This document shows, in pieces, positions 1 to 64,000 of a stretch of 64,000 bases of DNA. Under the pieces are notes generated by a model. The model searched no databases, was not told the origin of the DNA, and saw only the letters and a list, made by a program, of their open reading frames with translations. Source of the DNA: Perna viridis (taxonomy: Eukaryota). The stretch is from contig CM074516.1 of the NCBI GenBank assembly GCA_037379345.1, positions 47,467,626-47,531,625 of the forward strand, given 5' to 3'. Each line of letters begins with the position of its first letter. Within the stretch, counting starts at the first letter, position 1. A program made the translations under genes and the position numbers.

Positions 1-760
1 AGGTTCGTAAACAAAAGAGTAGAACAAATCGCTATCGTCAATGCTATCCCCCAAGAGGTGCAAAAAAAAATTTGAAGTATCCTCTTTTCATTCAAGCTAT
101 ACGGGTTTATCTACCAGTATGTTCAATACTTTTACTCGCTTTCAATTTACGACAGCTTAACTCTGCTAGGAACATATTCTTTCGACACATGGGTACAAGA
201 AAGTGTTCCAAGTCAATAGCTTATAGGATTTTCAAAACAACAATCAATCATAGGATTTTCAAGCCAAAAAAAAAAAACTTGTAGCTGACACAAATAATCA
301 AACAGGTCAGAAAAAAGTGTCTTGGAGGTGCAGTTTTTGTCGCATTTCATGACCTTTCGAAAACCTGGTACTGCTATACAATATAATGAAAGTCTTTTTG
401 TTTCTCTCTTTTGGCTTGCATTGGCATGTTTAAGACGAATATCGGCGATATGGAGTCAAAAAAAAAAAAAAAAAAATCAATTAGGATACAATAATGCACT
501 GTTTCGTTATGTGCAATGTAATCAACTTTGGCCATTAAGGAAGTGTTGTTTCTGCTATTTTCTTTGAACTGCATTTATTGCATTATTGGTATTATCTTTT
601 TTATAATCAATACAGGCTTTTCGTTTTTCAACAAACTGATAGTTTGTATATTCTTTATTCCAGAAGCAATACAGCTTATAAGACTACAACATGGATAATA
701 ATACAATACTATACAGTTAAATTAAGATAAAATGCGGAGCATGACAAACATATTACATAT

Positions 761-3700
761 TTAAGAATTTCTAATCTTTTCAGCTAAAAATAAGTATTTT
801 CCAAGGTTATTTAACTCTTTTATATTATTAACAGAGAATAACTGCATCAATTTATAACAAGATGGGCGTCTATAATAATAAGGTTTGATATATTTTGTAC
901 GTATATCAGTATACTTTGAACATTCCAAAACAAAATGATACTCGTCTTCAAAACAATTTAGTTGACACATTCTACATATCCTTGCATTTCTATCGATATT
1001 ATAATATCTTCCAACTCCAGTAGCTAGACTATGTGCGTTTATTCTATATTTGGTTATAACATACTTATATCTGTAGTTAATTGGTCTATCAAGATAAAAT
1101 TGTAAATTGAATCTATCATAAATATATCTATAAAAACGACATTTTGGTGAAGTGTCAAAAAAAGCAGTAGCTTGACATATAAATTCATCCACAAGGCGTT
1201 GCCTGAATAAAGCAATAAAAACCTTTCCCTTAGTTACATTTTGTGCTAACCATACATCATTAAAACCATATTTACACAATAGCTCTCTTATTCTACATAA
1301 CCAGTTCATCTTATGATTTGGCTTTCCATAACTGGAAACTAACATTTCATTATAACAACCTTTCAACACACAATTTTCTGTTTTTAAAAGCTTTATCCAA
1401 TATTTCATCATTTTACAGTATCTACTTATATATAGAGGGACTCTGCCCAGTTCAAAATATACCATATAATTCGTAGTACTTTTCTTTACGTTTAAAACTC
1501 TTTTCAAATAATGCAAATGGAGTGTTTCTATATCTAAAGCTTTGTGATTACCCCATACCTCACTACCGTAATTCAAAATAGGTGTTACATATGTATCAAA
1601 TAAGGACAACATTGTCTCTGTGTTGAAATAGTCATCGTGTACCTTGCTGAGTAAATGATAAACAGCTTTCCGTCCTTGATCAGACAATAATTTTTGACTT
1701 TCAGTAAAATTACCATTATATTTCAACATAATTCCAAGATATACAAATTCATCACAGATTTCAATAGGTTTTCTATCTATCAACCATTTTTCTTCAGTCT
1801 TGACAATACCTCGATGTCTAAATACAACAATTTTAGTCTTTAATAAATTAACATACAAGTTGTATTGGTTTGAAAATGTATTAATGACATCAATCATTTT
1901 TTGCAACTCTTCTTTACTTTCGCTAAAAATCACTGTATCATCAGCATACATTAGTAGATATAGACTAAGAGCTTGCAACTTGTATGGAATACAATCTTGT
2001 TTTATCAATTCTATTTCAATATCGTTTACATACAGTGCATATAAAAAAGGTGATAAAGACTCCCCTTGCATTAAGCCAACTCAAAGAATTCGGAAAAAGT
2101 ACCGTTATGTTTAGCACATGACTTCAATTTTGCATACATGGATTTGATTAAATCTAACAATTTACCAGTTATACCTGATCTAGATAATTTGAGCCATAAT
2201 TTTGAATGGTTAACACTATCAAAGGCTTTTTTGTAGTCAATGAAACAACAATACAACCTTTTTTGTTTCTTAAAGATTTAGATACGATGTAGAGCAAATA
2301 TTGCGTCGTGGGTACCATACCCCGGTCTAAATCCAAACTGCACATCAGTGAGTACACTATGTACTTCACTTCACTTAGTAAGTCTTGCATTTATTATAGA
2401 AGTAAACAGTTTACCTAAGTTTGACACCAGCGATATGCCTCTGTAATTTCCCGGGTCATTAGCATCGCCCTTCTTAAAAATAGGTACTATTGCACATTTT
2501 ACCCAAAGTTCAGGAAAATGTCTAGTTTCAAGAATAGCGTTAAATAGTTTACACAAAACTGGTAATATTACGGGTTTACTATTTAAAATGTATTCATTCA
2601 AAATATTATCTACACCTGGAGTTTTATTTGTATTCAATCTTTTCACACTCTCTTCTAATTCCTTACTGGTGAAAGGCAGGTCCAATTCATCATAAATACA
2701 TGTATTATCAGTGTTACCGCTTTCAGGATTATCTTCATCACTTACAGTCATCAGTTTTTTAAAATGTTTCATAAACTGATCTGTTGATAAATCGTTATTA
2801 ATACGCTTCTTCCGTTTTTTAAATTTACCGTAGAATCGTTTTAGGTTGATCTTCTTCATCTTTTGAAACATATCACCTTGTCCGTTTTTATAACGTCGTT
2901 TTAATTTATTCTCAATAGTCTTATATTTTTGTTTTTCTGAATTCAATTTAAGTCTGTTTTCATTTGAACGATTTGCGTTGAATCTTTTCAGTGCACTTTT
3001 ATAGTTTATATAGAGTTCTTTACACTCGTCTGTTATCCACGGTTTATCACGTTTCATATTACATGATGAGTTAGCGTTAGCACAGTTATCACATTTAACA
3101 GTACGCCATTCGTTTGTTTTTGTAAATTTTTCAAAAACATCACATAAGAGTTCAGTCATATTCGATACAGCGTCATCGATTTTATCAGGATCAGGAGATA
3201 TACTTTGACACAGTTCATCAAACTTGTGAGCGTTTGCCAAAAGATCATGGTTTATTTCCTCCCTCGACTCGTCATTCCATCGTATCGTATCATAATTTAT
3301 CGTTTTACATGAACACTTTGGTTTAGGAACGAAAATTTTCAATTTCAAATCTACCAAAAGCGGAGCATGACAAGAAAAGGTATTAAAATCTCCAACAATA
3401 AAGTTGTCTACAATAGAAAATGCATTATTAGATAATAACATATAATCAATAATACTACATCCATTTTTGTTTTGAAATGTATACTTTGAACTTTGATCTC
3501 CAAATCGTCCGTTACATATTCTTAATCCAGTAGAAACACACAAATCTAATACACGGCGACCGAATGTATTGGGTGGTTTAAGGTCCTCTGTTGTTCTATC
3601 ATTTAAAGGTTCATCATTATCGTAATCAATTAGATCTTCGATCCTATTAACTATATCTATATTCAGATTGTCCTGCACAATAAAGTCCGGCTTGTTACCA

Positions 3701-4194
3701 ACTCGTCCGTTTAAATCACCGATAACGGCTATGTTTCCTAGGGCTGAATAATGTTCAATCTGTTCTTTTAAAGCGTCGAAAACGTCTATTTTGTATTTCG
3801 TATAATAAATGTTTTTGTCGGGAGGCATATAAATTGCACAAAAGTATAAATCTTTACCATCATACATTACATTTTGATCAATTCTAAACCATATCATGCA
3901 ATCAACACAGCAATTTTCGAATTTTAAATATGGATTTAACCATTTTTTATAGAATACAATAACACCACCTCCGTTGCACTTTTGTCTGGCCATGTATTTC
4001 TTTTCATAACCATCTATATCAAATTCTTTAGGACATTTAACCAAGCATTCATTAAAACATACTATATCATTATTGCGCAATATATCTATGAATTCCACAC
4101 TAGCGAGTTTTTTAACCAGGCCCTTCGAAATATTCCATGAACAAATTTTAATCTTTAAATTATAGATTTCACTTTGGTCACCCTCCGCAACTTC
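761..4194 (-). pseudogene. LINE ORF2 (APE endonuclease + reverse transcriptase), broken by two in-frame stops and a frameshift
   Basis: Track ORFs 2371..4098, 2071..2256 and 761..2071 are consecutive parts of one protein. Stops lie at 2371-2373 and ~2278, and a frameshift near 2075 precedes QGESLSP. Confidence 0.9.
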
Positions 4195-5367
4195 CTATCC
4201 CTCCCATAACTTTTCTTCCACGAACAACTTGTCGTCCACAAGATACGCCTTAATTTTTTCCCGTCGCTTCTGAAACAATATAGGAAGAAGTTTTTTCCTT
4301 TTTTCTAGAACCTCGGGTGGATATTGCGGACTGATCCCAAGTTTAGAGCCTTTTAAACGATTTGACACTTTCCTAACTAAGTCTCTATCAGTTAATGAAT
4401 CGAATTTCACGACAATTGGCCTGGGCCTTTCTGCATTCGTTTTCTTCTTCCCTAGTCGGAAGGCATTTTCGATGCGTAACTCGTTTCTCGCGTTTTTAAT
4501 CTTTAGCATATTCTCGCAAAAATCGAGAATTTGCTCAACACAGTTTTCATCGTTTTTTTCCTTTTGAATTCGATTTTCGGTTTGTGGTCTTTCTGCTTGT
4601 GTGTTACCTATCTCCGTGGCATCTCTCTTCTCCTCGCTCTCGTTCGTGTCCATACCGTCGCTCGTCATCGGTTTTTCGACTATACCGAAAAAAAGTAAAT
4701 TGTTCTTAAAATGTTGCATTTCAACGTCGACAAGTCTATCTTTGACATATTCAACATCTTTATTCATGCATTTGTTTGATTCTATCGCCTTCGTTAGATT
4801 ATCTAGTTTACTTTTGATCGATTTTTGCTTATCATGGACATTTGACAAAAACTGGGCGCTCTCTTCTAGAGTACGTATTCTGTCCTTACATTGAGTCAAC
4901 TCTTTTTCAACGTTTTTGAATTTCGTGTCTACACTATTTATACATTGCTCTATTGAATCGAGTTTTGTCAGTTTATTTTCGACCCCTTTCAATCTATCAT
5001 TCATCTCTAAAAGTAATGTTTCGATCCCGAGCGATATTGGTGGTCGAGGGGGAGGCGGCGGGGGAGTGCTTGGAAATTGTGGAAACTGTGGATACTGTTG
5101 ATATGAAACATTCGATTGTATGGGCGAACTTGTACACTGAAAACCTGAATTCATGGTGTATTGATCGTAATGTGAACGGTTTTCACCGTTTACACAGGCT
5201 AATGCTTCACTAATTGTCTTCGATAAAAGTACCTTATCGTTTTCTTGACACTTTCCTTTGTTTCCTTTATTTGTTTTAGCCGGTGGTTTTTGTTGATCTG
5301 AACTCGAGCTCCCGCTTGTAATGTTTCCTCTGTCGTTATGTATCTTCTTCTACCGCTTTTTGGTCAT
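4195..5367 (-). pseudogene. LINE ORF1 (L1-type nucleic-acid chaperone) with a nonsense codon near the start
   Basis: The track ORF 4195..5154 extends in frame to an ATG at 5367 (MTKKR*KKIHNDRG...). A single TAG at ~5350 interrupts it. Confidence 0.8.
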
Positions 5368-6882
5368 CACTTCATATAAATATTAATCCATAACAATGTC
5401 TTTCACTATAAATTATTTACAATTTTCGCGATATTTTTTTCTCTGTTTAAATTTTACTGCCATTTTAATCGCGCATGCCTACACCTTTTATGTTGTAGCC
5501 ACGACAAGAAGAAATTATAGACAGGTTAAGTGGTGTTCTTTTGAGTTAATGAAAAATTCCATGTTTATATCAAAGTCAAGAACTTAGATGGTTATATAAA
5601 ACTTAGGCCTACTAAACAGTTCTGTTTAGTATCATGTAATTATATTTGCAAATATACGAGATATTCAAACACTGGACCACATGGGAATTTGTTTTTTAAC
5701 TAATGGAGAAATGACACTTTCAAAACTGCCTTTTTAACAAGAAAATTCGATATTTTACTGCAAATGTTAGATATCAAAAAATAATTTCAAAATGTATTTT
5801 TTAAATATTCCCTCTCTAGTTTTTACATTTCGATACCTCAAAGGTCAAGGTCGGCCTTTCTTTTTGACTGCTAAAATTTGTAAGTGTTTGGCATGTTTAA
5901 CAAAAACTGCTGCGGACAGCACTATATGCTAGTGTTTCTTAAATAAACTATTGGTTCTTGTATGGAATGGAAGTTGAGCTGGTCTGATGTAAAAAAAATG
6001 GAATTTTTCGCACCAGTAAAGAGAAGTAAGCTACAAAAATGATACAACATTTTTTCTTAAAAATCATGATTGACTTTTGACCCCATTTTGTTAGAGACGT
6101 GACCATAATCGATTTGTACGACATCGCTATTTCGATAAAGCTTGAAATACACTTTCCATCTATTTATAATTTAGCCATATCATAATCCAGTGCATTAAAT
6201 TATCAAAATCGATAGCCTGCTATCATACTATTTATTTACCATGCCGTATTAGTAGCTCGACAGAATACCAGATTAACAAATAGTTTCGTAATGATGACAG
6301 GTAGCCGATAGGTCCGAATAAATCTAAACCAAAGCATTTTCTGAGGAATGTTACATTCCTATGAGAAAACGGCATAACCGTAGATAAGTTGGAAGCATAG
6401 AACATACAGACTGTAACAGACTCAAAGCGTAGAGACGGTGCGCTACACACCTGAATAGCTATCTATAGAAGAAGCCATAAACCGCGCCGATGAACTCCCT
6501 TAAATACTAAATGCCGATTGAATTGATCAATCAAAGCGACAACTGTTACTCATATATGTAATTAACTCAATCGCGTTCTAAAAAAAAACATTAAGCATAT
6601 GTAAAATACAGAGACTTATTTTAAAATTAGTTAAACGTTAAACTCCTAGCTCAGCTCATTACGGTTAATATCGATAACAAAAGCATGTAATAATCACGTG
6701 GTAGAAGCAAAACCACGCGTGCATGTAAACAGATTAAAGTCACTTCCATTACAGTACCGTTACAACAATTGTTTTCATATCCAAATCCAGAATTATTATA
6801 CATTTTCGTGTATAAATGATTCAATCAAATATATAATTGTTTCTAGAGTAACTCCAGTGTTCATAGTTATAGAAATGCTTAA

Positions 6883-7224
6883 CTATGGCGCGTTATTAGC
6901 GTCAAAAATAAAAAGTTCTGCCTAGCCTAAAATAAAGCTATGCCTAGTCTAAAGTAATTATGCCTAGACACTATTGTATTAATTGACCAATCAGAACGTG
7001 ATTAACATCCAGACTTCGTGGAATATTATGCAACCCTTTGTTACAAGGCAGATGATTTGCTCAGCAAAATTTATTAAGCACTCACAAAATTACTTAAGGC
7101 TGGGCTAAACTACTATAGGCTAGGCATAACCTTATTTTTGCCTAGGCATAAATACTTTAGGCTAGGCATAAATAGTTTTGGCTAGGCAGAACTTTTTATT
7201 TTTGACGCTAATACCGCACCATAG
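6883..7224. mobile_element. MITE with long terminal inverted repeats
   Basis: CTATGGCGCGTTATTAGCGTCAAAAATAAAAAGTTCTGCCTAGCC at the left end is mirrored by GGCTAGGCAGAACTTTTTATTTTTGACGCTAATACCGCACCATAG at the right. TGCCTAG/CTAGGCA is repeated subterminally. Confidence 0.85.
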
Positions 7225-8511
7225 CATTACCTATTTGTTTTCACTAAGGTAACACTTGAATGGTTTGAAATAAACCATTTAAAAGTATCCAAGTACTTAC
7301 CGCAGATTTTAATGACTTCATTATTTGAATTGAAGGCTACTACTGTCCATTGCTCCTGTTTAACAGTAAACCAGTCTGTCGGATTACAAGAACGTACAAA
7401 GTTACTTCCCCTTATCGAAGTCAAATTCAAGAATATGATAAAGGACTGTTGTTGAACCGACCATGACAAAAAAACGGATCTTACAAATATAATTCGTACA
7501 ATAGAGAAGAGATAAATCAACCTATTATTAGGATTGTTCGACGTTTTCATGATATTTTCTGTTTTTTAATAATTAAAACGTCAATTCCGTTGAAATCATC
7601 ATTTTTAAAAAATGAGACTAAAGAATGCTTTGGTTCAAAATCAAACATCTCTTTGAATAGACTTGATTGAAAGCACGTAAATCCACAAACATCAAATTTA
7701 CTTGTCATTACAATATACCGAGAAAAATAAATATTGGGTCATCAAAATAAATGGACAATTCAGACACATGAAATTGTTTCAGAAAATGTTAATGGAATCA
7801 AGATGCAATGAGATTTATATCAGTGTTTCATGGAAAATTCTTGGATTTCTGTATGCATTAAAGAGGCGTCAGGGGTTTGGCACCCCTCCTTATTTGTGGA
7901 AATTTTGTCATTTCATGAACAATATTGACTAAAAATGGTAAATAATGACCTAACACTCCCTTTTTTTAGGAATTCCGACTAGCACCCCTATTTCAGAGTA
8001 TCTGAAACCGCCCGTGCACTCGAAATTGTTTATAATTATAACCAAAATACTGCTTTAACATGCTTAAAAATTAAAGGTAATATCAAACAAAAAATTTCAA
8101 ATGGAAGAAAATTTGAACCTGAATAACGACAAAAACAATTTTATAAGCAGATAATCTTTGTTTTATTGAAAAAATTAACAGCTATGTGCTAAACTACTAC
8201 TACCCTCCCCTCCCCCCCAAAAAAAAATATATATACATACAGGTGATTATTGAGTATATATATATACAAGTCACGTGATAATTACCGACATCACTACATT
8301 TAACAGTAAGTATTAAAGGTGCATGTGTACTGAACATTTTTACAGTTATCTGCTGGGCTTTGTCACAAAAAACATCGTTCATTGTTGCGAAAATATGTAA
8401 ATTTAGGTTTACATTTCTCATTACGTCCTAATATTACCGCGTTGCATATGCAGTTTCGCAAGGAATAACAAAGATGACATTGAATTAGGTCAACTGCTGA
8501 TTATTTGTTAA

Positions 8512-9018
8512 GATGTTTGTTTGTTGGGGTTTAACGTCCGAGCAGCAATATTTCAGCTATATTCAGACAATGAACATGAAATGGATGATAAAATGAACAT
8601 AAAATGAAAAAAAAAAGGATGGGTCACAAGGATAATAGGGTCGACAAATTTTGATTGCCACTGGAAACAGGGGGATGGGTAAGGTCGGGCAATTTAGCCT
8701 CCTGTGGCGGAGCGCAAAGGTTCCTACTCCTATCGAATACCCCAGCAGGGTTCTTTAACGTGCGAGGAACATGGCATCTTTCCCAACACGTTGCACCACT
8801 ATGGTTTGCGGTCAGGTTTCCCGTATTATAGCCTGACAACCCCAGCATGTAATACGCCAGGGGTACCCCATTCCACCACCTGGGGCACACATCCCAGTTG
8901 CTCTGTGGGCAGAGCGCCTAGCCCCCGGCTAGGTTTCTGAGCACTATTTAGTCGCCTTTTACGACAAGCTTAGCACTGCTGCAGGCCTATTCTTTTAACA
9001 CCTGGACCTGCACGGGGC
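8512..9018 (-). mobile_element. SINE-like retroposon with an 11-bp target-site duplication
   Basis: TSD TTATTTGTTAA at 8501-8511 and 9019-9029. The body is GC-rich with a short (AAAC)n tail on the minus strand. The core GCACGTTAAAGAACCC resembles mollusc SINE central domains (from recall). Confidence 0.75.
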
Positions 9019-9054
9019 TTATTTGTTAACATAATAACATAACTGAGTAATAAC

Positions 9055-9492
9055 TATGGCAAGCCAAAGTGGAAAAAAATCAATATTTTGTAATATTAGA
9101 AATATGAATTTTTAATATTGCAAATCATTTTTTTATATCAGAAATTTATTTTGTAATATTAACAATTCATTTTCTAATATTACAAATTCCTAATTTAGTA
9201 ATATTATAAAACATCACACATTTTGTAATATTACAAATTGAAGATGTAATGTTAGAAAATGAATTTGTAATGTTAAAAAATCACTTTGCTCTATTGCAGA
9301 ATCAGTCACATTTTTTATATTACAAAATGATTTTCTAATATTAAAAAATCGTAATTCAATACAACAAATCAATTTCTAATATTAAAAAAGTGTTTTGTGA
9401 TATAAGAAATCTAATTTGTAATATTAGAAAATGAATTTGTAATATTAAAAAATCATTTTTTAAAGTTAGAAAATACACTTTGGCTTGCCATA
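9055..9492. mobile_element. MITE with 17-bp TIRs and internal TTGTAATATTA repeats
   Basis: TATGGCAAGCCAAAGTG ... CACTTTGGCTTGCCATA. The interior is built from semi-palindromic TAATATTA units. Confidence 0.85.
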
Positions 9493-10072
9493 AATAACTC
9501 TACTTTCACTTTTTAACTGAAAAAAAGTTCTCTTCTACCAATGTAGAACATTAATACACGCAGTACGCATTTTAATTTAAAATCTTACCAAAGTAACTTT
9601 TCTGTTATTGAGATTGTTCGATACACTGTGAACACTGTGAACATTGTGTAAACCGAACCCGGGTTAAAAATTTTGTTCGGCTTAGTCTTTAAAGGTCTTA
9701 CTAAACTGAATCTTAAATACAAGGACTCCTGAGTATGACAAGTTTTCATTAAATAAAAATTTGGTGTAAACGAACTTTCCTTTTGAGTTATTAAATTTCC
9801 GTGATATTTTAAGTCGTTATCTAAAACATTCATTGTATCGTCAAAGAAGTAGAACCACCAGTTTGCAAAGCAAAATGAATAAAAAATATAATAAAGTCCT
9901 AAAAATTGCAATTTTCTGTATTCTTTTTAGGGCGACAATAGTACAAAAAATGTAGCAGATTCGCCTAAGTTTTGTTTATGTCTATATTATTTTTTAGCAT
10001 TATCTAATAAATGAAAAAAAAAGATTAAATTTTAATGTTTTATATTTTTGTAAATTTGTAGATTCCTCGAGG

Positions 10073-13000
10073 ATGCTAAAACAATTTATAACTGTGTTAC
10101 TATTAGCTATTATACCTTTCCATATATACAGAGTCTGGTAAGTGTTTAATTTCATACTACCTTGGACGCATACTAAGCACTTGTTTTTAATAGTCGGAAA
10201 GTATATTGCTATGCCTATATTAATTTGAATGTAGATTACACATGAATAAAAAACAATGATTTTTTTAACGATAAAGCATATATAGTCATATAATGATCAA
10301 ACTATTTTAGTTCTAATCTAAGTGAGAATTAAATTTAACAAACTGAATAACTCAAAATAAAATGTACTAGGAAATGAATTGACCAAGGGTAATCAATGGA
10401 ATCAAGATTCTAGCAGAAATTAAAAGAACGTAATCCAAGGACAAAGACCAAACATGGGAAACAGAAGGTTCAATCAAGTACTATAGCCAATAGCAGATTA
10501 TACGACCAACCATTACATGACAATGACGATGCAAGGACAATGGAGACAGTAAAAAAACATAACGAGCTAAATAAAGCTTGATTTCAAAAACAACTGAAAA
10601 AAGTATCAGCTTAATACATTATATATATATAAAGGTCTGAAAAATTCCCAACGATGTTAGAACTGTCAAATTTGCGATGCAAAGTTTTGGTCGTTCCCTC
10701 CGCGGGACTCGAACTCGTACCGCTGTGACATCTATGGCAACACCGCCTGCGCTAAGCCCAGGGCCTCAGATCACTCGGCCAGCTAGGCTATATGAAAATA
10801 TAGCTTTCGCTGGCCGGGTCATTCCTCCTCGTAGTATTCTTTTTGGGTTGTAACTTAGTGCAAGATGTAAGGTGGTACACCACAGCTCTAGGTGTTTCAT
10901 CGGATCAAATTGATACAGGAAAGATAACACAGACAACCTGTGGAGGGAACAACAAAAAATTTGGTTCGCAAATTTGGAAGTTGTAATATCGTTAAAAATT
11001 TTTCAGACCCTTCTATGCTTGCGTTTTCTACTCGGTATCAATTTGATCCGATGAATCGGTGTAGCGAATGTAGTCGTCACATTCTGAGACGTATGTATAG
11101 TACTAATTTGTTTTGATACTTGTATGAATTGTTAATTTGATCATCTGTTCTACAAAAACAAAACCTAGATGAGCTGTCCCGTACTACCATACATCGTGTA
11201 GTAAGTAACAACCCTAACTTTATTCTACGAGTAGGAATGACCCGGCCAGCGAAAGCTATATTTTTATATAGCCTAGCTGACCGAGTGGTTTAGGGCTTTG
11301 TGCATATCGTATAAGATATATCTTAGTGCTAGGTACTATCTCATTATTTATGAAAAATAAATTTCATCTGCAACTGTAAAAAGTCAGAATAAAATATATT
11401 TACCCAGAACATTAGAACACAAAACTGTTTTTACATGTCCTAATTTTCTTTTTAAGTTATCGTTTGCAGTATGAAAGGTCAGATGTCATATTAAACCACC
11501 GTCCTGGGCCTTGTAAGCAGATCCTTGGGAAAGGTAAAATCATTCACTCACTTCAAAGCAGGGAAAATATGTGATTATTCTTCTGAAATGATTTGTAGTT
11601 CTTAAACAGACTGGATCTGAGAAGAACGTTCCTTTTAAATTATTGCCAGCGGTACAGCCCAAGCTGACATGTCTTTGTATGTTTGTATGATAAGTATTTC
11701 AGTAGTAAGTATACTGGGAGTTCTAGTGTCGCGAAATGTATCTAGCTGTAGTACATATTCGACCTACAATTTCATTCTTAAAGTCAAATTTAGATGTGAT
11801 TTTTAACGTATCTGTGCATATTTTCAACGGAAGTTTTAGAATTGTTCCATACGGTCAATTCCAATTTGTTGATAAACAACTTTGATTGTCTTTTATAGAA
11901 GGCAATGGTTCAGAGGATATCCAGACTCTTCCCGATGGGCTTACGTTTATCACTTCTGTAGGTATTATATGAGATATCTTTCAAAATAATTCATGGCCAA
12001 ACGACATGAAGAAACTTTAATGCCATTATAATAAAGTGCATGTCTACGACATTTTATTGATCTCATATGTTTGTGACACACAGTCTAATGTGTAACACAT
12101 GATTATCACATGAATCGATAATCTTTTCATGATTTCAGTTTTCAAAAGATTTTTGCATGATTAAATGATTAATATATGAAAAGCTATTTTATTCAAAACC
12201 ATATGTTTACAAGCCAAAAGTAGAATATAGGAATCATATAACTCTCATTTGTAAATTATCATTTGATTACGATATCAGTAACATATAATTGTCATATGAA
12301 TTGAGCACAATATGATTATCATATGTAGTACATTAGCATGTGTACTGCAATAAACAGATGACAAAAAACATTCCTCGTTTTCACTATTTATGTTAGTTTA
12401 AGAACAAAACAAAGGAATACATACTCAGACACGCATCTCTATTTCTCTCATGAAACATGGCCTTTGTTACAGGGAGTTTTTCAATCAAGGAAAGGGAGGA
12501 TTCTCACGTTTAACTTCACCGACGAAAAGCTGCAAGAATTAAAAATTGACGGTATACTGAAAGATTTTCACCCCCTAGGAATGAACATTTGGACTGATGA
12601 CAGTAAAGGTTGTATACAGTAATTAAATGATTTTTCATTAATAATTTACCATGATTTAGAGTGATTTGGAATACTGATATAGATGTCAGTTAGACAAAGG
12701 AAACCGAATATAAGCGGCTTAAAAATACCCAGGAAAGTACTAAAAACACAAATTTAAACTAAACCTGGTAAATTTTTAACAAATTTTAATTGATCATCTT
12801 TTTTTGCTTAAAGTATGGTTGGAGTTTCGTTAGTTTGTGAGCGTGTACTCAGCTCCTGCGTTCTCTCGAATGTTTTTGTAATAAAAATGTACAATATGTA
12901 TTAGATATTTCACAGAGATTTTTCAGTTTCAGAGATCTACTTTAAAATATATTTCACATTATGTAGACACACTCACTGTATACGTCGTAAATCACGGTAA

Positions 13001-16000
13001 CCAAATAGCCATAGAGGTTTTTGAATACACCAGAAAATCAACAATATTAAAACATATGAAAACCATTGACACAGATGGTCGAACGTAAGTACACTTGTTA
13101 ATCGAATATTTAGGCTCTACTGATGCGATGTGTTTAAGTTTGGGGTATTATAGCTACCTTTTCAGTAGTTATGCTGGAGGCAAAACAGAAAAAAAAACAT
13201 GGAGAAACACAAAACAAATAAAAACATACAATTAATTGAAAGAGTAATCAAGGGAACCAAAATTCTATTGAAAATCAAAAGAATGTGATCCAGGAACAAA
13301 CACTACACATGGAATACAGGCACATACAACAAAGAACATAAAATAACAAGAATAATACATACAAAGTAACAAAAGTAAATGAAAATCTTGGACTCCACTG
13401 AAAACTGGGAGCATAGACCATGTGCACCGGTAGGGTAAGTGTCTTCTGCCTTTCTAGAAACACCCACCGAGTTGCTCATTAAAGTCAATTTCAGGGTAGA
13501 CGAAAGAGGAAAGGAAAACAATAACACGTTGAACAAATCAATTTCATGGTGCAGACAAATCCAATAGTTTTCAATATACTAAAAAACAAAATCATGACGT
13601 TATCAATTTAAATGATGAAACGTTTCAGAATGAACAATTTGGTTCTCATAGCCAAGGACCAATTTTACATAACAGAATACATGAGATTTCCAATTAACAA
13701 CTTCGCCAGTCAGATAGAAATGTACGGAATGTTCAATCTAGGACGGGTGTGGTTCTACAATGGTAAAGAGTTTAAAGAAGTCCTGTCAGGACTAGGATTT
13801 CCCAATGGAATCGCAGCTTCAAAGGACAAAAGGTTATTGGTATATACAACATAAAGGGATGTCTAAATACTTATGTTATACTAGTACTAATCAGGCGTAT
13901 TTATCATAATGTACTAACACAACAAATAGAAAAAAAAATAATCGAAATCCTTATTATGTAATATGTATGTTAAAAATAATACAAAAACAGTCAAATTCAA
14001 TCTATTCACGGGTAAATGACGCCTTGAATGAATTATGAAATATCCAACAGTTTTCTTACTTTCTAGTTTATATCATGAAAGTTTTTAATATTCGTTCTTT
14101 TTTTGTTTAGTGTTATTTACTTAGCAGAGGTATTCAAGAAGCAAGTGTCTTCGTTCAAGCGAAGGTCTGACAATTCTCTCGAATTACTACAGGTAAATTT
14201 AAAATAAACGAAAAAAAAAGTGAAAACTTAGCAGTTCAATAATGTCAATAGTGGATGACAAAGAAAAAGAGAAAAAAAAACACTTTTCATGCGTAGTCCT
14301 TATTCACCGTGTGTAAAAAATTAACAATTACAGGTGCATAATAGTTACCAATCTAAATATTATCTTCTTAAATCATTTATTGGTGTCTTCTGGCTATTCC
14401 AACATTTTGAAAATTAAAATTCATATTCTGGGTATTCCAACATTTTGAAAATTCAAATTCAAATTCTGGCTATTCCAACATGGGAAAAGCAATGGATGTT
14501 TTTTTACAATATAAGGTGTTGTTATAATAATTAATCCCTAATTAGATGTACAGATAAAATATAAAAAAAAATATCATATTGAGGATGTAAAACAATAAAT
14601 GATAATAATGTATTTAGTTATACACCCGTAATCATTTTGTTTGATTGAAGATATAAGCAGTTTTTTTTGTGAATACTTTTGAAAAATAAGAATACTCTTG
14701 TATATTATAATATAAGAGTGTGTTGACTATGTCGTGCTCGTCAGCTTAGACTGACAGAAAAGCTAAGCATTGAACTAAATTTGTACTAACATCAGTAGCA
14801 GACACTGTTTTAAATGGTGAATGGACAGAAACTGCAATTGGAAGCCCTCCCTACTCGCAGATGATGACGCTTGTGGTTCATGCTTATCTTAATAACTGAG
14901 GAAAATCTCACCCATCTAGCTGCAGTTGATACTATCTACGATGACTGTACAATCTACAACAGACCTCCTCTAAACTACCAGCTTTTCACATTCCATACAG
15001 AAGCTGCTGGTACTTCTATATGTTCCCTCTTGTATACTGTCTTCTACCCGACAAAGTCCAACAGATGTAAACACCAGTACTCATTCTATTTGTGGAAATA
15101 CTTTAACCCAACCCTTTGTTCCTGGATTACGAGATTGCCATCAGAAATGAAGGAACTCTTCGCATCAATATAAATGGCTGATATTTCAATTTTCCTAGTA
15201 TATTAGGTGACAGGCACACAAAAGTGGACCCCAGACATCATACATCTTCTCATTTGTCAGGCAGTAGTGTCACCACTACTTCCATCAAACTCAATAAAAG
15301 ATGCATGGTTCAATGCTTAAGAAGATTTCGAAAACTCAGAGACCAATATTCCAATGTTACCCTTTACTGGGTAGAATTCAACAGTATTTTTGGGACCACT
15401 ATTCAACATAATGACCCAGAACAACAAACCACTTAGAGGGCTGGCACAATAAGCTAAAGATACTCATCAAATCACCACACCCAAACATCTTCAATATGAT
15501 TATGCTACTGCAACACAGACAAACCATCCACTCCTGCATTCTACTTTAAAACCGGGCTAGTGGAAAACATATACCAAAGAAAAGAAAGTGCAAACAGATC
15601 TACAATTAACTTACTAACATCATGACAAAGAATCAGGAAATCAGTATTATACAGCTTCACAACTCACACATATTTACTAAAAAGTTGTGAATTTGACTTT
15701 AAATACTTGTGACAATATAATGTTTTGCATATTTTATACCTTTGTTGATAAATTGATAAACATGCATTTATAAATAAAAAAGATACATTTAAAACAATTA
15801 TCTTTTTTATTAAAAAATGAGAATAATCTGTATGTTCCTCATACCAATTTAAAATGCTGTTATAGTATAAACAAAGTTAATCCTTTGTTCAGAATTCTGG
15901 CTACTCCAGTATGAATTTACTTCTTATTTACCTGTAAAATCAAAATTGTTGGAATAACCAGAATAGAATTATCCACGTAATGAATTCACAAGGTTAAACT

Positions 16001-17304
16001 ATATTTATATATTTTGATGATCTGAGATTTATTGTTCACAAAATAAGATTTATTTGGAGCTATAACGAAATAATTATACTAATAGTTTTGAAGTAAATGT
16101 TCTATTTATCAATTTATAAGCGGATGTGAAATTGTAAGGTTGTTTTAAATTTGCTGAATATGTTTCGCCATGTGTGGTAGAACGTACGATTTTCTAATTC
16201 AAATGCATTTAAAAATATTAAAAATTAAAATTAAAAACCCTCAACTTTTGCTAATTTCAGACGTTATTTGTTGACACAGTACCAGATAACATCAATGTAG
16301 ACCCAGACACAGGTGATCTGTGGATAGGATGTCAGCCTAGACTTTACAGTATTCTAAATTACGGTCAATTGGAAGGGAGATTGCAGTCACCTTCGCAGGT
16401 TTATTACACAATTAAGATTATATAATCAAAAAGATGTTCCTTTTAAAGAAGGAATGGCAAACTTATATAGCTTAAAGGCGGATTTATAGTTATTAAGTAA
16501 AATTTTGTTATGGTGAAAGATTTTGATTTTCTATGATTAAGATTTAAGATTGTATGGCGAATCCTTGTGTAAACAGGTAAAAGACCAGATATGGTAAACA
16601 GACACACATAAAAAGAACATAAAATAATCAAAATAATACATACAAAGTATCAAAAGTAAATGAGCAACTTGGACTCGAGTTAAAAGTGCGAGCATGGACC
16701 AAATGCACCGGTAGGGCAAGCATCCTCTGCTTTTCTAGAAACACCCACCGAGTTCCTCGTAAAAAGTCAAGACCCGGGTAGACAAAAGAGGAATTGAAAA
16801 CCATGACACGTTGAACAAATCAGTTTTCGTGGTGCAGATTGATACGCCGTAGCGATCCACGAGTTCATGATGACGACCATAAAACTTCTGTTGTAATGAC
16901 TGCAATCTTGTAGCAACATAACCCTGTTCCAGAAGCCTAATTGTAAGAAGTCTAGCGCGATACAAAAAGTCTGCGTTGTTACGGCAAGCTCTGGCATAAC
17001 GTATCAATTGTGATATGAAAAATCCATACACAGGTGCTGAACAGGTAATTACAATATAAATGGTTGGAGCTGTTAGCGAAAATATTATGACGAACAAACT
17101 TAAATCTACAAAATATATCATATTTGGAAATAGGTAATAAAGATTAAGACAGAAGACAGGAAGCTGACAGAAATGACGGAGGTATTCCTTGATGATGGTA
17201 GACTAATATCAGGATCTGCTGTTGCTTCATACTACAAAGGAAAACTACTGATAGGAACTGTTGGTACAGAGCTTGTTGTGTGTGATGTCTTGTACAATAA
17301 TTAA
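10073..17304 (+). CDS. PON: Serum paraoxonase/arylesterase (PON/MEC-6 family) six-bladed beta-propeller, 349 aa, 9 coding exons
   Basis: Exons 10073-10137, 11457-11533, 11899-11957, 12473-12608, 12967-13084, 13629-13832, 14111-14192, 16261-16398, 17134-17304 join via GT-AG introns into a 1050-nt ORF. Motifs: hydrophobic N-terminus, [65 protein letters not shown]. Confidence 0.93.
10630..11300. mobile_element. Composite repeat with a tRNA-derived head and inverted partial duplications (SINE/Penelope-type remnant) in PON intron 1
   Basis: Minus-strand A-box (TAGCTGGCCGAGTG, 10772-10785) and B-box (GAGTTCGAGTCCC, 10704-10716). Inverted pairs: 10770-10835/11224-11290, 10898-10917/11035-11053 and 10632-10677/10966-11010. 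Follows a (TA)n run. Confidence 0.6.
13190..13560 (-). mobile_element. 3' fragment of a Penelope-like retroelement (same family as 16500-17040)
   Basis: Shares TGCACCGGTAGGG...TTTCTAGAAACACCCACCGAGTT...CACGTTGAACAAATCA..GGTGCAGA with 16700-16840. Confidence 0.7.
14385..15970. mobile_element. Probable decayed DNA transposon in PON intron 7
   Basis: Three tandem TTCTGGCTATTCCAAC units at 14388-14480 and an inverted GTTGGAATAACCAGAA at ~15948 flank broken coding-like sequence (14800-15560). Family not identified. Confidence 0.4.
16500..17040 (-). mobile_element. Penelope-like (Naiad/Chlamys-type) RT C-terminal fragment plus 3' flank
   Basis: [18 protein letters not shown]...LLEQGY..RL...[13 protein letters not shown] matches the RT-thumb signature of PLE-type elements common in bivalves. 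Confidence 0.75.
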
Positions 17305-17989
17305 TATTCACCCAAATGATGTTAGCTTTTCGAAATTTGCACGTATTGATCCTTTTGTAAGTACTTTGTAGACTTTAATACCGTTGATACATTCATGAAG
17401 TTTATGTGATTTACCCTTAATGTTTGTAATTAATGATTAAGGTGTAATCATGAGCCGTCTTTTCATAGTAATATTGTAGTGTTACAACATCATATTTAGT
17501 AGAAATAAAAGTTTTTTTCTGTTGATCAGGTGCATGAATTGGATTACCTTCCAAAAATACCTAGGATCACAAACAATGAAATGAAACACTGGCATTTTGA
17601 CAACTTGCATTGATGCTTTGACACTATTTCCGAAAGCACTTGTATGATTACTATGATGATATCTTGTGTAATATGACGAATGAAACATACTAGTATATGC
17701 CCTAATGGTCGAGACTGATATACGATGACATCAAGTTCACTACGGTGAATATAAATATTTCGTAGGGATAATCTTACTTTGAATTAATTAAATTCCTTAC
17801 CAAAAAGTATGTATGAGACATTTTGTACTTTATAGAAAGTCATTCAAACATATATTAAAACAAAATTATACTTTTACAATAACTGTTTCCACATCCTGAA
17901 TGCAATAATTATCGACGAAACCTAATGATTCATATCTGTTTTGACAAGTTATATTAATAGTTAGAACCATAGATATTAACAATATAGGA

Positions 17990-18700
17990 GTGATATGGTG
18001 TGATGTCTCTACCCTACACATCTTGTGATAAATTCTGAGCTAATTTAAGCAGTTCTCATCAACCATCCTCTAGTGATAAAAGATGTATTTCTATTTTATT
18101 GCAATATCCTACAAAACACATGGTTAATTTAATAATTACTGGTAACATCTTGCCGTAATAAACTCTCAAAAATACAAATGCTTCATAGTCTTGATTATAA
18201 GATTGTTTAAAGTCTTTACATTATTCAATAAGTATTCACTAGCTAGCCTTTAGTATTCTGATGTACACAAAAACAAGAGGTTAAACGATACCACTAGTAA
18301 TGTGTAGTGTATTTAAGGGAAATTTCTGATGAGTTTAGTTCATTGAAGGATGTACATGCGAAGAGAACAAAATGATTTATTTCACACACACAAAAAATGA
18401 AATACACTTAAATGAACAACGCAAAATCATTAAAACTGTCATCAACATGGCATACGACAAAGATAGGCACATGTATAATCGTTTGCTATGGTAGATGAGT
18501 TGCAAAAAAGCACATCCGATACTGTTACATCACTTCCTATGTAATTTTTATTTCATCTTAACCCATTAACTGTGGAACTATGTGCTAACCCAACTGTCGT
18601 ATGAATATGAAAAATGACTGTGGAAATAAGATGTGCATACATTTTTATTATTAGCAGATTATACCATTTTTTTAAATAGATTACATGTAGACAACATCTC
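17990..18700 (-). pseudogene. Degenerate duplicate of NUS1 exon 3 and adjacent intron 2
   Basis: Colinear with 28805-29520. It translates [29 protein letters not shown] versus the functional [31 protein letters not shown], and intronic similarity continues (e.g. GATTATACCATTTT..ACATGTAGAC). Confidence 0.88.
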
Positions 18701-18899
18701 AATGTGTGATCATTCCATTTTCTCCATTCCCTATCCAGGAGAAAATTTTAATTCAGCATGAACGGTTTGTTTTTTTACAGTCGATTTAAAAATTAGCCCC
18801 TCCGATTTTGTTTTGTTTTGTCGGAGACAAAAAAACTAAAAAGAAAAGAAATTTGAAATAAAACGCAAGGTCAAATTTTAATTATATTGGTGTTTTTAT

Positions 18900-19328
18900 A
18901 TACCATCGACATGGACCATGAATTGAAGCATCTACTTGGTATGGGTAATATAGTTCCAATAAACCTTTTGGCATGGATCATGCAAACAGCAACTTGCTAG
19001 GGGCTATATAGGTCTAATAAACCAATGACATGGACCATGCGAACAGCTACTTGGTAGAGGTTATATAATCTAACAAACTGTCGATATATACTATGTAAAG
19101 TACTACTAGGTAGGTGGTTATGGCTCTTACAAACCATCGGCATTGACCAAGTCAATAGCTAATTGGTAGGTGTAATTAAGTTTTAATAAACCATTGGCAT
19201 CGGTCGTGTAAACAGTTACTTGGTGGGGTTTATATAGTTCTAATAAACCATCTACATGGACAATGTAAACCGCTACTTGGTAGGTGGTATATAGTTCCAA
19301 CAAACCATTGGCATTGATCATGTCAACA
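18900..19328 (-). repeat. Diverged ~57-bp tandem repeat (~7 units), 19-aa periodic on the minus strand
   Basis: Recurring AACCAT..CATGG..CATG..AACAGCTACTTGGTAG..TATATAGTT. ORF 19127..19321 reads GLLELY..YQVAVY repeats. Confidence 0.75.
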
Positions 19329-19339
19329 TGTACAGCTGT

Positions 19340-22095
19340 TGCGGATTATAGACTTTCTTAACATCGCGGAAACTTTGTGACTCATTTTAAGCGTTGTAGC
19401 ACTTTGTATAACGTCATTCAGTATGATTCTATGTAAACGTCGTATCTATGTAGAAATGGAAGTTTGCAGTCCTCCATTAAATGTTATGTTTAAAAAACGT
19501 CTTTTGCTCAGTATACGCTAAACACATCATAATCATATTACTATACGATAACGGATAAGATTAATCCGTCGAGGATAAAGACTGTCTGAGCTGGAAATCG
19601 GGCTGCAATTACTACATTCTTCAAGGAACTGGATGACTTAAAGGAAAAAGCAGAATTTGACATTGATCGAGCAGGTCCAATAATAGACCCTGTTGTGAAC
19701 AAAGTGCTATTCTAAAACTGGACGAAGAAATCATTGCCAATACAAAGGATGAGGATATTGATTCAGAAATGACAGATGCAGTTGAGTATAACTTGGAAAA
19801 AGAAACAAAATTGCGCCTCTACGTGAAATTAATGCAAACCATCACAAGACACGGCAAGGGCCTGATGCAATATCTAGTACGCATGATATCGGTTCTACAT
19901 GTAGCATTCGCCCCATCGATACTATGTATGATGCAGCTAATCCATGCACTGTGGAATCCAAACTAAAACCTGCATTTTCTGCAAAGAATAACCTTTACCA
20001 ACAGACTGTACATGTACAGACTATTAAGCTATATGGAACATAGTCAAAAGGCAGAATTGATGTTTTAATTGCTTGGGTAAGCAGATGGCTTCTGATTGTA
20101 GTTCTAAACACAGTTGTCGTAAATGTAAACTTAGGCACCACACAAGCCTATGTAGAGATATTGAAGCGTGGCAAATTCAACCTAGCAATACAGAAAATGA
20201 CACACAAATTTAGCTCCCGTTTGGTCCCTTGCCCAGTGCGACGACGCTAACATACTTTTTGACGAAGGTGCACAACGATCCTTTATCAGGGAAGAATTAG
20301 CTGGAAAATTAAACGCTTAACCTACAAGCTTAGGACAAGAACTTTCGCCACTTGATCTATTCAACAGTATACCTGGAAGCTGACTCTGGAAAAACATCGC
20401 TTTCAGTATTGGTCGTTCCTACAATTGCTTCTCCTATACAGAACAAACGCCATCCCCTATCCCAGAAAATGTCGAATTTAAGAGGAATTAAACTTGCCCA
20501 TCCGCTTTCACAAGATGACAATTTTGATATATCGTTACTCATAGGAGTCGGTCACAACTGGGATATCGTTAAGGATCTAATTGTAAGGAGCAATGGACCA
20601 ACAGCGATGAATTCGAGGATAGAATACGTATTATCTGGATCCATGAAAATTAAAACATGACAGCGCAACTCTAATTTAATGCACATAATGGATAATCGCG
20701 TGGAGCAAGAACTTGACAGAAAAATTCTGGAAGTTAGAGTCACTTGGTATTCAAAAGAACAAGAAACTCGACACAGAAATGAATAACATCAAACTGCACG
20801 CCTCGAAGTTTGAATTTGGGAAATATATAGCAAGCCTGATTGATGACAAAAATAAATTGCCTCCGATGATCACCAGAAAACTTACAGAGAATGATTTCAT
20901 GGTTAACAAAGAACCAAAATTGTTAAAAATATATGGAGATATCATTAATGAACAGGTAAAACGAGGTTTTATCAAGCGTGTAGATAATACTGAGACCCAG
21001 CGTATTCACTACATTGCTCACTATCCAGTCAAGAAAGGTTCTACGACCACCAATTGCGTGCGATTGAATCTTTAAGAGAAAAGCTTCTAGTCCAAGTCTA
21101 AATGATTGTCTGCACTCGTATCCGCCAATGTCAACTGACATAACGAAAAAAAAAAGTAACGACAGACATTGAAAAGCATTTCTACAGGTAGGACTCCAAA
21201 AATCAGGCCGTGATGTAACACGATTCTTTTGGCTAAGCAACCCAATCGATCCTAACGGTCCTTGCATAACTCACCGCTTTAAGTCCGTCCTCTTTGGGGC
21301 AACATGCTCCCCATTTCTTCTCAATGCCACACTCTTTAAACACTTCGAAAAATCCAAGTGAAACACTCTCAAAACTTGCACAGGACTTATATGTAGATTA
21401 TGTACTCACTAGTTCCAATGATGAACTTTTACACTAACTCTAAGTTTACGGAAGGACGAGGGTTTCAACTTGAGATCATGGAACTCAAACTCGAGAATTT
21501 ACGAGATTTAGCTGAAAATGATAACGTGCTCGATTCAGGGAGCGGAATGAGAATTCAAGAATGAGATGGAGTGTGCAAGACGATTTATTATCATTTGCCA
21601 AAATCAACATAGATACAAATATCGAAAAAGTAACAAAGCCAGAAATCTTGAGTCAGTCACTGAAGATTTTCGATCCTCTTGGAATACTCAGTCCGGTAAC
21701 CGTGAAAGCTAAGATGTTTATGCAATTACTATGGTAAATAAATCTAGAGTGGGACGAATGCATACCAATATAATTAGCAGACCAATTGTCAAATTTAGCG
21801 ATTGAACTGTCGGAAGCTTCACAAATTCAAGTATGAAGATCCTTACACGATGATGGTGTATCATCAGAATCAGACGACTATAGCTTGCACATCTTTACCG
21901 ACCCGTCTAAGCAAGCTTATTGAGCTAGTGTATACTTAGTGCGAAGAATAAAATCGCGGCTTGTAATGGCCAAAAATAGAGTGGCACAACTATGGTCAAT
22001 TACCTTACCAAAGTAAGAATGAATGGGCTCATTAGTTGGAGCAAAACTAGTAAAACACATATCGGCTATATCAGGAATCAGTAATATGACACCTC
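19340..22095 (+). mobile_element. Decayed BEL/Pao LTR retrotransposon (gag, protease, RT, RNase H; integrase absent)
   Basis: Gag LDEEII and zinc knuckles CFNCLG...CRKCKLRHHTSLC (~20060-20155), protease region (DEGAQRSFI; VVPTIASP..LAHP..ISLLIG..GPTA), KFWKLESLGI, RT PSLNDCL and FKSVLFGATCSPFLLNATL, FDPLGILSPVTVKAK, RNase H LHIFTD. Many stops and frameshifts. Confidence 0.9.
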
Positions 22096-22775
22096 GTCTA
22101 CCCTAAATATATAGGGTTTCAATTATAAAACGGTTGGAAGTATAGTTCTTTGTCCACTTAGGACCTGATAATGTAAACATAAATCCTGAACTTTGTTGAA
22201 AGGGTGTGTGCTAAGTATGGACTATAGGCAACACAAGTTTTCTAATGCAGACACGTTTCAATTCAGTTCTTATTCAAAACCTTTCAAATGAAACAATTCA
22301 AATGCATCGAATTCATTAAGCGTTTACAATTATCCTGAATCCTTGACTTAAATATAAAATAAGACAAACGCATTGGAGTACTGTTTTGTTCAAGGGCTGG
22401 AGAATAGCAACAGAATATGATGAAATGATTTTTTTTTCTTTTTTAAAAGATAAATATGCATGGAAGGTTGTATTGTGGTGAAGAAAAAATCAAATGTCAT
22501 TTTACAATAAGGAGCTATCATGGTTAAGGTTTTAATTGTTGGAGATTTTTCCTGGTACCCCATTCATTGTAGACTTTTTGTATTAAATTGTCAATTTCCA
22601 AGTTTTTGACTATATTTCAGATGCATATAAATTGTATTATTAGATAACTGAAAAAAAAAATAAATGGATACATCAATGACTTTTACTGTGTAAGATTTGA
22701 AAAAAAAGACACCTAATGGCAGTTTGATATATCTGTGTTGGTAGATAATAAAAGGTCCATAGAAGAGGTCCAAGT

Positions 22776-23138
22776 TATCTCATAATACAAAGATAGGGCA
22801 CTCCTTGGGACTGTGTTTACAGAACTTGTTCTTGCAATGCCTTGTATAAAGGTTGATATCAGGGGTTTAAGTTGTCTCATAATACAAATATAGGGCACTC
22901 ATTGGGGCTGTGTTTACAGAACTTGTTCTTGCAATGCCTTGTATAAAGGTTGATATCAGGGGTTTAAGTAGTCTCATAATACAAATATAGGGCACTCCTT
23001 GGGACTGTGTTTACAGAACTTGTTCTTGCAATGCCTTGTATAAAGGTTGATATCAGGGGTTTATGTAGTCTCATAATACAAAGATAGGGCACTCCTTGGG
23101 ACTGTGTTTACAGAACTTGTTCTTGCAATACCTTGTAT
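22776..23138. repeat. 97-bp minisatellite, ~3.7 near-identical copies, downstream of the NUS1 stop (possibly 3' UTR)
   Basis: CATAATACAAA starts at 22781, 22878, 22975 and 23072. Confidence 0.95.
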
Positions 23139-24602
23139 TGTATACTGTGATGAAAACGCTTGAACGATATCACTTTGTTTATATATTCATAAAAAGTTTG
23201 ATTTCCAGTAAAAGTATAATGCCATATATCTGTAATAATAAAGAAAAACATGCTACAACCACAAGAACAAGAAATGCTTAATCAATTGAAACAACACTAT
23301 TTTTGTATGAAGGGCAATACAGCAGATATTGAACAGAACTGAAAGCCCTACAAAGTGCAGCAGGCCACTTTTGGGGATACAATTGGTAAAATATCCAAAT
23401 TTCATGAGAACAAAATTACTTTTTAGCAGGGCATACACCCAGAAAACATTTCCTTTGACCAATGTCTGGGACATTTCTAAATGGCAAGACAAAGAAGGCA
23501 AATTAAAAAAAAAACAAATATTTTTATCGTATCACGATTCATGTAAATCCATCACCCTGCTCCACAAATAAGTAGCATATTACAGTCCTGTCAGTTATTT
23601 AAGATTTGTAAATAAAATCACAAACAATGGCATTCCTGTCTGTGTTATACAATCAACTTTGTTCTTGCATCAATACATCAGTAAACTACACATCACACTT
23701 GTGAGAATATATATCATTCAATCTGTATATTATGATTTGTTTCACGAGCATTATCTTAAGGAATGTCAACATGTATAACTGCATATTCATTTAATTAATC
23801 TACACGCAATTCAAAATTCTCATAGAAAATAGATCATAAAAATATATCTGCAATATCTAGTTAATGAAGTAACTACATGTATTGAAACTTAACCAAATCA
23901 TAGTTCTTACTTCAAATATTCATCATAATTGAAAACATTAATCACTAGCATTACTCTTACTAAAACAAATACAGTAAATACACAGACACATGATGATAAA
24001 CAATGGAGTTACAACTGAGATATATTTTCTTTAAAATATCACATGAGCTAGAATTAACCAACATCTTAACTAGCTAACAATATAATTTGAAATTTAAATT
24101 CAAGTTTATCAGGTTAAATATCATCTAAATAACTAATGAAATTTGTAAGTCTGTTCAATTTTTGGGTTTTTTACAGATATAAATTTGAACAAAGACAAGA
24201 TACTCACCTGGCTTCAGAATTAATCTTTTTGTCTAATATATAAGGAATAAGACATTTCATTACAATTCATAGTCTTAAATTAACTATAAAATGTAATACT
24301 GTGAGTAATAAGAGAAAAAGTGGTCGATGCTATTAGAAATGATTAAAATAAATACCTTGTATACATGCATCCTGTCAATTAATATAATGAAGTAGACTAG
24401 CCTAGTGAAAATTATGAAGCATTAATAATATTCAAATAAGTCTATCTGAACTAAGGGGTGGATGAAAAACATAAAAAAATGTCCCAGGTAGTCAACAAAC
24501 TGCCGTAATAATGTCTTATCCTACAAATCTTGAATAGTTGGTGGACTGTATGGACTATATTGGTAATTCTTAGTATAAAAGCTATGAAGACTAAGTCCAA
24601 TA

Positions 24603-27600
24603 TCACCGTCCAAATCTTTGCTGTGTATCTCCAAAAGAGTGTAATAATGTTACAAAAACTGTGTATGATAGAGCACAATGTGTTGGATGGGACCTGAAAT
24701 ATAAATACAACCATGATTCAGCTAAATGCGATTCAAATCAAATGTCAATATTATAGTTAACATAGGATATATATATCTTATAAATGACATACTTAATACA
24801 TGTGTACTTGATTCATGATAAATCTGAAATAATTTTATTTTGACTGTGATGAAGACACTAACATATGAATTGGCAGCTTTCAGCATGTTGTTCAGTAGTA
24901 CTCTTAAACTAAACACAACTATTTCCAATCAGTGGACGCAGTCGGGTGTAAGGCCAATTTACAGTCTATTTAAAAGTACATGTATGTGTATGTATTGCAT
25001 GTCTCAATGGTGAATGTAATTGTTTTAACCATCAATGCCATAGTAACTTTAATTAGTATACACAGACTTGCTTACTAAAGAAGATCTTTCTACAATAGAT
25101 GATATCTATTGCTTTTTTCTTAATTAAGTCACTTTGCATACATGACCTCTAATCAACAAGTGCAGATCAAAGGAATTTCGTATTAACTATGATGCAGAGA
25201 TTATCAGTAAGACTTGATTAAAGACAAAATAGGTACCAAAAATCTATACATAATTTATAATGTGTACTATACAAAAAAAGGTTTGTGTTGGAACAAGAAA
25301 TGGAAACTATGTTTATTAGAACTTGTCATGCTATGCAATGTAATGTTAATGGAGGTGTTTTCAGTTCCAGACAATTTTGATTTTGACAAATATCAGTTGT
25401 ACACCATAAATTGAAGTATCAAAAGTTACTGTAAAAGAAAATCTCACCCTGTCACTTATAAAAAGTCCTTACAAGTTGTTGTATGTGACCTATTTTGCAG
25501 TGATCTAGGATTTGATTTTCCCGTCAACCAGGGCAACCGCAATTTTGGCAAGGAAATGTTGTTCATTATACTCCATTTGACCTTTGGCCAGTAGTAAGCT
25601 AGAATTTTACAAAGGATTTAAGTTTGGACAGCAATCTTCAAGAGTTTTCTGGTGGAAACCTAGAATTTCAAGATATCCTAGAACACTGCCCTATTATAAA
25701 TCCATGTTTGGTTTAATACTTACAATATTTCTGTCAACCTTATTTGCCAGGGTAAAAATCCCAATAAAGAATCGACCAATCCAAACTTAATGACTAGATC
25801 TGGGTCAGGAAATTTATTTTTTCCTGTAAAAAATACATAGCATGCAGTTACTATTATACTTAAATCAACAACAAAGAACACTTAAAATAAATAATACATG
25901 TAGATACCATTTTTTTTATATAGTTTTTCAACTTTTGTCAGAAAATACTGATAATAATGCAACATTTGTGGTAACACCTACTATCAATGTATAGTATTGT
26001 AAATTTTAGGATATCAATATTAGGATGATCTGCCTCAAACTTTCTACATATATGCAGACCTTACTTTAACATTTTTTAATTGCGATTTTCACGAAATCAT
26101 CGGACAGTTGCATTAAAAATAATTGTATAGCCATAAACACATTATAAAAAATGTTTTCGGTGTAATATTTTAATATTTAACAAGAGGCTCCCAGGAGTCT
26201 GAATTGCTCACCTTGTTAAATTTTTTGCTTTCCAAGGACAATAAGTCTAGCAAGAAATTGTCTGACAATTTTGACTCCATGAAGACTAGGGTAGGACTTA
26301 TCATGAGGATCATTTCATCAATCGAAAGTTTCATTCTATCTATTATAATTTTCAAGATATTGACTGAAAACTGCAAAAAAACGTAATTTTTTGCCTTTCA
26401 AGGGCAATAACTCTTATATGGAGTTGTGTGACAACTTTGATCACTGGGGACTTTTGTAGTCCTTATAATAAGAATCATTTCAGCAATTGAAAGTTTCATT
26501 TTTATCTATCATAGTTTTCAAGATAGGCTGAAAACTGTAAAAAAAAAGTCATTTTTCACCTCTCAAGGGCAATAATCCTTACATGGAGTCGTCTGACAAC
26601 TTTGATCCCTGAAGACTTTTGTAAGCCTAATAATAAGGATATTTCAGCAATTAAAGATATTGGCCAAACCTAACCGTTTTGGAGATATATGCAAAAATCT
26701 GCTGCCTGACCCCTATGTTCTATTTTTAGTAACGGCGGCCATGGTTTTTTCACCCATCAAAAATCAAAGCCATCATTTTGTGCAGGATACTCTAAGGTAC
26801 AGTCATTATAAGTTTCATGCAAATCTATTCAATAGTTTCAGAGGAGAAGATGTTTGAAGAAAAACGACGACAAAGGACGAAGACAACAGACTCCAAGTGA
26901 TGGCAATAGCTCACAAGGCCTACTGCCAGGTGAGCTAAAAATATCCGAAAATCATAATTATAATTGAGCTTTAAAAATAAATTTCTAGTGTTGAACTTCA
27001 ATTTTTTCTACTTTTCTTCCAGATTTGCCTAGGTCATTAATAAAATGAAAACACCTACCAACTTATCCTGATTTTAACAATTATGTAACTAAAAACTTAA
27101 TAAGATCCAAATTAAAATAGCTCATAATTACAATGGACAATGATGAAAATAATTATATTTGTGATTTAACTCATTATTACCAAAATCAATCTCTGTCTAA
27201 GTATTGAAGTATGAATATTGTGTCACAATTTCATAAAGACAAGCACAGGTTATTAAGGGGTGAACCACGTGGAACCACCCCTCCCAGCCACCATGAAAAA
27301 AAATGGAGAAGAAATAATTTTACGCGAAATCTTGATTTTCACACAAATTCCATCCTCCAATTTTTTTTCTTTTTCTCATTTTGCTCAATTTTTAAGTTCT
27401 ATTTCCAACCACTCCAACCAACCGAAACCTGAAATCTTGGATTCAGCCCTCAGAGATCCATACACTTAACCTTATGTAATTGTGTGGAAACTGGAAAAAA
27501 GGTTTGTTCCCCATTGGCCCCCATTTAAGATTGATGAAAGTCACTATCTCAAAATCAATCGAATTCCACTGAATTAAATCAAGTCTCACAATTTCATAGA

Positions 27601-30600
27601 GATCCATACACTTTTACTCAAGAACATGAAATGGTGTTGAAACCAGAAATTTTTTTTTTTTTTTATTATTTACTGCTATGTTCAATGAGTGGGAGATATC
27701 ATGTAGAAATATTACTTTGTATTTTTATGAAGTAATAATGCAATCTTTTGAAATTTTAATTTTGCATTTGTTAATTGATAATTATTATTGATAAACATTA
27801 ATAGAACACTTTGAAAGTATTGATTGTTGTAATTTGATTTGAGTGGCAGACTTGTAAAAACATTCTGGTGATGCTTTTAGTTTCTGATAGTTTTAATAAT
27901 TGAACAAATTTTCTAGAAATAAAAGAAACTAATTACAGGTCCCAAGATAATGTGTATATGAGAATTGTAAAGTAGAAGCCCTTAATCAGGGCTGGAAAAA
28001 TTGTCAGTAATAATTATATAAGTTACAAAACATTGTCCAAACGATGACGAGACGGCGTCTCAGCCGGTTGTTTTTGACTGTTAACTCTGAGAAACTTCTT
28101 ATTTAAAGTATGTTTCAGTACATTTCAAATACAACCTACATATATCTTTATTTCAGTTAGAAGTTTGTTAAACAGTTTTGAACTTTCAATGATCCCGACC
28201 GATGTTTACTCCTGAATAAAAATAATCCCTTGACAAACTTCGCACATATATAGTTGTCTATTTTTAGAAATTTAAATGAACACATTGTTTACAATGTCTC
28301 CGATGCGTGTCTGGTCATCACATGGGCTGCAATTAATTTTAATTACTCAATACACAACAGTCATGAAGTACATGTATGTATCAATGATAAACATCTTTTT
28401 TTACGATTTTCATGTTATATTTGTCAATCTTTAATACCACGTGCTAATCGTCTCAATCGTCTCAATCGCAGTTTTACTGTACTGACGTCTTGAATTAAAG
28501 CTGGATAAATCAACTAGTATCGATTTCGGTGATTTGATAAAGAACTTTCACATGTCCTTCAAACTCCCTAGTTGTGATTTTCTGGGGTCCCAAATCAATT
28601 TTTGGAGATCAGTGACCATGGAGCTCGGATACTAAAGTCCATATTGTCCATGAAGATCAATGAGACTGACACCGTGTTTCACCGACTAACATGGATTTAA
28701 AACTACGACTTGAGAGTTAGAGAAACACAAGTCGCTGAGTGTAGTGAACTTAAGGACTTTGAACTCTCAGACAAGGTTTACCTTGTAAAATGCTGTCAAT
28801 ATTTTGAGGTGTGATGTCTTCTAACCTATGCTGGTTGTTAACAACATCTTGTGATAAATTCTGTGCTAATTTAACCAACTCTTGTCGACCATCCTCTGGT
28901 GATAAAAGCTGTAAATCTATTTTATTGCAATACCCTACAAAATACATCTTTAATATTAACTCCTGGTATATGTTGCTGTAATAAACTCTGGAATTTACAT
29001 ATAGTAATCTAATATATTTATAGTTATTATAAATGAAGTTAAATTATTGATTATAAGATTATTAAAATCCTTTACATCAAATATAAAAATATAAACCAGC
29101 CTTTATTACTCTGATCAATACAATAACAGAAATAAAAGTTAAAAAAAATAGATATATATGATGATACTACTAGTAAGGTACAGTGTTCTTAGGTACATAC
29201 AATGCAAATGTGAATAGAATATGTTATTCAACATCAAAAATATACTTACAAGAATAGAACAAAATCATTTAATCTATTGCTAACATGGTACAAGGGTAGG
29301 TACATGTATAATTATTTACTAAATCAATATTCTGATATCAATCGCTAAGTCATTTTTTCAACTTGTCCAAAAAACTGTAAATTATGTTCTAACCAAATTA
29401 TCATATGAATATTAAAAATGGCTATGGAGAAAAATGTATATACATCTTTATAACCAGCTGATTATACCATTTTAAGAATATTTTGGGTAGGATACATGTA
29501 GACTACATATATAATTATTTCATTTTTTTAGGGTCATTTCCTGACCAGGTGTTTTGAACTTTCTGGTCCACCCTGTACAATAAATAAGTGGGAACTGTAA
29601 TATCACTGCAGCAGGTTCCATAACAATATTCTACAACACATTATTTTACCATTTTGTACACCAGAACTCGGCAAGCTACTGGAATGTAAGCATATACTGT
29701 ATTTACTACTATCTTCATTTAAAATATCTTTCTGTCTTTTGGATACTCTATCTCTCAACAAAGCATGGTTTCTTTTAAATTCACCTGAAACAGAGAAAAC
29801 ACTGATGTAATTTATCACTGCTAATACTATGAACCATTTATAATACCAAAACAGACAACTTGAGTTGGTTTGATAAAATATATGATGATAAGAGATTAGG
29901 CAGACCTTATCTTCAAGAAATTAGTACATGTAGTTTCACATAGATTTTTGGTCCAGATACATTTAGGAATTTAACTTCATGAATAAGTTCTATTGCATCA
30001 AAGTTTTCAATTGCATTTTTTGTTTGTTTTATGAGCAGTTATACAAATACAGAACAAATACATAAATTAAATCCATAATGGACCCTCAGAGGTTAAAATC
30101 ATACACAATGATTGCATAGATTGTTAACATATAAAATAAGGTATAGTATAAAGTGGTATTTTTCTGTGAGGATGGGTGAACACTACAACACACCAATCGA
30201 CTGTGTGACAAGGGAGATAATAAGTAAAATATTAACTCCTTTGGTCTCCCTAACCACTTCTTATGTTTCCATTACTTTACATGTTAAAAAAGTAATTTTC
30301 ACTGTTTCTGTGAATTTTCAAGACAAATGTGTAAAATGATATCTTAAAGTTGCATACCATTGCGAAGCTTGGAAAATAAGGCTTTTGAAGGCATTATGCT
30401 AATGGTACTATGACTGAGGAATTTTTCACAAAATTGACTTAATAATAAATAATACTGAAAATCACCATTTTACCTCTTCTGCTCAGTGACAGCTTGGAAG
30501 CAAATTACTCACACATGTAAGCTATTTTTATACAATTTTGGGGTAGATTACACATATGATTTAAAACATAATTCTCAGCTTTATTTTAATAATTATCATC

Positions 30601-33600
30601 AAGATGCACAGAGATTATACACTTACAATGCATAGACCTAGGTTCAGTGTGTTTTTTGTACTACATTTTGTATATTGAGAAGTGGCCATATGACCCATCT
30701 CTCCCATTTAAAACCAACTTTCCTTGGGCTTTATAATGAATGATTTCTAATAATATAACAAGCATTCTGACAGTATTGCTGATGCAATACAGTGTCCCCT
30801 TTCGGCCTTTGAACTCATTGCCTTTAAGAGATTTTTTTTATATATGTGAACTAACAATGGATGGTGTTATTTTTTAACAATCAAGAGAAAATAACTCTTG
30901 AACAGCAAAAGCAAATTCCATCAAAATCAAACCTGAGCTTCATTTTACAGTAGATAATAACATTTTTGCATTACAGAAAGCTGCATAAAGACATTCTCTT
31001 TCTATCACCTGGAAAGTTGAAAAAAACTTCGTTATTATGAATTAAAGGGCAAATAACTCTAGAATGACAGCAGCAATTTGCATCAAAATGATGAAACAAA
31101 ATATTATGTAATTTTCTGTATCAAAGGGCCATAAGTTCCATATAAACCATTTTGCCGCAATAATATTTAAATTTAATTTGTAACTTGTCATGATAAGACT
31201 AGCTAACAAAAATGAAATCAATTGAATGAGGCATTACAAAGAAAAGTCCAGAAAACATAAAATTTTATGAAATTTTCTATGTCCAAGGGACACAACTTCT
31301 GTAAAAATCATTCAACTGTAACATCATTCAAACTTAACTTGTAACTTGTCATGATAAGACTACATACCATATATGAAAGCAATTGGATGAGGCATTACAA
31401 AAAAAAGTCCAGAAAACATGAAATTTCATGAAATTTTCTATGTCCAAGGACCATAACTTCCGAAAAAAATCATTCAACCGTAAGGTCATTCAAACTTAAC
31501 TTGTAACTTGTCATGATAAGACTATATCCCAAATATGAAATCAATTGGATGAAGCATTACAAAAAAAGTCCGAAAAACATAAAATTTCATGAAATTTTCT
31601 ATGTCCAAGGGCCGTAACATCTGTAAAAATCGTTCAACCATAATGTCATTTGAACTTAATTTGTAACTTGTCATGATAAGACTATATACAAAATATGAAA
31701 TCAACTGGATGAGGCATTACAAAAAAAAGTCTGGAAAACATAAAATTTCATAAAATTTTCTAGGTCCAAGGGCCATAACTTCTGTAAAAATCGTTCAACC
31801 GTAACGTCATTTGTACTCAACTTGTAACTTGTCATGATAAAAGACTATATACCAAATATGAAATCAATTGGATGAGGCATTACAAAAAAAAGTCCGGAAA
31901 ACCAAGTGCGACTGAGGGACTGAAAGACTGACTGACAGACTGACGGATGGACGGAGTGCAAACCTAAGTCCCCATCGGCATTTGCCGAAAGGGGACAATA
32001 AGTAACATGAATTTGATTTTGACAAAATCCTTACATAACTTTACATAACTGTACCGTACAATACACATTTCTAAATATTTAAAAAAAAAAACTAATTTCA
32101 ATATGTTAAAAAAAAAACTGAATAGAAGTTATCCTACAGACAACATAGTGCATATAGAGACACAAGAGGTACTTGATATGGCCCACAAAGCACCAGTCAA
32201 TTGTCTTCTTTTACATTTACAGGTATTCAAATTTCCAGTGTGATGCATGCTTTGAATTTGGTAATTGAGGGAGTTCAATTCATCTGAAGCCATTTGGAAA
32301 TAACAAATCCACATGCCTACATAGATAATTCCTTATTTTTCAATTGTTACATGTAAAATCTTCAAATAGTAAAGTGAATATTTTCAATGTCAAGGATAAA
32401 CTCTCAAAGGAAAATCAAGGTACCAGGATTTGAACAGCAATCAAAAAGAGCATAACCCAGGGATATCAACTAGGCAAAAAACATTGACACACAAAGTGAA
32501 CACGAAAAGGGGACAAAAGCCAAGCCGTCAACTATAGACCAGTTTTGCTAACATCCATTTACTGTAAGAAAATGGAATGTGAAATGTACAGACATATAGA
32601 TCATCTCAAGCTGTCAAATGTAGACCAGTTTCACTAACATCCATTAACTGTAAGATAATGGAACGTGTAGTGGACAGACATACAGATCATCTCAAGCCGT
32701 CAAATGTAGACCAGTTTCGCTAACATCCATTTACTGTGTGATATTGGAATGTGTAGTGTCTGACAACACAATTAGTTAACACTATTGAAGCAGTAGCCAG
32801 GGAATTTGACTACTGAGGGCAAATGGATATGCTTATTCTAGGCTTCTCAAAATGGTTTGATATGGTACCAGACCAGTGCCTATTTCAAAACATGTCACAC
32901 TACCACATTACAGGAAACACACTTCACTGGATATCAGAATGGCTCACAAAAAGACAATGACAGGTTTACGTGGATGGAGAAAATAGCAGGAATAATCCAG
33001 TAAGACTGGTAGTTCAACACACAGGCACTTGGGACCAGGATTTTTTTTAATCTAAAAAAAAACATCATGAAATCATTTTGTTTCCATATTTGAACCTGGG
33101 AGCAGAACTACAAATGTATCAAAAGACCTAAGTTGAGAGCCTCATATCAACAAAACAGTTTCAACAGCAAGATCCTTGGACTCCTGAAAACAGCTACAAA
33201 TGCCTCCATGACATTAAGGAAAAGGCATACCTGACAATTGTACGTTCACACCTAGAATTCACCTCAGAAGTATGGGACCCATACAGAAAACAATACATCA
33301 ACACAATTGAAATGGTTTAGAGATATCCAATGCTAGATTTGTAACATTAACATACAGTCGAGAATCAGGGACACTAACATCTTAACCAACCTAGGCTACC
33401 CTTCTCTATCATCAAGATGAAAAAACAGTAGACTTAATATCTTTTACAAAGCCACACATGATAATACAGCCATTAATACATGTATTCCATCCTACAGATA
33501 CCAGTGCATGTATGTCAGACAACAGTCTATATCTATAAGACAATACCATCTGAAATATTCTCCTAAATCAGTACTTCTACAGAAGCATACAAGTTCAGTT

Positions 33601-35885
33601 TTCTACCACATGGCATCCCTGATTGGAACAAGTTTACTCTAAAAGAATACTAGGTCATCTCCCCAGAGAGCTGCAAGGAGACCATACAGAGACTGCAGCT
33701 ATAAACAGTGAACCATTTGTTTTTAAAAAATTTGTACTTGCACTTGTTAATACCTCATACCGTCCAACTTGGAAGTTCCAAGTCTCCCGAATTTGTCTGG
33801 AGCCTCCCACAAAATTGCCCCATCTCCCGCAAGGACCAGACCTCCCGCTTGAGTCCCCCAAATTCCCCTTATCACAAGAAATCTCCTGGAATTATACAGG
33901 AATCGTGCCTGATTCTTAGAAAAATCAAAATCATTCAAGAATCTCAGACTTTTCCATCCAATCAAAGTTAATTGAATATGTAAACAAATAAAATGCCTCA
34001 AGACAACAGCAGACAATGACAGGTAATTAACACAGGTGTGTTTTTTTTAGTAATTAAAGCAAATTGGGTGAATTGTTTTTAGAATAAAATGTTTAATCAT
34101 TCATTGGAGAATATGTTAGCAAGACGGAATCGTTCTGTGTCAGGACCTGCTACCTCCAAAGATGAAGGTTGTTTTAAAAGGGGAAAAAAATCTTTGCAAA
34201 TACTCCAAATCTTGGGAATTATAATTTCCGTGGGATAAGGTTAGTGATAGGTTATTTTACCAAACTTGAATTCTGATTCCAATGATAAAAAAATACACAC
34301 TGAATACAGATTGGACTTGAAAAATGACACTCTTTGTGCACTACTAGCCTGTAAGATGAACCAGACATGCAACTGTTTTGAGTATAGACCCTCTTTATCA
34401 ATGACGAAAGCAGCTAAAGCAGCTACAAATGTAAATCAGATTACAATCAAAGCTTTAAATGATTACACAAATTAATAAGTTTAAATTATCTGTATTGTAT
34501 ATTTGTCACAGTATGCATTAGAATTTTTTCTGCAGTTAAAAATTCCCCCAAGAAAAATGCTGTAATGCGTAATGACCAGAATGAAAAGCTGGAGATTTTC
34601 CTTTGCGTTTCCAAAGGAAATGACAGGTATGTAATACCTTGCACCCAGGTTGACATTATGCAGTGTCTTGATTATGGAATTTACTACTGCAGATCAGCAG
34701 TATAGATGTTACGGAAGATCAACAATGTAGATGTAGATGAAGATATAACAAAGATAACAACCCAAGTAAATGAAGTAAATGACTATGAACTACCCAATCT
34801 CTACAAAAGTCATTGGTAAAAAAGCGTCCTCTGTTCCTATAGAAACTCTTGCCAAGTTGCTAATAAAAGGTAGAGGAAAACTATGACAAAGTGAATAAAT
34901 TAGTTTTAATGGTGCAGATGGATACAAAATATATCGTAACGATCCACAACTTCGTGCTGACAACCAATAACTCTTGTATTGATGAGGTTAGTGTTGTAGC
35001 AATATTACCTTGTTCCAAAAGCCTATACAATCATTTAAAAGAAGACTTTAAAATACTTAGATGCAACTTTCAGAGTTCAAAGTAACTTTACTGAAGGTAT
35101 TTAAGATGACTTTGAAGTGCTCAGAAGTCCATCAAATAAAAATAATGAGTTTTTAATATACTTTTCAGTCATGGCGAAATTCACCAGACCATTGGACATG
35201 ACAAGTACTTTTAGCCGCCGGTCCGGTAAAATTTGCACGATTTCCAGACCTCATGTCCGGTACGATTTTTTTATTAGACATGCGTCAACTGGAACTTCCA
35301 GTTTAAAGATGGCTTCCGAATCAAGGCAAATTTAAATTATTTTTTTCGGTTCAGTAGATTTTGTTAGGTTGCCGGACCAAATGTCCGACAGGTTGAATAA
35401 TGATTTCGCCACAAAATCACAAAAATTCATAACCAGTGACAGTGCATGTCAATTCATGTTGAAATTGTATGCCATGTTTATACTAGGTAGAACAGAAAAA
35501 ACGAACTCACTTTGAAAGGGAATGAGACTGTAAGGTTTGATTCAAATAACAGAATATGAGAAGTTTAATGCATGTAAAAGGGATTTGCAGTCTTGTATTA
35601 TAACTTACCATTTACATCATAAATACTAATACATGATATCCCTAACGCAAGTGACCATATCACTATATTTGCTATATCTGTGTATGATAGTCTATCTTCT
35701 AAAACAACAATTCCTAAATGTACTGGTAACTTTTTTAATTGCCTTGCATCAGTTCTGATGAAATCAACAGACGATTTTTGTTTATAAGCTAGCCCGAAGT
35801 GAATAAAATAGCTTGCAAACTGCTTAACAAAAATTCCAATTGTCAAAATACAATGCACCAATCTCAGGACTATCTGTTCAAACAT
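24603..35885 (-). CDS. NUS1: Dehydrodolichyl diphosphate synthase complex subunit NUS1 (Nogo-B receptor), 251 aa, 5 exons
   Basis: Exons 35885-35609, 29784-29650, 28934-28782, 25823-25724, 24693-24603 (756 nt, GT-AG). Motifs: [63 protein letters not shown] and the C-terminal RxG motif (QQRFGR*). Confidence 0.95.
26179..26940 (+). mobile_element. Non-autonomous Helentron/HINE-like element (family A)
   Basis: Starts AACAAGAGGCTCCCAGGAGTCTGAATTGCTCACC, carries internal tandem units and a (GAC) microsatellite, and ends GCTCAC..GCCAGGTGAGCTAAAA. The reverse complement matches 52320-53015 and 60272-60966. Confidence 0.8.
30757..32000 (+). mobile_element. HINE-like element with ~161-bp satellite array (5 units)
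   Basis: TTGTAACTTGTCATGATAA recurs at ~31178, 31339, 31501, 31661 and 31822, followed by a GACT/GACG microsatellite and a terminal hairpin GTCCCC..TCGGCA TT TGCCGA..GGGGAC. Confidence 0.8.
32520..32760. repeat. 86-bp tandem repeat, ~3 copies
   Basis: CAAGC(C/T)GTCAA..TAGACCAGTTT..CTAACATCCATT at 32521, 32607 and 32693. Confidence 0.85.
32760..33645 (+). mobile_element. Old CR1/L2-group LINE RT fragment
   Basis: Translates [39 protein letters not shown] and [26 protein letters not shown], with stops and frameshifts. Confidence 0.8.
33756..34631. mobile_element. Non-autonomous hAT DNA transposon with an 8-bp TSD
   Basis: TSD TAATACCT at 33748-33755 and 34632-34639, termini CATACC...GGTATG. 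The internal remnant [24 protein letters not shown] resembles a hAT C-terminal dimerisation region. Confidence 0.8.
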
Positions 35886-36730
35886 GATTAGACAGTGTCT
35901 TGTGTAAAATAAACGGTGCAACTCTAATAAAACATAGTAAGATTAGAAACCGGCTTCGTGTTCTCGTGTACCGGAAGTCACACGCTATACCTTCGGCTAC
36001 TTCCTGTTTCAAAATCAAAGTTCTGAGAGGCCTGCCTGTGAATAAGTGTATTTTTACACAAATAAAAGAACAGGACATAATTTCGACAAGGTTGAAATCT
36101 CATTCAATTAAAAAAGAAAAAAACGAAAACAGGAAAACCGGTTCATCGGATACAATGGACAATTATGCATGTGATCCACCCTTTTTTCATTAAGGAATTC
36201 TGCTGAAATCAGAGACCTACATTTAATTACAAGACTATGATAAAATGTACTTGGACGAAGGGACCGAGAAGTCCTTTAACCTAAAACAAAATTAAACCTC
36301 AACATGACAAACTATATTATCTTATCTTATCTTATACAGCCTGTGGATATACATGTATTTGGCAAGTGGATAACAAAGTGTTGTTGATATGATCGTTGCG
36401 GCTTGTCCGTAATGGCCAAGTCAGAGGAAGTAATTACACAAAATACATGTAAAAATGTAGAAACAGTAACAATTAAAATAACAAAACGGTGAATTAAAAA
36501 TGTATCTGATTTGCTGAACTTTCTTCCTACTCAAATCAACCCATCCACCCAAATATCTGTTCACATTCAAGATATAGTTTCAATAACTATGACAGGGTAC
36601 ATACTTTCAAGATGAAAGAATCGAAAGAGTCGTGATTTTTTTTTTAAAGATCTGATCAAATTAAGTCAAAGACACACCGTACCGTGGACTTAATAGTACA
36701 AACTATTTTGGTAATTATAAGTGACTTATG

Positions 36731-37603
36731 GTATGACAAGCCGTTGTGGAATTCATATTGATACTAAGGATGAGTGATTTCAATTGATATAAATTGATAT
36801 TTTGTTTAAAATCCCTTTGATCTTGCTATACGATAATTTTCAATCTCACGCCACACGAGTAGCACGTCGCTGAAAAATAGTCCCGAAAGGAAATTTGCAG
36901 CGCTTATAAAAATTACATATTTAGGTCAGGAAAACTTAAATATTTTTTTCAACTCGCGGGAGTTTCTCATGCCATGCATCTTGTCTCGCGACAAAGCCGC
37001 TCGACGAGATAAGAATAAGAAACTCCTTCTCGTTGAAAAAAAATATTAAATAATGTGGTAATCTTCATTTATTGATGTATCCGTGTGTGACATGTTTATT
37101 CCCACGTTAATGAATACTGTTGGTATCAAAAATGAATTATCAACACCTCAACATTTAGCCCCGTATTAACAATTAGTAATTGATCATTATAGTGGACGAT
37201 TTATTCAAACGTTAATAAGGTTTATTGACATATTGATAAATCATTTATTGGTTTCAATTATAAAACGAATTATTAATGTGTACAATAGGTGCTTAAATTG
37301 AATCTTTGTCGCAAAATTTATTTGCAAATGAAAATAAACTGGTAAATACGTTATTTTAAAATTTATTTTTAAATCATATATGCACATTTAATTAAATTAA
37401 ATGCCGTGCAAAGCAAGGCAAAAAGTATTATGGTGTGAAAATTGTGGTGAAAATTTTTTTCTTACCGATTTAAGGAGGCGTACGCCCGGTGTGCCAGTCC
37501 TTGGATCCGCGCCTGATGTTATAAAATATTTATAACACGTTAATTATCAAATATTTATCAAAATCAATAAATGGAGAATAAATTCCACAACGGCTTGCCA
37601 TAC
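36731..37603. mobile_element. MITE with 23-bp TIRs between NUS1 and EED
   Basis: GTATGACAAGCCGTTGTGGAATT ... AATTCCACAACGGCTTGCCATAC. A nested inverted pair lies at ~36940-37050. Confidence 0.75.
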
Positions 37604-37894
37604 ATGAATAACAAATTAAATTCTGGATGACAATTTCTTCTCCTCCTGTGGCGCCTGCTCATAAGCGAGGTTGGGGGAAACTCGCCTGGTGGAAACTGCT
37701 TATTGTCTTGGAGTTCTGTACCTAAATAATGCATGTACAACGTAGCTCCCCTTCGGCAGTATTATAAAACCTGAACACTCTCTTTCTATTAAGTATTTTT
37801 ATAGTGGATACTATAAAAAAAAAAAGAATTGCTAAAATGTTTCTACTGGTTATTTTTCTTTCTCTTTTTTTTCACTGGCATCCAAATAACATGA

Positions 37895-37956
<62 letters not shown>
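37895..37956. repeat. (AAT)n microsatellite, ~20 units
   Basis: Directly visible perfect run about 300 bp upstream of the EED ATG. Confidence 0.97.
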
Positions 37957-37958
<2 letters not shown>

Positions 37959-38253
37959 CACGCACAAAGAAAAAAACTGGAAGCATGGATTAGGTGCACC
38001 ATTGGGGTAAACATCCCATAAACACACGCTGTGTTGTTCATTAAATGTCAGGCCCGGAATATGACCCTGTTTCATGAGCCTAATTGTTAGAAGTCTAGAA
38101 CAGAAAAATGTCAGCGTAGTTTCGGCAAGCTTGATTGTGATGTAAAATTAAGAACGTTGTGTTCAATGTCACTTATAATATGGACTATGGTCATAAGCAT
38201 TTTCGTAAAATCACATGTTTACCACGTGATTGAACAAAGAAGGAAATTTAAAA

Positions 38254-41200
38254 ATGTCGGACAGTGAAGAAAGCATGTCAACAATGCCTGTTTTGCAAAA
38301 ACGACCCAAAATATCATTACCAACAAATGCAGATGGTTCAGGGGACGATCAAGTAATTCAATACACTTCTTTTAATCATCTCAAACTGAGAAATTGTTCA
38401 GTTATTCTGTCATGTTTTACGTGAAAGGAATCCGATATATTTGTTGCGTTCGGGGTTTTTATCTTAAACATAATAATAATAAAAAAAATAAATCATGATA
38501 TTAAGCCTGATTTCGGATCTCCTGTACTTGGCGATGACAATACTGGTATACCAGTATTGTGTATAATACTGGTATAAAAATTGTTCCAGTATTGTATACC
38601 AGTATTGTACCAGTATTGTGATTTAAAAAGATAAATATTTTACTTGTACATATATATCTATAGTATTGTAGTAATTGTAAGTATTGTCATGAGTATTTGT
38701 AAAAAATTAACTCAAGTACTGTTATGTAATTACTCATTTCTGCACAGTATTAACTTTTATTGATTTAGTAATGTTGACTTTGATATGGAAGACTGCAAAA
38801 ACTGTTGTATGATATTTATTTCGTACATGTTAGAAGAAAATTGAGCACTATTTTAATGAAAGCACAAATCAAAATATCATGATAAAATTACATATTAAGG
38901 TGGTAATACACAGCTACTGTCATTAGAATGAGTCTTAAATCGTCAATGGTCTTAGTCTTAAGTGGACTTTGTTCTTGTAGTAATTTGACTAGGTCTTCAT
39001 ATTCTTTCCAAGTAGGTCTTTTTCCCCAAGGACATGCAAACCTAAGCGATCGGTGGATGGACATCGCTGTACAAAATTTTGAAAAAACAAAATCACTATA
39101 CTGGAACAAGTTTTTATACCAGTATTGCGATCGCCAAGTACATGAGATCCCTGATTTCTCTTGAAAAATATTTCCCGACAGATCATGACAAAAAGAATTA
39201 TGTTAAGTTTCCTCCTTACCTTCAAAAAGAAAAAAAAGAAGAAAGAGTAACAGCACCAAAGGTTGAAAAGTAGACATTACATTGTTTTATTCTCACTGCT
39301 TTACATGGCTAGATTTCCTCAGGATAATGTTAAGCTGTTATTTTAAATGTTAATTTATGTTTATACGAGTTAAGTATTGATAATCAATGTTCAAATGAGC
39401 CATATTTGTGTTAATATAAATACATTGTTTTGGTTCTAATATGATTTTTAAGCTTTGTCCATGAAGGAAAGCTATTTGTAACTCTTTGTCTTTGTAAATG
39501 AAGCACTGCTATGCTGACCGACAGGGACTAACGAGACTTTCTTTGATACATGCTCATACCTGCAAACTGACACGATTTGATCGTTTTCATGATTATTACC
39601 GTTTGTCCCGCTGACATGATTTTTCATCTGAAATTTGTCCCAAAAACACAATTTTGTCAAAATATGGCTATATAAATTTTTGCTAAAATTAGCCAGCCCT
39701 GCCAAAAAATAGCCAGTCGCTGGCTGGCAGGCAGGCTACTATTTCTAACTCTGCAGTAAGCATAAAATATACAAAGCAAGATCTGTCATTCTCAATTATT
39801 TGTAAGATATTCCTCTTTCCTGACCTTAACATCCTACTCCCAGTCTTACTTCAGTTGACTAATTATTTTTTCATAACATGGGTTTGCCTTGGCATCATGT
39901 TACAATTAATTTGTCAGAAGTACTCTCAGATTAATGTATTCTTTGCAATAGGTCTAAAATTTGTAGAACCATGTATGTAAACAAATTATAAAATTGCAAT
40001 TGTTTGTACAAAATGAATTACCTCCCCTGCAATCTTCAATTCTTTTTTAGCTGATCTTGTAATTTCAACAGTGCAGTATCAATTTTTTGTATTTCCCAAA
40101 AGTTTTGTTTGCAATAGTGAAATAGCTACAATTCCATTTTAAATACTGATGATTTTGAAATTTGGTTGCATCATTCTTGAATATTTGTTACATTTCCTCA
40201 TATACTGAACCTATGGTATTCATATAATGAAAAGAATAATTTGCTCAAATGTCCATCTTTCATATTTAGTCTGTGTGAGACCTAATAGGGTTGTCAAGGA
40301 TGTTAAAAAACCCCTTAGTAGTTTTATATTTAGCAACATTTTGTCACATAGAGCAAGGCTTTGGTGTAGAGGCAAAAGAACTTGTTATGACTAAACCCCT
40401 CAAAGTTCAAAGCTGAAAGCTGAATCCACTTCAATTGACAGTAAAGGAAAGAAGGAAAGATGTGTTCAATGTATATTTTAAAAGAGTAGAAATACATTTG
40501 AATGTAAATATGAGTTTCTCATTTATACTTTTGAATTAAAACTTAAGAATTTCAATTAAGTTTGGAGGAATCCAAAAAAAAGATGGGCTTACAAACATAC
40601 GGTACATCAATCTATTACAGTGCATGCACATGTTGTTCAACTGAAAAAGGCCCTTTAATACTAAGTGATTGTCTCATTCATACATTACTACAGTGAAACC
40701 CATGCACTTTGCTAAAGATGTCCCAAAAAATGTTCGTTCACACATCCCGCCAACAAACCTCCACAGCAATTTTCAAAAGTTGGCAGGTATGCATGCTGTG
40801 TGTCTGCTTTAAAAGTTGAAACAATCTCTTCCTAAGGCCTAAAAAATATGGGTGTTTCCAGTTTCCTGACCAGCCCTTTTTTTTTTATGTCAACCCTTGC
40901 TTTTAAAGTTTATTTGGGGATGTGTGTCTAAGGGTGGGTACATTGATTTTAGCAATTCTTTTTCCAGGTCCAGATCAATTACATTATTTTAGCAAAACCT
41001 AAAAAAAATATTTTGAAAAATACAAACCCATGTAGACAATATTTTTAGGTCTGCAACATTTTAGATATTGGAAATAGAAATAAAATATCTGATGAAAAAA
41101 AAGAAAAAATATAATGTACCTATTTGAAATATCATTCCAGGTTAAGACTTATTTTTAACATTGTTAATACATGTCTATAAAAGCTGCAATGAGTAATAAA

Positions 41201-44200
41201 CAACAGTCTCTATGGATTTCATGTCGATCTGTCCCTTAGTGGATCCGTCCTCGGTCAATCTGTCCCTAGTCAATGGGTCCCTAAGTAGATCCATCTCCAA
41301 TCATAAACTTGATGCATTATGAAGTCATGCAATCAAAATATTTAACACAAATGTTGAAAATAAATGATCTTTTCTATAAGTCTTTTATTAAATTTTACAA
41401 TATAAATGAATATATTATAGTTCATAAAACATTATTAGTATTAGACCTACATGTAATTGAGTACAGTTAAAAGTAATTCATATGATTATTACATTACAAA
41501 GAGGAAAGTATTTAATCGATTTAAAGTTTTTATTTAATCATTAATGGATAATTGTTTTCCATTTACTTGTTTTAATCAAGATTTTTACAAGTTAAGTGCA
41601 GCATCCAAACCTTCCCTAAGCTTGATTTAACAAAATAATGAACATCAAACGGTTAATCAGTAAGAAAAACTTTGTTTGATGTTCTGCTCTTTTTTTCTTC
41701 ATTTCTTAGTTATGAATTTTGATACTTACCTTGAAAGTGTGATGACCATAGTCATAAATAAAATTGTCTGTATAAGACACTAAATTTTATACACATAAAT
41801 TTAAACAATATAATTATTAGAGGGGACGGATCAACTTGGGGATGGAACGACTTGGGGCAGATATATATGGGATGGAAAAGTATGGGGACGGATCAACCTG
41901 CTACAAACCTCTCTATGAACTTACTATTCAACAAAATAATATCAATATTCTTCCCTGTTAATTACCTTTTATACCTGACTAAATCATTTTGCTATAACAC
42001 TGTACGCGTCCTCATACACATGTATAGTACCCCATTTAAACAGATCCTCATACACATGTGTGCTATCCCATTTACTCAAATCCTCATACATATGTGTGAA
42101 ACCCCATTTAAACAGATCCTTATGCATGTGTGGTTCCCAATTAACAGATTTTCATACTCATGTGGGGTACTCCATTTACACAGATCCTCATACACGTGTG
42201 GTAAGGGGGTGTCCCTTTAACAGTATATGTATTTTAGAGTTACATTTTCATACATACTTCCATTTACCTTGTAGAGTGAAAGGAAAGGTTCATGCAAGTT
42301 TTTTATTTTATTTTGAGTCATGTACTAAAATGTAAAATAATATTTTAGAAATACAATCTCACTGAATGTTTGATTTGCAAACTTTTACAAGGTATTCAGA
42401 TTAAAAAATATGAATACTATTTATGTATATCCATTTCTTTTTAGGATGATATATCAAGCACTGCCAGTACAATTTTAGATGACATATCAGAAACAAGCAG
42501 TGTTCCCCGTAGAGGTAAAGGGAAGCCTCGTGTCAAACGACAGAAGCTACAGTTTAAATATGCAAATCATGTAAAGGTAATGTGGAAAAAGAAATTATTT
42601 TTTAATGGATTTTAATATGTCACTAAATGGCATGAATGAAACCAAAAACAGACAAACAAACTGACAAAATATTCTAAATGCAGAATTATCAAGATGTTAA
42701 GTTTTTTTATCTATATTTTAGATACATTGAAACTGTTATGATTTTGGCTGCTACATGATTTAAGTATGTAATGTATGAAACTGGTATGTTATTACTATGT
42801 AGGAAGACCATGGATTACCACTGTTTGGTATAGCTGTAAACCAGCTAACTAGAGATGACGATCCTGTTGTATTTTCTACAGTTGGAACTAACAGAGTAAG
42901 TCATGACTTTAACCATAACACCGAAAAATTTATTTCCTTGTAACTAGAATGTAGGAAACATCAGTCACCACTCTTTCTTAAATGTAATATACCATATATG
43001 TGAAGTGTCTTCTACTGGTGGTAATATGCAAAAAATTTTTAAATCAGTAAGGGGAGATAATTTTTATTGCTGCACAGTACTGTTCATTATAGTCACAGAC
43101 TATTTATTATTCATAGACAATAAAACTATGATAAAGTTTATATGACAAAAGTATAAGCAGTAGTGTGTAACCTAGATATTATCTGATTAGTCTTTGCATG
43201 AAACTTTAACTTGGAACAAATTCTGTATACCCAACCTTTATATATTTGTACTTTGGCATTTGTAACCATGTATTTTCACTCCTTCAGATTAAATATAGTA
43301 CAATTATTTCGCGGAACCATCCGGCTTTCTATGACCATCTGAGGTACATCTTTGATTTCAGGTGACAGTATATGAGTTACAGGACAATGGAAAGATAAAA
43401 CTGTTACAGGCTTATGTTGATCCATCTGTATCCTTTCCACCATCTTTACAATGTGTTTATAATGTTTTAGAATTTCACAATTTTTTTTTACTTATCTTCT
43501 GCCTCCACAGCCTATAGCTGCTAACCTTACTGGAGTATCCAAATTGATTAAAAATAAAAAAAAGTAAGGATATTACAGTCTGTTCTACTGGTGTCTTGCT
43601 GCGGAGGGTTTCACTAGTCTATATTTGACAAAATCAATAAGGATCAATCTGAAAAAGAAGGATTGGTTGTTTTAGAAATGTTGGAGGTTCTGATACTGTT
43701 ATGGCTGTGGAGTAAAAATCAGTAATGCTTTATTTTGATATATGTATGTTATTTGTACCATAATATTCTGAATGATATATGGTATCTTCACAAACGTAAG
43801 TACCTTCCAAAATCATTATGGCTTGGGCCAGATATTTCGAAATTACTCAAGAAAAAAGTTATTATTAAAAGTAAATATAAAGTGCCAAAAAATAGTTTCT
43901 AAACTGGACTTTATTGGACAAACTTCATTCTACTATGGTTACAAATGGTATGCAGGGAATTTGCAGGAAAGAAAGCCCTTATTCAGCATCCCATATCTCC
44001 CTAAATCTACTATAAGAATTTATTAGAGAAAACACAAAGATTGTGTCAATAGATGACAGATGCAATGTTACCATGAACAGAATTCAAGATCACTAATATT
44101 TTGTATTGATTTCCTGAACATATGCCAGACAGAAGAGAATTTCTATTGCTGTGCCTGGTCGTATGATGAGTTAGGACAACCAATACTAGCAGCAGCAGGT

Positions 44201-47200
44201 CTTCGTGGTGTCATTAGATTAATCAGTCCTGTTTCCATGCAGTGTATTAAGGTATGTCATTAACTGACTTATAACTTAATTTGTGTTTTAGCAATTCAAT
44301 ATTACTAAATTTTAATTTTGAGTTATGTTTCAATAAAATTTTTCAGATTATTGTACACTTATTATATATTTACGGTAGTTAATTATTTGTCATTCAGCAT
44401 TTTATATGGCATGGTTATGCTAGCAATAAGTTGATATACTTAATCATTTATCATTTCAGCATTGTGTATGCCATGGTTATGCTAGCAATGAGTTGATACA
44501 TGTTAACAATTTTTGATTTTAGCATTTTGTAGGCCATGGTAATGCCATCAATGAGTTGAAGTTTTATCCAAAGGATCCTAATCTGTTACTGTCTGTTTCT
44601 AAAGGTACATGTATTACTTTAGAGGAAGTTAACTGCTTTCTCTCTCTTGTGAAATTGTTCATTTTCTTTTTTTTAAACCAGCATCACAACTCTTGGAAAT
44701 GAATACTATTTTCAGGAGAGACAGTATTTCTCTGCTATTTGATGTTCCATGATTCACAGTTTGTTTCTAAGTATTTATCCCTTCATGGTAATTAATCTAA
44801 CTACATGTAGAACATTAAAAGATAACTAATGTACTTGAAGTACTAGGGTAAAAATGCCACACATGTGTGATGCATGTACCTTAAAACACATGTGAAACAG
44901 GTGTATCATATGCATAGTATACATGCATTTACATGTGTGTGCTATGTATGTGAAACACATGTGTCAGAAAACACATGTATCATGCATGTGTTTGGAATAC
45001 GCATGTGACACATGCGAAATGTACATGCATTACACGTGTTTAAAACTGCATATAACACGTGTTTTGAATCGATGAGGAAACCATATTCTTCCTCACAAAG
45101 CACTTACAACAGCTAATAATGAATAAAATTGAAACTAAAATGAAAGATTTAATACAAAGTCAATGTTGCACTTGAGAAAAATGATACATAATGAACCATC
45201 ATGGTAGTTGGATAAGGAGGGCATTTGAAAGTATAAAGTACATGTACCATAATTTTTACATGAAATAATTATGCATGTGTCACATGTGTATTCTTTCAAA
45301 CATGAAAAACTCATGTGAAATGCATGATTACTTATGTGATTCATGCGTATCACATGCATTTTTCACACATGTATCACATATGTGGCATGAAACGTCTCTT
45401 TCACATGCGTGTGACACGCATATAAAACACGTGTGGCATTTTTACCAGTGTAGTTATCATATGTGAATTTAGTTATTAAGTTACTGTTTGTTGGTGTAAG
45501 AGCTTGAATGTTATATTTGTATTTGACAGATCATACCCTGAGGTTATGGAATGTGAAGACAGATATTTGTGTGGTTAACTTTACTTTAATTACTGTGTAT
45601 TTGACAGATCATACCCTGGGGTTATGGAATGTGGAGGCAGATATTTGTGTGGTTAACTTTACTTTAATGTATTACTGTGTATTTGACAGATCATACCCTG
45701 AGGTTATGGAATGTGAAGACAGATATTTGTGTGGTTATATTTGGTGGAGTTGATGGACACAGGGATGAAGTACTTAGTGCTGTAAGATACCCCTGATTCT
45801 TTACCTGGTTGGACATTGTTGGCTTTATATTTGATGACATTGTTGGCTTTATATTTGTTGATATAATAAGTATTTTGACTGGTATGAAAAGTTAAATTTG
45901 GTAAATGATATTAAAAGGTTAGGGTAGCTACATTTACACATGTAAGTATAGTCATGAATGAAGATGAAAGTCATGATATGAAAAATAACCCTGTAATATT
46001 AAAACATCTTTACAATATATTCCCGAAATATTCATTCTCAAGTGGATAAAACTATATATTCAACGGTATCTTTTCTTTCCAGGATTTTAACATTAAAGGT
46101 AGCATTTTTGTGTCGTGTGGTATGGACCACTCTTTGAAGATGTGGAAGATGGACAAAGATGAGATTACAGCTGCCATAGATCTGTCCTACACTTACCATA
46201 GTGTCAAAACTAATAAGTAAGACTTCTATCTAAACTAGTGTATAGTTATTATTATACGTAAGTTGATGGAGGATATTAAGAAAATGTTTTAGATGTGTTT
46301 AAGTAGTGTACAATCACAAAGGTCTATGTCTGTCTGCCCGTTGTCGTCTGATGATAAGCACTACTCATCCAATTACAAATAATTTTGTGCTTTGTTGTTT
46401 TCATTGCATGTTGACTGACTGAGTAAATCAAGAAACAGGGGAGATAATTCACATATGGTGGATGTGTAGCATTCAAATTTGGAATGGTACAGCGAGAATG
46501 ACCCCTTGCCAGGTAGTTGTTGGGGCAATTGTAAAGTACCCTTTTTAAAAAAAAAATTGAAAAGAGTTTTAGGTACCGCATGCCATATCAACGATGATTT
46601 TTGGTATAGCAATAGCCATACCTGCCACACCAGGCACAATACCACAGCATGTTTGTATTATTGCTAAAAATGTGACATAGCTGTCATTATAATTCAAACT
46701 CTCGGTTTTTGAATTTGTATTAAAAATAAAGTATGAAATTTCTTGATATCCAAAAATTTCTAATATGACAAAAAAATGAATTTACACATAAGTTAATGGA
46801 TTTACAGGATGTTGAACAATGAATTCAAATATAACTGTCAGTTTCATTGTAAGAGCTAACTGTGAGCAAACTCACAATGAGAACACCCAAGTTTCATATG
46901 GAGTTAAATGTTAAATGTATATTCCTTCAACTGTATTATCTCCCTTAGGAGTCCTCCAACTGTAATTATATTCCTTCATGCACTTCTACATATGATACCG
47001 ACCTTCCTATAACATTTCATCAAAATCCGATAGCTGTTTAGCAAGAGTTGTACTTATGAGGCTTCAATATATTAAACCTTCAGCAGTAACTTTATTCCTT
47101 CATACACATCTACATATGATGCCCAACCTTCCTAAAGCTGTTTTAGCAATTAAAGAGGAGTTGTGCTTACAAGGTTTTAACATATAAAATGTTTATGCTG

Positions 47201-50200
47201 GATTAACACCCTTAGGAGTCATCTGACGGTAACTGTACTCCTTACTCCTTCATGCACATTTTCATTTGATGTCCAACCTTCCTGTAAAATTTCATCAAAA
47301 CCTCCTGAAGGTTTAGAAAGAGTTGTGCTTATAAGAAATGTGGACAGATAGAGGGGATGATTTCTATATACTGTCCAAACCCTGTTTTCAGGGGTTATAA
47401 TGATTATTATGGTACATATAAAAGTAATTTTTATTAGTGTTTTTAAAGGAATTCATTTATGAAGTAAAGCTTACAAACAATTTCTTGGGAATAAAAAGTG
47501 CATTAAAAACATTAATTCACTTCAACCCATTGAAATGGCTGGTACATTTATTTCTTAATTACTACTATCTAAAATTTATAAATTAAACCGAAGTTATTAA
47601 ATGTGTGATATTGCTAGTAAATGCTTATATTTGAGTTTACAACATTCTATTCCTTGCAATTATTTCAGACCTTTTCCAACAGTAAGCCAGAACTTCCCAG
47701 ACTTTGGTACAAGAGATGTCCATAGGAACTATGTAGACTGCGTACGATGGCTTGGCAACTTTGTTTTATCTAAGGTACATTATAGGAGGGGTGTTTACTT
47801 ATACAGATTTTCTACCAATTTTGACTGCAAATTATGCTCTATGGATTGTGAATATCTCCATAGTACCTTTGTTAAAATTTCAGGAAGTTCAGGATTTTAT
47901 GGATCATTTCCATAGAATACTGTAAAAAATATGGATTGTCATCAGGTAGTTAAAACAGATCTGTCATAGAAACATTTAGATGGCTTGGCAACTTACTGTA
48001 GTTTTAATAATTCTTTAGTGTGTTTTCATTACCCCTGTGATTTAATTGTTTATTGCAGTTAATCTTGGAGTCTAGTGGGAAAGTTGTAGCCAAAAGTAAT
48101 TGATTTTAAAGTTTATATTTCATCCAGTATTCACCAGTTTTAATAAATTTAGTTTATCATGTCCCCTTCTTTATTGGAGACAGGTCTGTGCTTCCAACAT
48201 CTTTTACCTTAATTATTTGATTGAAATGAAAACATTAATTTTAACAGGTAGATATTTAGTACGCAACTTTAGTTTGGGGTCCCATTTGTGGGATGGGATT
48301 TCTGTCATGTTTCTACTTCCTGTTTATTGCAAACCAACCATTTCTATCTTTGACCCATTCTATGATCTTGTTTTGTTATTTGTAGTCATGTGAGAATTCT
48401 ATAAACTGTTGGAAGCCTGGACCATTACATGATACACTGGATAATCTTAAGGCTAATGACAGTAAAGTGACAATTTTACATAGGTTTGACTACAAAGATT
48501 GTGATATCTGGTACATGAGATTCTGTCTGGATTTCTGGCAAAAGGTTGGTAACATACAGACTTAAGAAAACCTTTAAATGCCTGTATCTTGATGAGACAT
48601 TGTTATGTAGTACCTCTGTCTGTTCACATATACAATTAAGAAAAGATGATTTGAGGGATTTCATTAATGTTCTTTTCCCTGGAAAAAAGCTCTTTTTCAG
48701 TTTTCAGGATTGTTCTATTGTTTGAATTCAAAGTTTAATGATTGGGGTTAATATACATCAGGGCCAAGGATCCAGAAACGGTCAAAAATGTTATTGACCG
48801 ACTACCATTTTCCGATATTGGACATAAGAAATTGTCAACCCTTATAAATTACAGTCTGTGTAGTTTTATTAGTGTATAATATGCATCCTGTCTCCCTGTC
48901 TCCTAATTGTTTATTGAAAATTAATTGGCAAGTGTGCATCAATATTAGCTGATGTGGAGCCACCTGTGACTGAGTAGTTCATTACGTAATTATATTAACA
49001 GTACATGTGCAGCACCATTATGTATACCAGTTAATTGAAGTTACTCAGAGAATTTTCATATATTTATTACTTGATTTAATGAAGAAAAATATTGACAAGT
49101 CAATCATTTCCCTGCCGATCTTTCAGTGGTAACGAAAGCATATGGTGTTGTGAAACTACGAAACAGTCGTAGTTTGTAATTATTAATTTATCAATCAAAT
49201 CTTTTTATCACAGAAGTCAACAACCCATTTAATTCAGTATACAAAATGTATTTGCGATTTTCTTTCATAAATATTCAACATTTTTTTCATCACTGCACTG
49301 GGAAGTTTTCAACTGTTTGCCGATGTGATGAAAAGTCTGAGAGATATGATGTTTTGTTTACATGTTTGAGGACGTTCATGTGTGGTCAAAAGATGACTTG
49401 TTCACTCGTTCAGATATTTTGTAAAAGACAGTATGTGATGGAATAACAGAAATTCCAATATTTATCTTTAAATATCTACAAATTTTTTTTTTATTCTTGA
49501 TCTGAGCATTTAAAAGAGTGACACAAATGTCTGCTAGGTTTGATAAAATGACCGACATGGGCTGTCAAAATTTTTGGACCCTTGATCTGGACCAGAAATT
49601 TTGTTGAGGTTGGTTACCCATGGACTGAAGTCAATATTGAATGTGGAAACAAATGAAAAATTATACATTGCTTCAGGGGAATATGGGTATATTGTTTTAC
49701 CCTTATTCATCCAGCTGTCCATCTGTTTATCACACTTTTTTTTCTTAACCATTTTCTGAAACTACTTCACAGGTACTTACTGTTTGACACAAGCCTTATG
49801 TAGGTATGCCATATTGTGGAATTTAATGTCAGGCTTTAGCTGCATTTGAGCTATACAAACTTTCTTTTTAACAAGTCAGTTTATATTTTGTCTGTAAATG
49901 GCATATACTAAAGTGGGGTGGGAGGTATTACTGATGGGCATTAATTTCTTACTTTTTAAATTAATCACATGAATTGAGTTTAATATTACAGTTAGTTTTG
50001 ACAATGTTATTAAGAAATAACTTTTGTCTTAGGTAGTTGTCAATCACGATGTGATTTATTGTAACAATTCTTACATCTCTTTGCTTTGACACATGAGAGA
50101 TAACTGTGATTATACCCCCCCACAAACAAAGTTTAGGGGTATTTAGAAATCATCCTGTTTGTCTGACTTTCTGTCCACATTTCTTGTAAGCCCAACTCCT

Positions 50201-53200
50201 CCTAAACAGCTTGATGGATTTTGATAAAGTTTTATAGGAAGATTGGGCTCTATTCTGTATGTTGATGTGCATGATTGAATAAAACTACAGTAAAAGGACT
50301 CCAAATTAAGATAATCTGGTTTTTAATAAAAGGGTAAACATATTAAATCATCATAAGCTCTTCCTTGTTGAAATATTCAATGAAGAGAATTTGATGTTTC
50401 ATTGAGTGAATTTTATGGTGTGTTTGTTTGTTGTTTCAGTACATTTTTGACATTATATTTAAAGGGGATGGTTAAAGCCTTATAAAACTAGTTCAAATCC
50501 AGGGCAGATTTGATGTGCCTGTCCTCCATGAGATATTGGTCATTAATGTGTCTTTTTGTTGTTTTATAACTTTCTAATTTGATTTTGAAGTATTGTCATT
50601 CATCTGTAGAGAATACTGAATACTTGGAAAAGTCTTAAAATGCATATGAGCATTTAAAACTTATTTCAAAATCATTTAATTAGTGAACACTTTTTTTTTC
50701 GTATCCATCGGTTGAAACTAAAAAATTCGTTTGATTTCTAAAATAAAAGTGCTAGTAAACAATAGTCATCTAATTACTGACATACATATCAAACTGTAGT
50801 TTAAAAGAAGAAATTAAGCTTCAAATATGAAAACAAAAAAGGGTTAAAAATAGTCATAATCATAGTTAATCTTCGATTTTTGTCAATTATTTAAATGGTG
50901 TTCATCTTAAATAAAATAAACAATTTTAAAATTAATTTGCCTTTTTAACAATTTAAGAAAAGGCTGAAAAGTAATAATATCATGATATCAAAATATATTG
51001 TCATTGTATACAATTGATAATATCACAACTGGAAGTCCAGGTGTCATTTTCACAAAAAGTTGTAAGTTTTAAATTGATCGAAAGTTATGTTATAACGATG
51101 CTATTTTCTGTTATGATGTCATTACTTACGATCAACTTTACACTTACAACTTTTTGTGAAATTGATGCCTGAAGCCTAGTAGTCGTAAGAATATGTTATC
51201 TGTGTCAAATGATATTGCCCTGCAATTGTGAAGAAACTGAGAGTATTTGAAACATAAACAAAGAAAAAATTTACGCTGTTTAAAAAGGCTAGCAAACAAG
51301 GTTGAGCATCATCATCGTCTGTTGTTGTCGTCCGTAGTCATCGTCTGTCATCGTTGTCGTCGTTAACAATTTTACAAAATTATTCTTCTCTGAAACAACT
51401 TGAGTCAAATCACTTGACTAATTAAAATCAAACTTAGTAGGAATGTTCGTTGGAGTATTCTGCATAGAACTGAGGTGGGGATTTTTGATCTGTCAAAAAG
51501 CATGGCTGCCATTACTAAAAATAGAACATAGGGGGTCAGACAGTAGTTTTTCACATATATCTCCAAAACTGTTAGGTTTAGCTAATTTTGACAATATGTG
51601 AAAGTGTTCATCATGATGAGATCTATCTCTGGTCAAATTTTGGTTTTAATCCGTTAAGCTATAATTGAGTTATTGCCCTTTTTCAATGATTTTTGCTATT
51701 TTTTTAGTTATTTCTTTCAAAAATCTTCTCCTCTGACACTACTTGACCAATTGAAACCAAACTTGGTATGATTGTTCCTTGGGGTATCCTGCATAAAACT
51801 GTTGTTGGGATTTTCGATTGTTGAGAAACATGGCTGACATTACTAAAATTAGAACATAGGGCTCAGACAGTAGTTTTTCACATATATCTCCAAAACGGTT
51901 AGGTTTAGCTGGATTCTGATGTGAGTAAAAGTGTTCAGCATGATGAGATCTATCAAATTTTGGTTTTAAACCATTAAGTCATGTTGATTATATTGTCGTT
52001 TTTCAACGATTTTTGCTATTTTTAATGTTATTTCTTTCAAAAATCCTCTCCTCTGACATTATTTGATCTATTGGAACCAAACTTGGTATGAATATTTCTT
52101 GGTGTATCCTGCATAGAACTGATGTGGCGATTTTTGAACTGTCAAAAAACATGGCGGCTGTTACTAAAAATAGAACATGGGGGTCAGACAGTAGATTTTT
52201 GCATATATCTCCAAAACTGTTAGGATTAGCCAAATTCTGACAGGATAAAACTATTCAGCATGATGAGATCTATCTGTGGTCAAATTTTGGTTATTGCCCT
52301 TTTTGGATGTTTTTTGCTGTTTTTGATGTTATTACTTCCAAAAATCTTCTCAAAAACTACTTTACAGAATTCAATGAAAGTTGGTATTTTTGTTTTTTAG
52401 GGTATCCTTAACTAAATGACCATTTGCATTTTTGATCGGTTAAAAAACATGGCCACCGTTCCTAAAATAAGAACATATAGGTCAGACAGCAGATTTCTGC
52501 ATACATCTCCAAAACCGTTAGGTTTGGCCAATATTTTTCAATTGCTGAAAATTTGCTTATTATAAGGCCTACAAAAGTCTCCAAGGGATAGTTGTCAGAC
52601 GACTCAATGTAAGGGTTATACCCTTGAGAGATGAAAAATGACTTTTTTTCTTTTTTTTTTTTTTTTACAATTTTCAGCCTATATCTTGAAAACTATGATA
52701 GATAGAATGAAACTTTCAGTTGGTGAAATGATTCTTATTATAAGGCCTACAAAAGTATCTAGGGATCAAAGTTGTCAGATGACTCCATATAAGAGTTATT
52801 GCCCTTGAAAGGCAAAAAAAATTTGTTTTTTTTTTCAGTCGGTATCTTGAAAATTATAATAAATAGAATGAAACTTTCTATTGATGAAATGATCCGCATG
52901 ATAAGTCCTACCAAAGTCTTCATGGAGTCAAAATTGTCGGACAATTTCTTGTTAGAATCCTTGAAAAGCAGAAAATTAACAAGGTGAGCGATTCAGGCTT
53001 CTGGGAGCCTCTTGTTATTTTAATGAAATAAGATATATATCATGCTTGAAGACTTCCACTCCCGTTGGTAAGCAGGTTGCAAGAGTCATCTGGCAAACAG
53101 AAGTGGCATGTCTTGTAACTTTTATCATTTTTTTTTTATTCCATGCAAAATTTTTTTTTTTTTGGGGGGGGGGGAAACATAGGAATATTTTTCTTAAAAG

Positions 53201-56200
53201 CATAAATTTGAAATCCTGGAAAAGTAATATTTATTCCTGGAAATGTAATTCACCAAATATTTCTTTTTCATCTTCATGAATTTTTTAGATATTAACCACT
53301 ACTCATGATATATTTCCATGAAAAAAGATGGACATGGAAGATAGTTACTGCTGGTTAATAAGTTGCTATGTATCCCATGGCAAATATTTTATAGAATGTA
53401 AAAATTAACTTTGCTTAACCTAATAACACATTATTTATCTAAATTTATTTATATTTTTTATCAGCATTATTATTTGGTAAACTAAAATCAAGTCCTTTAA
53501 TTGCTCCCATACTTCATGTTGTGAATTTAAAAATAAGTGATAATAGTACTTTTATTGATAGCTATCAATTCTTTGGTGGTTGCTAAATTATTCTTTTACT
53601 GAGTTTCAATTCCCTGGTACCAATATGCAATCTTATCTTAATTTCTAATGAAAAAATCATTTTTATGAAATTTTAAATTTATTGTTTACTTAAAAATAAA
53701 AAAATAGAGATTCCACGTCTATTGAATTTTAGCTATAATTGACAGTTTTTATTTCACTCAACATTTTTTAAGGGCTTTTAATCAATTAAGAATCCAATGC
53801 TGATTTGAAGAATGTATTCAATGGTTACTTGCCCCTTGACTATAAATGAAATATCTATGGCTGGGTATTACTTATTTTTAGTATGAAGGTAAAAAAAAAA
53901 GGTATATTCTATCCTAAATCAAAAAGTTTATTCTCTAAACATGTTATAATTTTCCCTTAGTTAGATTAATTAACCTTTATCTGTCTTAATGAATTCAATC
54001 TCACATTTGTTGATAATTTTATCTTACATGGATTATGATTGTCTGTTAATTATGTTTATCTCTGAATTATAATTAACTGAGATATTGTCGCTTAATATGA
54101 ATATTAATGAGATGGAGGTTCTATGAAGGATGATCTTAGTGAGGAAATAATATTCACCAGAAAGATATTTGTTAAGTTTTATTCTGAATATATTTTTTTA
54201 AACTTCAGAGGATCTCCCTTTACAAGCTTTTTTGCATCAGTATTCCCAAGTATACCATGTAATGTGATTTGAGTGATAATTTGGAGGTGTGTTGACTTAT
54301 GTATCCACCCTGCCCACACAGATTGTTACATGTTGGTTGATACTAGATAAGTTTCTATAAAGGGTAATTGTACCAGACTGCTAGACTGACGGAAATATAA
54401 AATAAGGAAACATGGTTAAGATGATGATAACGTAATGATAGCCAGAGTATGTACCTCTAATACATAAATTTTAATACAAATAGACTAGTTGTTACAATGG
54501 ATGGAGTACTTAAGTTTGGATATATATGTTTTTTATTAAGTTTGACTTGTCTTTTTATTCCATCATTTAGTATACCTTGTATATCAGAACCATCATGTGA
54601 TTGTGTTAACAATGAGAGAACTGTTCATTGTGAAAGTAAGATGGGGGTTGGAAAGTTACAGAACTTTCATCCAGATGTTGTATCATTGACGATTAGAAAT
54701 AGTTTTCTTGGTCCGATGTTGAACACATCATTTTCCTCCTTCATGATGGAAGTAGAGGAGATAATACTCACTCACTGTAGAATACATACAATTACTGATG
54801 TAGTGTTCAGATATTTACGGAACTTGAGGAAGTTAGTGCTAACAGATAATTATTTGAGGATTTTAAATTTTGATGTTTTTTCTCATTTGACTTCATTGGA
54901 GGAATTGGACTTGAGCCATAACAGATTTTCTGTTTTGCCAGACGGGGCATTTCGAACATTGACTAATTTACGATATTTTAATATCAGCTATAACAACTTG
55001 ACTGATATCAAACTTGGCCTACGATTTCAAGTTATGGAACAGATGCAAGTTTTAGACTTCAGCGGCAACAGTTTCCAGAATATTCCATCAGATGCTTTTG
55101 AAATGTCATCAAGCTGGAGGTCGACTGTACCAAAGGTCATGAATCTCTCTTACTGTGGAATAAAGTTTATTAATGAATCAGCATTTCAGAATCCACAAGG
55201 AATAGAAATGTTGGATTTAAGTGGTAATTTTGATATTTCCTACACTAATCTGACCTACTTCTTTAACTCTAGTGATTCTCCCAACATTAAGTATTTGGAT
55301 TTATCTAGCATTGGGCTTACCAATGTCACTGAACTATTTAGTACATTCAGAAGAAGGAATATCAAAGAACTTTTATTGTCCAACAATAACATAACTGAAG
55401 TACCACCAGAATTATCAGAAAACTCTGCTGGAACATTGACAAAACTGGACTTAAGTAAAAATAAATTGACTTCTATTTCACAACCTCTCTCTGAACTCAA
55501 AAGTTTATTGTATCTTGATCTTTCAAACAATCGGATATCAGATGTTGATCCCAAATTTGATGCAAATCTGGTAAACCTAGACCATTTAGACCTTTCATAT
55601 AATGAAATAGGTGATGGGAAAATTACTCTGCAGAACTTTGAAAATATTAAATGGTTAGACTTCAGTCACAATAAGTTGGTATCATTCAGTCTTCCAGATT
55701 CTCTTCAGAACTTACAGTTTGTGAATCTGTCTTACAATTCTATTGCCAGTTTAGATACTCTGAATGCATTACACAAGTTGGAAACTTTTTTGTTTGAAAA
55801 CAATGAACTAATCGAGCTTAATGAATTTTTATTTGTGGATTCGCCTAATATCAATTCTGTGAATTTTAAAGGTAATAAGATTAAAACCCTTGCTGACTCG
55901 ACCTTTGAACCTTATTCTCCAAAGTACATTGACCTTTCTTTTAATAAACTTGAAACAATAAGGTTTCCAGGATGGAAGAATGTCAAGTCTATATCTCTGA
56001 GAGGAAATGGAATGAACAGTTTGAACAAAGCTACATTTTATGCCTTATTTCAGCTGGTGTTTTTAGATTTAGCTGAAAACAATCTGATTTTCTTGGAGGA
56101 TAAATTGTTTCTCTATTTTACCAACTTAACTACTCTACACTTAGAACACAACCAACTATACAGGTCTGATAATTGGGATGAATTATTTCAAAATTTGATT

Positions 56201-59200
56201 CTACTGAAGAAAATGGATCTTAGTTTTAATAACATCTCCAAATTTTATTCAAGTGATTTTGTTAAAAGTGAATTATTAGAGGAATTATGTGTTAGCCACA
56301 ACAGAATTCATCATGTTGAGCCATCTGGATTACGAAAGCTAACAAATATTAAGAATTTAGATTTTTCAGTCAATCCCTTTGTATGTAATTGCTACGCAAG
56401 AGACTTTCGTGATTGGCTTTGTTCTTCTGGTGTTAAAATGTCATACAGCAAAGAAAACTATACTTGTCTGTCTCCGGAGGAACAACATGGTAAAGATTTC
56501 TGTGAGTTTAAATTGGGACATTTTGAATGTGATTTTCTCTATCTATATATGGTGGTCTATTCAATTGTAGGAGCCATTTTTCTGATAGTTATCATTACCA
56601 CTGCATTTGTATGTCATTTTCATTTAAAATGGAGACGCAATCAGCTTATTGTGAAAAGTCGACCTTCAATTGACTTTGAAAGCATGGAACATTCACCATT
56701 TATACCAGATGATACTTTGGATAAAAAGTCAAAGCAATCAAAGAAAAAAGATAATGAAAAAATAAAGGCAATATCTAATCATAAGGTTGGAAGTAAAAAT
56801 AAGAAAAAGAAGTCCAAAATGATGGATGAAGTATATACAATGAACATGATGAATGGGTATGGAAACTTTATGAACGGTGATATAAAGGAAGTCTCTAATG
56901 CAAAGAAGACAAAGAAATCACCTAAAAGCAAAGCAGTGAAGAAAGGTGAAAAAAAGCGAAGACACTCAGACTCAGGCTATGTGTTTAAACACAGGAATGA
57001 ATTGATAGTTCAGAAACCTAGGAGAAAGACAAACTCTGAACTTGAAACAAACCCATATGTCCAACAGTTTCTATGGCAACAACATAAAAAGCACATGAAA
57101 AACTTAGTCAACAAGCAATTAAATCGTGAATCATTCCGTAATGTTGATGTTATTCGTCCCAAACCTATTCTCAGCAGTAGATCTGAAAGTGTACCAGATG
57201 TCAAGTATTACACTATTAACAGGATGCCTAGATCAAATACTGCTGGTTATAGACTCAATGAGTACTACCCTGACATGGGCACTTGGCATGGATCACGTAG
57301 TCGACAAAACATAGGCTTTAAAGACCAATATAAAATGTCAGGATATAACACAATAGGTGGTACTCTGAAATCTCATGCACAGTATATTTGAAAGCATTTA
57401 CTCATGTACATCATTATCAATATTAAACAAGTGTGTAACTAATTAGTTCTGTATAACTTTTTGTGCCGTGTTGATACCTGGTTTTATTCATTTCCTCATT
57501 TTAAAATGATTTTTTTTAAGTGATCATATATCTCCACTGTATTGTGTTTTGCCTTGTCCATCTGTCTGTATGTCTGGTTGTCTCTCCTCAAAAACTGCTG
57601 CTCTGAATTTCATGAAGTAGTGTAGGTAGTTAGGACATGATATGTAGTTGTCTGTGTTACCATGAATTTATATTCCATATAATTTTCTGATAGTTCTACC
57701 CATTTTTGACTTTGGAATGGGGAAAGCCTATTTTTTATGGGCAAAAACGAACTTAAATGTAATGGTGTTTTTACTAAAAGATTTTTTGAAATGAATCAAT
57801 TGTTTCTTTCTACTTTAAAGGTAAATGATATGAAAGGTTTTTGTTATTATTCAGGTGTACTTTGGTTTCATTTTAGCAACAAAAAAATCCTCTTGTAATT
57901 TTCTTCTCTTCATTTTAATGCCCTTGCTATACCCCCTGTAAACAAGGGTGGAGTAAAGGAATCACCAAGCCTAGCTGTATGTGTAGGTCTTGTCTTTTTG
58001 TACATCTGCACTTTAACTTATTTATCAGAATTCACTACATTTTGTGAACAATTGAATGGGTTCTGATGACTCTTTGAATCATGATTGTTGGGTATCAAAT
58101 GCATATGTGAAGAAAGTACACTACTAGTGTTGACAAAGATATTAAACATTGTGTATGATGAAGTAGAAGCACTGGAGTATTAGTATTAGGGAAAAAAATA
58201 ATGTCTGTTTCTTGCTACCAACTATCCTATTTTTTTGCCCCTACCCTTAATATTTTATGTCCATTTTGCCATTTAAGCACTTATAAAGTCTAAATTGTTG
58301 ACTCATTAACTCAATGTAATTGAAAAATAAAATAATTTTCCATACCTACCTACCATATTTTTTGCTGGTAGCAGGAAACAAGACTATTATTATTTTTGGC
58401 TTTACAGTTAATGAGTTATACTACTGTTAGCAGTATGTTATCCCATACAGAGTGCAAGAATACAGAGTTAATTTTTTTCCTACCAAAGGAAATACCATCA
58501 GAACTTGAATTAGTTTTAATGGTACGTCATACAAACAATACATTTAAAGTGAAAAAGTTGACTGGAATCTTCATGGATAAAAACCACATAAATGAGAAGA
58601 CAATTGCTATAAATTATATTGAGATGGAGGTGGCTTTCCACAACTGACTAAATAAAATCATTCTGAAGAATTTAAGTAAAATTAGGAAGTGAAATGTGAA
58701 CTTAAATAGTAATCCCTTCCTTGGTGTAGAAATGAAATCTACTTCCCTTCTGGATGAAATTGAAATCTTTTTTGTTCATTTATTATAACATATTTCTAAA
58801 AAATTGAGGTACAATATACAAAGGAAATTGATAGAAGAAATATTGATTTACTACATGGACATTTTGTTGGCACTCAGATCTATAGTATGTAGGTTAACTG
58901 TATGAGTGTATTATTAAAACAGAAAACAGAGAAAAAAAACATAATATAAAAAAAAAAAAAAAAAAAACACTATGAAAACTAAGACGATATGGGAAGTGGA
59001 AGCATGAATCTATTACATCAGTATGGTAAGCATCATCTGTTCTCTAGATACATCCACCATGGTGCTTCTTTCATGTTACAACCACTACTATTTTGTCAAA
59101 GTATTGTCACTGCAAGTTCATCTTCTACTTTAATATTACTAAAACAAGAGGTTCTGGAGACCCTGATTGGCTCACCTAGCCCAGAGGATCATGTGAGCTG

Positions 59201-61869
59201 TTGCCACCACTTGGTGTCCATTGTTGTGGGTGTTGCCCTTGTCTTTGTCTGTGAACTTTTCTCTAGACATCTTTTTCTCTGAAACTTCCTGACATGTTTT
59301 AATGAAAGTTAGCTTGAACATTTCTTAGGAGTTTAAATTTTTTATGTAAAAACATTACCATTATATCTATTTATAGAAGATAAAGGTAAAGCCATTTAAT
59401 TCAAAGGTATATCTCAATAGCTACATGGAATAGAAAAAAAATGAAGAAACTTTACTTCTTTGGGTTGATGAGCTCTTACTGACTAAAAGTCTTCATTTGG
59501 TTGAAGTTGTAGGAGAAATCCTTGTTAGAGTTATTTCCCTTTAAAGGCAAAAAATGAAGTTTTTTTTCAGTTTTAAACTAATATCTTGAAAATCATAATA
59601 GATAAAAAAAACTTTCCACTGATGAAATGATCTTAAAGATAAAACCTTCAAAAAGACACCCTAAGGTGGAAATTGCAGGATGACTCATCAGAGTTATTAT
59701 GATCATTTTTGCTGTTTTAAGTCAATATTGTGAAGTCCTTAATATATAGAAAAAAAAATTTACATTAATGATTTGATCTTTATGATACAGCCTACAAAAG
59801 TCTGTGTTATCAAACACAACCCCTTGTTAGAGTAATTGCACTTGAAAGGCAAACAAGGAAATTTTTTTTTTCAGTTTTCAACCAATTTCTTGAACTGTAA
59901 TAGATAGAAAAAACTTTAAATTGATGAAATGATCCTTATGATAAGACCTACAAAAGTCTTCATTAAGTTGCAGCTTTAGGATGACTCCTTGTTGGAGTTA
60001 TTGTCCTTGAAAGGGCAAAAAAAATCACCAGGTGGTTGATTCAGGCTCTTGGAAGTTTCAAGGGAACTAAATTTAATAAGAAATCACCACACAACTTGAA
60101 CACTTGGGGACTTGCTAGGCCTTGTTGTGAGAATCATTAATTGAAAGTTCATTTATATTTATTGAAATTTGTCATGTTTGTCTTTCAGTGGCATAGGAGT
60201 TGTCACACAACCTAGACACTACAAGGACTTTGTAGGCTTTGTCATAAGGATTATTTCAACAATTTATAGTTTTTAGCTCACCTGGCATGGAATAGACAGT
60301 CAGACAGTAGTTTTTCACTTATATCTCCAAAACCGTTAGGTTTAGCTAAATTCTGATACTGTGTAAAAGTGTTCAGCATGATGAGATCTATCTCTGTTCA
60401 AATTTTGGTTTTAATCCATTTAGCCATGTTGAAGTTATTGCCCTTTTTCAACGATTTTTGCTGTTTTTAATGTTATTTCTTTCTAAAATCTTCTCCTCTG
60501 ACACTACTTGATGAATTGAAACCACACTTGGTATGAATGTTTCTCTGGGTATCCTGCATAGAACTGTTGTGGGGATTTTTGATTCATCGAAAAATATGGC
60601 CATCGTTGCTAAAAATAGGACATAGGGGTCAGACAGTAGTTTTTCGCATATATCTCCAAAACACTTAGGTTTAGCAAAATACTTTCAATAGCTTAAATGA
60701 TCCTTATTATTAGGACTACAAAAGTATTCAAGGATAAAAGTTGTAAGAGTTATTGCCCTAGAAAGGGGAAAAATGACTTTTTTTTTAGTTTTTTAGTCAA
60801 TATCTTGAAAACTATGATAGAATAAAAGAAACTTTTAATTGTTGAAATGATCCTTATGATAAGTCTTACCAAATACTTCTTGAGTAAAAATTCTTGTTAA
60901 ATTTATTGCCTTTGAAAGGTAAAAATTCAACCAGGTGAGCAATTCAGGCTCCTGGGAGCCTCTTGTCTTTCATCTATTACAGTTTTTAAGTTACAAGCTA
61001 AAACACAAAAAAAATAGCCCTTAGTCACCAACCAAGGGCAATAATTCTAAAATAAAGAGTCATCAAACAAATTCAACACTATGAGGACTTTTCAGATATA
61101 CAAAATGCACTACAAATTTTTTTAATTTCTTAGTATCAAATCGTACTATATTTTTCAAGGCTAATATAAGTATTCAAAATATACATTGAACCTACAGCAC
61201 CTTTTCAAGGATTATTATGTTTTGATCAATTTTTCATGCCATGGCACTTAGGAATCAAGGGGGGAAGATTTATATTTTACATTTATTTTTCAGTCCATGT
61301 CACTCAGAAATATTGTGAGGTAGATTTATATTGACTTTTATTTTTCAGTCCATGGCATTTGGGAATATAGTGTAATAGATTTATATTTGCCTTCTATTTT
61401 TCAGTCCATGGCACTTGGGAATCAAGTGGGGAAGATTTATGTTTGGGATATAGATATTGATGACCCCAGGGAAGCAAGGTTAGTAATTACTTGTTTATAT
61501 CTAGTGTATAACATGCATTTAAAATTGATTTACATGTAAATCAACTAGAGCAATATTACTATAGTTCATAATTTTTTAAAAAATCTCTCTAGCTGTGGAT
61601 ATGCATCGAAGATTTCACATAATAGTTTTTGACAATATCCCAAAATGTTGCAAGTTAACCTTGTGAACACCCCTTTAATATACTAGCATTTGTTTTATGT
61701 AGGTATATACACACACCAGAAATGTTATTCTATTTTATAAAGGTATATAGTAATCACCCACCAGAAATGTTATTCAGCAATCAGACAAACTGCTTTCACT
61801 AAAGATGGTAACACATTACTGGCTGTAACTGATGATGCTTGTATCTGGAGATGGGACAGACTCAAATAA
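38254..61869 (+). CDS. EED: Polycomb protein EED/esc (PRC2 WD40 subunit), 428 aa, 12 exons
   Basis: Exons 38254-38352, 42445-42576, 42803-42895, 43362-43427, 44129-44251, 44523-44604, 45690-45781, 46083-46216, 47669-47774, 48386-48544, 61405-61478, 61743-61869 (1287 nt). Motifs: [109 protein letters not shown]. Confidence 0.96.
41205..41905. mobile_element. MITE-like element with subterminal GATCCGTCC / GGGGACGGATC repeats
   Basis: Repeated GATC(C/T)GTCC at 41226-41300 and inverted GGGGACGGATCAAC at 41823-41900. Confidence 0.6.
42008..42220. repeat. ~36-38-bp minisatellite in EED intron 1
   Basis: Repeated (CAGA)TCCTCATACACATGTG..CCCATTTAAA, about 6 copies. Confidence 0.8.
43428..44128 (+). 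other. U12-type (minor spliceosome) GT-AG intron, EED intron 4
   Basis: 5' site GTATCCTTT. Branch-point-like TTCCTGAAC at 44111-44119 lies just upstream of the AG at 44127-44128, with no polypyrimidine tract. The frame joins as YVDPS|TEENFY. Confidence 0.9.
44383..44560 (+). repeat. Three tandem ~62-bp copies of the EED exon 6 acceptor + exon start
   Basis: AG at 44396-97, 44458-59 and 44521-22, each followed by CATT..T..(G/C)CATGGT.ATGC...CAAT.AGTTGA. Confidence 0.9.
44841..45453. mobile_element. MITE with CACATG-rich arms in EED intron 6
   Basis: GGTAAAAATGCCACAC ... GTGTGGCATTTTTACC terminal inverted repeats, with many CACATG/CATGTG motifs in the arms. Confidence 0.8.
45515..45737 (+). 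repeat. Three tandem 78-82-bp copies of the EED exon 7 acceptor + exon start
   Basis: TGTATTTGACAG|ATCATACCCTG.GGTTATGGAATGTG.AG.CAGATATTTGTGTGGTTA, with AG at 45528-29, 45606-07 and 45688-89. Confidence 0.95.
46848..47401 (+). mobile_element. HINE-like element with degenerate internal tandem units
   Basis: Repeated CCTTCATGCAC..TACATATGAT.CC.ACCTTCCT units, ending GGACAGA..AAACCCTGTTTTCAGGGGTTATAAT (terminal hairpin). Confidence 0.6.
51038..51171. mobile_element. Short palindromic MITE
   Basis: CAGGTGTCATTTTCACAAAAAGTTGTAAG ... CTTACAACTTTTTGTGAAATTGATGCCTG. Confidence 0.75.
51290..53015 (-). mobile_element. Helentron/HINE-like element (family A) with tandem arrays, upstream of the nested LRR gene
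   Basis: Ends GGTGAGCGATTCAGGCTTCTGGGAGCCTCTTGTT (reverse complement of the 26179 start). Contains ~320-bp repeated units (AAAATAGAACATAGGGGTCAGACAGTAG) and a (GTC) microsatellite at 51310-51365. Confidence 0.8.
54497..57391 (+). CDS. Single-ORF LRR type-I transmembrane protein (Toll/TLR-like ectodomain, no TIR), 964 aa, nested in EED intron 10
   Basis: Signal peptide, LRR-NT ([13 protein letters not shown]), ~20 LxxLxLxxN repeats, LRR-CT (NPFVCNC..WL..YTCLSP..C), a TM helix ([22 protein letters not shown]) and a ~250-aa basic, Tyr-containing tail. Confidence 0.93.
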   Translation: MDGVLKFGYICFLLSLTCLFIPSFSIPCISEPSCDCVNNERTVHCESKMGVGKLQNFHPDVVSLTIRNSFLGPMLNTSFSSFMMEVEEIILTHCRIHTITDVVFRYLRNLRKLVLTDNYLRILNFDVFSHLTSLEELDLSHNRFSVLPDGAFRTLTNLRYFNISYNNLTDIKLGLRFQVMEQMQVLDFSGNSFQNIPSDAFEMSSSWRSTVPKVMNLSYCGIKFINESAFQNPQGIEMLDLSGNFDISYTNLTYFFNSSDSPNIKYLDLSSIGLTNVTELFSTFRRRNIKELLLSNNNITEVPPELSENSAGTLTKLDLSKNKLTSISQPLSELKSLLYLDLSNNRISDVDPKFDANLVNLDHLDLSYNEIGDGKITLQNFENIKWLDFSHNKLVSFSLPDSLQNLQFVNLSYNSIASLDTLNALHKLETFLFENNELIELNEFLFVDSPNINSVNFKGNKIKTLADSTFEPYSPKYIDLSFNKLETIRFPGWKNVKSISLRGNGMNSLNKATFYALFQLVFLDLAENNLIFLEDKLFLYFTNLTTLHLEHNQLYRSDNWDELFQNLILLKKMDLSFNNISKFYSSDFVKSELLEELCVSHNRIHHVEPSGLRKLTNIKNLDFSVNPFVCNCYARDFRDWLCSSGVKMSYSKENYTCLSPEEQHGKDFCEFKLGHFECDFLYLYMVVYSIVGAIFLIVIITTAFVCHFHLKWRRNQLIVKSRPSIDFESMEHSPFIPDDTLDKKSKQSKKKDNEKIKAISNHKVGSKNKKKKSKMMDEVYTMNMMNGYGNFMNGDIKEVSNAKKTKKSPKSKAVKKGEKKRRHSDSGYVFKHRNELIVQKPRRKTNSELETNPYVQQFLWQQHKKHMKNLVNKQLNRESFRNVDVIRPKPILSSRSESVPDVKYYTINRMPRSNTAGYRLNEYYPDMGTWHGSRSRQNIGFKDQYKMSGYNTIGGTLKSHAQYI
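58185..58402. mobile_element. Small MITE
   Basis: AAAAAATAATGTCTGTTTCTTGCTACC ... GGTAGCAGGAAACAAGACTATTATT inverted ends. Confidence 0.6.
59142..60966 (-). mobile_element. Cluster of family-A Helentron/HINE-like copies downstream of the nested LRR gene
   Basis: An older copy spans ~59170-60055. A younger copy spans 60272-60966 (TTAGCTCACCTGG ... GGTGAGCAATTCAGGCTCCTGGGAGCCTCTTGT), with the same internal units as 51290-53015. Confidence 0.78.
61225..61445 (+). repeat. Four tandem 55-56-bp copies of the EED exon 11 acceptor + exon start
   Basis: TTTTCA(G/T) ..CCATG.CA.T..G.AAT.....AGATTTAT units. The first copy has CAT at 61235-37; the others have AG at 61292-93, 61347-48 and 61403-04. Confidence 0.92.
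61692..61775 (+). repeat. Two copies (40-bp spacing) of the EED exon 12 acceptor + exon start
   Basis: TTTTATGTAG|GTATATACACACACCAGAAATGTTATTC followed by TTTTATAAAG|GTATATAGTAATCACCCACCAGAAATGTTATTC. Confidence 0.85.
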
Positions 61870-62271
61870 TCTACAGCTCTAATATTATCTTAATAATGGA
61901 AGTGAAAATTTGTCTCTTGTTACACGATGTTTAACATGTCCGGATATGACAGGGTGATGTTACAAAGTATATTCTACTGTGGTCTTAAAGTTGATATTCA
62001 TAGTGGATAAAGGTTAATTGTGTTTTAGTGTAATACATACCCAGTATACCGGAATAGGAAAAAAGTGACAAGGGAGTTTATATGTGTTCATTGTTAAATG
62101 ATATGTTACTTGAACAATTATTGTGAATTCTAGTATTTTTGTGTCTATACAATTGATAGAAAAAAACAGTATCAATATATTAGTAAATTTCATTGAATAA
62201 ATTACTATTGAAGATACAATAATAAATGATATTTTAAAACTATGTACTATTTATTTTGTATGTGTAGTTGA

Positions 62272-62910
62272 AAAAAATTAAAGAACCTTAGTGAGCATGC
62301 TTACATACCCCACACGTCCCCATGTTGGATACTCAAGTAAATTTCAAACTCCAGACTGTGATTTCTTCGAGTTTTAATTAATCCAAAGTAAATATCATTG
62401 TTGCAGAACAAAACGTACATTTTACCTGTAACTTATCATGGTGAACTTATATACCAAAAATCATGTCATAATCTGCAAGCGTTTAGAAAAAAAAAGTCTG
62501 AAAAATTGTTATTTCTGTGCATTTAGCTAAGTTCAAGGCCCGTAATTTCAGTAAAAATCATCAGATTTGAGGCAAACACAAATTTGTCCTGTAACTTATC
62601 ATGGTGAATTTACATACCAAAAATCATGTCAATTTCTGCAAGCGTTTTGAAAAAAAAGTCTCGAAAACTGTTATTTCTGTGAATTTTGCTAAGTTCAAGG
62701 ACCGTAATTTCTGTAAAAATTATTGGAGCAGAACAAAAGTTAAACTTGACCTGTAACTTATCATGGTTAACTTACATACCAAAAATCATGCCAGTTTAGG
62801 CAAGTGTTTCAAACATTCCGGAAAACTGAAGATGGACTGAGAGATGGACGGACGGACTGAGGGGTCAAAAACGTTATACCCTCTGCAACTTCAATGCATG
62901 GGGTATAATA
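62272..62910 (+). mobile_element. HINE-like element with ~162-bp satellite units
   Basis: CCTGTAACTTATCATGGT at ~62425, 62588 and 62750, then a GACG microsatellite and a terminal hairpin TTATACCC..TGCA..TGCA..GGGGTATAA. Confidence 0.75.
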
Positions 62911-63071
62911 AGGAGAATGGATATGTTGTCCTTACTTTTCATTACATTAGACATGTATACAAGTATACAAAACTTATACCTGCATTACATAACACTCTGT
63001 TATATGTTAGCATGATAGCACTCTAAAAGCAGGAAGTGAAAACCAAGGTATCTATGATTAGTACAGGGAAC

Positions 63072-63385
63072 AGAAAATTTATAATCTGAAGACAGAGACT
63101 AGGCTGAGACAACAGATAATAATCTGCAGACGGAGACAAGGCTGAGACAACAGATAATAATCTGCAGATGGAGACAAGGCTGAGACAACTGACAATAATC
63201 TGTAGACAGAGACTAGACTGAGACAACAGACAATAATTTGTAGACAGAGACTAGACTGAGACAACAGACAATAATCTGTAGACAGACTAAACTGAGACAT
63301 CAGACAATAAATAATCTGTAGACGGAAACTAGGCTGAGACAACAGACAATAATCTGAAGACAGACTAGGCTGAGACAACTGACAA
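63072..63385. repeat. ~39-bp minisatellite, ~8 copies
   Basis: Repeated ATAATCTG.AGACAGAGACTAGGCTGAGACAACAGA. Confidence 0.9.
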
Positions 63386-64000
63386 AACACCATCAAAGAA
63401 TACACACAGAAATAAAAAACCAAATGAACACAGACTCCTATAAAAACTTGGATCAGTGCACCTTGGCTTTGGTTTAACAGAACTATATACTGGTTGTTGT
63501 GATGCAAGAAGCTCCCTTAAAACAAGTGACAATGGAGCACTGTATTTATAATCCTTATATTGGTGGAGTTATCATAGCATACTATGGTGTGTCTATCTGT
63601 CTGTCCAAACCCTGCATAAAAACTAAAAAAGCTCAATAAAGGAATTTTTTTAAGTTCCATCTTGATGGAAATGAACAGACACTGTTTCCTTCTAAATGAA
63701 GATTTTCCAAAGGCAATGGGAGGGGGAGAGAAAATAAGATAGGGAACACAAATTCAAAATAGATGTTTTATTTATGAAGCAATTTACCATTGATAAATAA
63801 CAAGTCCAGAATAATTAGTAGAAAGTCAATAAGAGAAGTAACAAAATGAAAGACATCATAACAATAAAGAAACCATTTATACCAGAAAAGACATAACAAT
63901 AAACAAATCAAATTAAAGACATCATTGAAAGAAAACAAAAATCAGGTATAAAATTATATCCATGGAAACATCCAACAAAATTCTTTCCATGATATCAAAT

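Follow-up and report, generated by a model that had tools for sequence, protein, structure and literature searches.

An intronless LRR receptor gene nested on the same strand within EED intron 10 of Perna viridis, and its likely early origin in bivalves

Background

Nested genes for compact LRR membrane proteins, lying in large introns of their hosts, are exemplified by the LRRTM genes in the alpha-catenin genes and the FLRT genes in the MACROD genes; several of these proteins have PDZ-binding ends, and the nested genes are mostly antisense to their hosts. The gene described here, by contrast, has the orientation of its host, and no orthology to LRRTM or FLRT is shown for it.

According to one passage of PMC3814207, 71% of the nested protein-coding genes of flies are antisense and 72.5% of the same-strand ones have a single exon. 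In mammals overall the antisense bias is slight, in the part of PMC11694760 that deals with orientation. The premise of the initial annotation of this DNA, that antisense is the more frequent orientation of nested genes, thus stands for flies and only weakly for mammals. Like the same-strand nested genes surveyed in PMC2330155 and in the relevant passages of PMC3814207, the receptor gene lies whole within one long intron, has an intronless ORF and is expressed at a low level; being single-exon, it fits the fly pattern. Its host, unlike theirs, is a core Polycomb gene. Moreover, the surveyed pairs are mostly species-specific, whereas the receptor-EED arrangement is likely about 480-513 My old: a passage of PMC5010914 places fossils of both the Mya and the Mytilus groups at about 480 My, and one estimate, quoted from a passage of PMC5854119, puts the split of the two lineages at about 513 My.

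At the H13/Mcts2 locus (PMC13309782), too, a gene lies within an intron of its host and on the host's strand, and poly(A) hexamers are available in the intron upstream of it; there nested transcription drives intronic polyadenylation of the host. The mussel locus differs from it in having no CpG-island promoter, no known imprinting and no truncated host transcript among the RNA seen. As to the protein, TLR3, TLR7 and TLR8 and the TIR-less RP105/CD180 share with the receptor a horseshoe ectodomain of about 24 LRRs, an LRRCT and one membrane helix; the receptor differs from them by a disordered tail of 250 aa that ends in a conserved motif and, from the TLRs, by the lack of a TIR domain. The identity to these proteins is only 19-23%, which is typical of any long LRR protein.

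The host gene and its tenth intron

The window analysed is a stretch of 64,000 nucleotides of Perna viridis DNA (assembly GCA_037379345.1, contig CM074516.1, 47,467,626 to 47,531,625, forward strand), and all positions are counted from its first letter. EED occupies 38254-61869 on the plus strand in 12 exons, all with GT-AG ends, and encodes an open 428-aa product. All 11 matches of Mytilus edulis EED within the 723-Mb genome fall at this one locus; EED is single and intact. Intron 10 measures 12,860 nt, compared with 226-4,092 nt for the other ten. The features are as follows.

38254..38352, plus strand: coding part of EED exon 1, ATG at 38254 (gene model, genome matches)
42445-42576, 42803-42895, 43362-43427 and 44129-44251, plus strand: EED exons 2-5 (open 428-aa translation, GT-AG ends)
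44523-44604, 45690-45781, 46083-46216 and 47669-47774, plus strand: EED exons 6-9 (open 428-aa translation, GT-AG ends)
48386..48544, plus strand: EED exon 10, ending in phase 0 (gene model; present on a spliced RNA contig of run X1)
48545..61404, plus strand: EED intron 10, the host intron (gene model; X1 RNA contig 1)
51412..53017, no strand assigned: interspersed repeat in tandem units of about 320 nt, upstream of the receptor
54194..54208, plus strand: acceptor proposed in the initial annotation, at chance level and with no read support
54497..57391, plus strand: intronless receptor ORF, predicted 964-aa LRR type-I membrane protein
57392..58185, plus strand: likely receptor 3' UTR, free of repeat matches, ATTAAA at 57422 and 58141 (X1 contigs, few sense reads)
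59485..60966, no strand assigned: another block of this interspersed repeat, on the downstream side of the receptor
61229..61445, plus strand: tandem array of 3.9 copies, 55-56 nt each, that repeat the exon-11 acceptor together with the start of the exon
61405..61478, plus strand: EED exon 11 (gene model, genome matches)
61743..62208, plus strand: EED exon 12 with its stop at 61869, then 3' UTR to the limit of the RNA contig

The flank 5' of EED exon 1 is rich in CpG (observed/expected 0.73-1.54 over 35500-38499) and is likely, from its composition, to be the EED promoter. The same 3 kb could hold a shared or second promoter; no minus-strand gene was identified there.

Four of the 11 EED acceptors are preceded by tandem copies of acceptor plus exon start. 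In addition to the array at exon 11, there are 2.9 copies of 63 nt at 44379-44559 and 2.8 copies of 78 nt at 45518-45737, and a partial copy of about 40 nt is seen by eye before exon 12 (61690-61760). These copies are candidate decoy splice sites as judged from their letters: the decoy exon-11 acceptors at 61294 and 61349 score 9.3 and 11.2 bits, and both lead to stops.

The two repeat blocks that flank the receptor have the same orientation, are separated by about 8 kb and share 71-87% of their letters. A further copy of the family lies at 26178-26862 on the minus strand, and the family is abundant in RNA reads coming from other copies. Just upstream of the first block, 51038-51171 is a 134-nt self-inverted, palindromic element (77%) of MITE-like appearance. 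Elsewhere the window holds a LINE-type retroelement (761-5154, minus strand), in which an ORF1-like frame is accompanied by an ORF2 in pieces (RVT_1, E 3.6e-15), an arylesterase/paraoxonase-like exon (13612-13851, plus strand, E 9.8e-11) and a Pao/BEL retrotransposon fragment (21525-21734, plus strand).

The receptor and its family

The gene model and the ORF confirm what the initial annotation had described, a 2.9-kb LRR-TM reading frame between EED exons 10 and 11 in the orientation of the host. The whole receptor coding region, uninterrupted, lies inside one intron of an intact gene, and its DNA matches a single place in the genome. A pseudogene or retrocopy debris was considered and is ruled out by the open ORF and the conserved orthologues; the identity to the Mytilus orthologues is 54%, far beyond chance.

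The predicted protein begins with a hydrophobic stretch, likely a signal peptide, followed by a Cys cap. The ectodomain comprises 24 LRR strands (aa 63-622) and an LRRCT with C630, C632, C657 and C678; one membrane helix starts at about aa 680, and a disordered basic tail of about 250 aa ends in YI. The LRR horseshoe, LRRCT and single membrane helix of a Toll-like receptor are present. The structure model has an overall pLDDT of 75.9, with 511 residues at 90 or above and most of the tail below 50. Foldseek matches it to TLR8, TLR7, TLR3, TLR4 and RP105 at 19-23% identity, with target-normalised TM-scores of 0.68 for TLR3 and 0.63 for RP105. A TIR family domain was found in none of the 27 family members scanned, and the modelled receptor is therefore TLR-like in shape but not a TLR. 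The best PDB sequence matches are generic LRR proteins (E about 1e-32), an Atlas cluster search returned generic LRR clusters only, and LRRC32, in a sequence search rather than a tree, matches at about 1e-25, no better than other LRR proteins.

A profile of the part running from the LRRCT through the membrane helix to the tail was used to search for relatives. It retrieved orthologues from scallop, Mercenaria, Dreissena, limpets, Gigantopelta, Babylonia, pulmonates and Lingula. In a quick tree of 41 rows, the 29 orthologue rows group apart from the 12 weaker LRR matches with support 100. Within the family, support is 100 for mytilids, 99 for pteriomorphs, 100 for heteroconchs and 99 for gastropods, bivalves come together at 86, and the Perna viridis protein groups with Mytilus. 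By its sequence, then, the receptor belongs to an orthologous family of molluscs and brachiopods with a Toll-like ectodomain, no TIR and a conserved C-terminus. The last two residues are [W/Y][V/L/I] in 26 of the 29 family rows and in 3 of 112 other LRR matches; neither count includes 12 further rows that are partial or only probably of the family, and at least 9 of the 11 of these that are listed end in the same way. We take this end to be PDZ-binding, and it is a candidate ligand. On this view the protein would act at the cell surface, without enzymatic activity, as a receptor or adhesion molecule: the LRR horseshoe would bind a ligand, and the end of the tail would attach to a PDZ scaffold in place of signalling via a TIR.

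The orthologue is entered as a protein of its own at NCBI in three Mytilus species. One clam orthologue (L003) has a GT-AG intron within the cytoplasmic tail, at about 3253-3470, showing that the family is not always intronless; the public protein of this gene (P0053) runs into that intron and is hence truncated. A metagenome scan with P0003 gave 41 pattern hits, none of them confirmed. Two clam metagenome contigs that carry the orthologue, found with a 5-row clam alignment, showed no EED exon in flanks of up to 1.6 kb and no shared non-coding sequence.

RNA from the locus

Four of the 24 RNA runs listed were placed on 45400-62300: X1, which consists of assembled contigs, and X9-X11, three raw stranded runs of one study for which no tissue is given. 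Small shares of the receptor's sequence words also occur in runs X2-X5, among the other 20. Contig 1 of X1 (1,622 nt) contains EED exons 8, 9, 10 and 12, and between the last two it has 73 nt of its own sequence, which is the size of exon 11. It is the canonical EED mRNA, spliced from exon 10 on to exon 11 and skipping the receptor. In X9-X11, the exon 8-9 junction 46216>47669 is covered by 5, 15 and 7 reads (27 together), and the summed depth on exon 10 is about 17.

Sense RNA on the receptor is present at a low level. X1 has receptor contigs at 54864-55042, 56793-56983, 56964-57431 and 57682-57888, with depths of 3.3-5 as against 7.7 for EED. The intron bins 50476-51039 and 53296-54423 have no contig, a pattern suggestive of a receptor mRNA at low level. 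In the raw runs, about 6 reads on the 3' part of the receptor compare with 1-4 reads per intron bin, no excess over background, and these may be EED pre-mRNA. No read marks the 5' end of the receptor in the four runs placed, where its RNA is scarce.

CpG is depleted over the receptor and the 1.5 kb upstream (observed/expected 0.10-0.46; 0.10-0.26 over 53000-54499). By base composition this region resembles the EED gene body, unlike the EED promoter, and has no CpG-island promoter. The three TATA-like words at 53000-54500, out of 10 in intron 10, are no evidence of a promoter. At the other end, one X1 contig stops at 57431, 4 nt past the ATTAAA hexamer at 57422. RNA at 57682-57888, which has no repeat matches, lies 260-466 nt beyond this hexamer, which is therefore not clearly the end; repeats begin at about 58185.

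Age of the nesting

Two public EED proteins bear on the arrangement outside Perna. The 1,450-aa 'EED' of Mytilus edulis (CAG2205391.1) follows EED to the end of exon 10, then a piece of LINE, then the receptor orthologue; in the 1,001-aa 'EED-like' model of Mya arenaria, the EED part ends at the exon 10/11 junction and is followed by the orthologue (32% over 713 aa). Neither has exon 11-12 sequence. We take both chimeras to be prediction errors that record the position of the receptor, on the same strand after exon 10. An assembly artefact as the source of the nesting is ruled out by the same order in the M. edulis model.

EED and the receptor are on one sequence in both comparable bivalves (M. 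edulis and Mya), and on different sequences in all four non-bivalves compared. The sequences bearing EED and the receptor measure, respectively, 120.6 and 91.7 Mb in Gigantopelta, 56.2 and 36.5 Mb in Babylonia, 55.0 and 95.7 Mb in Patella vulgata, and 189 and 408 kb in Lingula; identity of the two was judged from equal sizes, which assumes one assembly per species. For eight other named species with an orthologue, no EED row occurred among the 120 of 323 listed. Since the genes are linked in the two bivalves and on different sequences in three gastropods and Lingula, it was likely in an early bivalve that the receptor gene moved into EED, and same-strand nesting has likely been kept across bivalves for some 500 million years.

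EED gene models break after exon 10 in unrelated animals too. Two fish models (P0023, Bagarius; P0237, Acipenser) also leave EED there, for a different gene: exon 10 is joined to a gene of Pfam family PF05603 and exons 11-12 are skipped. This gene is presumably Hikeshi, EED's neighbour. The fish chimeras reflect either an error that gene predictors make repeatedly or true read-through from this donor. EED models of Solemya and of a beetle and a Logan model stop at the same junction. That of the protobranch Solemya velum (P0216) ends 10 residues past exon 10, as if a long intron 10 had confused the predictor, a weak hint that the nesting reaches the base of bivalves. Because other models break here as well, the Mya gene may adjoin EED, and could lie just downstream of it rather than inside.

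Coupled or independent

The initial annotation had proposed that EED transcripts might join exon 10 to the acceptor before 54209 and use the poly(A) site after the receptor, which would truncate EED and put the receptor ORF on the same mRNA, so that PRC2 output and receptor expression would compete or be coupled. As considered here, the model also allows another upstream acceptor, and this mRNA would be the only one for the receptor. The elements named are all there: the AG at 54207-54208, closing the candidate acceptor TTTTTTAAACTTCAG 288 nt before the receptor ATG; a read-through frame of 17 residues and a stop, which makes a 379-codon ORF in total; and the hexamer at 57422, shortly before the end of an X1 contig. 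Moreover, no separate receptor promoter is visible, and such an mRNA, having no downstream junction, would escape decay. The acceptor described as good is nevertheless at chance level: with a crude matrix trained on the 11 acceptors of EED itself (7.8-14.9 bits, inflated by the training), it scores 4.4 bits, below the exon-11 decoys, and ranks 57 of the 673 AGs of intron 10, and it is one of 31 sites there that pass a simple pyrimidine-tract rule. The ATTAAA is mildly notable at most, intron 10 holding 23 poly(A) hexamers (15 AATAAA and 8 ATTAAA) and A[A/T]TAAA being expected within 50 nt of a given point in about 9% of cases; RNA beyond it also speaks against its use. As to the junction 48544>54209 suggested as a check, sense depth is 0 in the bin of the acceptor (53860-54423) in all three raw runs, in which the receptor is barely expressed. 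By the rule of three, from depth, use of 54209 in X9-X11 is below about 11-17%. No EED junction into the receptor occurs among the 15 of 121 junctions listed, the receptor again being barely expressed, and junction reads into intron 10 or poly(A) ends of an alternative last EED exon were not found, at low power. Trans-splicing onto this acceptor was considered and dropped; it has no read support, and no paper on mollusc spliced leaders was found by title or start of abstract. On the shared mRNA, the receptor ORF would come second, after the stop of the EED frame and another eight ATGs, and a scanning ribosome would rarely translate an ORF so placed; the truncation would also remove the last 66 residues of the WD40 propeller, leaving a likely dead protein. 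With EED spliced from exon 10 to exon 11, we consider this proposal improbable.

Coupling could also arise if the receptor had its own promoter and its transcription regularly ended EED early in intron 10, in the manner of Mcts2 and H13, leaving less full-length EED in the cells that express the receptor, and the nesting were retained for that reason. The geometry is similar, eight poly(A) hexamers lie in intron 10 upstream of the receptor ORF, and the likely age is long for this class, 22 of 75 parallel nested pairs surviving from human to mouse (PMC2330155, Table 2). On the other hand, intron 10 shows no spot outside repeats where many RNA molecules end, there is no CpG-island promoter at the receptor, most mammalian nested pairs show no expression relation (in the part of PMC11694760 that treats expression), and a gene that is needed may be retained for long just because it is hard to excise. 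This reading is rather unlikely. The broader idea that cis wiring has kept an orphan receptor in place for some 500 million years, such that EED is cut short whenever the receptor is activated, be it by a start of its own or as an alternative last exon, and one cell type trades Polycomb repression for a surface receptor, is also unlikely, if slightly less so. The least probable of the alternatives restricts the nesting to mussels (Mytilidae) and regards the Mya chimera as a neighbouring gene or a prediction quirk with no deeper history. Gene models do break at this EED junction in unrelated animals, and no non-mytilid DNA spanning both genes was found among the sequences searched; the Mya partner is nonetheless an orthologue, in a heteroconch clade with support 100, on the same strand and sequence as EED, whereas the gastropod and Lingula orthologues are on other sequences than EED, and even if the two genes were adjacent in Mya and nested in mussels, their linkage would have to be old.

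We therefore consider it probable that the receptor gene is independent and narrowly expressed, that it came into EED intron 10 in an early bivalve, and that it has been tolerated as EED splices over an intronless ORF. The insertion would predate the split of Pteriomorphia and Heteroconchia. Transcription of the receptor would be weak and begin at a start site of its own within 48545-54496, and persistence would follow from an intronless ORF that gives EED few splice traps and from narrow expression. The receptor and EED likely work independently; if EED is affected at all, this would be through local transcriptional interference, confined to the few receptor-expressing cells.

Implications

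The new elements are the membership of the receptor family and the nested locus, a case of an old same-strand nested gene, probably an unusually old one. No paper on this locus or on the receptor family was found in the literature searched, with subscription journals and supplements outside its scope. The nested receptor explains two faulty public 'EED' protein models, those of M. edulis and M. arenaria. It also draws attention to an uncharacterised, conserved lophotrochozoan family of LRR receptors, whose members are now labelled chaoptin-, slit-, artichoke- or IGFALS-like. In practice, guides or deletions targeting introns of EED in bivalves can hit a second gene, and recombination between the flanking direct repeats could delete the receptor. 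Should coupling prove true, the locus would represent a new way of lowering PRC2 in one cell type. The insertion is likely datable and marks bivalves off from gastropods and brachiopods. It has also left a same-strand nesting that has lasted long although the host is an essential chromatin gene, and this class of nesting is found by surveys to be selected against.
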